This document shows positions 1 through 44,527 of a stretch of DNA of 44,527 nucleotides, piece by piece. Positions within the stretch are counted from its first letter, which is position 1. Every line of letters starts with the position of its first letter. This DNA comes from an uncultured Elusimicrobia bacterium. Its GTDB lineage: Bacteria > Elusimicrobiota > Elusimicrobia > JACQPE01. Below the pieces are notes generated by a model. That model saw only the letters and a list, made by a program, of their open reading frames with translations. It was not told the origin of the DNA and ran no database searches. The stretch lies in assembly GCA_964357255.1 (NCBI GenBank), contig CAYHKQ010000006.1:1-44527 (forward strand), written 5' to 3'. Position numbers and translations under genes: made by a program.

Positions 1-225
1 TGGTGTTGTGTTTAATGGTGGGGGCCGGGGGGGGGGGGGGTGTTTCCCCCGGGGGGGGGGGCAAAACCCCCCCCCCCGCCAATCTTGCCCGGCGCACGCG
101 CGACCCGCGCAGTCAGGCGTTGTTGAAACTTGCCGCCGGAGCATCCCTCAGGGGCTTGAATCCCGTCAATATCCGCGAAGCCAGACTTTCCTAGAATATC
201 TACCAGATATATTTTTTTTAGAATT

Positions 226-2484
226 ATGTCGGCCAAAAAAATTTCGTTGCCAGGAAAAATCCGGCGAGCGTTGCGCCGGCTCATCCGCGTCTTTTTTTTA
301 TCGTTGTTCGTAGCTCTGATGATCGCCTCGGCCGCTGTTCCGTTGGCGTTTAAGTATTTCATTGGCGTGGACACTGTCGTGGCCTGGGTATGCGGCGAAC
401 TGGCCGAAAAATTTCACCGTCAGATTATTGTAGGCGAGGCTAAGGTGAGCTTGTGGAGCGGGATTGATTTGAGTCAGGTAAAAATTTCCGAGTATCCGAG
501 CTTTCGGGAAGGAGTTTTTGCCGAGGTCGGACGGTTTAACATCAATCCAAATCTTTTTGAGTTATTGGCCGGAAAGGTTCGAGCTGACGAGTTGAAAATT
601 TATGGCGCTAAAATTTCCTTGAAACGCGGCCGGACAGGCCGATGGAACGTGGGCAGTCTGACGGCTCATCATCAAGAGCCCAGGGTGTTTTCCATTGGAA
701 TGGCCGCCGAGTCTTTGCCGGTTGATTTTGATTTGGACAATATCGAAATTACAAACAGCGATTTCGTGATTGAAGATGACTCGGGCAGTTTGCCGTCGGC
801 TCATTTGTGGAATATTAATTTCGCGGCCCGAAATCTTTCTTTGAAGAATTCTTTTGCCGTTTCGGGCTCTTTGACGGCTCAATTGACGGGGCCGTCCGAC
901 CAAGATCAGGGACCGGCGTCAATGGACAAGTTTCCGGCTAAGATTGCGTCGAGACGCAATGATGTTTGGATGAAATGGATTGGGTCCGGCGTTTTGAACG
1001 CGAGTTTTAAGTCCAGGATTAATCCCATGGGCGGGCAATTAAATAGACTTAAATTTGACACGGCGGATTTCGAGGTGAAAACGAGTTCCTGGAGTTTGAC
1101 GGCCGGCGCCAGGGCGGCCATTTTTGGGTCGGGCACGCACAGGGCCAAGGTGAAGATGAATTTTAGCGATTATCGTTTTACGCTGGCCAGCGCTCCGGTC
1201 CAAGCGGACGGGATGATGGAACTCGATCTTTCGTTTGATTTTAAGGCCTCCACCAAAAGCATTGGAGTCAATGTGGACGCGGACAATCTGAGGTTTATTT
1301 GGGGAAATTACGCGCGCAAGCCAGAAATGTTTCCATTTAAAGCGGCATTCGACGTGCGCTGGAAGGATGTCGATTTTGCCGCGCATGCTTCCGGGGCGCG
1401 GCCGGTTTATCGGACTGAGGGTGGCATGACCTGGACTACATATAAAGGGCAGGAGGGAAAAATTGAGCATTGGGCTTTGTTAATTCGGCCTACCTATCAA
1501 GCCGCGGGGCCCGACGACGAGGAATTTCCGGATTGGCCTGAGCCGGACGAAGAGCCATCGCGGCAGGAGCCGGATTGGGAGCTGTTTTTTTCCTCGGTTT
1601 CCTTTGACGCGGCCATGGCCGCGCCGTTGATTCCGATTCTTTCGCCTTTTCCATTTTCCGACGGCATGGTTCGGGCCGGTCTTGTGGAACTCAATGGCGG
1701 CCCCGGCTTTTGGGAATTGGCGCTCAAAGACGCCAGAATCGAAGGCGCGCGCATCAGGCGCGCGCCCAATAACATCGAGCGTCTTAATGTGGGCCTGGAA
1801 AATTTTGAGCTGGAGCGCAGGGGGAATCGTTGGGACGCAAAAACGATTAAGGGCGCCATCATGGTCGGCCGCGCGGACACGCCCCTGCTGTCTTGCCGTG
1901 AATTGACGTCTCTGGTTGATTTGACCGGAGTTTCGAATATTCCAAACCCTAAAATCCGCGGAGAAATTCATACGCATCTTGAAAACGGAGCGCTTAAAAA
2001 TATTTCCCATTTGGTTTCACTCGCGCCATTTATGCAGTTTCTGGTGTACCCTCTGCGAATCGTGGAGAATCTTAACTCCTGGAGAGTTCTTAAATTCAAA
2101 AATCAGGATTTCAACGCTATCCCTATGGACGTCATGCAGGGGGATTATTATTTTGACGACGGCAAGATGAGCTTGGACAAGGTGACGCTCAAGGGGCCTC
2201 TTGGCAACGTGCAGGTGAGCGGCAACGTGGATTTTCCCCGCGACAGCATCAATCTGGTCGCAGCCATTAATATTCCCCGCGAGCGGATCAGTTGGCCCAT
2301 GGCGGACACGTTTTCCGACGAAGAAGGCAATCCCTATTTGCATATTAAGATCAAGGGCCGGATTAAGAACCCCTCTGTTTATCCCGTCATCAGGCCAAAG
2401 AAATATTTGCTTGACGAATTGGAGGGGCCATGGAGAGCTCTGCGGGAAAAAGCGAGGGGCATCTTGAAGAAAATTTTTCGTTAA
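226..2484 (+). CDS. AsmA family protein
   Basis: 752-aa ORF. N-terminal TM anchor, beta-rich repeats (GIDLSQVKI, FNINPNLFELLAGKV, ISLKRGRTGRWNV) and an AsmA-like C-terminus (KVTLKGPLGNVQVSGNVDF...IKIKGRIKNP). Confidence 0.75.
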   Translation: MSAKKISLPGKIRRALRRLIRVFFLSLFVALMIASAAVPLAFKYFIGVDTVVAWVCGELAEKFHRQIIVGEAKVSLWSGIDLSQVKISEYPSFREGVFAEVGRFNINPNLFELLAGKVRADELKIYGAKISLKRGRTGRWNVGSLTAHHQEPRVFSIGMAAESLPVDFDLDNIEITNSDFVIEDDSGSLPSAHLWNINFAARNLSLKNSFAVSGSLTAQLTGPSDQDQGPASMDKFPAKIASRRNDVWMKWIGSGVLNASFKSRINPMGGQLNRLKFDTADFEVKTSSWSLTAGARAAIFGSGTHRAKVKMNFSDYRFTLASAPVQADGMMELDLSFDFKASTKSIGVNVDADNLRFIWGNYARKPEMFPFKAAFDVRWKDVDFAAHASGARPVYRTEGGMTWTTYKGQEGKIEHWALLIRPTYQAAGPDDEEFPDWPEPDEEPSRQEPDWELFFSSVSFDAAMAAPLIPILSPFPFSDGMVRAGLVELNGGPGFWELALKDARIEGARIRRAPNNIERLNVGLENFELERRGNRWDAKTIKGAIMVGRADTPLLSCRELTSLVDLTGVSNIPNPKIRGEIHTHLENGALKNISHLVSLAPFMQFLVYPLRIVENLNSWRVLKFKNQDFNAIPMDVMQGDYYFDDGKMSLDKVTLKGPLGNVQVSGNVDFPRDSINLVAAINIPRERISWPMADTFSDEEGNPYLHIKIKGRIKNPSVYPVIRPKKYLLDELEGPWRALREKARGILKKIFR

Positions 2485-2491
2485 TCCTATC

Positions 2492-2500
2492 TGCTAAACT
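2492..2500 (+). promoter_or_regulatory. Putative extended -10 promoter (TGcTAAACT) for dnaX
   Basis: TGn-TAnnnT 9 nt upstream of the ATG at 2510; no Shine-Dalgarno in between. Confidence 0.4.
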
Positions 2501-2509
2501 GCTCTTGTT

Positions 2510-4270
2510 ATGACTCATCGGCACAGGTCCTTAAGCGCAAAATACCGTCCAGCCTACTTTCGCGATGTGGTGGGCCAGGAGGCGGCAAGCCAGGCATTGT
2601 CCAACGCAGTGGCCTTGGGGCGCATTCATCCGGCCTATTGTTTTTATGGCTCCCGAGGTTCAGGGAAAACCTCGATGGCCAGGATTTTGGCCCGGGCCTT
2701 AAATTGCGCTTCGCGCCTCCAGGGCCGTCCCAGAGACGATCGGGATTCGCAAGCGCCGGCATCGGGCGTAAAAGTTGAGGTTTCTAAGGCGGAGCCCTGC
2801 GGGCAATGCGCTTCCTGCCTTGAGATTGCCGAGGGCCGCTCGCTCGACGTGCTCGAGATTGACGCGGCGAGCCATACGCAAGTGGAGCATATCCGGGAGG
2901 TGATTCTCGACACGATCAATCTTGCTCCCGTGCGCGAGCGTTACCGGATTTTTATCATTGACGAGGTTCACATGCTTTCGGCGGGGTCTTTTAACGCGAT
3001 GCTTAAGACTTTAGAGGAGCCGCCGGATCATGCGCTGTTTATTTTAGCGACGACGAATCTTGCCAAAGTGCCGGCCACGGTGATTTCAAGAACACAGAGT
3101 TTTCCTTTTCGTTCCTTGAGCATAATCGAGATTAAGGGCCATCTTAGCGGCATTATTCAAAAGGAAGGCATTGGCGTGGAGGAGGAAGCGATTGAGGAAT
3201 TAGCCCGCGCGGCCGGGGGAAGCTTAAGGGATGCGTTGAGCCTTTTAGAGCAAATGGCGAGCCTGGTGGGGGGCTCCTCCGGCACGATTCGCCGGCAGGA
3301 TCTTACCCGACTTTTAGGTTTTGTGGAGGAAAAGGCGGTGGAGGGGTTAATTGAAGCCCTGGCGGACAATCGTGATTTTGAGCAGGCGCGGATTATCGTG
3401 CAGGATCAACTGTTGAAATGGGGCCATACACCATCGCAATTGTTGGGAAGCCTTTATCGCCGTTTAGCGGCCAGGCTCATCGAGAGCCTTGGCGCAGGCG
3501 CCCAGCCGCAGGCTCGCCGGCTTTATCTCTTGGCTCGTCATGTGACCGAGATCCAATCATCATTGCGTTTTAGTCCCGATCCTATTTTGGCCTGCGAGGT
3601 CGGGCTTTTAGGATTTTTGTTGATAGATTCAAGCGGCGAGACAGCGCAACCCGCCGGCCGCGTGGCTATGCGGCCGCCTGAGGAAAATAAGGGAAAGCCG
3701 TCCGTAGTTCCTTCGCAGAGATCGGTGGCGACTGAGGCGACCGAGCCGATGGGTCGAACTCGCGGCGCTTCTGGCGCCCCATCCGCTACTGCGCCGCCCG
3801 CGGCAAAATCGGAGATACCGGTTCCGGTTAATGCCGGCCCATCGCCGGAGCCCGCCTCGGCGAGGGATTCGCGGCCGGAATTGCCTCATAATTCAGAGCC
3901 ATCGGCGACGGCGTTAAGCGATTCCGTCCGCTTTCAAAATTTTTTGCAGGCGGTTGGGCGTGAAAGTTACGGTCTTTATTTCGATGGGGCCGGGATCGAG
4001 CCCGGGGAAGGGGGCGGCCATGCCCTGATCCTGGCTAATGATTTTTACGTCGAAGGCATGGAAAAGAACAAAGAAAAGATTTTGGTTTTATGGCGGACTC
4101 ATTTTGGATCCGCTCCGCTCCATTCTTTTTTGAATAAAGGTCTTGCGCGGCCCTCGGCGCCTCAACCGCAGACCAAGCCCTCCGCCGTTCCCGTTCCGGT
4201 TGAAATTCCTGATGACATCAAGCGCATGGCCAAGGTTTTTGGCGGTAAAATAAAACGAATCAAATCTTAG
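2510..4270 (+). CDS. dnaX: DNA polymerase III subunit gamma/tau
   Basis: KYRP..F.DVVGQ, Walker A GSRGSGKTS, Zn Cys cluster (LNC...PCGQCASC), EIDAAS, IIDEVHML, LKTLEEPP, GSLRDALSLL; Pro/Ala-rich linker. Confidence 0.97.
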   Translation: MTHRHRSLSAKYRPAYFRDVVGQEAASQALSNAVALGRIHPAYCFYGSRGSGKTSMARILARALNCASRLQGRPRDDRDSQAPASGVKVEVSKAEPCGQCASCLEIAEGRSLDVLEIDAASHTQVEHIREVILDTINLAPVRERYRIFIIDEVHMLSAGSFNAMLKTLEEPPDHALFILATTNLAKVPATVISRTQSFPFRSLSIIEIKGHLSGIIQKEGIGVEEEAIEELARAAGGSLRDALSLLEQMASLVGGSSGTIRRQDLTRLLGFVEEKAVEGLIEALADNRDFEQARIIVQDQLLKWGHTPSQLLGSLYRRLAARLIESLGAGAQPQARRLYLLARHVTEIQSSLRFSPDPILACEVGLLGFLLIDSSGETAQPAGRVAMRPPEENKGKPSVVPSQRSVATEATEPMGRTRGASGAPSATAPPAAKSEIPVPVNAGPSPEPASARDSRPELPHNSEPSATALSDSVRFQNFLQAVGRESYGLYFDGAGIEPGEGGGHALILANDFYVEGMEKNKEKILVLWRTHFGSAPLHSFLNKGLARPSAPQPQTKPSAVPVPVEIPDDIKRMAKVFGGKIKRIKS

Positions 4271-4292
4271 GAGCCTAAATAAGGCGTAGTCA

Positions 4293-4943
4293 ATGGGACG
4301 TCCGAAATCTCTCGATACTTTGGCTCAATCCTTGCGTTTGGCCTTTGGCCATGTGGGGCCGCGTCAAAGCCAGCGCATGGCGATACGATTGGTGAGTTTG
4401 GAGGATCGTCATTTTATGGCGTTGACGCAGGCCATGCAGGAAGCTCGCCGCAGGGTGGGCCGATGTGAACTTTGTCAGGACTTTACCGAGGCGCAACGTT
4501 GCCGCATTTGCGCTGATTCTCAAAGGGACATCGGTTTGCTGTGCATTACTGAGAATTCGCAGGATGTCGAGGCCTTGGAGGCCAGCCGCAGTTATAACGG
4601 GCTTTATCATGTTCTTCATGGAAGCCTAGAACAAGGAGAGGACCGAGAGTTGCTCGAGAGCGCGCGGCGTCTGACGATTGAGGAGTTATGGGCGCGCCTG
4701 GGTTTGAGCCCCGCGCCTCGCGAGGTCATCCTTGCGTTGGACCAGGATATGGCTGGCGAGCTGACCAGCCTTTACCTGGCCCGCGAGATTTTTCGGCGTT
4801 TCGGCCATTTGAAAATCAGCAGAATCGGCGTCGGAATTCCTTTTGGCGGAGAGGTTCTGTACGCCGATCCCGCTACGGTCAAGCATTCATTGCGTTCGCG
4901 TATCGAGATGCCCGCGCCGCAGGAGGCCATAAATTCTAAATAG
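4293..4943 (+). CDS. recR: Recombination mediator RecR (divergent)
   Basis: C4 zinc finger CELC...CRIC, YNGLYHVLHG, EVILA, SRIGVGIPFGGEVLYAD; follows dnaX as is usual. Confidence 0.93.
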   Translation: MGRPKSLDTLAQSLRLAFGHVGPRQSQRMAIRLVSLEDRHFMALTQAMQEARRRVGRCELCQDFTEAQRCRICADSQRDIGLLCITENSQDVEALEASRSYNGLYHVLHGSLEQGEDRELLESARRLTIEELWARLGLSPAPREVILALDQDMAGELTSLYLAREIFRRFGHLKISRIGVGIPFGGEVLYADPATVKHSLRSRIEMPAPQEAINSK

Positions 4944-4946
4944 TAT

Positions 4947-5019
4947 CGGGGGTTGGCTCAGTTGGTAGAGCGCTCGGTTTGGGACCGAGAGGTCGGCGGT
5001 TCAAATCCGCCACCCCCGA
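4947..5019 (+). tRNA. tRNA-Pro(UGG), CCA not encoded
   Basis: Full cloverleaf: acceptor CGGGGGT/ACCCCCG, D arm GCTC/GAGC, anticodon stem CTCGG/CCGAG with loop TTTGGGA (TGG at 4980-4982), T arm GGCGG-TTCAAAT-CCGCC, discriminator A5019. Confidence 0.97.
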
Positions 5020-5033
5020 TAGCGCTTCCGAGT

Positions 5034-5705
5034 TTGTCCATCAGCATCCCGGCTTTTAACGAGCGCGAAACGCTCTCCGGAGTGGTTCAAGAGAGCATTG
5101 AAGCGGCCGAGCGTATGTGCGGCGATTTTGAAATTTTAGTCATAGATGACGGCAGCACGGACGGAACCTCCGCAATCGCGGATGGATTGGCCCGGCAAGA
5201 TTCTAGGATTAGAGTTATTCATCATCGGCAAAATCAGGGCTTTGGAGAGACGCTTAAAGAAGTTTATGTTTTACCCCGCAAGGAATGGATTTTTTTTGTT
5301 CCCGGCGATGGGCAGATTGCGCCAAAGGAACTCGTAAAACTTGCGCCGGCCGCGGTTGATCATGATTTAATTTTAGGCCGCCGGATTCACCGGCGGGATT
5401 CATGGATGAGATCGGCGCAGGCCGGCGTTTACAATGCGCTAGTTAGTCTTGTCTTGGGCCGCAGGATTCGCGATGTAGACAGCGTGTTCCTGTTGCGCCG
5501 GCGGGCGCTTGGTGACATTGAAATTAAGGGCCGGAGCGTTTTTATCCACGCCGAGGTGTGTTTTAAAATCGCCAGGCAAGGCGGCAAGATCGTTGAAATT
5601 GAAATTGAGCACCGGCCGCGTCATCGGGGCGTTGCCTCGGGCAGTTCTGCGCGCGTGGTTGCCAAGACGATTTGGGATTTTTTTAAGTACTGCGTTAACG
5701 GATAG
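5034..5705 (+). CDS. GT2 glycosyltransferase, DPM1/ArnC-like; start uncertain
   Basis: SISIPAFNE, IDDGSTDGT, NQGFG, PGDGQ, HRPRHRG. The ORF-track start (4953) lies inside the tRNA; the first plausible start after it is TTG 5034. Confidence 0.85.
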   Translation: MSISIPAFNERETLSGVVQESIEAAERMCGDFEILVIDDGSTDGTSAIADGLARQDSRIRVIHHRQNQGFGETLKEVYVLPRKEWIFFVPGDGQIAPKELVKLAPAAVDHDLILGRRIHRRDSWMRSAQAGVYNALVSLVLGRRIRDVDSVFLLRRRALGDIEIKGRSVFIHAEVCFKIARQGGKIVEIEIEHRPRHRGVASGSSARVVAKTIWDFFKYCVNG

Positions 5706-5711
5706 ATTTCA

Positions 5712-6428
5712 ATGGCCGTTTTATCCGTCGCCATCTGCGCCCGAGACGAGGAAAGAACGCTCGATGCGGTGGCGGGAGAAGTTCTAAAGCTAGGGATCAG
5801 CAAGGAAATTTTAATCGTGGACGATGGTTCCAAGGATCGAACTTATGAAATCGCTCAGAATTTAAGTCGAAAAAATCAGCAGGTCAGAATTTTTCATCAC
5901 GACTCATCGCGCGGCAAGGGGGCCGCTCTTCAGACGGCGTTGCGTCATGCCCAGGGAGAATATTTTGCGGTGCAGGACGCTGATTTGGAATATGAACCCG
6001 CTCAAATTGAATCCGTGGTCCGGCGCATGCAGACTGAGGGATGGGACGTTGTTTTTGGCAGTCGGTTTTTAAAATCGAATCCGACGCAGTACATTATGTT
6101 TTATATGGGCAATAAATTGGTGTCGCGTTGGATCAGTTTTTTAACGCGCATAACGATTACCGATGCCTATACAGGCACGAAAATTTTTAAGACGGAGCTG
6201 TTGCGCGGTTTTGGCCTCAAGGCCAATGGTTTTGAGATCGAGGCCGAAATGGCCGTTAAAACAGGCATTCTGGCCCGTCAACGTCGGATTCGATTTTTGG
6301 AAATTCCAATTCCCTATCATCCTCGGACCATGGGGGAAGGTAAAAAAATTGGAGTTTTTGACGGCGCCAGGGCCATCTGGTCGGCGCTGGATTATCGGCT
6401 GGATTCGCGCCGGCGAAAGATGCGTTGA
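5712..6428 (+). CDS. GT2 glycosyltransferase, DPM1-like
   Basis: VDDGSKDRT, GKGAA, QDADLEY, VFGSRF, TDAYTGTK, FEIEAE, YHPR..GKKI. Confidence 0.93.
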   Translation: MAVLSVAICARDEERTLDAVAGEVLKLGISKEILIVDDGSKDRTYEIAQNLSRKNQQVRIFHHDSSRGKGAALQTALRHAQGEYFAVQDADLEYEPAQIESVVRRMQTEGWDVVFGSRFLKSNPTQYIMFYMGNKLVSRWISFLTRITITDAYTGTKIFKTELLRGFGLKANGFEIEAEMAVKTGILARQRRIRFLEIPIPYHPRTMGEGKKIGVFDGARAIWSALDYRLDSRRRKMR

Positions 6429-7984
6429 TCCGGCGCGATGTATTCCAGGTCAAAGGGAGGGTTTCGCCACCAGCAGGGGATGCCAAAAAAATTTGGACGA
6501 TAGGCGAAAGAGGCGACCTGTTCCACGTTGTCAAATATTCTATCAAGAGCCTTGCGTTGCGGGCTTGAAGCGGGGCTTTTGAGAAAATCCCGGTATTCGA
6601 TATCGCTCAAGACGAAATAAGGCGGCAAATCACGATTAAGCCAGCCGGCCAAGGCTTCGTCGAGCCGGCTTCGATCATCGCCCCCCTTGATGACTTTGAA
6701 AGGGGATTGGTGGGTCCTTAAAATCGGAGCTGTCCAGTAATAACTGCGAATGATTCCGATTTCAGTTCCGGGGGAAACATGACTCAGAAGCCATTCGCTC
6801 GCTTGTTCGCGCGTATTGACGGCGGCGAATGCTTTAGCGATGGCCAGCCCTTCGGCGGCTTGGATCGCCAAAGCGATGACGGTTAAAATTAAGGACCAGC
6901 TTTTGGCCTTGGCGGCCACGCGGTTGATTACACAGGCGCTTGCCAGAATTAGAAATGGAAGAAAAGGGAAGGTGTAGATCGCATTTTTCGTGTGTGAGTA
7001 TGAAATGACGGCGAATGTCGAAAGGCTTCCAAGAAGAAAGATAGTTTTTGCCGGGCCGGCCGGCCATTTTGTCCCAATGACAATGCCGGCCATGCCTGTC
7101 GCCGCGACCAGCCAGCTCGTGGAAAACGGCAGATAGTAGGTGATGATTTGGTAAACGCCCAGGAGAAGATTTGACGAAGCCCGTGGATCCTTGTTGACAA
7201 CCCGGCTTATTTCTCCAAGAAAATAATGCGAGAAAGAGTTGAAGCTCAAAACAGAGTATGGACAGGTGACGATAAACGCCAGGAACAACCCAGCCATCGT
7301 TAAGGAGGCGGCTTTCCATGGTTTTTTTGCGCCGAGCCAGACCGCGGCCAGGGCGAGCGGCCAGTAGAGAAACCCCGTATATTTACTTGACGCCGAAAGG
7401 CCGAAAACAACGCCTATTAAAAAGGCTCGTTTGAGGTTGATGCCTAATTTAAGCCAGTGAAATGTCATCCAGAGGCCCAGAAGACCAAGGGCTAAAAATA
7501 AAGAATCCGGTTTTAAGAAATGGTCGGACGCGATAGCGGCGGGGCTGAAGGCGAACAGGCCGGCTGCCGTCAGGCCGGTTTTAGCGTCGAATAGGGTTTT
7601 TCCGATGAAGCCAAGGAGGATGACGCTTCCCAGGCCCGAGAGCGCTGAAATGAGCCGTCCGATCAGATAAAGCCGGTCCGCTTGCCGGAAATCTTCTTTC
7701 ATTTGGCCGCGGTTGTCGCTGGAGATTAGATGAGCGACTTTAGCCGTGAGCAACGTGGCGCCGGTAAGGTAATAGTGCAGGCTCCCCCACCAAAGGGCGT
7801 CATCGGGGTAGAGATCGCCTCGTTGGCGCATTCGTTCCATGGAATAAAGGGTAATGGCTTCATCGGGGTGGTAAGTTGCCAGGGTTAAGCTTTTAGAAGG
7901 CGCCCCCCACGTTAATCCCGACAAGCGCAATCCCAGAGCTATTGCGACCACAAGGACCAGGCCGATGCCGAATTTGGTTTTCAA
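6392..7984 (-). CDS. GT-C membrane glycosyltransferase (ArnT/PMT-like)
   Basis: Multi-TM protein; LRL.GL.WG.P...HPDE acidic loop; ASSKYTG; AGGAG SD before the TTG start. Confidence 0.85.
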   Translation of the reverse strand: MKTKFGIGLVLVVAIALGLRLSGLTWGAPSKSLTLATYHPDEAITLYSMERMRQRGDLYPDDALWWGSLHYYLTGATLLTAKVAHLISSDNRGQMKEDFRQADRLYLIGRLISALSGLGSVILLGFIGKTLFDAKTGLTAAGLFAFSPAAIASDHFLKPDSLFLALGLLGLWMTFHWLKLGINLKRAFLIGVVFGLSASSKYTGFLYWPLALAAVWLGAKKPWKAASLTMAGLFLAFIVTCPYSVLSFNSFSHYFLGEISRVVNKDPRASSNLLLGVYQIITYYLPFSTSWLVAATGMAGIVIGTKWPAGPAKTIFLLGSLSTFAVISYSHTKNAIYTFPFLPFLILASACVINRVAAKAKSWSLILTVIALAIQAAEGLAIAKAFAAVNTREQASEWLLSHVSPGTEIGIIRSYYWTAPILRTHQSPFKVIKGGDDRSRLDEALAGWLNRDLPPYFVLSDIEYRDFLKSPASSPQRKALDRIFDNVEQVASFAYRPNFFGIPCWWRNPPFDLEYIAPDQRIFRRRESSR

Positions 7985-8120
7985 TTAACGTCTCCTGGAT
8001 AAAATGTTCAGGAATTTCAGTGTCAACAATACAATTTTACTTCTTGTAATAAACGAGAGGAGGTCATCAGGCCAAACATTTCATCGAAGGCGCAATGTAG
8101 TTTAATGCTTATGAAAAATT

Positions 8121-8858
8121 ATGATTGAGAAAACCGGAGAACGGCCGATTCCTGAGCAACCTGGAACGCTCAGGGGCGTGGAGATGGACAATCTGACGCG
8201 ATATGCTTTTGCTCTGACTTACGTCGAAAACAAGACGGTCTTGGATTGCGCCTGTGGCGTGGGGTACGGCACGAGGCTGATGGCGGCCAAGGCCAATTTT
8301 GTCCAGGGCTGGGACTATTCGGCTCAATCTATTGAGGTGGCTCGCCAGCATTATTCTGTTCCCAACAGTCGTTTTGACGTGGTTGATGCGGAAAAGATTT
8401 TACCCAAGACCGTCGTTTATGACACTGTGGTCAGCTTTGAAACGATTGAGCATTTGGCTAATGGGGACCATTTTTTGCTGGAAATTCGTCAAATTTTGAA
8501 ACCCGACGGGACGCTGGTCATTTCCACACCATTCATTGACTATCGAGGTTTTTCGGGCTGGGCTTTCCATAAACGCGAATACACGCGCCGTCAGCTCTGT
8601 TTTTTATTGCGCCGGCATTTTGCCTTTATAAAGCTTTACGTGCAACCTGCCGCCGGTCTTTATATCGCGCCCTTTTCAAGAAGATTTTTTGAAGACTGCT
8701 CCACGGCTCAAACGTCCCTTATCGCGGTTTGCTCCAACCGTCCTTGCCCGGCGGTATCCTCAAGTTTTCGCCAGATCGCCCGGACTTATTTTAACGGAAT
8801 TGTTAAACGAAAAGCCAAAGACTGGCTCGGGGCGTCGGGACTCTTGAAAATCGCTTGA
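8121..8858 (+). CDS. Class I SAM-dependent methyltransferase
   Basis: TGER, RYAFA, VLDCACGVGYG, SFETIEH, LKPDGTLVISTP. Confidence 0.9.
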   Translation: MIEKTGERPIPEQPGTLRGVEMDNLTRYAFALTYVENKTVLDCACGVGYGTRLMAAKANFVQGWDYSAQSIEVARQHYSVPNSRFDVVDAEKILPKTVVYDTVVSFETIEHLANGDHFLLEIRQILKPDGTLVISTPFIDYRGFSGWAFHKREYTRRQLCFLLRRHFAFIKLYVQPAAGLYIAPFSRRFFEDCSTAQTSLIAVCSNRPCPAVSSSFRQIARTYFNGIVKRKAKDWLGASGLLKIA

Positions 8859-8868
8859 AGACGAGCCC

Positions 8869-10200
8869 ATGAAATCCCGCTTGAACGTTTTGTTCGCCGT
8901 TAATGGCGGGGGTCTTGTGGGCGGGGGCGAAAAGGTTGTGCGCCTTCTGGCCGAACACTTCAATAAGTCGTTATTTAATATTTTTGTTTGCACTTTGCGC
9001 GGCCCATTGCGTTCCAAGGTAGGCCAAGGGTGGTTTGAACAAAAAGATTTTTTGTATTTCGACGCGTTGGATAATCCGGGAAGGATAGTCCAAGCCATCG
9101 CGCGACATGAGATTGATTTGGTCAACATTCATCGTTCCGGATGGACGGACCCTCAAGAGTTGCGACCTTTTATCGAGGGCCGGGCTCCCATCATTGTTGA
9201 ACACAACATTTTTGGTTACGCGGATCCTTCGCCGGATTATCGGATGGTGGACCATGCGATTCATTTGGCAAAAAATACCTATTGGAGGCATTTGGGGTTA
9301 ATAAAAAATTTGCCGGATGCCCAGGAGCGCCGACGCAGGGCATCGGTTATTTATCCGCCGGTTGACGTGGACAAGATCCAGTCCCGTCTTGAAGTCAATA
9401 GGGCGAACGCGCAAACGCTTCGAGCTTCACTGGGCATTGCGCCGTCCGTTTTTGTCATTGGCCGTTCAGGGCGGCCTTATGAAGCAAAATTTGACGGTAT
9501 TTTGATTGACATGGTGACCCATTTGGTTAAGAAAACCAAGAACTTTCGTTTTGTGGCCATTGGGATGCCTCCCAAAAGAAAAGAGGAAGTTAAAAAAAGG
9601 GGATTGGATTCCTATTTTATTCATACTCCTTGGCCAATGAGCGATGAACGGCTTTATGAGCACTATGCGTCTTTTGATATTCATGCTCACGGCGCGCGCA
9701 TGGGGGAATGTTGTAGCGCTGTTATTGTCGAGGCCATGGCCAGCGGCTTGCCTGTTATTACCATGTCTACTCCCGACAGGGAAAACGGTCAGATTGAACA
9801 GATCGATCATGGCGTTACAGGGATTGTCGCGAATTATCCAAAAGCTTACGCCGAGGCCGTTTATTATTTGATGACCGATCCTCAGGAGCGAAAGGCTATG
9901 GGTGAGAGGGCTCGTCAGCGTTCGATGATCTATTCAGCCGGAAGGATCGCGGCGCTATACGAGAAGCTTTTTATCGAGCTGGCCTTAGCGAAAGGCATGG
10001 AGATCGGGCCGAATCTCAGAGATCATGCTACTTCCATCGCTTATTATCCAAATAGCGAAGAGGTGGAGAATTTTCCTCATGACTACTCGCGACGCCTTGG
10101 GCTCTCGTATGAAAAATGCTGGGTAACTGAGAAAGCATACTTTTACAGGAAGAAATTTCTTGAGAAATTCGTTCCTTCGCTTTTTAACGACGCGCCTTAA
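8869..10200 (+). CDS. GT4 glycosyltransferase
   Basis: GGGEKVV near the N-terminus; E-x7-E motif GECCSAVIVEAMASGLPVI; HGVTG. Confidence 0.88.
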   Translation: MKSRLNVLFAVNGGGLVGGGEKVVRLLAEHFNKSLFNIFVCTLRGPLRSKVGQGWFEQKDFLYFDALDNPGRIVQAIARHEIDLVNIHRSGWTDPQELRPFIEGRAPIIVEHNIFGYADPSPDYRMVDHAIHLAKNTYWRHLGLIKNLPDAQERRRRASVIYPPVDVDKIQSRLEVNRANAQTLRASLGIAPSVFVIGRSGRPYEAKFDGILIDMVTHLVKKTKNFRFVAIGMPPKRKEEVKKRGLDSYFIHTPWPMSDERLYEHYASFDIHAHGARMGECCSAVIVEAMASGLPVITMSTPDRENGQIEQIDHGVTGIVANYPKAYAEAVYYLMTDPQERKAMGERARQRSMIYSAGRIAALYEKLFIELALAKGMEIGPNLRDHATSIAYYPNSEEVENFPHDYSRRLGLSYEKCWVTEKAYFYRKKFLEKFVPSLFNDAP

Positions 10201-11147
10201 ATTTGTCCGAGAAGATCGTCCACGGCCCGCTCAACGGCTTTGCGGGAGTTTTCCGGAGGCGCCCAGCCTAATTTTTTAAGACGGTTGCCATCGAGGAGCA
10301 CTCGGGGCACGTCACCCACCCAGCCTCGGTCCCCTCCTGTATAGCGAATTTTAGCCGTCCGAAGACCCATTTTAGAAATGACAATTTTTGCTATAGAAGC
10401 GACATCAAGCCGGTCCGGCGGAGTAAGATTAAATACATTGATTTTTTTGCTGGAATGAATTAAGCCAAACAGTATTCCTTCCACGCAATTTTTTACATAG
10501 AGGTAGGGTTTCGCTTGTTTACCATCCCCCAAGACCAGAAGTTCTTTTGGATTACGCCGCAGTTTGTGAATAAAATCCACCAAAACCCCGTGCGTGCCGT
10601 TATAACCCACGACGTTGGCGAATCGGTAGATCCATGCCTGGAATTGATAGCTGTGGCAATAAGCCGAAATGAGGCCCTCGGCTGCCAATTTTCCAGCCCC
10701 ATAAAATGAAACGGGCTCAAGCGGGCCATAGTCTTCCGGCGTGGGAAACACGGAAGGCTCGCCCATGATGGCTGAGCTGGAGGAAAAGACAATCCGCTTG
10801 ACTCCGCATCGGCGCATTGATTCCAAAACGTTGTATGTGGCAAGGGTGCTGAGCTTCAGATCGATGTCTGTTGTCAGGGTGCTTTTTTGGATGTCGGAAT
10901 TGCAGGCCAGGTGGAAGATGATTTCGTGTCCTTGAACTGCGCGGCGCACCGCCGCTGGCTCGAGTAAATCAGCCTTAATGAAGCGAAATTTAGGATGGCT
11001 AAAAAATTTTTGTATCAACTGGCGTCGTCCCAGGAGAAAATTGTCCAAGGCCGCAACCTTCCAGCCTAATTCAAGCAGGCGGCCCACGAGATTGCTTCCG
11101 ATGAATCCGGCTCCGCCGGTGACCAGGGCAGTTTTGATGTTTGTCAT
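10197..11147 (-). CDS. NAD-dependent epimerase (extended SDR); paralogue of 18983-19957
   Basis: [32 protein letters not shown]. Confidence 0.93.
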   Translation of the reverse strand: MTNIKTALVTGGAGFIGSNLVGRLLELGWKVAALDNFLLGRRQLIQKFFSHPKFRFIKADLLEPAAVRRAVQGHEIIFHLACNSDIQKSTLTTDIDLKLSTLATYNVLESMRRCGVKRIVFSSSSAIMGEPSVFPTPEDYGPLEPVSFYGAGKLAAEGLISAYCHSYQFQAWIYRFANVVGYNGTHGVLVDFIHKLRRNPKELLVLGDGKQAKPYLYVKNCVEGILFGLIHSSKKINVFNLTPPDRLDVASIAKIVISKMGLRTAKIRYTGGDRGWVGDVPRVLLDGNRLKKLGWAPPENSRKAVERAVDDLLGQI

Positions 11148-11194
11148 GAGAGCATTAAACTTAATTATTCATTTTTCTTGAGAGTGGGCGCGTC

Positions 11195-12241
11195 TCATTG
11201 GGATGTTAATTTGCTCTTGAGACGTCGCGACAGCACGGCGAGCCCCTCCGGCGACTGGCGGAATAATGCCGTCGCAGAACCCATTCCGGCATAAATTTCG
11301 CTTCGCCAACGCCGCAATTTTTCAGATGAAGCCTGCCGCGCCTGGGCCTTAGTTCCATCTCGTCTGATTGTATCTAAAGAGGCTAAGACTGCTTTGGCCC
11401 GGCAAATGTAGGTATGCTTGGCGTGAGCCTCGCGCGCGCCGATGATGGCGATTTTTTCTCGTTCTTGCTCGTGGCTGATGAAGTAATCGGCAATCTTGAG
11501 GAGATCTTCTTCGCCGACATAGGTGAGCAGATGTGTTTTGTCGGTAAAAAGATCCAGCAGGCCATTGGCCGAGGCGTCGGTTACCAGGAGCGATCCGCTA
11601 CCCAAGGCTTCGAAAACGCGCAGGGTCAAGTCGCCGCTGACTGAGCAATTAAACACGATGCGCGATTGTTGGTAGATTTTTATGGTTTCTCGAATATCGC
11701 AGGTTTTTGAAAAATCATTTATTTTAAAACGGTTGGCCAGGGTTTTTAAAAGAAGATTTCGGCGCCGGTATCTTGGTTGCGTGGAGCCGACAAAACCGAT
11801 ATCGTAAATTTTTGGGCCGGGGTCGGGATTTATGAGGTTGGGATTAAAAGCGACGGGTAGCCATTGAGTCCAAGATCCTTGTTCCTGAAAAAATTTTAGA
11901 TAGTCTTTCTGCGCTAAAAAGGTCATATCAAAGAATTTTGCCGCGAACAGGCGCCGGTCCAGGTCAATATGAGGATCGGTCAGATAGCAGGCGGTGGGGA
12001 CCGGCAAGCGCTCGATGCCTCGCGGAAAGTAGGAAGACAAGCCGCTCTCGATATATACAAAGAGGTCAAATTGCCGGTTTTGATTGAAATACCATGCGGC
12101 GATGTCCCAATCCACGCTACCCGGGCCTTGAGGTTTATTCTTAATGAGCAATGTCGTCTCGGCCAGGCTGCCGAACGCCTCGGCCATTTCTTCGGCGGTG
12201 GTGCAGTTGGGGAAGTGTTCGTAAGAGATGAGAATTTTCAT
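11195..12241 (-). CDS. CgeB-like GT-B glycosyltransferase
   Basis: YLTDPH, WLPVAFNP, YDIGFVGS, SRIVFN, LRVFEALGSGSLLVTD, HTYICR. Confidence 0.85.
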   Translation of the reverse strand: MKILISYEHFPNCTTAEEMAEAFGSLAETTLLIKNKPQGPGSVDWDIAAWYFNQNRQFDLFVYIESGLSSYFPRGIERLPVPTACYLTDPHIDLDRRLFAAKFFDMTFLAQKDYLKFFQEQGSWTQWLPVAFNPNLINPDPGPKIYDIGFVGSTQPRYRRRNLLLKTLANRFKINDFSKTCDIRETIKIYQQSRIVFNCSVSGDLTLRVFEALGSGSLLVTDASANGLLDLFTDKTHLLTYVGEEDLLKIADYFISHEQEREKIAIIGAREAHAKHTYICRAKAVLASLDTIRRDGTKAQARQASSEKLRRWRSEIYAGMGSATALFRQSPEGLAVLSRRLKSKLTSQ

Positions 12242-12255
12242 GGCCGGCGCGGGGG

Positions 12256-12975
12256 TTAATGGATTTTATATCCGGCGGCCAACGCGTCGTTGCGGAACAT
12301 TTTGACGGTTTCCAGAGAAAAGACCGTTAAATCCTTGCCGACTGCAGAGAGTTTTTTGATGATGTCATTGGTGGCCGTGATGATGTGGCAACCAATTTTA
12401 TCGGCTTGAAAGATATTGAGAAGTTCCCGAGGACTGGCCCAGAGGAGTTCGGCGTTAGGCGCGATCCGGAGCAATCTTAACGCCTCGGTCATCAGAGGAA
12501 CGGGATCGCGGCCCGTGTCGGCGATCCGCCCCGCAAAAATAGAGACGTAGCAAGGGGCGCCTCCCTTGACCGCTTTGGCCACGCTCACGACTTGCCCCAA
12601 GGGCAACATGGCCGTGACATTGATTTTGATACCCGCATGGGAAAGCTTGTGAATCAGGGGGTAGCTGGGTTCTTGGCGCGTGTTCATTATGGGAATTTTG
12701 ACGTAGACGTTAGACCCCCACGCCGCTATGATCTTAGCCTGTTCTTCCATTTCGTTAAATTCATCCGAAAAGACCTCAAAAGAGATGGGCCGATCAGGGA
12801 TGGCCTTGAGAATCTCCCGGGAAAAAGTTTCATAATCCGTCACCCCTGACTTGCGCATTAAGGTGGGATTTGTGGTAAATCCTTTGACGATGGGGTTGCG
12901 GTACATTTCGATCATACCCGCTTTGTCCGCGCCGTCCGCAAAAATTTTGATTTTGAGATCCGATGCTTTTTTCAT
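12256..12975 (-). CDS. tal: Transaldolase (small TalC/LmbR-like type)
   Basis: FADGA, TTNPTL, Schiff-base Lys in VYVKIP, NVT, LWAS.R. Glu (SFEV) and Phe (SIFAGR) are the transaldolase-type residues rather than FSA-type. Confidence 0.92.
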   Translation of the reverse strand: MKKASDLKIKIFADGADKAGMIEMYRNPIVKGFTTNPTLMRKSGVTDYETFSREILKAIPDRPISFEVFSDEFNEMEEQAKIIAAWGSNVYVKIPIMNTRQEPSYPLIHKLSHAGIKINVTAMLPLGQVVSVAKAVKGGAPCYVSIFAGRIADTGRDPVPLMTEALRLLRIAPNAELLWASPRELLNIFQADKIGCHIITATNDIIKKLSAVGKDLTVFSLETVKMFRNDALAAGYKIH

Positions 12976-13020
12976 TATTTCAGGGATTTTCCTCTATGAG
13001 ATTGCCACAGCTTTCATCAT

Positions 13021-13575
13021 TTATAGTTTACTTTTAGATTGGCTTAAAATCCAGTTCGTGGCTTCAGGCAAAGAGGAGGCGCGATGATCAGGATGGCAAC
13101 GCTCGGCCTGGGCATAGGGATTATCAATGAGAATTGTCCGGCATCCCGCCTGCCGGCCGGCCTCAATATCCTTCCACCGGTCTCCTACCATAACACTGGA
13201 CGCAAGATCGAGGTCCCACTTGTCGCAGGCCGCAAGCAATAGGCCGGGCGCGGGTTTGCGACAGGAACAATGGTCCTGGTCGTCGTGATAGCAGACATGA
13301 ATATCGTCAAGCCGGAGCCGGCGGCGCAAAATTTCGTTGATCGCTTCTATCATTTTACGCTGTTGCAGTCCCCGTGTCACGTCGGGCTGGTTGGTGACCA
13401 TAATCAGCAACCATTTGGCATTGCGTAGTTTTCGGCAGGCCCCAGGCACGCCGGGCAAGATTACAAGATCCTTGGGGCTCGACGGCGGATGGCGCTTGTC
13501 GCCCCGCCGATAAGTCTTATTGAGAACGCCGTCGCGGTCTAAAAAAACAGCTTTTTTTATTTTACGGATTCCCAT
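13021..13575 (-). CDS. gmhB: Sugar-bisphosphate phosphatase, HAD-IIIA GmhB/LmbK-like
   Basis: FLDRDGVLN, VTNQP, CYH...CSCRKP.PG, VGDRWKD. ATG 13575 overlaps the end of the upstream gene. Confidence 0.9.
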   Translation of the reverse strand: MGIRKIKKAVFLDRDGVLNKTYRRGDKRHPPSSPKDLVILPGVPGACRKLRNAKWLLIMVTNQPDVTRGLQQRKMIEAINEILRRRLRLDDIHVCYHDDQDHCSCRKPAPGLLLAACDKWDLDLASSVMVGDRWKDIEAGRQAGCRTILIDNPYAQAERCHPDHRASSLPEATNWILSQSKSKL

Positions 13576-14156
13576 TTCATCAGGTTCGTTTGAAGTAAAG
13601 GGTGGGAAACCAGAAGGTGCCAAATGATGGCTTGAAAGGCTTCCGTGTGCGGGGTGAGCGTTTGGGGATTGACCGTGGGCACAATGACGCAGGCATCGGC
13701 CACGCTCGCCGTGTATCCGCCGTCACGGCCAACGATCCCCAGGATCCCGGCCCCCACTGTTTTGGCCAACTCCAGCGCGCGCACCAAATTAGGGCTGATG
13801 TTTTTGGCAAGACTGCCGCCTCCTACGGAGAGGACCAGGACCATATCCCTAGGCCCCAGGCGGCTGACTTCGAGCCACTTGGCGAAGACGCTGTCCCAGC
13901 CCTCATCATTGATGCGGGCGGTGATCTCTGAGACATTGTCGGTAGGGGAATAGGCCTCAATACCGCAGATTTTTCTGAAGTCGTTGACGGCATGGGAGGC
14001 GTTGCCGGCGCTACCTCCGACCCCAAGGATAAAAAGCCGTCCGCCCCGATGCCGTAGCGCGGCCAAAAGTTGGGCCATTTTTTCAATCGTTCCTTGATCG
14101 AGCCGGTCAATGATTTGGCCGGCTTCTTTTAAATATTGTTGCGCATAGGACGGCAT
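13557..14156 (-). CDS. gmhA: SIS-domain phosphosugar isomerase, GmhA/LmbN-like, non-canonical motifs
   Basis: GVGGSAGNASHAVND, TARIND.GW..VF, GRDGG. Confidence 0.85.
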   Translation of the reverse strand: MPSYAQQYLKEAGQIIDRLDQGTIEKMAQLLAALRHRGGRLFILGVGGSAGNASHAVNDFRKICGIEAYSPTDNVSEITARINDEGWDSVFAKWLEVSRLGPRDMVLVLSVGGGSLAKNISPNLVRALELAKTVGAGILGIVGRDGGYTASVADACVIVPTVNPQTLTPHTEAFQAIIWHLLVSHPLLQTNLMKWESVK

Positions 14157-14869
14157 TAGGACACCCCCTTCATTTTTGAGGCCAGATAGGCGCGGGTTTC
14201 TTCAAGGCCCCTCGGGGAGCCGATTTCGTAAAAACGCCGGGTAATCTCGTAGCCCGTTAGTTGATTGTTGTCCAGAAGTTCCTGGTAGAGGTCCGCTAAA
14301 TCGTATGGCTGGTCTATGGCCAGATGATCGAACGCCTCGCGACGGAGTAGGCCTAAACCATAATCAATGTGTTTCATATCCGGGCTTGGATTTCGTTTGT
14401 CATAGCGGATGATCCGGCCCTGGTCAAAGAGGACATTGCTTTGATCCCATTGCCCGGCATTGAGAAAGACCGTCATCAGACCCTGTTTGCCGCTTTGACG
14501 CATGGCCGCCAGAGGAGCTTGATAATCAATATCAAGATAGGTGTCGCCGTAAAGGACAAAGAATATCTCGCCGAGTTTGGGAAGGGCCTTTTTCAAGGCC
14601 CCTGCGGTGCCCAGGAGCGTGGGTCCGTCAAAAACGTAATCAATGGAAACTTTGAGGGAACGGCCATCCCCTACGGCCCGTTGGATTGCTTCGCCCATGT
14701 GGCCGGCGCAAAGGACCAAGCGTGTGAGTTGATGGCGACGTAAAAGTTCGATCTGATGTATGAGAAACGGTTTGCCGGCCACCTCGATCAAGCATTTGGG
14801 GGTGGCCTGGGTGAGGGGTCCCAGGCGCGCGCCCAGCCCTCCGCACAGGATCGCCATTGGCCAATTCAT
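14156..14869 (-). CDS. Sugar-1-phosphate nucleotidyltransferase, HddC/LmbO-like
   Basis: LCGGLGARL, PKCL, LGTAGAL, LYGDTY. Confidence 0.88.
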   Translation of the reverse strand: MNWPMAILCGGLGARLGPLTQATPKCLIEVAGKPFLIHQIELLRRHQLTRLVLCAGHMGEAIQRAVGDGRSLKVSIDYVFDGPTLLGTAGALKKALPKLGEIFFVLYGDTYLDIDYQAPLAAMRQSGKQGLMTVFLNAGQWDQSNVLFDQGRIIRYDKRNPSPDMKHIDYGLGLLRREAFDHLAIDQPYDLADLYQELLDNNQLTGYEITRRFYEIGSPRGLEETRAYLASKMKGVS

Positions 14870-15846
14870 GGGGCAATAGTTTTTGTGCCTTCGAAGTCGA
14901 AGCGAAAGCGCAGTTCGCCGATGTTGGCTCGGCGCATCGCTTGACGAAGTCGTTCCTGCTCCTCGCTGTAGAACATTAAAAATCCGCCCCCGCCGGCGCC
15001 GATGACTTTGCCTGCTAAGGCGCCGTTGGCCAGGCCTAAAGAGTGCATCTCGTCTATTTTGTTGTTCGACATGACGGAAGAGCGTTCTTTTTTGTGTTCC
15101 CAGTGCACATTCATTAGACGGGCGAATTCACGCAAGTTTCCGCTTTCTAATGCCTTTTGGCTTTCAAGCCCAAGCTCTTTGATGAAATGAAGGTTTTGAA
15201 GCATGGAGGGGTCGTCCTTTTTTGACTTATCATCTTGCTCTTTTAAAAGCGTCGAGGCTGAGCGGGAGTAGCCCGTAAAAAACAGCAAGAGGCGTTCCTG
15301 TAATTCTTTCAAGAAGGCCGCAGATATTTTAAGCGGCCATGTCTCGACGGAATCATTGTTCAGGAAACGAAAGCAAGTGATGCCTCCGTAGGCGGCAATA
15401 TAGGGGTCTTGCTTGCCGATTGGTTCATTCAAAAGGTCGTGTTCGAGGTGATAGGCCTGGGCGGCCAGGTCCCGGGGTTGAAGAGGCTGTTTGCGCAAGT
15501 TAAACAGCGCCTTGAGCAACGCCGTGGTAAAGCTACCGGAAGAGCCCAGCCCGGTGCCGGCCGGAATATCCGCCATGCTGACGATTTCGATGTTGGGCTC
15601 GGAAATGTCGGCTAATTTGAGCGCTTCGCGGATAATGGGATGCTGAACTTGGTCGCGATGGGGCACCTGTTCAATTTTGGAGTATTTAAGGACCAATTCT
15701 TGGACAAACGTTTGGTGGACGGAAATATAGACATGCTTGTCAATCGCGGCCGCGATTAAAAATCCGCCGTGTCGGCGGTAGTAGGAGGGCAGATCGGTCC
15801 CGCCGCCGCCCAGGGAAATTCTTAAGGGGCTACGCGCGATGATCAT
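14866..15846 (-). CDS. GHMP anomeric sugar kinase, HddA/LmbP-like
   Basis: PLRISLGGGGTD, PAGTGLGSSG, GKQD, GAGGGGF. Confidence 0.92.
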   Translation of the reverse strand: MIIARSPLRISLGGGGTDLPSYYRRHGGFLIAAAIDKHVYISVHQTFVQELVLKYSKIEQVPHRDQVQHPIIREALKLADISEPNIEIVSMADIPAGTGLGSSGSFTTALLKALFNLRKQPLQPRDLAAQAYHLEHDLLNEPIGKQDPYIAAYGGITCFRFLNNDSVETWPLKISAAFLKELQERLLLFFTGYSRSASTLLKEQDDKSKKDDPSMLQNLHFIKELGLESQKALESGNLREFARLMNVHWEHKKERSSVMSNNKIDEMHSLGLANGALAGKVIGAGGGGFLMFYSEEQERLRQAMRRANIGELRFRFDFEGTKTIAP

Positions 15847-16823
15847 GCTACGCGGCTCCGGTAAACTTCTTGCACGATCTCGAGGATGGCATTGGCGTCC
15901 TGCAACGTTACAGGGGCCGGCCCTTGGACGCTCACGGCACGGACAAAGGCTTCAAACTCTAGTTTCCAGGAAACATCGTCGCCCGGATAGTCCCAGTTCG
16001 TCGTTTCAGGCGGACCCATTTGAGGCAACATTTTATAGTAAACGAGTTGCTCCGTTCCATAACTGCCCCCCAGGCCCTCGAGGTGCAGTTTTCCCTGCGC
16101 GCCGTAAATTTCAAGGGAGAAAAGGTTTTTCCATTCACTGCAACTGACATGGAGCCAAGCCGCTTGTTTTGAAGGCGTTTGAAGCATGAGGAAGGCATTG
16201 TCCTCCACATTCATTTTCCAGAAATAAGTATTGGCCCATCCGTAAGCCAGGCTCAGATCACCCAAGAACCATCGCGCTAAATCAATTAAATGGACCCCCT
16301 GGTCAATGAGCTCGCCTCCTCCGGCCATTTCCGGATCAGCCCGCCATTCGCGCTCGTAACCTAAGCGTCCGCCATGTCCATAACGTCCTCGAATCATAAG
16401 GAGGGGGCCTAAGGCGCCGGAGTCAATGATTTGGCGGGCTTGGTTGGCGGCGGGATGAAACCGGTGATTGTAGCCAACGTGAACGCAAACCCTTTGGCGC
16501 TGGGCCGCGGCGATCATCGGCTTGATTTCTTGAGGGCTTCGGCCGCCTGGTTTTTCCACAAGAACATGTTTACCGGCTTCAATGGCCGCTAGGGCTATGG
16601 GGGCGAGCCATTGATTCGGGGTAGCCACAATGACGATCTCAACATTTTTTTGTTCGAGAATTTGATGCCAATCTTGGACGGCTGTGGCGCCCGGCGATTG
16701 GCGGGCGAGTTCTTGGGCGAGGGCAAGATTTGTGTCGGCGGTGGCGGCTAAGCGGTGTTTGGGTCCTAACGCTTTAAAGCGTTTTTTCCCGATTAAACCA
16801 CAACCGACGATGGCGACGTTCAT
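15843..16823 (-). CDS. Gfo/Idh/MocA oxidoreductase (LmbZ family)
   Basis: IVGCGLIG, VLVEKP, GYNHRFHP, GGGELIDQGVH. Confidence 0.92.
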   Translation of the reverse strand: MNVAIVGCGLIGKKRFKALGPKHRLAATADTNLALAQELARQSPGATAVQDWHQILEQKNVEIVIVATPNQWLAPIALAAIEAGKHVLVEKPGGRSPQEIKPMIAAAQRQRVCVHVGYNHRFHPAANQARQIIDSGALGPLLMIRGRYGHGGRLGYEREWRADPEMAGGGELIDQGVHLIDLARWFLGDLSLAYGWANTYFWKMNVEDNAFLMLQTPSKQAAWLHVSCSEWKNLFSLEIYGAQGKLHLEGLGGSYGTEQLVYYKMLPQMGPPETTNWDYPGDDVSWKLEFEAFVRAVSVQGPAPVTLQDANAILEIVQEVYRSRVA

Positions 16824-17683
16824 TCCCAGTTTTTGCCGCGATCCTCGGGTACTATGCGGCGCAAGGTATAAATGTCGCTCGCAATCAGTTCAGGGCGATA
16901 TTGTTCCAACTTGGGCCAGGGGTCCCAGACAGCGCTGATTAAGCGTCCGCTGATGCCATCGCTGGCGTTTGAGAGAAGAAAGACGCAAAGCGCGGCGCCT
17001 TTATCCAGAGGCGTTCCGCCCTCGCTTTTTTGCCGTAGCGAGCGCTCGTAAAATTCATGTCCGACTTTATCGGGCCCAGCTACAATCACTTCCTCGAGCA
17101 ATCGAGTGTTCAGGCGTCCTGGCGCTATGGCGTTGATGTCAATGTTGAGTCCTTTGGTTTCTTCGGCCAATGTGTCTGTGAGTCGAACCACCGCAGCCTT
17201 AGAAACGGCATAGGCGCTCAAATAAGGCAACGGCGCCGTGGCCCCGCCGCCGGAAAGATTGACAATTTTGCCTCGTTTTTGATTTTTAAAAATCGGTAGC
17301 ACGGTCCGGCACAAAAGCGCGGTTCCAAAAAGATTGATTTGGACGGCTTCGACCCACTCGGACCAGTTCACTTCATCAATGAACCCTTTGGGTCCGTAGA
17401 CGCCCGCATTGTTGACCAATCCGTCCAGGCTGGGGAGCGCAGTCCGGGCGGAGTTCACCCACTGCTTCACCAAGTCGGGTTTGGACACATCGAGGGGCGC
17501 CGCGAGCACCTTCTGGCCTGCCTTGGCCTGGCGCTCTAGTTCGGCTCGGGTTTGGCCTAGAAGACGGGCGTCTCTGGCGCCGAGAAAAACATGGGCTCCT
17601 TCGCTCACGCAGGCCCGAGCGATGGCCTTGCCCAGGCCCTGGCTGGCTCCGGCGATCAGGATGCCGTAATTTTTAAGCTTCAT
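16820..17683 (-). CDS. Classical SDR ketoreductase
   Basis: GASQGLG, NNAG, YAVSK, NAIAPG. Start placed at ATG 17683 (MKLK), coupled to the upstream stop. Confidence 0.92.
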   Translation of the reverse strand: MKLKNYGILIAGASQGLGKAIARACVSEGAHVFLGARDARLLGQTRAELERQAKAGQKVLAAPLDVSKPDLVKQWVNSARTALPSLDGLVNNAGVYGPKGFIDEVNWSEWVEAVQINLFGTALLCRTVLPIFKNQKRGKIVNLSGGGATAPLPYLSAYAVSKAAVVRLTDTLAEETKGLNIDINAIAPGRLNTRLLEEVIVAGPDKVGHEFYERSLRQKSEGGTPLDKGAALCVFLLSNASDGISGRLISAVWDPWPKLEQYRPELIASDIYTLRRIVPEDRGKNWE

Positions 17684-18986
17684 GGTTCGACGAAAGATGA
17701 CGGCCGACGGCGGCGTATGTGATGTTCGAGCGGCCGGCCAATGAAAATTCCAAAAAACGATTGGGGTCAATGACAATGGTTCGGCGCATGAGAGAGGCAA
17801 TTTGGCCGGCTGAGAGTTCGCGGAAAACCGGCCAAGCCGTTGCCAAGTAAAGCGCGTCGGCCCGGTGCAACGCTTCTTCGATTTTGGAACAGAGATTGAT
17901 CATGCGTTCTAATGGTCGGGGCAGTTTGCTGATTGCCGGGTCATAAGCGTGAACCTGGGCTCGATGGGTAGCCAGCCATCGGCACAATTCAATCGCGCTC
18001 GAACGCCTCAGAGTATCCGTGCCAGGTTTGTAGGTCAAGCCCAGGACGGCAATTTTTTTGCCCCAGAGGCGGCCGAGGAGTTCCTTGATTTTATGCTGAG
18101 GCCAGCTTTTGTGCGCTTCGTTGCTTGCCATGACGGCGCTCATAAGTGGTGTCGGCGCCTTTTTTTGTCGGCCCAGGTGTTCAAGAAACGTGATATCGCG
18201 CGCCAGGGTGCCGCCGGCAAAAGCGCTGCCCGGCGCGAGATAGGCTCTGGGCCCGATGCGCTCGTCGCTTTTTAAGCCGCGCTCGATTTCTTTGGCATCG
18301 GCTCCGACGCGTTCCGCCAGCGCGGCCATTTCATTGGCGAAGGCCACGGACATCCCCAAGAAAGCGTTTAAAGCATGTTTGGTCATCTCGGCGGATTCGA
18401 CGCTCATCCATTCAATGCTTCGGCTAAATGGCGCGAGCATTAGGGCTAATCGTTCTCGGTCCTTGGCTTGGCGGACGCCGGCAACGATGCGCGCGGGATG
18501 TCGGAAAGCGTCGAGGGCTTGGCCCAGGCGCAGATTTTCCGGTAAATAAGCAAAAGAAACCCGGCGGCGGGGAAAACGCTTCCGGTAGGAATGTTCGACC
18601 TGAGCGGTGAATCCTACGGGGACTTGAGAGGAAATCGCCACAAGAGCCCCTTCTTTGAGATGAGGGAAAAGCCGCGAGATTCGGTTGCGAATAAAACCGT
18701 AGTCAGCCTTATCTTTATCATTGACCGGAGTGTCAAAAGTAACCCAAATGAGATCAGCATTCCGTAGAGCGCCGGCCAATTTGGAGGTGAAGGACAATCG
18801 GCCTGAGGCAATGCCGGTTTTGATAAGTTCGTCCAATCCGTGTTCGGCCAGTGGGGCATGGCCTTGACCCAAACGCCTAATGGCGTCCGCATCGGGATCG
18901 CAACCCACAGTGGGAAAATGTTCCGCCAAGCAGGCGGCTGTCACTGAACCCAGATGCCAGAGGCCCCAGACGCAGATTTTTTTCAA
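17673..18986 (-). CDS. UDP-glucose/GDP-mannose dehydrogenase family protein lacking the catalytic Cys (LmbL family)
   Basis: UGD fold motifs SAEMTKHALNAFL, D.RIG, GLTYKPGTDTLRRS; GGSC is replaced by GGTL. TTG 18986 overlaps the upstream TGA. Confidence 0.88.
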   Translation of the reverse strand: MKKICVWGLWHLGSVTAACLAEHFPTVGCDPDADAIRRLGQGHAPLAEHGLDELIKTGIASGRLSFTSKLAGALRNADLIWVTFDTPVNDKDKADYGFIRNRISRLFPHLKEGALVAISSQVPVGFTAQVEHSYRKRFPRRRVSFAYLPENLRLGQALDAFRHPARIVAGVRQAKDRERLALMLAPFSRSIEWMSVESAEMTKHALNAFLGMSVAFANEMAALAERVGADAKEIERGLKSDERIGPRAYLAPGSAFAGGTLARDITFLEHLGRQKKAPTPLMSAVMASNEAHKSWPQHKIKELLGRLWGKKIAVLGLTYKPGTDTLRRSSAIELCRWLATHRAQVHAYDPAISKLPRPLERMINLCSKIEEALHRADALYLATAWPVFRELSAGQIASLMRRTIVIDPNRFLEFSLAGRSNITYAAVGRHLSSNHEA

Positions 18987-19957
18987 CGCCGTTCGAGAAC
19001 CCAAGCGTTGGCTTGGTGATAGCGCAGGGTGCGCGCAATTCCTTCTTCAATCGTGAGGGTCGGTTGCCACCCCAAAGACCTGATCCGTTTGGTGTCAAGG
19101 AAAATGAAAGGATTGTCTCCGACCCAGCCGCGCGCGCCGCCGGCGTAAGTGATCTTGGGACTTAAACCCAGCGCCTGGGTGATCCAGCGGATCGAGTCGT
19201 TGACCGTGCAGTAACCATCTACGCCTAAGTTGAAGATGTTGACTTTCTCAGAGGCCTTTTCGACAGCCATGAAAATGGCATTGATGCAGTCTTGAACATA
19301 GATATAGGATTTTCGCTGGGCTCCATCTCCCAAAACGTGCAGTTTTGCGGGATCGTCCAGCAGTTGTTTGTAAAAATCAAAGACATGGCCATGAGTATAG
19401 CGTTCACCCAAAATGCCGGCAAAACGAAAAATCCATGATTGAAAGTCAAAGCCTTCGCAGTAAGCCTGGATCATACCTTCGGCCGCCAGTTTTGAGGCGC
19501 CGTAGAGAGAGGTTTGAATGGGGAAAGGGGTGTCCTCCGGGGTTGGGATAACCGCGCTGTCGCCATAGATGGCTCCTGTTGAGGCAAAAGCGATGCGCTT
19601 GATAGTGTTGGCTCGCATGGCTTCGAGCACATGGTAGGTGGCGACGGTATTGTTGTCCAGGTCTTTGCGCGGATGCTCCAGGCCGAAGCGAACATCGGCA
19701 TTGGCGGCCAAGTGATAGACAAAGTGACAGCCGCTCATGGCCTTGGCCACGAGGTCGTAATCTAAAAGGTCGCCCCGGACCAGCGTGAAGGAGGGGGAAC
19801 GCCCGGCTTCTTTAAGAAATTTTTCCTGGCCTGTTGAGAAGTTGTCAAAAATAACGACCCGATGGCCTTCCCCCAGCAAGCGATCCGCTAAATTGCTGCC
19901 AATGAATCCAGCCCCGCCGGTTACGAAAATTTTTTCGCGATGATTTAAGCTAGTCAT
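18983..19957 (-). CDS. NAD-dependent epimerase (extended SDR, LmbM/GalE-like)
   Basis: [27 protein letters not shown]. Confidence 0.93.
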   Translation of the reverse strand: MTSLNHREKIFVTGGAGFIGSNLADRLLGEGHRVVIFDNFSTGQEKFLKEAGRSPSFTLVRGDLLDYDLVAKAMSGCHFVYHLAANADVRFGLEHPRKDLDNNTVATYHVLEAMRANTIKRIAFASTGAIYGDSAVIPTPEDTPFPIQTSLYGASKLAAEGMIQAYCEGFDFQSWIFRFAGILGERYTHGHVFDFYKQLLDDPAKLHVLGDGAQRKSYIYVQDCINAIFMAVEKASEKVNIFNLGVDGYCTVNDSIRWITQALGLSPKITYAGGARGWVGDNPFIFLDTKRIRSLGWQPTLTIEEGIARTLRYHQANAWVLERR

Positions 19958-19963
19958 GGTTGA

Positions 19964-19972
19964 AATGTATCA
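19964..19972 (-). promoter_or_regulatory. Putative extended -10 promoter (TGaTACATT), leaderless geometry
   Basis: 6 nt upstream of the ATG of the first gene of the sugar operon. Confidence 0.4.
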
Positions 19973-20010
19973 AATTCCTGATAGGTTGCCCCAGGGGTTC
20001 GAAGGCAAGG

Positions 20011-20724
20011 TCAACCATTCTTTGCAGGGGCTACCTTAAAGATAAATTGAAATCCAAACAGGGCAGGGCAAAGCGAATAGAACCAATGCAAAAATTTCGG
20101 GCCGAGCTTGGGGATTCTGTTCAACAACCCATTGAATTTAGGAATCCCGTTGTCCCAGTCAAAAGACCACTTCTCAATTTTTAAGCCCGCCTCTTGCAAA
20201 AGTTCTCCGGCTGTTTTCAAAGTAAAAAATTTAAGATGAGTATTGTCCAGGATGCCGCTTTCTGTGTAGTCAAAATTTCCTTTCCAGAGCTTCAGGCGAA
20301 TCGACCAGTGCGCGATATTGGGTAGGGCAATTACAAAACAACCGTTCGAACTCAGAAGCAATTTTAATCTATTGAGAACCTCTAAGGGATTTTGCAAATG
20401 TTCAAGAATGTTACTACAGAGAATGACCTCAAACCTTTCGCCCCTGCCCTCTAATTTTGACAAAACTTCTTTTGATTCAATGTCCCCGGTAATGATCCCC
20501 TCGTAAATTTCTCTTGCCTCTTCTGCTGCTTGCCGGTTTAATTCCACGCCAAAAATTTTGCAGTTTTGTTTTTCTTTTAAGTATTTTCCGATGTAGCCAT
20601 TCGCGCAACCAATTTCCAGAACTTTCTTATTTTCTCCAATCATGCGCACAATCTGCGCGTCCGCCCAGTGGGGATCCAGAGACCCGATGTCATAATTCTC
20701 GCGATGATATTTAATTTTGCTCAT
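20011..20724 (-). CDS. Class I SAM-dependent methyltransferase, AT-rich
   Basis: VLEIGCANG, ILEHLQNP, ALPNIAHW, GILDNTHLKFFT. Confidence 0.9.
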   Translation of the reverse strand: MSKIKYHRENYDIGSLDPHWADAQIVRMIGENKKVLEIGCANGYIGKYLKEKQNCKIFGVELNRQAAEEAREIYEGIITGDIESKEVLSKLEGRGERFEVILCSNILEHLQNPLEVLNRLKLLLSSNGCFVIALPNIAHWSIRLKLWKGNFDYTESGILDNTHLKFFTLKTAGELLQEAGLKIEKWSFDWDNGIPKFNGLLNRIPKLGPKFLHWFYSLCPALFGFQFIFKVAPAKNG

Positions 20725-20745
20725 GGACTGCCCAAATTTAAATCT

Positions 20746-22452
20746 TTAGCGTTGGTTCAACGAAAAACCGGAATCCGCCTGGGAATTTTTTGCGATGGCC
20801 TGGATTCTTTGACGCTCATGTTCCGCCTGTTCCGAGAGGCCTTCTTTTTCGTACTCTTCCAGCATTTGCCGGTGAAATTCTTCGTCTTGCGTGATGTCGT
20901 AAATGAAAACCGTTTGACCGATTTTATCAGCAATTTTTTTGTTTTTCAAGGAGTTAAATTTTTCCGGCATGTTCAAGAGGACGCTCGTATCAACGGCCAA
21001 TATTTCCCGGAGAGGGGCAAGAGAGTTTAGGCGAAAGGGCCGGCGGCCATAGCGTTGGTTGGAGAAATAATTTTGAGCATGAATACCGTAATATTCCGCC
21101 GGAGCGGTCTGGTTGCTGGAAAGCACAACTTCGGTCCCCGGCCGCTTGCTTAGGTAATCGCCCAGTCTTTTAAAATTTTGGCCGTAATCTGAATCCTGGA
21201 TCAGCCTCCAGCCTGCGGAGGGGCCGCCGGCGAGCGGGCTTAAATAAGCAAGATCGTTAGGATAGGTGCTCACCCGTTCGATGAGCAAGGTCAGGATCGC
21301 CAGAGATCCTATCCATCGTGTTTTGGGATTTTGAAGCAACCGTCCGAGGGCCAAGCCGCCCATCATGAACAGAAAGGGAAAAATGGGCAGGAGATGGCGG
21401 ATGCCGAGTTGCACCTTGCTCGTCGAAGCCAGGGCAAAGTACATGACGACGGGGATTAGTAGAAAATAGCCGTTTTTGGTCCGGTATGCCCAATAGGATC
21501 CGAGCGCCATCAATGCAATGCTTGCCGGCGGCATTTTAAAGAGAAAGTTAACCACGAAGTAGTAGATCCAGCCATCAGGCGATTTGTGCCCGAAAAGGTA
21601 ATTGCTCCAGCCTCGTTTTATGGCATTGCCGAAAATCCATCGAAGCGATGTTAGGTAACGCGGCAGTTCCACGATGAAATAATCCAACACCAGGAAGGCC
21701 GAGGCGATGAGAACAACGGCCAGAAGGCTTTTGAGGGGGACGTCCCAGGAGGGATTTTTGTATCGGTGTGCCAGCAAGATGGCCGCGGCGAAGGGGAAGA
21801 CGAAGATTCCCGATACCTTGGCGGCCAGGATAAACCCGAAGGCCAGGCCTGTTCCAAGAACGGACCATCGGCTTGGATAATGGAGCATCCGCCACAGGCT
21901 TGCAATGGCCAGGAAGAGGAATAAACCCGCGCCTAGATCAATCATGGCCAAGCCGGAGTGTGCCACGATGCTCGGGCAGGTCGTATAAAGAAAAACGCTT
22001 GCAAGCGCCGCGGCATCGCCCCAGCATTGGCGGGTCCAGGCGTAGATTAAGAGGGCCAGCAGGCACGAGAGCGACAGCGCCGCCAAACGGCAAACCAACA
22101 GTATTTTTTCCGCAGGCTGTGTGTTATAAAAGATCAGATCTACGGCCAGTTGCGTGGTCGGGATGGTTGAGATCGGCAGATCTTTAATTTTGGACCAAAA
22201 TTTTTCCGGGAATTCTAGATTCAGTAAAAAAAGCGGCGCCGCCAAAATTTGATTGATCAACGGCGGGTTTGACATGTTGAGATTAAATTTTCCTTTCTTG
22301 AGAAAAACATAACCCATCGTGATGTGGTGAGGCTCGTCAATGGCCGGTGAATTTTTCCGGATGCCTTCTTGCGCTTGAAGGGCTAAGGCGCCAAGGAGCA
22401 ATCCCAGGCCCAGGCGTCTATAGAATGGGGGAATCTTGCGCGGGTTGTTCAT
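20746..22452 (-). CDS. GT-C membrane glycosyltransferase (ArnT/PMT-like)
   Basis: SPAIDEPHH acidic loop, many TM helices, AAKVSG, IRHLLP, DSDYGQ. Confidence 0.87.
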   Translation of the reverse strand: MNNPRKIPPFYRRLGLGLLLGALALQAQEGIRKNSPAIDEPHHITMGYVFLKKGKFNLNMSNPPLINQILAAPLFLLNLEFPEKFWSKIKDLPISTIPTTQLAVDLIFYNTQPAEKILLVCRLAALSLSCLLALLIYAWTRQCWGDAAALASVFLYTTCPSIVAHSGLAMIDLGAGLFLFLAIASLWRMLHYPSRWSVLGTGLAFGFILAAKVSGIFVFPFAAAILLAHRYKNPSWDVPLKSLLAVVLIASAFLVLDYFIVELPRYLTSLRWIFGNAIKRGWSNYLFGHKSPDGWIYYFVVNFLFKMPPASIALMALGSYWAYRTKNGYFLLIPVVMYFALASTSKVQLGIRHLLPIFPFLFMMGGLALGRLLQNPKTRWIGSLAILTLLIERVSTYPNDLAYLSPLAGGPSAGWRLIQDSDYGQNFKRLGDYLSKRPGTEVVLSSNQTAPAEYYGIHAQNYFSNQRYGRRPFRLNSLAPLREILAVDTSVLLNMPEKFNSLKNKKIADKIGQTVFIYDITQDEEFHRQMLEEYEKEGLSEQAEHERQRIQAIAKNSQADSGFSLNQR

Positions 22453-23872
22453 AGTCGTTTTGTTTGTTCCAAAGTTTTTGAATTTTAGCTAGGTCATGTT
22501 CCTTAAGGAGTCCCACGAGGACGACATAGAGCGCAAATGAGATTGGCGCTAGATAATAGAAGGACGTCAGATAACCCACCGCCATGCTTAACATTAACCC
22601 CAGGCAAAGAAGAAGGCTTTCCCGCGCGATTTTGATGCCGTGACGCCAAAGCTGGGCCGTTATGGCAAGAGTGACGATGAACGACCCTATGACCGTTGCC
22701 GAGGCTGCGCCGGCCGCTTTCCAAGTTGGGATCAGCAAGAAATCCAAGAGGGCGATAATGGCAAATCCGCAAAAGCCAAGGGCGATAGAAATTTGAGGTT
22801 TGTTAATTGCCAGAAAAAAGGAGCCACTGAGGCTTTGCAAGCCTACAAAGAAAAGCAATGCCGAGTAAATGCGCAATACAATGACGCTCTCGGCGTATCC
22901 CGGCCCCAGGGCCAGGGTGACAATATCTTGCGCCGCGGCAAAGAGAGTCAGGGCCGTTAAGCCGCACGAGATACCCAGCATTTTAGTGCCAAAAGTGATA
23001 ATTGTTTCACGGGTATGGAGGGTGTCGGGATGAGAGAAGTAATAGACGAAGGGAACGGCCATGGGCGCGAGCATCAGGCTTTCAAGCATTCTGGGGATTT
23101 TGATTCCGGCAAAATAAAAGCCAACTTGAGCGGGGTCTTTTAGGAGCAGGCGAAGCAGAATCGGGTCCACCGAGGTTATGAGCATAAAGACAATCTGGCC
23201 GAGAAAAAGAAGAGTCCCATAGCGCAGAACTGTTTTAGGAATAGCGAGATCGTGCCAGTCTAAGAGTGGCCGGATTTGGACTAGGGAGATTAGGACAAAA
23301 ACCGCGAATGACAAGGAAAAGGCCCAAAAAGCCGAATAGAATGTTTTGGCGAGCAAGAAAATAAAAGCGATGGCGAGGAGTCGCGCCGCTATCTCAGCGC
23401 TTCCCTCCAGGGCCGACCAGGCAAGGAATCGGCCCGTTCCCCGGAAGATTCCTTGCACGACGTTGAACAGGGCTATGCTCAGAATAAAAAGCGGGAAAGC
23501 CGGTCCGACTTTTTTGATTTCCGAGGGGATGAATTGCGGATAGAGTCTCAAGACCAGGGCCAATAAGGCAAAAAATATTAGGGTTCCCAGGGCGCTAATC
23601 TCGAGAGCTTGCGAGGCTAGTCTGGCCTTGGAGCGCTCTTCCTTGTATTCGGGCATAAATTTAGCCAATGTGCCCGAAGAGCCGAAGGAGAGAATTAATC
23701 CGCTCATCATGGCCAGATGCGACACGAGGGAGAATTTTCCAAACTCATAGGGACTCAGCGCTCGGATTAATAGGATTGTGCAGACGGTGGTTGCCAAGGC
23801 GAAGAAACCCTTGAGCCCCGTGTACGCGGCGGCTGAAAAAAAGATTTTGCGGTAGATGGTTTTATCCGTCAT
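22418..23872 (-). CDS. wzx: Oligosaccharide flippase (Wzx/MOP family)
   Basis: Multi-TM; RALSPYEFG, VGFY, LIP.W.AAGA. Start placed at ATG 23872 to avoid overlap with the divergent gene. Confidence 0.85.
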   Translation of the reverse strand: MTDKTIYRKIFFSAAAYTGLKGFFALATTVCTILLIRALSPYEFGKFSLVSHLAMMSGLILSFGSSGTLAKFMPEYKEERSKARLASQALEISALGTLIFFALLALVLRLYPQFIPSEIKKVGPAFPLFILSIALFNVVQGIFRGTGRFLAWSALEGSAEIAARLLAIAFIFLLAKTFYSAFWAFSLSFAVFVLISLVQIRPLLDWHDLAIPKTVLRYGTLLFLGQIVFMLITSVDPILLRLLLKDPAQVGFYFAGIKIPRMLESLMLAPMAVPFVYYFSHPDTLHTRETIITFGTKMLGISCGLTALTLFAAAQDIVTLALGPGYAESVIVLRIYSALLFFVGLQSLSGSFFLAINKPQISIALGFCGFAIIALLDFLLIPTWKAAGAASATVIGSFIVTLAITAQLWRHGIKIARESLLLCLGLMLSMAVGYLTSFYYLAPISFALYVVLVGLLKEHDLAKIQKLWNKQNDYEQPAQDSPIL

Positions 23873-23903
23873 TGCAGGGAATAATAGTAAGATTTGGGTC
23901 CAG

Positions 23904-25211
23904 ATGAGTTTCTCCGAGGAGTTGGCCGCGAAAATCAAAAATCGGTCGGCGCGAGTGGGCGTCGTGGGGTTGGGTTATGTGGGTTTGCCCGTGGCCGTGG
24001 AGTTTGCCGGGGCTGGATTTACCGCCATTGGTTTTGATGTTAATCGGAGCAGAATCAAGGCATTGCGCTTTGGCCGTTCCCACATTCCTGACGTCGCTTC
24101 CAGTCAAGTGCAAGCCCTGATCAAACACGGACAACTAAAGGTGACTGATCAGGAAAAAGCGCTGGGATCGTGCGATGCCATTGTCATTTGCGTGCCGACG
24201 CCGCTGAGAAAATCTAAAGACCCGGACATGTCTTTTATCTTGCAAAGCGCCCAAGGCGTTGGCCGGCATTTAAGACGAGGCCAGCTTGTTATTTTGGAAA
24301 GCACGACCTATCCTGGCACGACGCGGGAGTTGGTTCTGCCATGTTTGGCGCGCAAAGGATTGGAGGTGGGAAGGGATTTCTTTTTGGCTTTTTCTCCTGA
24401 AAGGATTGATCCGGGAAACAAGAATTTTACAGTGACGAATACACCCAAGGTGGTGGGCGGCATAACAGCCAATTGCGCGCGGCTGGCCGCCCAGCTTTAT
24501 CAAACTTTGGTGAGCCGGATTATTCAAGTGTCCTCATCTGAGTCGGCGGAAATGGTTAAGCTTTTGGAAAATACGTTTCGAGCGGTCAATATCGGCTTAG
24601 TCAACGAAGTCGCGCTGATGTGCCATCGTTTGAGGCTGGACGTATGGGAAGTCATTGAAGCCGCGGCCAGCAAGCCTTTTGGCTTTATGCCCTTTTATCC
24701 GGGGCCGGGCATTGGGGGGCACTGTATTCCGCTGGATCCCCAGTATTTGGCTTGGAAGATGAAGGAGCTTCATTTTGAACCGCGGTTCATCACCCTGGCC
24801 GACAGCGTCAATTCGGCGATGCCTCGTTATGTGGTCAATCGTATCGCTGCCTTGCTAAATGAGGACCGCAAGCCTCTTCATGGCAGCTCAATTCTTTTAG
24901 TGGGCGTCGCTTATAAGCCCGGCGTCGGAGATATTCGCGAATCCCCAGCCTTGGATATCATTCATCTTTTGTTGGAGGCCAAGGCCAGGGTTTGCTATTA
25001 CGATCCTTATATTCCCCGGCTGGCTCTTGAGGGCCGCGTGTTTCGAAGCGTTGCTTTGAGCCGCGAAATTATCAAGGCGCAAGATTGCGTTGTCATTGTG
25101 ACGGCTCATCAGGATATTGACTACGCCGCCCTTGTCCGGCATGCTTCGCGAATTTTTGATACCCGCGATGCGACCAAAGGGATTCGCAGTCAAAAAATTT
25201 CTAAATTATAG
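23904..25211 (+). CDS. UDP-HexNAc 6-dehydrogenase (WbpA/TviB/WecC family)
   Basis: GLGYVGLP, CVPTP, ESTTYPGTT, SPERIDPG, KLLENTFRAVNI, intact GGHCIP. Confidence 0.93.
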   Translation: MSFSEELAAKIKNRSARVGVVGLGYVGLPVAVEFAGAGFTAIGFDVNRSRIKALRFGRSHIPDVASSQVQALIKHGQLKVTDQEKALGSCDAIVICVPTPLRKSKDPDMSFILQSAQGVGRHLRRGQLVILESTTYPGTTRELVLPCLARKGLEVGRDFFLAFSPERIDPGNKNFTVTNTPKVVGGITANCARLAAQLYQTLVSRIIQVSSSESAEMVKLLENTFRAVNIGLVNEVALMCHRLRLDVWEVIEAAASKPFGFMPFYPGPGIGGHCIPLDPQYLAWKMKELHFEPRFITLADSVNSAMPRYVVNRIAALLNEDRKPLHGSSILLVGVAYKPGVGDIRESPALDIIHLLLEAKARVCYYDPYIPRLALEGRVFRSVALSREIIKAQDCVVIVTAHQDIDYAALVRHASRIFDTRDATKGIRSQKISKL

Positions 25212-25224
25212 GCAGGATGAATTT

Positions 25225-26193
25225 ATGGCGCGTTATTTAGTTACCGGGGGCGCGGGATTTATTGGAAGCCATTTGGCCGAGCGGCTCTTAAAGGACGGAC
25301 ATTCTGTCACCGTCATTGACAATTGCGCTACGGGTCGTTTAGCGAACGTCGCTCATTTGCGAGGCCATTCAAAATTTAATCTTTGCGTTGAATCCGTTCG
25401 CAATGAGATGGTCTTAGACCGCCTTGTTTGCGATTGCGATGTTATTTTTCACCTTGCCGCCTCCGTCGGCGTCAAGCTGATCGTGGAAAAACCCATTGAT
25501 GTGATCGAGACTAATGTGTTGGGGACGACGATGGTGTTGAATTTGGCCCGGCGATATTTAAAAAGCGTTTACATCGCCTCGACCTCGGAGATTTACGGCA
25601 AGAGCGAGCAGGTTCCTTTTAATGAAGACAGCGACCGGCTTTTGGGTTCGACGACAAAAAGCCGGTGGTGTTATTCGAGCTCCAAGGCGATTGATGAATT
25701 TTTAGCCTTAGCCTACTTTAAGGAACACAATTTAAAAATCGTCATCGGACGTTTTTTTAATACGATCGGCCCGCGTCAAACGGGCCAGTACGGCATGGTG
25801 GCGCCTCGTTTTGTTCAGGCGGCGCTGGCGGGACGCCCCGTAGAAGTTTATGGCGATGGAAATCAAAGCCGTTGTTTTTTGGACGTGGACGACGCGGTGG
25901 AAGCGATTGTCCGGTTGATGGATCATCCCAAGTCCGGCGGCCAGGTTTTCAATGTGGGCTCCAGCCGCGAAATTAGCATTAATGATTTGGCCAAAAAAAT
26001 TATTGAGTTGGCCGGCAGCAAGTCGGCCTTAGTGCGTATTCCCTACGAGCAGGCCTATGAACCGGGATTTGAGGATATGCGTCGGCGGGTGCCGGATGTC
26101 AGCAAGCTCAAGAAATGGGTGAACTTCGAGCCGCGTTATACCCTTGAGGATACCCTTGGGAAAATTATCGCTTACTACCATATCCATCCGTGA
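25225..26193 (+). CDS. NAD-dependent epimerase/decarboxylase (UXS/ArnA-C-like)
   Basis: [46 protein letters not shown] 25225 follows an AGGA SD. Confidence 0.88.
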
Positions 26194-26867
26194 AACTGAC
26201 CATTATTGTTCCTGCCTTTAACGAAGAAAGGACGGTTGGCCGGGTGATCGAGCGCGTTTTGGCCTTGCCCATTGATAAGGAGATTTTGGTGGTTGACGAT
26301 GGTTCGACCGATCGTACGTGGGAGGTGCTAAAGCGGTTTGAAGGCCGGCCGGCCCTGAGGTTGCTTCGCCACGATAAAAACCAAGGCAAGGGCGCTGCAA
26401 TCCGCACCGCTCTGGCCCAGATGAGCGCAGAGGCCGTTTCTATTCAGGATGCCGATGATGAACTCGACCCTAATGAGATGCCTCTTCTCTTCGCCTTAAT
26501 TGAGCAGGGCCGGGCCGATGTTGTCTTTGGCACCCGTCACTTGAACGGGCAATCTCCCCACACCATCTACTACTGGGGCGACAGGATTCTTACTTGGATT
26601 TTTAATGTTCTCTACGGCCAGGCAATCACCGATCTTTATAATGGCTATAAGATTTTTCGTCGCGAGGCGATCCAGAGCATTACTCTGAAAAGCCGTGGGT
26701 TTGAATTTGAGGCGGAATCGGCGGCTAAAATCGCGAAGAAAGGGTATGTCATCCACGAGCTTCCCGTCTCCTACCGGCCGCGTTCGCGAGAGGCGGGGAA
26801 AAAAATCAACTGGAAAGATGCCTTTAAAGGATTGTGGACGATTCTGAAATATCGTTTTAGCGATTAA
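26190..26867 (+). CDS. GT2 glycosyltransferase, DPM1/ArnC-like
   Basis: IVPAFNE, VDDGSTD, NQGKGAA, QDAD, YRPR..GKKI.WKD. Confidence 0.93.
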   Translation: MKLTIIVPAFNEERTVGRVIERVLALPIDKEILVVDDGSTDRTWEVLKRFEGRPALRLLRHDKNQGKGAAIRTALAQMSAEAVSIQDADDELDPNEMPLLFALIEQGRADVVFGTRHLNGQSPHTIYYWGDRILTWIFNVLYGQAITDLYNGYKIFRREAIQSITLKSRGFEFEAESAAKIAKKGYVIHELPVSYRPRSREAGKKINWKDAFKGLWTILKYRFSD

Positions 26868-26897
26868 AACGCCGACGTGATTATAAACCAAGCCTTA

Positions 26898-27036
26898 GGT
26901 CCTGCGATGAAATTAATGACCCATCTGCGTCGTTGCTCGTCGCTAACGTACCACTGTGGGTACGCAGCGCTCCTCGCGCCTAGCATCTGGCCTAAATTTG
27001 GGCTTCCAGATGGGTCATTAATTTCATCGCAGGACC
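26898..27036. mobile_element. MITE, 139 bp, non-autonomous
   Basis: Perfect 30-bp TIRs GGTCCTGCGATGAAATTAATGACCCATCTG (26898-26927 and 27007-27036) flanked by a TTA direct repeat (26895-26897, 27037-27039). Confidence 0.88.
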
Positions 27037-27040
27037 TTAG

Positions 27041-28213
27041 TTGGACCATCCGGACGCTTCGAAAGACTTGAGCGTTAAAAATCTTCTCTTTCTGCATCCC
27101 TTGGCCCATTTAGGGGGCGGCGAGGTTGCGCTTTATGATCTGCTGACCAGCCTTGATGGCAGACGCTATCGGGCGCATTTGGTTTTGCCTTGCGAGGGGC
27201 CCCTGTCGCAAAAATTGAGGGCAAAGAATATTTCGGTTTCGATTATTCCGTTTGCGCGCGGGATTCTGGGCCGATATCCGCCAGGCTTGACGCCGGGCGC
27301 TTTTGTTCAGATCGGACGGTTGGCAAAAAGCCTTCCGGCGCATTTAATTTTTATTAACGATTCCTATCTTTGTCTCTATGGGGGCATGATTGCCAGGTGG
27401 CTGGCAATCCCGTCGGTGATGGCGAGCCACGGCTGGTGGGATGTGCATTTTATTCACCAGGAGCTACTCCATCGCTGGCTCGGTTATCCGATTTTAGCGG
27501 TGAGCGAGGCGGTGCGCCAAAGCCTGTTGCAGCGCGGATGGCTTCAAGCCGGGCAGGTGCGCAGGATGTATCTTGGGGTGGACACGGAGCGCTTCCGTCC
27601 GGCCTCCAAAAGCGAGGCGAAGGCGCGTCTTGGCTGCGATCCTCAAGAGATCACCTTGACCATTGCCGCGCGGCTTATTCCTCGCAAGGGTCATGATGTG
27701 TTTTTTGAGGCGGCGAAGATCGTGATGCGTGATTTTCCGAGGTTGAGATTACTCGTCGTCGGCGACAAGATTTTTGAAAGTTTTGAAGAGAACGACGCCA
27801 CGAAACGTCAAATTCTGGGCTTGGTCGAGCGCGACCCTGAACTCAAGGCCCGGACTCTGTTTTTAGGATTCCGGGACGACATGCCGCTCGTCATGAATGC
27901 CACGGATGTCTTGATCTCATCCGCCTGGTTTGAGACCTTCGGCGTTGCTATTGCCGAGGCCATGTCCTCATGCGTCCCGGTGGTCAGCACGGACGTGGGC
28001 GGGCCTAACGAACTGGTGGCTGATGGGGTCACCGGATTTTTGGTTCCTCCCAACAAGCCGGATCTGGTGGCTGCCAAGACGCTTGAAATTTTAAAGAATC
28101 CGGATTTAGTCAGACGTTTCGGCGAGGCGGCGCGAGCAAGGGTCCTGGAGCATTTTTCATTGGACCGCTATGTGGCGAATATGGAAAATTTTCTTAAGAC
28201 TCTCTTGTCGTGA
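27041..28213 (+). CDS. GT4 glycosyltransferase; start may be TTG 27068
   Basis: GGGE, GVDTERF, RKGH, ETFGVAIAEAM, DGVTGFLV. Confidence 0.93.
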   Translation: MDHPDASKDLSVKNLLFLHPLAHLGGGEVALYDLLTSLDGRRYRAHLVLPCEGPLSQKLRAKNISVSIIPFARGILGRYPPGLTPGAFVQIGRLAKSLPAHLIFINDSYLCLYGGMIARWLAIPSVMASHGWWDVHFIHQELLHRWLGYPILAVSEAVRQSLLQRGWLQAGQVRRMYLGVDTERFRPASKSEAKARLGCDPQEITLTIAARLIPRKGHDVFFEAAKIVMRDFPRLRLLVVGDKIFESFEENDATKRQILGLVERDPELKARTLFLGFRDDMPLVMNATDVLISSAWFETFGVAIAEAMSSCVPVVSTDVGGPNELVADGVTGFLVPPNKPDLVAAKTLEILKNPDLVRRFGEAARARVLEHFSLDRYVANMENFLKTLLS

Positions 28214-29271
28214 GAATGAATATCCTGATCGTCAAGCTTGGAGCTTTGGGTGATGTCCTTCGGACCACTTCGATCTTACGGCCGTTAAGGAGAAAATATC
28301 GCGCCGCAAATATTGCCTGGCTGACATCCAAACCTGCCGAGGCTCTATTGCAAACCAATCCGTTGATTGACACGGTTTGCGTTATGGGAGGGTCTGTGCC
28401 GGCGGCGCTTACAAAACACCCTTGGGATTTGATTGTTTCGCTTGAAGAAGACGCTCAAGCTTGCCGTTGGGTCAATCGGATCCGGGCCCGGGAGATCGTC
28501 GGCGCTTATCTTAATGCGCAGGGCCGGCCGGTTTATACCGCTTCCAGCGCGCCGTGGTTCGACATGGGGGTTCTGAATCGGGGGGACGATGGAAGCCTCG
28601 ACACAGCCAATCGTCTTAAGAAAAAGAATACGAGGACTTACCCCGAGCTTTTAGCGCGTATTCTAGGGCTGAGTTTGGCGCGCTATCCCCAGGAGTATCG
28701 GCCGATCTTGGTTTTGAACGAACGCGACCGAAGGGCCAATGAGGAGTTCCGTAATCGGCATGGGATCGGCTCTCGGGAGCGGCTGATCGGCATTAATCTC
28801 GGCTCCGGAACGCGCTGGCTTTCTAAGCAACCGTCCGTGGAAACAACGGTTCAATGGATTCGGATGCTTCATCAGCGTTTTGGCAGGCGCATGATCTTGT
28901 TGGGCGGACCTGATGAAGTTGAGCGCAATCGGGCTATTTGTGAACGCTCCGGCGTTCCCCTGATGGACGCGGGAACAGGGCACACCATTTGCGGTTTTGC
29001 CTCGTTGATTGATTTATGCGAGTTAGTGGTCACGGCGGACACCTTGGCGCTTCATCTGGCTTCGGCGCTCCGTAAAAAAATTGTCGCGGTGTTCGGCCCG
29101 ACCTCGCCGGCGGAAATCGAGCTTTATGGCGACGGGGTCAAATTATTGCCTCCCAAGCCTTGCCGGTGTTACTACCGTCCCCGATGCCGGATCGCCCGGC
29201 ATTGCGCCGATCGAATCACCGGCGAGCGTCTGGTTGATGCCGTAGGCCGCCTGCTTAAACGTCGGCCATGA
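28210..29271 (+). CDS. GT9 (heptosyltransferase-like) glycosyltransferase
   Basis: KLGALGDV, NPLID, LGGPDE, TADTLALHLA, FGPT. Confidence 0.9.
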   Translation: MRMNILIVKLGALGDVLRTTSILRPLRRKYRAANIAWLTSKPAEALLQTNPLIDTVCVMGGSVPAALTKHPWDLIVSLEEDAQACRWVNRIRAREIVGAYLNAQGRPVYTASSAPWFDMGVLNRGDDGSLDTANRLKKKNTRTYPELLARILGLSLARYPQEYRPILVLNERDRRANEEFRNRHGIGSRERLIGINLGSGTRWLSKQPSVETTVQWIRMLHQRFGRRMILLGGPDEVERNRAICERSGVPLMDAGTGHTICGFASLIDLCELVVTADTLALHLASALRKKIVAVFGPTSPAEIELYGDGVKLLPPKPCRCYYRPRCRIARHCADRITGERLVDAVGRLLKRRP

Positions 29272-30467
29272 AAATTCTTTTTTTGACCCACACCTATCCA
29301 TATCCCTTAGATGACGGCGTGCGGCTTCATGTTTATTATCTCTTGAAATATTTGGCTTTGGATAATGAGATTGCGCTATTGAGCCTTTCCGACGCGCCGG
29401 TGGGCGATGAGGGACGAGAGGCGATCTTAAAGCTCGGGGTGCGTAGCGCAGAGGTCGTGGTTCATCCAATTATGAAGTCTCCATGGGATCGGCTCCTCAA
29501 TTGCCTTTTTGACCCCGTGCCGTTTTTTGTCCGGCAGTTTCAATCCCCTGCTTTTGGCCAGTCCATTAAGCGCGCATTGGCCGGTCAAACCGTGGACGTG
29601 ATTCATGCGGATTATCTTTCCTTGGCTATTTATTTGGACGCATTCGCGGGCCGGCCGGCGGTGGCTTTTCCGCATGACGCGGTGTCCATGCTTTTTGAGC
29701 GAAGCTTGCGGAGGGAAACCGGTATTCTGCGGCGTTTTTATCAGAGCCTTCAGTTTCGTAAAATATTGCGTTTTGAAATTGAGCGCTTGCCGCTGTTTAA
29801 AAGCGTGGCCGTCGTTTCCGAGGTGGACCGGCAGTACCTGTTGCGGCGCCTGCCCGGTTTAAAAATTGCCGTGGTCACCAATGGCGTGGATACGGAGTAT
29901 TTTATGCCACAGCCGGACCGGGAAGCGGCCGAGCCCACGATTCTTTTTCGCGGGGTCATGAATTTTTTTCCCAACCATGACGCCGCTCTTTATTTTTATA
30001 AGGAGATTTTTCCAAAAATTCGTGTCCGGCAACCGGGGGCTCGTTTTATAGCGGCTGGGAAAAATCCGGACCCAATGTGGCGCCGTCTGGCCCAAAATGA
30101 CCCCGGGCTTAGGGTGACCGGCTATGTCGAGGACATGAGGGAGATTATGGCCCAAGCATGGGTCGTGGCTTGTCCCATGAGGGCCGCCTCGGGTATTCAA
30201 AACAAAGTCCTCGAACCCATGGCCATGGGCAAGGCTATCGTGGCCACCCCCCTGGCCACCGAGGGTTTGCGTTTGACGGATGGCCAACACGTGATGCTGG
30301 CCCAGGATCCGGAGGCGTTTGCCCAAAAAGTTTTGGCTCTTTTGGCGGATGCCCAGCTTCGCCGTCAATTGGGGGACAGGGCTCGCGAGCATGTCCTGAG
30401 CCATCACCATTGGCGGTCCAACGCCGTGATATTCAATAAGCTCTATAAAGAAGCGGCGTCTTTTTAG
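29268..30467 (+). CDS. GT4 glycosyltransferase
   Basis: PYPLDDG, VVSEVD, NGVD, G.MNFFPN, GIQNKVLEPMAMG. Confidence 0.92.
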   Translation: MKILFLTHTYPYPLDDGVRLHVYYLLKYLALDNEIALLSLSDAPVGDEGREAILKLGVRSAEVVVHPIMKSPWDRLLNCLFDPVPFFVRQFQSPAFGQSIKRALAGQTVDVIHADYLSLAIYLDAFAGRPAVAFPHDAVSMLFERSLRRETGILRRFYQSLQFRKILRFEIERLPLFKSVAVVSEVDRQYLLRRLPGLKIAVVTNGVDTEYFMPQPDREAAEPTILFRGVMNFFPNHDAALYFYKEIFPKIRVRQPGARFIAAGKNPDPMWRRLAQNDPGLRVTGYVEDMREIMAQAWVVACPMRAASGIQNKVLEPMAMGKAIVATPLATEGLRLTDGQHVMLAQDPEAFAQKVLALLADAQLRRQLGDRAREHVLSHHHWRSNAVIFNKLYKEAASF

Positions 30468-30482
30468 TATTCTTAAATTCTT

Positions 30483-31268
30483 ATGGCTCAAAATCCTCAA
30501 GTCGTGATTCTTTGCGGCGGCAAAGGCACCCGCCTGCGCGAGCGCACCGAGGAGATACCCAAGCCCATGGTCGAGATTGGGGATATGCCGATTCTTTGGC
30601 ACATCATGAAGCTCTACTCCCATTACGGATTTAAGGATTTTATTCTTTGCTTGGGCTACAAAGGAGAAGCTATCCGTAAATTTTTTGTCCAATACGGCCG
30701 ATGGCGCAAAAAAAATTTCGTGCTTGATTCCCAAAAAATTCGTTATTTCAACAACGAAAAAGATGATATTGAGGATTGGCGCATCAGCTTCGTGGACACT
30801 GGACCGCAAACTAATACGGGCGGCCGTATTAAAAAAATTGAGAAATATGTGCGGAGTTCACCCTTTTTCGTGACTTATGGCGACGGTCTGTCCGATATTA
30901 ACATTGCCGAGCTTCTCAAGTACCATCGGCGTCACGGCAAGATCGGCACGTTGACTTGCGTCAAGCCTCGGATCCAATTCGGCACGGTAGATTTAGATAA
31001 GGCCAACGCGGTCGTCAAATATGAAGAGAAGCCCCCAAGCAAGAAATGGGTCAGCGGCGGATTTTTTGTTTTCGACAAGGAGCTTTTTAGCCATATCAAC
31101 GACAATGATATTTTAGAAGCCGAGGTTTTTAACCGCTTGGTTAAGAAGCGTGAATTGGTGGGCCATTGTTTTGGCGGTTATTGGGAATGTATGGATACTT
31201 ATAAGGATACGCAAAGACTCAATGATCTTTGGGCGAGCGGCCATGCCCCTTGGAAGGCTTGGCCATGA
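30483..31268 (+). CDS. rfbF: Glucose-1-phosphate cytidylyltransferase
   Basis: LCGGKGTRL, PKPMVEIG..PILWHIMK.YS, TGGRIK, TYGDG, WECMDT. Confidence 0.93.
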   Translation: MAQNPQVVILCGGKGTRLRERTEEIPKPMVEIGDMPILWHIMKLYSHYGFKDFILCLGYKGEAIRKFFVQYGRWRKKNFVLDSQKIRYFNNEKDDIEDWRISFVDTGPQTNTGGRIKKIEKYVRSSPFFVTYGDGLSDINIAELLKYHRRHGKIGTLTCVKPRIQFGTVDLDKANAVVKYEEKPPSKKWVSGGFFVFDKELFSHINDNDILEAEVFNRLVKKRELVGHCFGGYWECMDTYKDTQRLNDLWASGHAPWKAWP

Positions 31269-32269
31269 CGTTATCTCATCGGCGCAAGTTTTGGAAAGCC
31301 CGCCCCGTGCTGGTCACGGGCGGAGCCGGGTTTTTGGGCTCCTGGCTCAGCAAAACCCTGGTTGAACTGGGGGCCGGGGTGGTTTGCCTGATCCGTGATC
31401 AGGAGCCAAATTCCTATCTGAACTTTACCGGCGCCGGCAGAAAAGTGACGATTGTTTTGGGCGAACTCGAAGATTATTTTTTGTTGGAGCGCGTGTTTAA
31501 TGAGTATCAGATTGACACCTGTTTTCATTTGGGCGCCCAGCCGATCGTGACTGCGGCTGACCGGTTTCCCTTGGCTACGTTTGAATCCAATATCCGAGGC
31601 ACATGGAATGTCTTAGAGGCGGCCCGGAAGATGCCGCATTTAAAATGTCTCGCTGTCGCCTCCAGCGACAAGGCCTACGGCATCAGCGAGAAGTTGCCTT
31701 ATCGTGAGGACGACGCGTTAAAAGGCATTCACGTCTATGACGTTTCTAAAACATGCGCCGATCTTTTGACGCAAAGTTATATTCATTCCTACCGCTTGCC
31801 AGCGGTCATTTCCCGTTGCGGCAATTTTTATGGCCCAGGGGATTTAAATTTTGACCGGCTAATCCCTGGAACGATTCGTTCCTTGACGCTTAATGAGAGC
31901 CCGATTATCCGTAGCGACGGCAAGTATCTGCGGGATTACATTTATATTGAAGACGTCGTAGGAGCCTATCTTGCGCTCGCCGAAAATATTGACCGCGTCA
32001 AGGGAGATGCTTTTAATTTCGGCACCGCGACCCCGACTTCCGTAATTGACGTGGTTGAAGAGTTGATTTCTATTTCCGGTAAAAGCCATCTTAAGCCCTG
32101 CATACTTAACACGGCCAAAAATGAAATTTACGCGCAATATGTCGCTATTGACAAGGCCAAAAAAGCGCTGTCCTGGCATCCCAAATTTACGCTCCGCGAA
32201 GGCTTGAAAGCGACCTATGGCTGGTATCGCGATTTTTTGAAGAGACCCCAGAGAGTTAAGGCAGTTTAA
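31265..32269 (+). CDS. rfbG: CDP-glucose 4,6-dehydratase-like
   Basis: FW....VLVTG, GSWL, HLGAQ, SSDKAY, YDVSK, GPGD.NFDRLIP. ATGA-coupled to rfbF. Confidence 0.8.
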   Translation: MTLSHRRKFWKARPVLVTGGAGFLGSWLSKTLVELGAGVVCLIRDQEPNSYLNFTGAGRKVTIVLGELEDYFLLERVFNEYQIDTCFHLGAQPIVTAADRFPLATFESNIRGTWNVLEAARKMPHLKCLAVASSDKAYGISEKLPYREDDALKGIHVYDVSKTCADLLTQSYIHSYRLPAVISRCGNFYGPGDLNFDRLIPGTIRSLTLNESPIIRSDGKYLRDYIYIEDVVGAYLALAENIDRVKGDAFNFGTATPTSVIDVVEELISISGKSHLKPCILNTAKNEIYAQYVAIDKAKKALSWHPKFTLREGLKATYGWYRDFLKRPQRVKAV

Positions 32270-32295
32270 GTTTTTGCCGCCATGAGCAAAAATTA

Positions 32296-33243
32296 ATGAA
32301 CGAGTCGGAGTTTGGCCGCCAGTTTCGGGGCAAGAAAGTCCTGGTCACTGGGGCGTCCGGATTTTTAGGGACAAACCTCGTCAAGCAGTTGCTGGAACTG
32401 GGCGCTCAGGTGCTGGCCACTGGACGCCGCCGAGCATCTCATTTGGAGCCCGCGATCCATTATGCCACCTTGGATTTCGTCTCGCCGCTAAAAGGCCTTG
32501 AGGCGGCTCAAGAATTCAAACCGGACTTCGTCATTCATCTGGCCTGTCCGCCGGATCAGGAGGCAAGCCCCGAGAGCGAGCATCTCTTCGGTCAATGGGC
32601 GGCCGGCTCAGTGGACTTTTTATCGGCCATGAGCCAGGTTTCCTCGGTGAAGGCTTTTTTGGTTGCCGGCTCGGTGAAAGAATATGGGACTGGTTCAGCT
32701 CCTTTTGGTCCCGGCCAGGCCTTAATGCCGGTTTCGGCTTATGGAGCGGCTAAAGCGTCCGTGTCCGCCTTTGCCTCGTATTTTCGGCAAATTCGGCGGC
32801 TCAACACGGTCGTGCTTCGTTTGGCTACGGTTTATGGCCCTGGCCAGAGCCAGGGGGGCATCATTGATGCCGCCTGTCGGGCTTTGCGGCAGAAAAGTCC
32901 TTTGCGGATGACAGCCGGTGAACAGGTCCGAGAATTCCTTTATATAGACGACGCCGCGCGGGCCATTGTGTTGGCGCTGGTCTGCGCGGAACATCCCGAG
33001 GCAGGGGCGCTGACCCTGGGCGGCCACAAGCCCGTCAAGCTGATAGATTTGGTGAAATGTTTAATGATGTTGGAGGGGGGCGGGAATCTTGTGCAGGCCG
33101 GGGCGCTCCCCTATCGCGCTTCGGAAGTTTTTGACATGAGGGTTGACTCAAGTCTTTTTGGCAAGTTGACTGGCTGGTCGCCCTGTGTAAGCATTGAGGA
33201 AGGGCTTCGGCGCACCTGGCAGTGGTATTGTTCTCATGCCTGA
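32296..33243 (+). CDS. NAD(P)-dependent 4-ketoreductase/epimerase (extended SDR)
   Basis: TGASGFLG, YGAAK, VYGPGQ, GEQVREFLYIDD, GALPYR. Confidence 0.85.
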   Translation: MNESEFGRQFRGKKVLVTGASGFLGTNLVKQLLELGAQVLATGRRRASHLEPAIHYATLDFVSPLKGLEAAQEFKPDFVIHLACPPDQEASPESEHLFGQWAAGSVDFLSAMSQVSSVKAFLVAGSVKEYGTGSAPFGPGQALMPVSAYGAAKASVSAFASYFRQIRRLNTVVLRLATVYGPGQSQGGIIDAACRALRQKSPLRMTAGEQVREFLYIDDAARAIVLALVCAEHPEAGALTLGGHKPVKLIDLVKCLMMLEGGGNLVQAGALPYRASEVFDMRVDSSLFGKLTGWSPCVSIEEGLRRTWQWYCSHA

Positions 33244-33652
33244 AATCAGCGGTGTTTTTTCTACGGCCATCGCCGTTCATGCCGACGAGCGTGGAACATT
33301 GTGGAAACTAATTCAGGCCCAATTCAATGAAAGATTCGCGTTCGGAGAGACCTATCTCACGGCGGCTAAGCCGGGGGTCTGGAGGGCCGGGCATTATCAT
33401 GAGGAAATCCGCGAGTGGTTCATCGTCATCGAGGGCCGGGCGCTGTTTCGTTTTTATAATCTTGATACGGATGAGCGTCTTGAAATGGAGGTGGCCGCCG
33501 AGGACCGCCTGCGCCTTGAAGTAGCTCCTCGCGTGGCCCACTCCTTTAAAAATACGGGCCCAGGGCCCTTGTTGCTTTTGGCCATTGCCAGCAAATGTTA
33601 CGATTCTCAAAAGCCGGACACCTATGCCGAGACAAAGGTCGCTTTTAGTTAG
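33236..33652 (+). CDS. Cupin nucleotide-sugar epimerase/isomerase
   Basis: DERG, PGVWRAGHYH...EWF.VI.G, HSFKN, PDT. ATG 33236 overlaps the upstream stop. Confidence 0.82.
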   Translation: MPEISGVFSTAIAVHADERGTLWKLIQAQFNERFAFGETYLTAAKPGVWRAGHYHEEIREWFIVIEGRALFRFYNLDTDERLEMEVAAEDRLRLEVAPRVAHSFKNTGPGPLLLLAIASKCYDSQKPDTYAETKVAFS

Positions 33653-34465
33653 ATGAGCTCCCTTTCCAGGGTCGCGATTTTTATACCCGCCTACCAAGCG
33701 GCCCGGGTTATCGAGTCTACTTTAGAGCGCATTCCGCTTAAGGTTTGGGAGATGGTGGATGAGATTTTTGTCCACGACAACTGTTCCACTGATGGCACGG
33801 CCGAGATTGCGAAGCGTTGCGGCGAGCGTTTAGGCGGGGGGAAGTTTAAATTGTTTGAGTTGGAGCGCAACATAGGTTACGGCGGAACCAAGAAACGCGC
33901 CTATCAATACGCCGTCCGCAGGGGATTTGATTTTGTCGTGATGCTTCATGCCGACGGCCAGTATCCGCCGGAATATATCCCAGAGCTTCTCGCGCCCCTG
34001 GTGCGCGGCGAGTGCGAGATGGTGCAGGGTTCGCGCGTGGATCACTTAAAAGGCGGGATGCCTTTATATAAGATTATTGCCAATCGCGCGCTCAATATGA
34101 TTGAGGAAGCCGTTTTTGGATACCGCCTTCATGAATATCACAGCGGATTTCGGGCCTATTCCTGCAAGGCTCTGGCCAAGATGCCCCTGGAACGTTTAAG
34201 CGATGGGCACTTGATTACGGCCGAGATTGTCGCTTTGCTCAAATATCACGGCATGAGAGCGAGGGAAGTCTGCGTGCCGACCTTTTATACGGACAAAACA
34301 TCGTCGTGCTCCTTTAGCACCTCGGTCCGTTACGGTATCGGCGTTCTGCCGGTTTTGTTCGGTTATTTATTGGCGAGCAAAAAATTATCCTTGGGCCGGC
34401 TTTATGAGCCAGGCGCGCAAAGCCTGCAGTCTCAAAAGGAGCGGGGGTCCGTTGCCGAGCGATAA
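33653..34465 (+). CDS. GT2 glycosyltransferase, DPM1-like
   Basis: IPAY, DNCSTDGT, GYGG, HADGQY, GSR, GGMPLYK, EYHSGFRAY. Confidence 0.92.
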   Translation: MSSLSRVAIFIPAYQAARVIESTLERIPLKVWEMVDEIFVHDNCSTDGTAEIAKRCGERLGGGKFKLFELERNIGYGGTKKRAYQYAVRRGFDFVVMLHADGQYPPEYIPELLAPLVRGECEMVQGSRVDHLKGGMPLYKIIANRALNMIEEAVFGYRLHEYHSGFRAYSCKALAKMPLERLSDGHLITAEIVALLKYHGMRAREVCVPTFYTDKTSSCSFSTSVRYGIGVLPVLFGYLLASKKLSLGRLYEPGAQSLQSQKERGSVAER

Positions 34466-36221
34466 ATCTCGTTTGGCCGTTTGGGCCGTTTTTTTGGCGA
34501 GCGCCGCCTTGGCGGGGAGGTGTTATTTCGCTCATTTAACATGGGGAGCGCCGAGCCCTGAGAGAACCAGGGCGGTCATGGGAAGCCTGGAAGAGTTGAA
34601 ACGATGGGCTCCCCGCATGCTCGAGCTACGGCAGACCTATTATCGCGCCCTGGAGAACTTGTTGGATCCCGCCAAAACTTTTAAAGATAATTACGATAAG
34701 GCGTACAATCGGCATCGTTTTGAACCATGGGCGACGCTCCCCCGGGATGCCGTGTTGGATCAAATGCGGGCCTTTTTGCTCGGGGTCATGAATTCCGACG
34801 AGCAAAACACCTTAACCTCTTTGACTCAACTAAAAAATATTCTCAAGCCCGGATTTATTCCCGGCTTCGCGACGTTTTATTATGGAGGCAGTTATCTTTT
34901 TCTCTGCGGGGCCGTTCTCAAGGCGGCCAGCCTGGCAGGGGTTTTCCATTTGACGGGCGACGTGGGGTATTACTTGTTCCATCCCGAGCAAATCCGCGCG
35001 ATGTATTGGCTGGCCCGGGCCATGGGGCCCGCGACGCTGTTTATCTCAGCCGTGTTTTTATGGATTTTTATGAAGCGCCGTTTTGGTTTGGGGCTGGCTT
35101 GCTTGGCTACGACTTTTTATCTTTTCACCCCGGGTCTGGTTTATTACGCCCATTTAGCCAAGCCCCATGTCTACGCCGCTTCGCTCATGGCGATCGGGCT
35201 TTTTTGGTGTCTGAAAATTTTGGATCAACCGGTGAAGAAAAATTATTTGATGGCGGGTTTATTCCTAGGCCTTTCGGCGGGCGCATTGATCACCAATCTG
35301 CCGGTTTTGGCGTTGCTGGTTTTAGCCGAGGCCTTGCGTGAGGATTGGAACTGGCGGCGCGTGGTATCGAGTCGTTTAATGTGGATGGGCTTGGGCATCG
35401 CGTTGCTTGCGTATTTTGTGACGAATTTTCATTTTTATATTTATTTTAGGCATTTTCTTCGTTCCATCAGAACCTGGGACGAATATGGGGCTGGATACGG
35501 ACATTTTCTCTGGGGAAATATACCGCCATATCTCAAAGACATTTGGACAATGCAAATCCATTGGCTTTTTTTGCCCTGTTTGATTTTTGGCATGGTCACG
35601 GCGTTCCAACGCAAGGACAAGGGGGGCATTTTGTGTGTTTTTGGATGGGCCTTGCTTTTTGTTCTTGACTTGATCCTGACGCGCCATTGGGGCGTGAATC
35701 TCAGAACCATTCCATTTTTTACGATATTTTTTGCTTTGGCTCTCGAGCGGCTGTGGTCGTTGCGCGGCGGATTTATTCCGAAGCTGGTTTTGGCGTCAGC
35801 CGCGCTCGGCTTGCTTTTGGATGCGGGGCAATGTCATTTTTATTCGTTTTTATTCAAAAGCCCCATGAATGTCGAAAAGGCCTCGGTCTGGGCGCAAAAT
35901 AATTTGCCGCGCGGATCCAGCGTTGGGATTTTCAGCGGCACGTTTGGGCCGATTAGTATGCCCGCTTTTCGGTTTCTCGATCATCGTTTGGTCAATATTC
36001 CGGATCAACCTGCCGAGGTTTTTTGGAAAGAATCGGATTTGCCCGAATATGTGATCATCTCGGGCGAGCCGCGCTTCCCGATAATGCGCGGGCTCCTCAA
36101 GGATTTTTATCAATCTTCCGTTTGCTGGCCCAAGAAGGACAGATTGATGGGCGTTAAATTCGGCAATATTTGGCTTGACACGGCGGCTACCTGCGTTTAT
36201 CAAAGACGATCCGGTTCTTGA
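34404..36221 (+). CDS. GT-C membrane glycosyltransferase; start may be TTG 34452
   Basis: TWGAPS, NSDE acidic motif, AHLAKP, many TM helices, soluble C-terminal domain. Confidence 0.78.
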   Translation: MSQARKACSLKRSGGPLPSDKSRLAVWAVFLASAALAGRCYFAHLTWGAPSPERTRAVMGSLEELKRWAPRMLELRQTYYRALENLLDPAKTFKDNYDKAYNRHRFEPWATLPRDAVLDQMRAFLLGVMNSDEQNTLTSLTQLKNILKPGFIPGFATFYYGGSYLFLCGAVLKAASLAGVFHLTGDVGYYLFHPEQIRAMYWLARAMGPATLFISAVFLWIFMKRRFGLGLACLATTFYLFTPGLVYYAHLAKPHVYAASLMAIGLFWCLKILDQPVKKNYLMAGLFLGLSAGALITNLPVLALLVLAEALREDWNWRRVVSSRLMWMGLGIALLAYFVTNFHFYIYFRHFLRSIRTWDEYGAGYGHFLWGNIPPYLKDIWTMQIHWLFLPCLIFGMVTAFQRKDKGGILCVFGWALLFVLDLILTRHWGVNLRTIPFFTIFFALALERLWSLRGGFIPKLVLASAALGLLLDAGQCHFYSFLFKSPMNVEKASVWAQNNLPRGSSVGIFSGTFGPISMPAFRFLDHRLVNIPDQPAEVFWKESDLPEYVIISGEPRFPIMRGLLKDFYQSSVCWPKKDRLMGVKFGNIWLDTAATCVYQRRSGS

Positions 36222-36240
36222 GAAAAAATTTAGCCGGTTG

Positions 36241-37029
36241 TTATTTTTTGTTCAGGACAAAAATATGATGGATGGCTAAGGCCGGCATTAATGGCGCCAG
36301 GAGGACGTCGTCCATCCAATGAAGAAGGCCAAAGAGGAAATCGGGGGCCAGTTGCGGCCGCCAAATGCCGCCCGTAGCGATGTATTCGAGGAAGCCGAAG
36401 GAGCGCCGGTAGCTGAGTTCGAGTTTTGGAAATTCTGTTTTGAATTGGGCGTGATCTCTTTTTAAAACGAGGTAGCTTAACGCCTGGTTGGCGCCGCTCA
36501 TGGGGCCTGTCGAGGGGAATTCCCAGGCGACCGCCTTATCGTCAAAGGGTTCTTCATGACAATGGGTAAAGAGGAATTTGGCCAGAGGACTCCAGTAGGG
36601 CTCAATGGCCACGATGGCGCCGCCTGGCTTTAGGACGCGGACGGCCTCTGCAAAAAATTTGCGGATTTCCGGTATATGGTGTAAGCAATGGAAAGCGTAT
36701 ATCGCCGCTACCGACTGACTTTTATCCGGGAACTCTCTGGCATCTAAGACGCGGTCGAGTCCGGGCACCGGCTTGATGTCCGTCGTGAGAGCCTGTGGCC
36801 GGATTTCCTTGAAGAAGCCGCCGCCGCCGCCGATTTCTATTTCAAGTCCTTGGACGCCGGGGGCATAGCGTTCGCGAAGGCGGATCATTTCCCGGTAGGC
36901 GCGGGCGTAGAAATTACGCAGGGGTTTTTTTGATTTGAAAATGGCGGCTTGTAAAACGGCGCTTTGAGCGTTGTTTTGGTCAAGATTGCGGCAGGGGGAA
37001 CACTTTAAAATTTCGCTCAAATTTTTCAT
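36241..37029 (-). CDS. Class I SAM-dependent methyltransferase
   Basis: EIGGGGGF, LHHIP, RVLKPGG, EP. Confidence 0.88.
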   Translation of the reverse strand: MKNLSEILKCSPCRNLDQNNAQSAVLQAAIFKSKKPLRNFYARAYREMIRLRERYAPGVQGLEIEIGGGGGFFKEIRPQALTTDIKPVPGLDRVLDAREFPDKSQSVAAIYAFHCLHHIPEIRKFFAEAVRVLKPGGAIVAIEPYWSPLAKFLFTHCHEEPFDDKAVAWEFPSTGPMSGANQALSYLVLKRDHAQFKTEFPKLELSYRRSFGFLEYIATGGIWRPQLAPDFLFGLLHWMDDVLLAPLMPALAIHHIFVLNKK

Positions 37030-37055
37030 GGTTACATGCTATCAATTTGTATAAA

Positions 37056-38762
37056 TCAGAGCTGGAAAATGAAAATCGCGGGACCCACGGCCCATCTTGA
37101 ATCGGGCGTTACGGCGTTGAGGAGTTTGGCGTCCCGGCGCAGTTGTTCGTAAAAAGAGACCAGAGCGGCGTTTTTTACAAATTTAGCGTTTTCTTCGTCG
37201 GAACGGTTGGTGATGACGTATTGAATCCCTGACTGGCGCAAATAATCCAATCCTTGATCGTAGGGCACGAGATTTTGCATTTGCTGGGCCTCTTTAGCCA
37301 TATGCACAAGGGCGCCGACCATTATGGGCGGAATTCCAATGGTGTAGAGTTCGTAGCCGTGGCCGGTCCCGGGGTGGGCTTCGATCTGGAGTTTGAGGTA
37401 TTGCTCCTTATAGCTTTTGATCTCAATGGCCTTTTGATGAAGAGATTTCAGTTGTTTATATGTTTGTAGCAGGGGCGGGGAATAGGGGTAGTTGCCCATG
37501 AGGATTTTGGAACCGGCCGGAATATGGACTTCGATCCATTCTTTGGCCACGGTCCGGGAATCTTTGAGGCTCAAGCCATAATCCAGTAGAAGCGATTTGG
37601 CCAGGCATCCGGCGGCGAGCGCCCCGGCCAGCCCCAGGACCAAGCGGCGGATTGTTTGATTCGAAACGGCCACGTTTTCCAAAAAGCCGCCGGCCAGTAT
37701 TAAAAAGATTGGGAATATCGGCAACATATAGCCCCAGACCATAGGCGTTGGCAACGTGATGGCTGTGTAAACGGCGATGGGAAGAAGCCATAACGCCAGG
37801 TGTTTGGTGCGTTCTCGCCGGTGCCACGCGATGGCCCCCAGACAAAAGGGTCCCAGCCATGGCGCGCCGTTGCGTGGGACGCCGGCGATTTCGATCCAGG
37901 AGCGAAAGACCAGGAAATAATCCTTCCATACGATATGCTCCGATGCGGTTTTCCAGGGGGAGCGGATGTTCCGAACATCATTCCAGAATGCGGGCCAGTC
38001 CAGCAACGCATAAGGGCTTCCCATAAAAAAGACCAGAGGAATCATGGCCGCGGCCGGCCAGAGTTTCCGCGAGAGAAAAAAAGATTTCCAAGAACCCCGG
38101 CCCTCTTTGTTGAGCCAGAGCCAATGGGCCGTCGGTCCGATGAGGAGCATGGGGGCCGCGTAATATTTTATCGTGCAGGCGAGGCCCAGGCTAAGGCCGC
38201 AGATTAAATAGTGTTTGAGCCGACCGCCTTCGGTAATTTCAAGGCCGGCCCAGAGAGCCAAAAGGCAAAAGAAAGCGGCCGCCGTATCACCTTTAATGAC
38301 GTGGCTGATCGCTACAAAATGCGGCAGAACCGCGGCAAAAAGCGCGGACCAGAGGCCGGCCCGCCGGCCGAAGAAACGCTTGGCCACGCGGTACGTTAGG
38401 AAAACGAGGGCCAGGCTCCAGAGGGTCTCCATAATTCTGGCTAGCAGATAAAGCCGGGAGGGATCGCGCACGAAGCTGACGGCAAAATCATGGGAACTGT
38501 GATACCAGCCCAGAGCGCGGCCCGCTATGTAATGCAGGCCGCAAACAACAAGCGTGAAATAAAGATAAAGGGTCGGGTATTCAAAAAAATGAGGATTGAG
38601 ATCGCCGCTACCCATGCGCAGGGCGTAATTGAGGACTTTGTATTCCTCGGTCCAATAGCGATAGGGAAGGCCGAACCCGATGCCCCAGAGGCGCAGTCCC
38701 AGCGCCAGGAGCATAATGGAGCCTAGGATGATTCGGTCGTGATTGCGTTGAGTTTTTTCCAC
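37056..38762 (-). CDS. GT-C membrane glycosyltransferase (ArnT/PMT-like)
   Basis: LRLWGI.FGLP...TEE, LNPHFFEYP.LY, KYY, multi-TM. Confidence 0.87.
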   Translation of the reverse strand: MEKTQRNHDRIILGSIMLLALGLRLWGIGFGLPYRYWTEEYKVLNYALRMGSGDLNPHFFEYPTLYLYFTLVVCGLHYIAGRALGWYHSSHDFAVSFVRDPSRLYLLARIMETLWSLALVFLTYRVAKRFFGRRAGLWSALFAAVLPHFVAISHVIKGDTAAAFFCLLALWAGLEITEGGRLKHYLICGLSLGLACTIKYYAAPMLLIGPTAHWLWLNKEGRGSWKSFFLSRKLWPAAAMIPLVFFMGSPYALLDWPAFWNDVRNIRSPWKTASEHIVWKDYFLVFRSWIEIAGVPRNGAPWLGPFCLGAIAWHRRERTKHLALWLLPIAVYTAITLPTPMVWGYMLPIFPIFLILAGGFLENVAVSNQTIRRLVLGLAGALAAGCLAKSLLLDYGLSLKDSRTVAKEWIEVHIPAGSKILMGNYPYSPPLLQTYKQLKSLHQKAIEIKSYKEQYLKLQIEAHPGTGHGYELYTIGIPPIMVGALVHMAKEAQQMQNLVPYDQGLDYLRQSGIQYVITNRSDEENAKFVKNAALVSFYEQLRRDAKLLNAVTPDSRWAVGPAIFIFQL

Positions 38763-38765
38763 GGT

Positions 38766-40064
38766 TTAACTTCTGTAGACGATTCGTCCACGGTGAATGG
38801 TGGCCAGGACGCGGCCGTAGAGTTTTTGGCCGAGGAAGGGGGAGTTTTGGGATTTGGAGGCGAAGGAGCTGAAAATGACCGTGGCGTTTGGATCAAAAAT
38901 TATAAGGTCGGCCGGCTCCCCTGGTTCGATTTTGGGGGCGGGGCGGCCGAGGATGCGGGCTGGGCCCACCGTCAATAATCGGATGGCCTGATGCAATGGG
39001 ACGGAGCCGGTTTTGACAAGATAGGTGATCGTGGCCGGCAACAGGGTTTCCAGGCCGACGAGGCCAAAAGGCGCTTTTTTCATTCCTTGGGATTTTTCGC
39101 GGTTCGTGTGAGGGGCGTGGTCCGAGGCAATAGCGTCAATGGCGCCGTCAGCCAGGCCTTCGCGCACGGCCTGGACGTCTTCGGCAGTTCGAAGAGGCGG
39201 GTTGACCTTGGCGAGCGGCCCCCAATTGATTACGGCTTCATCCGTCAGGGCGAAGTGATGGGGGCAGGCCTCGGCGCTGAGCCGGTCCGCCATGCCTTGA
39301 GTTTTAGCCTGGCGGATGAGATTCACGGCCTCTTTGGTTGAGATGTGGCAGAGATGGAGGCGTCCGCGGCTGGTCTTGAGAACTTTTAAGTCACGCCGGA
39401 CCGCCGCGATTTCTGATTCCCTGGGAATGCCAGGGAGTTTTAGACGCCGGGAGGTTTTGCCTTCGTTGATAACCCCGTTTGCCGAAAGTTTCAGGTCTTC
39501 CGCATGGTCCATGACCAGGCTGTCGGCTTTCCGGGTTTCCTCAAGCGCTTGCTTTAAGAGTCTTTCGTTGGCCACCGGTGAGCCGTCATCGCTGAATGCC
39601 GCGGCGTCAAGCTTGGCTAGCCGTTGAATATTGGTCAGGGTTTTGCCGCGCCGGCCTTGGGTAACAGCGGCGATGAATTCAATTTTTACAAGGGACTCCT
39701 GCTCCCCGGCTTTTTCCTGAACCAAGGCCAAAGTTTTTTCGTTGTCAACGGCGGGATTCGTATTGGGCATGGCGAAGAGGCGGCCGACGCCGCCCCGGAT
39801 CGCGGCCAGGGCGCCGGTTGCGATGGTTTCCTTGCGCTCTTGGCCCGGCTCTCGCAAATGGACATGCAGGTCCCAAAGGGCAGGCGCTAGAATGGCGCCA
39901 TGCGCGTCCAAGACCTGGGTGCCTGGTAGCGCGATGCTGGGTTTGAGCCATCGCCGGTCGATCCGGGCGATTTTTTCGCCTTCAATGAGGACGTCGGCTT
40001 CATATTCTTGGTCTGTGGCCGGGTCCAGGACTCTAGCATTGATGATTTGAAGCATTCTTCTCAT
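38766..40064 (-). CDS. pyrC: Dihydroorotase (type I)
   Basis: DLHVHLREPG, MPNTNP, FSDDG, HAED, HLCHIS, KVNPPLR, SDHAPH. Confidence 0.95.
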   Translation of the reverse strand: MRRMLQIINARVLDPATDQEYEADVLIEGEKIARIDRRWLKPSIALPGTQVLDAHGAILAPALWDLHVHLREPGQERKETIATGALAAIRGGVGRLFAMPNTNPAVDNEKTLALVQEKAGEQESLVKIEFIAAVTQGRRGKTLTNIQRLAKLDAAAFSDDGSPVANERLLKQALEETRKADSLVMDHAEDLKLSANGVINEGKTSRRLKLPGIPRESEIAAVRRDLKVLKTSRGRLHLCHISTKEAVNLIRQAKTQGMADRLSAEACPHHFALTDEAVINWGPLAKVNPPLRTAEDVQAVREGLADGAIDAIASDHAPHTNREKSQGMKKAPFGLVGLETLLPATITYLVKTGSVPLHQAIRLLTVGPARILGRPAPKIEPGEPADLIIFDPNATVIFSSFASKSQNSPFLGQKLYGRVLATIHRGRIVYRS

Positions 40065-40065
40065 T

Positions 40066-41016
40066 TCACATTTCTCGATTTAGGTTTTTTTCAAGAAGCG
40101 CGGCCACGGCGCCGAAAACGCCCACATCGCGGCCAAGCCGGGCGGGGACGATGGGAATTTTAGAAGCGTTCGGATTGATCGAGTATTTTGGCGTCAGGCG
40201 GCGCAGGGCTCTAAAAAGAGGGGGTCCCCAATTTGTGACTCCTCCTCCTAAAACAATAATTTCAGGGTCTAAGAGATTAACGATATTGCCGAGCCAGAGC
40301 CCAAGATATTCGTAGGTTTCTTGGACCAGACGCAGGGCGTCCCGCGCGCCCGTTTGTGACATTTTAAACAAGGCGGCGGCGTCGAGTCTTGAGCCCCGCC
40401 TTAGCCTTGCGGCCCGGCGCGCGATGGATGTGCCGGAGGCGTAGGCCTCGATGCAACCCCTATGCCCACAGCCGCAAATTTCGCCTGTATGGTTGATGCT
40501 GAGGTGTCCGCCTTCGAGGGCGAGGCCCGTATGCCCCCGGAAGAGCCGGCGGTTGATGACGAGCCCCGTGCCGATGCCCGTGCTGATAGTGGCAAAGAAA
40601 ATCAGTTTTTTATTTCGGCCTGCGCCCCACCAGGCCTCAGCCAGAGCCGCGGCGTTAGCGTCGTTGGCCAGGACCACGGGCACGCGAAAGCGGCGTTTGA
40701 GATGGGGGCCAAGGGGCAGGTTTTCCCATCCGGGCAAGTTAGGGGCTTTAATCAATAAACCTTTTTGTTCGTTGATAGGGCCGGGAGCCGCCACGCCGAT
40801 ACCTTGGATTTTATCGTTCGCCGATTTTAAAAGAATTGTAATGAGACGTTCCGTCTGAGCCAGGGCTGTTTTGCGGTCTAAGCGGAGAGTCTTTTCTTCG
40901 ATGACTTTAAGCCGTTTAATCCGGCTCAGGGACGCCCGCGTGGTTCGCATTAGGCCGGCCCTGACCTTGGTTCCGCCGATATCAAGGCCGATATAAAGCC
41001 TGGAGTTCACGGTCAT
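40066..41016 (-). CDS. ROK family sugar kinase (glucokinase-like)
   Basis: DIGGTK, NDANAAALAE, TGIG.G, EGGH, CGCGHRGCIE. Confidence 0.93.
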   Translation of the reverse strand: MTVNSRLYIGLDIGGTKVRAGLMRTTRASLSRIKRLKVIEEKTLRLDRKTALAQTERLITILLKSANDKIQGIGVAAPGPINEQKGLLIKAPNLPGWENLPLGPHLKRRFRVPVVLANDANAAALAEAWWGAGRNKKLIFFATISTGIGTGLVINRRLFRGHTGLALEGGHLSINHTGEICGCGHRGCIEAYASGTSIARRAARLRRGSRLDAAALFKMSQTGARDALRLVQETYEYLGLWLGNIVNLLDPEIIVLGGGVTNWGPPLFRALRRLTPKYSINPNASKIPIVPARLGRDVGVFGAVAALLEKNLNREM

Positions 41017-41071
41017 ATTGTAGCCAAAAGGCGTGGCCGATCGTTTCTTGAGCGAAAACAGAGCAGGCTTT

Positions 41072-41106
41072 TTAGGCGGCGTAATAAATTTATTTACGCC
41101 GCCTAA
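41072..41106. repeat. Perfect 13-bp inverted repeat
   Basis: TTAGGCGGCGTAA, 9-nt loop, TTACGCCGCCTAA; overlaps the stop codon of the 41103-42023 gene. Confidence 0.8.
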
Positions 41107-42023
41107 GGGTCGCCAATGACCAGCGCGCTCGCTTCTTTGTAGCTCAGGGGTCCGGACGAATTCCAGATTGAAAGGGTTTTGCCAATCCGTTCTGCCTCGG
41201 TCTCGACCCCGATGGGATTAGTAATGCCACGCCGAATTGCCAGATCAACGAGAAAGCTTTGTTGCGCCTGAAGGGTATGACCAAATTCATGGGCGAGCTG
41301 TGGGTTAACCCAAGACTTACTCTGAATAAAAGCGCTGGAAAAAACAAAATTAGAGGAGCCTTCAAAAATTTTACTCGCATGGCCCAGTGGTCCGCCTCGC
41401 ACCAAGGTTCTCAGGCGTGGGCCCGCTCCCACTAAGTGCGCCTCAGCCGGAGGATCACCGATGGGCACGAACTGCCAGAGGGGGTCCACCGCCACGTTTG
41501 TCGCATTGAGCGCCATAGCCACGGCGTTCCAAGCCGCATTGAGCCCCGCCTTCAGGGGCCAAGTGAAAGCATCGAGAATATCGCCGCGCCAGGGCGCCGT
41601 TATTCCGCTCCAAATTCCTTCAATGACGTTGGAAACAAGGGAGAGGGAACCAAAAAAAAGCGTTTTGAATAAATTTAGCGGCATATTAAGAAATCGCCCT
41701 AAGCTGAACAGAATTTTTTCCCCGGCGCCTGGGCTGGATTTTGCAACCGGCGCTTGGACGCTTGGTTTGGCTAAAGCCGCCGATGAAGCAACCACGGACA
41801 ATCCGGCGGCTCCGGCGCGATACTTCGGCACAGACAATACTGCCTTGCTACCAATGGATGGCTGACTTGAATTTGATTGTTGTGCGTCAAAAATAACGCC
41901 TAATTCTTGATGCGTCTTAACCCGAGGGAGGCTTTCATTGGCATTCCCTTTCTGATCAGTTTCCAAAACCAGGCCCGCCTGCGCCGGAATGGCTAAGCAG
42001 ATGAGCAAGAAAAGATAATTCAA
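41103..42023 (-). CDS. Secreted/membrane hypothetical protein with an HExxH zincin motif
   Basis: Signal peptide (..IPAQA), AAAGGA SD before TTG, amphipathic middle region, LAHEFGHTLQ...ETEAER. Confidence 0.7.
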   Translation of the reverse strand: MNYLFLLICLAIPAQAGLVLETDQKGNANESLPRVKTHQELGVIFDAQQSNSSQPSIGSKAVLSVPKYRAGAAGLSVVASSAALAKPSVQAPVAKSSPGAGEKILFSLGRFLNMPLNLFKTLFFGSLSLVSNVIEGIWSGITAPWRGDILDAFTWPLKAGLNAAWNAVAMALNATNVAVDPLWQFVPIGDPPAEAHLVGAGPRLRTLVRGGPLGHASKIFEGSSNFVFSSAFIQSKSWVNPQLAHEFGHTLQAQQSFLVDLAIRRGITNPIGVETEAERIGKTLSIWNSSGPLSYKEASALVIGDP

Positions 42024-42133
42024 TTCAGGTCCTTTCCGTTGCGAGCCTCGGGCGACGTCTCGCCCCCCTGGGAATCCCTTCGTCCCTTCGTTCCGCGAAG
42101 TGAAACAATCTCACAGAGGTATTCCCTTTCTAG

Positions 42134-42142
42134 ATTATAACA
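42134..42142 (-). promoter_or_regulatory. Extended -10 promoter TGtTATAAT
   Basis: Perfect consensus about 110 nt upstream of the HExxH gene. Confidence 0.6.
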
Positions 42143-42195
42143 ACACAAATACACCGGCGCCGTCGCGCCTCCCCTCGCGCCCGGGGCGCTCGGTG
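42141..42195 (-). terminator. Possible intrinsic terminator of the subtilisin gene
   Basis: GC stem CACCG(A)GCGCC...GGCGCCGGTG followed by TATTTGTGTTG on the minus strand; large loop and imperfect U-tract. Confidence 0.3.
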
Positions 42196-42244
42196 GGTCC
42201 CAAATAGTTTGTTCGCTATCCGTTTGAGCTTGTCGTTTCCTCTT

Positions 42245-43468
42245 TTATGGAGTTAAAACAAGCTTTTGAGCGTTGACCATCCCGCTTCCTTGCTGGTCTG
42301 TCGTCAGGCCGGGCAAGGGGTCGGCATTGGTCTTGAGCGCGTCGGCCACGGCCGCCGGCGTTAACGCCGGATTCATGGCCAGTTTTAAGGCTACGGCGCC
42401 GCTCACATGCGGCGTCGCCATCGAGGTTCCCGAGAGCGTCGCATAATTTCCGCCCTTGTACGTGGAAAACACGCTTTTACCCGGAGCGATCACATCCACT
42501 TCCGGCCCTTGACTTGAGAAGCCGGCGAATTGATCGGTGGAATCGCCGGCTGAAACCGCGATAACTTCGCCATAACGAGCCGGGTAGCCCACGCAATTAT
42601 TGCACGGGCCGGAATTTCCAGCGGCCGCCACAAGGGTCAAGCCCGCATTGTAAGCCGCGATAACGGCATCGTGAAGCGACTGGCTGTCCGAGGAGGAGCC
42701 CAGGCTCATATTTCCCGCCTTGCCTCCGTTTTTAACGCACCAGTCAATTCCTTCGATGATGTCCGAGATCCATCCTGAGCCGTTGCGGCCCAGAACTTTG
42801 ACTGCCAGAAGATTCACTTTCGGCGCCACGCCAACCACGCCAATCGTGTTATTGACGGATGCAATGGTTCCGGCCACATGCGTGCCGTGCCCATTGTCAT
42901 CATTGGCGGATTTAGCGGGGTTGATCGCGTTGTAACCGCCCTTGATATTTTCTTGGAGATCAGGGTGGGAAAGGTCAATGCCTGTATCAATGACGCAAAC
43001 ATTGACGCCGATACCCTGGCTTGCGGCCCACGCGTCCGGCGCTTTAACCCGCGTGATGCCCCAGGGGGTCGTTTGAGCCGGCTGGCTCGGCGCAGGAGAG
43101 CCGCTGGATTTGCCCTTTGCGTCCGTTTCATTGTAATCCGCGTCTTTGACCACCATGGCTTCGACAATCAGGTCGTCTTCCACGCGCACGACTCCGGGCG
43201 CGGCCTGCATGGCGCGCGCGTCATTGTCATTGGCAAAGCTCGCCGCTGTGGCATTGATCGAGCCAAGATGTTTGTTCACCTTTCCGCCACGGCTTTCCAC
43301 GGCGTTTTTTTTGGTTCCCTCGTCCGTGCCGGCTTGAAACACCACAATTTTGCGGTTTTTCGCCTCGTCACGGTTGATATTGTCGTCATCTTTCGGTTCG
43401 GCAAAGGCCACGGCGCTTACCAGGCCCAAGCCGATCATGATTGCTGTTTTTTTCATTAGTTCCTCCAT
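42245..43468 (-). CDS. Subtilisin-like S8 serine peptidase with signal peptide and I9 propeptide
   Basis: Catalytic triad motifs IDTGID, HGTHVAG and GTSMATPH; oxyanion AAGN. Confidence 0.96.
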   Translation of the reverse strand: MEELMKKTAIMIGLGLVSAVAFAEPKDDDNINRDEAKNRKIVVFQAGTDEGTKKNAVESRGGKVNKHLGSINATAASFANDNDARAMQAAPGVVRVEDDLIVEAMVVKDADYNETDAKGKSSGSPAPSQPAQTTPWGITRVKAPDAWAASQGIGVNVCVIDTGIDLSHPDLQENIKGGYNAINPAKSANDDNGHGTHVAGTIASVNNTIGVVGVAPKVNLLAVKVLGRNGSGWISDIIEGIDWCVKNGGKAGNMSLGSSSDSQSLHDAVIAAYNAGLTLVAAAGNSGPCNNCVGYPARYGEVIAVSAGDSTDQFAGFSSQGPEVDVIAPGKSVFSTYKGGNYATLSGTSMATPHVSGAVALKLAMNPALTPAAVADALKTNADPLPGLTTDQQGSGMVNAQKLVLTP

Positions 43469-43504
43469 TTTAGATTGATTCCTCCCTAGAAAATCGGTTT
43501 ATAT

Positions 43505-44374
43505 TCATTGTCCAGAGACTGTCGAATGCGCGAAGAGTTCCTTGGGAACCTGGTTCCAGTCCGGGGGACCCGGGTTTCTGAAGAAAACCCAGGTGAAACT
43601 GCGGGCCGCGCGGCAGAGGTCAAGGTTTAACTTGCGCTTGGCCTCCTTGTGATGCTCGGGCTCGGAATTGACAATAGCGGCGTATTCCACCTCGACATAC
43701 AGTTGCACTCCCTTGGCATTGAGGGGAATCCTGGGGGCAATGTATTGAAATTCGTGGAAAGAGCCTTCGGGGTAAGTAATATCGTCATCTACCCCAGGGT
43801 AGCCGAATTCGCGTGCAACATAAAGATCAGCAAGCAGAATTTCTTTCTTGAAAGAGCCGTCCGCTTGCTCCGTTAGACCTTGCAATTGGATCTCGTAGGT
43901 TCGCTGGATTTTTTTGGCTTCCTCAAAGCACCAGAGGGGTTTGTCTTCGTTGTAAACAAATCTTGGGTCCTCTGTCTGCGGATACCTTGATGAGTTGTCT
44001 CCTACAGGTTTCATACTAACTTGAATTGTGCCATCGCTAAGCGAATGGATATCATTTTGGTCGGCGTAATTGCCTATTTTGTTTTTGTAATCCTCTTTAA
44101 TTCTTGGATCGTATTTGATATTCGAAGCCATTGTCCAGCAACCCTCGTCATCGGATATGTAGTGTGCGCCTAAGGGATGTGTAAAGATCATAAAAAAAGG
44201 CAGTTGAGGATTTTGGCAGGGATAAAAATTTTGCTTTTTTTTAACCGGAGCAGGGACTTGAGAGGTCTCCACGGATTTAGCCTTGCCTAGAACCGTGGCC
44301 TGGGGTTTTTTATTACAGGAGGCGGCCATGAACCCCGAGAAAGCGAAAGCCAGGAGCTTATTTGTTAATTTCAT
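43505..44374 (-). CDS. Hypothetical lipoprotein
   Basis: 289-aa ORF; basic N-terminus, hydrophobic stretch and lipobox-like MAASC; no family recognised. Confidence 0.7.
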   Translation of the reverse strand: MKLTNKLLAFAFSGFMAASCNKKPQATVLGKAKSVETSQVPAPVKKKQNFYPCQNPQLPFFMIFTHPLGAHYISDDEGCWTMASNIKYDPRIKEDYKNKIGNYADQNDIHSLSDGTIQVSMKPVGDNSSRYPQTEDPRFVYNEDKPLWCFEEAKKIQRTYEIQLQGLTEQADGSFKKEILLADLYVAREFGYPGVDDDITYPEGSFHEFQYIAPRIPLNAKGVQLYVEVEYAAIVNSEPEHHKEAKRKLNLDLCRAARSFTWVFFRNPGPPDWNQVPKELFAHSTVSGQ

Positions 44375-44525
44375 TTTTTTCTTTGATCAGCCCTTGATTT
44401 TTTAATCGTTGATAGGTTGCGCAATAAATCTTGGCGTGGATCGTCCGGATTTCCACTGCGCCTGTTATTTTATTTTTAACTGGAATGGTCGCGATGGGTT
44501 GGCGATTATTGAAGAGGAGGTAATC
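44358..44525 (-). CDS. Probable 3' end of an upstream gene, truncated by the window edge
   Basis: Stop-free frame (DYLLFNNRQPIATIPVKN...GLIKEKNEINK*) running from the edge and overlapping the lipoprotein start by 17 nt. Confidence 0.45.
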   Translation of the reverse strand, partial: DYLLFNNRQPIATIPVKNKITGAVEIRTIHAKIYCATYQRLKNQGLIKEKNEINK

Positions 44526-44527
44526 CA

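What the first reader, a model, noticed from the sequence alone, without database searches (positions are those of the whole stretch)
10197..19957. Lincomycin-like GDP-octose pathway inside a surface-glycan locus
Seen: 11 co-oriented genes, mostly stop/start-coupled. In order: epimerase, Cys-less UGD-family protein, SDR, Gfo/Idh/MocA, GHMP kinase, nucleotidyltransferase, SIS isomerase, HAD phosphatase, transaldolase, CgeB-like GT, second epimerase. Known: lincosamide sugar synthesis uses LmbR (transaldolase, octulose-8-P), LmbN (isomerase), LmbP (kinase), LmbK (phosphatase), LmbO (guanylyltransferase), LmbM (epimerase), LmbL (UGD family) with LmbZ (oxidoreductase) for 6,8-dehydration, and LmbS (aminotransferase). 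Ordinary GDP-heptose synthesis needs only GmhA/HddA/GmhB/HddC. Inference: every Lmb sugar family except LmbS is present and an SDR takes its place. The product may be a neutral GDP-8-deoxy-octose transferred into a cell-envelope glycan, i.e. a primary-metabolism counterpart or ancestor of the antibiotic pathway.
Basis: partly seen in the sequence, partly recalled or inferred. Interest (0 to 1): 0.9.

Follow-up and report, generated by a model that had tools for sequence, protein, structure and literature searches.

The report
Likely octose-sugar cassette for surface glycans
A compact set of nine genes, found here and in many unrelated bacteria and some archaea, has the same enzyme make-up as the pathway that builds the eight-carbon sugar of the antibiotic lincomycin, so it probably supplies an unusual eight-carbon sugar for the cell surface.

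Summary
Eleven intact, co-oriented, mostly overlapping minus-strand genes lie at 10197-19957, in the stated order and families. The UGD-family protein has Thr where UGDs have the catalytic Cys.

The conserved unit is nine genes, not eleven: epimerase, Thr-type UGD-like, SDR, Gfo/Idh/MocA, GHMP kinase, nucleotidyltransferase, SIS isomerase, HAD phosphatase, transaldolase. All nine occur in 27 of 47 evaluable loci, and 22 of those keep the same order. Carriers are labelled as nine or more phyla, including Methanoperedens archaea, cultured Rhizobium jaguaris and Lawsonia intracellularis.

Several results argue against ordinary heptose synthesis:
- The four heptose-like enzymes score far below the curated GmhA, HddA, GmhB and HddC cut-offs.
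- The genome has its own GmhA, HldE and a second Tal/FSA.
- No evaluable locus has the cassette isomerase without a transaldolase-family gene beside it.
- The UGD-like protein is repeatedly fused to the SDR.

At family level this matches the lincomycin sugar genes, with an SDR in place of the aminotransferase LmbS.

I could not obtain any Lmb sequence, so orthology, chain length (C8 or C7) and the nucleotide are untested. Eight literature searches found no description of such a cassette.

Verdict: probably an NDP-(deoxy)octose supply module for envelope glycans (about 0.55). It is a new variant of a known kind, and testable in R. jaguaris.

The parts
18983..19957 (-). epi1: extended-SDR NAD-dependent sugar-nucleotide epimerase/dehydratase family (the LmbM-like role)
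   Evidence: Pfam Epimerase 173 bits. GalE model 154 bits, below its cut-off of 262. Matched in 69 of 80 related loci at 60-70% identity (one 24% match apart), usually directly upstream of ugdL.
17673..19004 (-). ugdL: UDP-glucose/GDP-mannose-dehydrogenase-family protein with Thr in place of the catalytic Cys (motif GGTLARD). The likely start is TTG 18986.
   Evidence: All three UGD Pfam domains. TIGR03026 285.8 bits, above its cut-off of 189.8. Cys to Thr against 4a7p. 145 of 151 aligned rows (150 representatives plus the query) have Thr at this column. Start positions.
16820..17800 (-). sdr: classical short-chain dehydrogenase/reductase, proposed ketoreductase. The likely start is ATG 17683.
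   Evidence: adh_short 161 bits. Next to ugdL in 75 of 80 loci. Fused to ugdL in 5 of 150 representatives, in both orders, and in 2 longer proteins.
15843..16823 (-). gfo: Gfo/Idh/MocA NAD(P) oxidoreductase (the LmbZ-like role)
   Evidence: GFO_IDH_MocA N- and C-terminal domains. Matched in 65 of 80 loci. The nearest solved relatives are sugar 3-dehydrogenase-type enzymes at 105 bits or less.
14866..15846 (-). ghmp: GHMP sugar kinase, anomeric kinase of a higher-carbon sugar phosphate (the LmbP/HddA-like role)
   Evidence: GHMP N and C domains. HddA model 169.8 bits against a cut-off of 600. The nearest solved structure, 3k85, is a heptose-phosphate kinase at 176 bits.
14156..14869 (-). ntp: sugar-1-phosphate nucleotidyltransferase; the nucleotide is unknown (the LmbO/HddC-like role)
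   Evidence: NTP_transferase. HddC model 73.5 bits against a cut-off of 300; MurU model 112.5 against 250. PDB relatives are mixed UDP and GDP enzymes at 70 bits or less.
13557..14156 (-). sis: SIS-domain ketose/aldose phosphate isomerase (the LmbN/GmhA-like role)
   Evidence: SIS_2 34 bits. GmhA TIGR00441 57.8 bits against a cut-off of 209.45. The genome has a separate GmhA scoring 206.8 bits on contig C47. The nearest structures are GmhA at 51 bits or less.
13021..13623 (-). had: HAD-IIIA phosphatase (the LmbK/GmhB-like role). The likely start is ATG 13575.
   Evidence: HAD Pfam families. GmhB NF006506 118.5 bits against a cut-off of 178; the HAD-IIIA domain model is passed. This is the least conserved member, at 29-53% identity in other loci.
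12256..12975 (-). tal: small transaldolase of the TIGR02134 type (the LmbR-like role)
   Evidence: TAL_FSA 135 bits. TIGR02134 335.1 bits, above its cut-off of 281.95. Lies in a starred clade of 41 rows, most of them cassette tals, apart from the stand-alone S. aureus and Treponema tals. Found beside the cassette sis in 36 of 80 loci, and never missing where this could be judged.
11195..12241 (-). gt: Glyco_trans_1_2 (CgeB-like) glycosyltransferase. It is locus-specific and not part of the conserved cassette. It is a candidate transferase here.
   Evidence: PF13524 73.9 bits. No NCBIfam family. One weak match (28% identity) in the 80 loci.
10197..11147 (-). epi2: second extended-SDR epimerase/dehydratase, a paralogue of epi1. 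It is not part of the conserved cassette.
   Evidence: Pfam Epimerase 149 bits. In other loci its tblastn matches fall on the epi1 gene, at 38-47% identity.
20011..20724 (-). SAM-dependent methyltransferase directly upstream on the same strand; possibly O-methylates the sugar
   Evidence: Methyltransf_23 71 bits. Unrelated methyltransferase families flank the cassette in 14 and 11 other loci.
20746..23938 (-). PMT_2 (GT-C) glycosyltransferase (20746-22452) and Wzx-type flippase (22418-23938), upstream on the same strand. These are glycan-assembly genes that the cassette is plugged into.
   Evidence: PMT_2 and Polysacc_synt Pfam hits. No homologues in the flanks of the other 80 loci.

Best explanation
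Genes 12256-19957 are a self-contained, laterally mobile nine-gene module. It most likely makes a nucleotide-activated eight-carbon sugar for a cell-envelope glycan, by the same logic as the sugar branch of lincomycin biosynthesis. Only the gene content, its conservation and the sequence features are shown here. Every chemical step below is inferred.

Front half, inferred from the families and the Lmb precedent:
1. The transaldolase joins a C3 unit from fructose-6-P or sedoheptulose-7-P to ribose-5-P, giving octulose-8-P.
2. The SIS isomerase makes the aldose.
3. The GHMP kinase phosphorylates C1.
4. The HAD phosphatase removes the terminal phosphate.
5. The nucleotidyltransferase makes the NDP-octose. 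GDP is suggested only by analogy.

Back half, also inferred:
6. The Thr-type UGD-like enzyme oxidises the C6 hydroxyl. In a higher-carbon sugar this is a secondary alcohol. It can only become a ketone, so the thiol needed for a second oxidation is dispensable.
7. With the Gfo/Idh/MocA partner, water is lost across C7-C8, giving a 6-keto-8-deoxy intermediate.
8. The classical SDR, which is often fused to the UGD-like protein, reduces the ketone. In lincomycin synthesis an aminotransferase would aminate it instead.
9. The epimerase sets the configuration.

The product, a neutral NDP-8-deoxy-octose or a close relative, is then used by locus-specific glycosyltransferases. It may be O-methylated, and it is exported by the Wzx and GT-C machinery of this locus.
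For: 1. Family content and order are as stated. They map one-to-one onto the published Lmb roles R, N, P, K, O, M, L and Z (PMC12945683 Table 1 and PMC4351081 Table 2, passages read).

2. The nine genes are a conserved unit. Of 47 loci with enough flank, 27 hold all nine, 22 hold them in the same order within 9 kb, and 34 hold eight or more. Record titles place the carriers in Acidobacteriota, Chloroflexota, Myxococcota, Nitrospirota, Planctomycetota, Bacillota, Pseudomonadota, Kiritimatiellae, Lentisphaerae and Methanoperedens. All nine are also in R. jaguaris CCGE525, colinear, and in Lawsonia intracellularis, rearranged.

3. These are not the ordinary heptose enzymes. Scores against curated cut-offs are GmhA 57.8/209, HddA 169.8/600, GmhB 118.5/178 and HddC 73.5/300. 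The same genome has a separate GmhA (206.8 bits) and an HldE kinase domain (345.6 bits, over its cut-off).

4. The transaldolase is integral to the module.
- In the 80 loci, the cassette sis and tal (each at 45% identity or more) co-occur in 36.
- The 4 loci with sis only all end at or near the contig edge, or hold a distant Tal/FSA gene in that position.
- Among five genomes whose ugdL locus lacked the front half, three have a cassette-type tal and ghmp elsewhere. In two of these a cassette-type sis lies beside tal. In the third (G023) no cassette-type sis was found.
- The other two genomes lack tal, sis and ghmp together.
- G000, G023, G024 and G025 each also carry another Tal/FSA homologue.

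5. The UGD-like protein belongs to a large subfamily defined by GGTLxRD: 145 of 151 aligned rows have Thr. It is fused to the SDR in 5 of the 150 representatives and in 2 of 13 longer proteins.

6. All proteins keep the usual family motifs, read directly from the translations.
Against: - No Lmb or Ccb sequence could be compared, so the match is by family and role only.
- The nearest solved and curated relatives of four front-half enzymes are heptose-pathway enzymes.
- The transaldolase is 50-52% identical to stand-alone, presumably housekeeping, transaldolases of S. aureus and Treponema. Its chemistry could therefore be ordinary sedoheptulose-7-P formation.
- The ugdL-sdr pair exists without any cassette-type tal, sis or ghmp in 2 of 5 genomes checked. 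These are MAGs of unstated completeness. The back half is therefore not strictly tied to an octose.
- No linear octose from such a route turned up in prokaryotic glycans in the searches I ran.
- Nucleotide specificity, the product and expression are all untested.
Confidence: 0.55

Rival explanations
1. The cassette makes a modified NDP-heptose. The SIS, GHMP, HAD and NTP enzymes act on sedoheptulose-7-P as divergent GmhA/HddA/GmhB/HddC enzymes. The transaldolase only boosts the sedoheptulose-7-P supply. The UGD-like, Gfo, SDR and epimerase enzymes oxidise and re-reduce C6 or C4, giving for example a 6-epi or deoxy heptose.
For: The closest curated and solved relatives of all four front-half enzymes are heptose enzymes. 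The transaldolase passes the TIGR02134 model, which also covers stand-alone transaldolases 50-52% identical to it. C6 of a heptose is also a secondary alcohol, so the Cys-to-Thr argument does not tell C7 from C8.
Against: All four proteins are far below the equivalog cut-offs. The genome already has GmhA, HldE and another Tal/FSA. A Tal-family gene accompanies the cassette sis in every locus where this could be judged, whereas known GDP-heptose clusters need no transaldolase (recalled, not from a call). The full correspondence with the Lmb set, including the UGD-like and Gfo members, would then be a coincidence.
Confidence: 0.25
2. There are two independent modules that merely travel together. 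The front half (tal, sis, ghmp, had, ntp) makes one activated higher sugar. The back half (epi1, ugdL, sdr, gfo) tailors a different, common sugar nucleotide such as a hexose or N-acetylhexosamine derivative.
For: The ugdL-sdr pair occurs with no front half in the locus in several Bryobacteraceae and Polyangia loci. It occurs with no cassette-type tal, sis or ghmp anywhere in 2 of 5 genomes checked. ugdL is also fused to GT2 or GT4-type glycosyltransferases.
Against: In 22 of 47 evaluable loci the nine genes are contiguous in one fixed order, with translational coupling here. Three of the five 'split' genomes carry the front half elsewhere. The same pairing of UGD-like and Gfo genes with a tal, SIS and kinase set recurs in a differently built cluster of relative G004.
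Confidence: 0.12
3. The transaldolase uses another aldose-phosphate acceptor, for example a hexose-6-P, so the product is a C9 or otherwise different higher-carbon sugar rather than an octose.
For: Transaldolases transfer a C3 unit to various aldose phosphates (general knowledge). Nothing in the sequence fixes the acceptor.
Against: The only characterised pathway with this gene set uses ribose-5-P and gives C8 (roles as listed in PMC12945683 and PMC4351081; the acceptor is recalled from papers that are not held).
Confidence: 0.05

Closest known systems
Sugar branch of lincomycin/celesticetin biosynthesis (LmbR, N, P, K, O, then LmbM, LmbL, LmbZ/CcbZ, LmbS/CcbS) in Streptomyces
   Same: It has the same eight enzyme families with the same presumed roles: transaldolase, SIS isomerase, GHMP kinase, HAD phosphatase, nucleotidyltransferase, epimerase, UGD-family dehydrogenase and Gfo/Idh/MocA oxidoreductase (against the tables read).
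   Different: - There is no DegT aminotransferase in the cassette; a classical SDR takes that place and is often fused to the UGD-like protein.
- There are no carrier-protein, thiol-conjugation or amino-acid genes.
- It sits in glycan-assembly loci of many phyla rather than in an actinomycete antibiotic cluster.
- Sequence kinship was not tested.
GDP-D-glycero-alpha-D-manno-heptose pathway (GmhA, HddA, GmhB, HddC) of S-layer, capsule and O-antigen loci
   Same: It uses the same four protein superfamilies and the same order of chemistry: isomerise, phosphorylate C1, remove the terminal phosphate, add the nucleotide. These are the nearest solved relatives.
   Different: All four proteins fall well below the curated equivalog cut-offs. 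A transaldolase is always attached. The genome has separate GmhA and HldE genes.
UDP-glucose/GDP-mannose 6-dehydrogenases (e.g. PDB 4a7p, 3gg2)
   Same: It has the same three-domain fold family. The conserved Lys, Asn and Asp of the active-site stretches are kept in the alignment. The roles of these residues are recalled.
   Different: The catalytic Cys is Thr in this protein and in 145 of 151 aligned rows of its subfamily. Four-electron oxidation to a uronic acid is therefore not expected.
WbpA/WbpB/WbpE-type trio (UGD-family dehydrogenase, Gfo/Idh/MocA dehydrogenase, aminotransferase) of UDP-ManNAc3NAcA synthesis (recalled, not from a call)
   Same: A UGD-family enzyme and a Gfo/Idh/MocA enzyme are paired for tailoring a sugar nucleotide.
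   Different: In that trio the UGD member keeps Cys and makes a uronic acid, and an aminotransferase follows. Here Cys is lost and an SDR follows.

Membership tests
Lincosamide-type NDP-octose pathway (Lmb/Ccb sugar branch) | A transaldolase clustered with an SIS isomerase, GHMP kinase, HAD phosphatase and nucleotidyltransferase | tested here: met
   Pfam and NCBIfam assignments. Co-occurrence in 36 of 80 loci, with no evaluable exception.
Lincosamide-type NDP-octose pathway (Lmb/Ccb sugar branch) | Tailoring set of an epimerase, a UGD-family protein and a Gfo/Idh/MocA protein in the same cluster | tested here: met
   Colinear in 22 of 47 evaluable loci.
Lincosamide-type NDP-octose pathway (Lmb/Ccb sugar branch) | A C6 aminotransferase (LmbS/CcbS, DegT family) | tested here: not met
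   No DegT gene lies in the cassette. With a DegT query, 7 of the 80 loci have a match, and all matches lie outside the nine-gene block.
Lincosamide-type NDP-octose pathway (Lmb/Ccb sugar branch) | Orthology of each protein to its Lmb/Ccb counterpart (reciprocal hits, trees) | not testable with these tools
   No Lmb or Ccb sequence could be fetched. The attempts were. PDB holds none.
Lincosamide-type NDP-octose pathway (Lmb/Ccb sugar branch) | Octulose-8-P and GDP-octose as intermediates | not testable with these tools
   This needs enzyme assays.
GDP-glycero-manno-heptose pathway (GmhA/HddA/GmhB/HddC) | Each protein reaches the curated equivalog score | tested here: not met
   Scores against cut-offs are 57.8/209.45, 169.8/600, 118.5/178 and 73.5/300.
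GDP-glycero-manno-heptose pathway (GmhA/HddA/GmhB/HddC) | Superfamily membership (SIS, GHMP, HAD-IIIA, NTP_transferase) | tested here: met
   The nearest structures are heptose enzymes.
UDP-glucose/GDP-mannose 6-dehydrogenase | Catalytic cysteine nucleophile in the GGxCxxKD stretch | tested here: not met
   Thr in AGGTLARD against Cys in 4a7p. Thr in 145 of 151 aligned rows.
UDP-glucose/GDP-mannose 6-dehydrogenase | Three-domain architecture (N-terminal, central, C-terminal) | tested here: met
   PF03721, PF00984 and PF03720. TIGR03026 285.8 bits, above its cut-off of 189.8.
TIGR02134 small transaldolase | Score over the curated cut-off | tested here: met
   335.1 bits against 281.95.

The most novel reading that the evidence does not exclude
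A nine-gene cassette, spread by lateral transfer through at least nine bacterial phyla and Methanoperedens archaea, makes a nucleotide-activated linear 8-deoxy-octose. This would be a class of monosaccharide not yet recorded in prokaryotic surface glycans. The lincosamide antibiotic sugar pathway would then be an offshoot of this envelope pathway, in which an aminotransferase replaced the ketoreductase. A second, ADP-heptose-style version exists in a relative of this genome. It has an HldE-like kinase/adenylyltransferase, a DegT aminotransferase, a radical SAM enzyme and an Asn-type UGD-like protein.
Probability: 0.4. Interest if true: 0.85.

Novelty: new variant of a known kind. Interest (0 to 1): 0.75.

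Why it matters
If the product is a C8 sugar, linear octoses stop being a curiosity of one antibiotic family and become a widespread building block of bacterial and archaeal envelopes. This would bear on how glycan composition is analysed, since C8 deoxy sugars are easily missed. It would also bear on phage and immune recognition of these surfaces, and on where the lincosamide sugar pathway came from. It defines a large Thr-type branch of the UGD family with a predicted non-uronic-acid chemistry. The cassette is present in a cultured, harmless rhizobium (R. jaguaris CCGE525), so the prediction can be tested directly by knock-out and sugar analysis.

Tried and rejected
1. Getting Lmb/Ccb sequences for reciprocal searches and trees.
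- The two search for homologous proteins lists at near lengths held no Streptomyces entry.
- The 20 representatives looked up by exact sequence carried no actinomycete name.
- The most GC-rich representative, P0267, turned out to be an orphan.
- PDB holds no Lmb sugar enzyme among the hits.
- The genome search cannot be centred on a named genus: 'of' needs a G handle, and plasmid loci only get W handles.
- The one Streptomyces plasmid with a TIGR02134-type tal (L088) is not a lincosamide cluster.

2. Primary papers on LmbR/N, LmbK/O and LmbM/L/CcbZ/CcbS are not held. What I say about acceptor sugars and the 6,8-dehydration is recalled, or comes from the review passages. Supplements were not opened.

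3. ESM Atlas search with sis gave only generic 'SIS domain' clusters.

4. Expression: no RNA holder was listed for the stretch.

5. A DegT-for-SDR swap inside the cassette was looked for and not found in the 80 loci.

6. The idea that the flanking GT, methyltransferase, Wzx or PMT_2 genes travel with the cassette is rejected. They have no homologues, or only weak ones, in the other loci.

7. Structure prediction, fold search and complex prediction were not used. The folds are clear from sequence, and I claim no binding.

9. Literature. Eight searches found no paper describing this cassette or a linear octose made this way outside antibiotics. The library lacks most subscription journals, so this is not proof of absence.

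Full report
WHAT IS THERE. Pfam assigns them, from 19957 downwards, as follows:
- an extended-SDR epimerase (epi1);
- a three-domain UDP-glucose/GDP-mannose-dehydrogenase-family protein (ugdL);
- a classical SDR (sdr);
- a Gfo/Idh/MocA oxidoreductase (gfo);
- a GHMP kinase (ghmp);
- a nucleotidyltransferase (ntp);
- an SIS isomerase (sis);
- a HAD phosphatase (had);
- a transaldolase (tal);
- a Glyco_trans_1_2 glycosyltransferase (gt);
- a second epimerase (epi2).

Start-codon inspection shows ATGA-type overlaps at sdr/gfo, gfo/ghmp and ghmp/ntp, and a 1-nt overlap at ntp/sis. The likely true starts are TTG 18986 for ugdL, ATG 17683 for sdr and ATG 13575 for had. With these starts, the other junctions are abutting or nearly so. 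The 423-residue version of ugdL found in the protein collection (P0001) would start at GTG 18944, inside the first glycine-rich loop, and so looks too short.

The 'Cys-less' remark is correct. Against the solved UGD 4a7p, the stretch 'GGSCFPKD' reads 'AGGTLARD'. The other UGD-family gene of the window (23856-25211, plus strand) keeps Cys.

SURROUNDINGS. The window is a large envelope-glycan region of a diderm bacterium. It holds:
- an AsmA/YhdP-like gene at 226-2484;
- GT2, GT4 and GT9-like glycosyltransferases;
- three PMT_2 (GT-C) genes;
- a Wzx-type flippase;
- several methyltransferases;
- a Cys-bearing UGD-family gene with an epimerase and a GT2;
- a nucleotidyltransferase followed by two epimerase/dehydratase-family (extended SDR) genes.

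On the minus strand the run Wzx, PMT_2, methyltransferase, cassette, gt, epi2 (23938 to 10197) is uninterrupted.

THE CONSERVED UNIT IS NINE GENES. Of these, 543 encode relatives, and the best 80 loci were kept. Their record titles name Bryobacteraceae and other Acidobacteriota, Chloroflexota, Myxococcota, Nitrospirota, Planctomycetota, Bacillota, Pseudomonadota, Kiritimatiellae, Lentisphaerae, Cyanobacteria-related lineages and three Methanoperedens archaea.

tblastn with the eleven window proteins gave these results:
- 47 of the 80 loci had at least 1 kb upstream and 7.3 kb downstream of ugdL, and so could be evaluated.
- 27 of the 47 hold all nine genes from epi1 to tal.
- 22 hold them in the window's order within 9 kb.
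- 34 hold at least eight.
- 31 hold ghmp, ntp, sis and tal.
- Identities run from about 29% (had) to 73% (sis).
- gt has one weak match in the 80 loci, and epi2 only cross-matches the epi1 gene.

The window's flanking methyltransferase, PMT_2, Wzx and GT genes have no homologues, or only weak ones, in the other loci. There the flanks most often carry GT2 genes (families seen in 17 and 12 loci), a methyltransferase-GT2 fusion (13 loci) and methyltransferases (14 and 11 loci). The cassette is therefore a portable sugar-supply module that plugs into different assembly loci.

Three more results bear on its distribution:
- Cultured carriers exist. Rhizobium jaguaris CCGE525 has all nine colinear on its 2.58-Mb replicon, at 48-70% identity. 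Rhizobium sp. CB3060 matched with ugdL and tal only; the other genes were not examined there. Lawsonia intracellularis has all nine, rearranged, on plasmid 3.
- Within the window's own class, 7 of 150 other genomes sampled have a ugdL-type match (E of 1e-90 or lower, 41-54% identity), and 0 of 6 in its own family do.
- The best matches come from other phyla (62% identity).

The transaldolase tree likewise mixes phyla. The distribution is patchy and looks lateral.

WHY NOT ORDINARY HEPTOSE SYNTHESIS.
- The nearest curated and solved relatives of sis, ghmp, had and ntp are GmhA, HddA, GmhB and HddC, but every score is far under the curated cut-off: 57.8/209.45, 169.8/600, 118.5/178 and 73.5/300.
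- The same genome has a separate GmhA on C47 (206.8 bits, just under the cut-off), an HldE kinase domain on C67 (345.6 bits, over it) and a second Tal/FSA gene on C52 (36% identity). The cassette copies are therefore extra paralogues.
- The transaldolase is tied to the isomerase. Among the 80 loci, cassette-type sis and tal (each at 45% identity or more) co-occur in 36. Of the 4 loci with sis only, 3 end within 2.6 kb of sis, and the fourth (L071) has a distant Tal/FSA gene (30% identity) in that position. Two loci have tal only, one of them at a locus edge.

I also searched five genomes whose ugdL locus lacked the front half:
- Three have a cassette-type tal (59-63% identity) and ghmp elsewhere. 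In two of these a cassette-type sis lies beside tal. In the third, no cassette-type sis was found.
- Two have no cassette-type tal, sis or ghmp at all. These are MAGs whose completeness was not given.

Known GDP-heptose clusters carry no transaldolase. That statement is recalled, not from a call.

THE UGD-LIKE PROTEIN AND ITS PARTNERS. A search of 1.84 billion representative proteins gave 2947 hits at E of 1e-30 or lower. In an alignment of the best 150 plus the query, 145 of 151 rows have Thr at the Cys column, within a GGTLxRD motif. The other six rows have one Cys, one Ala, one Ser, one Arg and two gaps.

Fusions link ugdL to the SDR and to glycosyltransferases:
- Five of the 150 representatives are fusions with a classical SDR. 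Two have the SDR first and three have it last.
- Among 13 longer relatives, two more are SDR fusions.
- One longer relative is fused to a GT2 and one to a GT4-type glycosyltransferase.
- One ORF combines Gfo, a UGD fragment and SDR domains. This may be a merged gene call.

A UGD-family enzyme without its thiol cannot carry out the second oxidation to an acid. In a heptose or octose, C6 is a secondary alcohol, so a single oxidation to a ketone is all that is possible. This reasoning is mine.

COMPARISON WITH THE LINCOMYCIN PATHWAY. From the review PMC12945683 (introduction and Table 1, passages) and PMC4351081 (Table 2, passages) I take these roles:
- LmbR is the transaldolase.
- LmbN is the isomerase.
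- LmbP is the kinase.
- LmbK is the phosphatase.
- LmbO is the nucleotidyl (guanylyl) transferase.
- LmbM is the epimerase.
- LmbL is the dehydrogenase.
- LmbZ is the oxidoreductase.
- LmbS is the aminotransferase.

From the same sources I take that LmbM, LmbL, CcbZ and CcbS convert GDP-octose to GDP-lincosamide. The details of ribose-5-P as acceptor and of a 6,8-dehydration are recalled, because the primary papers are not held.

Eight of the nine cassette families match eight of the nine Lmb families. The ninth, an SDR, is the natural substitute for an aminotransferase acting on a keto sugar. No DegT gene lies inside the cassette in any of the 80 loci.

I could not fetch a single Lmb or Ccb sequence (see Tried and rejected). 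The correspondence therefore rests on family and role.

MOST LIKELY MECHANISM (inferred).
1. tal joins a C3 unit to ribose-5-P, giving octulose-8-P.
2. sis makes the aldose.
3. ghmp phosphorylates C1.
4. had removes the 8-phosphate.
5. ntp makes the NDP-octose.
6. ugdL and gfo oxidise C6 and remove the C8 hydroxyl.
7. sdr reduces the 6-ketone, and epi1 sets stereocentres.
8. Locus-specific glycosyltransferases and methyltransferases use the product.

I put this at about 0.55. The rivals are these:
- A modified NDP-heptose, with tal as a sedoheptulose-7-P supplier (0.25). The heptose-like nearest relatives and the 50-52% identity of tal to stand-alone S. aureus and Treponema transaldolases speak for it.
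- Two independent modules (0.12). The ugdL-sdr pairs that stand alone speak for it.
- Another chain length (0.05).

In the tal tree, the window and most cassette tals fall in a starred clade of 41 rows. That clade also holds two rows that are not cassette tals: the G004 variant and the long-branched Streptomyces plasmid tal. The Bacillota and Methanoperedens cassette tals lie outside it. The S. aureus, Treponema and G009/G019 tals form a separate group with weaker support (93/78). The tree is unrooted, apart from distant Tal/FSA rows.

A SECOND VERSION IN A RELATIVE. Genome G004, in the same family as the window's genome, has a differently built cluster (L110). It contains:
- a DegT aminotransferase;
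- an ABC exporter;
- sis (57% identity);
- had (41%);
- a 650-residue radical SAM protein;
- tal (58%);
- two extended SDRs;
- a cytidylyltransferase-like plus PfkB kinase fusion, which is HldE-like with the domains reversed;
- a Gfo/Idh/MocA protein;
- a UGD-like protein with Asn at the Cys column;
- an epimerase.

This pairs tal and sis with the ADP-heptose style of activation, and again with Cys-less UGD-like and Gfo partners. It suggests a wider family of transaldolase-fed higher-sugar pathways.

NOVELTY AND VERDICT. Eight full-text searches found no description of such a cassette outside lincosamide work. The library lacks most subscription journals. I rate it a new variant of a known kind, with interest 0.75. 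The gene-content match, its breadth and the Thr-type UGD subfamily are solid. Chain length, nucleotide, product and kinship to Lmb remain to be shown. A cultured, harmless carrier makes the test straightforward.

Noticed in passing
L110 (G004:C34:14000-33999), about 600-16450: A same-family relative has a variant cluster. It holds a CBS-NTP transferase, DegT aminotransferase, ABC exporter, sis (57% identity), had (41%), a 650-aa radical SAM protein, tal (58%), two extended SDRs, a cytidylyltransferase-like+PfkB (HldE-like, domains reversed) protein, Gfo/Idh/MocA, a UGD-like protein with Asn at the catalytic-Cys column (AGGNIERD), and an epimerase. It is possibly an ADP-activated amino version of the same idea.
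   Followed up: partly
L108 (G019:C8) 5900-12800 and L109 (G009:C25): In two same-class relatives, a TIGR02134-type transaldolase (52-53% identity) sits among extended SDRs and a true Cys-bearing UGD (GGFCFPKD), with no sis, ghmp, had or ntp homologues in 20 kb. Why a glycan locus needs a transaldolase there is unexplained.
   Followed up: partly
window 17673-19004 (-): The protein collection holds this gene as a 423-residue product (P0001), which would start at GTG 18944 inside the first glycine-rich NAD loop. TTG 18986, abutting the epi1 stop, fits the homologue alignments better.
   Followed up: partly
window 6392-7984 (-), 20746-22452 (-), 37056-38762 (-): There are three PMT_2 (GT-C, ArnT/PMT-like) membrane glycosyltransferase genes in one 44-kb window. 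This suggests several periplasmic-side glycosylation steps on lipid or protein acceptors.
   Followed up: no
window 23856-26867 (+): A divergently transcribed trio: a Cys-bearing UGD-family dehydrogenase, a GDP_Man_Dehyd/Epimerase-family protein and a GT2. This looks like a separate uronic-acid-type sugar branch.
   Followed up: no
window 28210-29271 (+); G000:C47:6478-6933; G000:C67:4192-5142: The window has a GT9 (heptosyltransferase-like) gene. Elsewhere in the genome there is a near-canonical GmhA and an HldE kinase domain. The organism probably also makes ordinary ADP-heptose for an LPS-like core.
   Followed up: partly
window 34404-36221 (+), 41103-42023 (-), 43505-44374 (-): Three sizeable ORFs (605, 306 and 289 aa) have no Pfam family at E of 1e-6 or lower. 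The 605-aa ORF lies inside the glycan region and could be a polymerase or ligase-type membrane protein.
   Followed up: no
P0402, P0403, P0382, P0413 (proteins): Thr-type UGD-like proteins also occur fused to a GT2, to a GT4-type glycosyltransferase and to an extended-SDR epimerase. One ORF joins Gfo, a UGD fragment and SDR domains, which may be a merged gene call.
   Followed up: no
L083 (Lawsonia intracellularis plasmid 3, NC_008014.1) 750-20600: All nine cassette genes are present but rearranged. They are interleaved with a lysyl-PG-synthase-like membrane protein and two ~1090-aa hypothetical proteins, and lie next to a methyltransferase, a GH99-like protein and a GT2.
   Followed up: partly
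G092:C222:4942-5934: The ugdL-type match in this same-class genome carries one in-frame TGA and covers only residues 2-330. It is either a broken copy or an assembly error.
   Followed up: no
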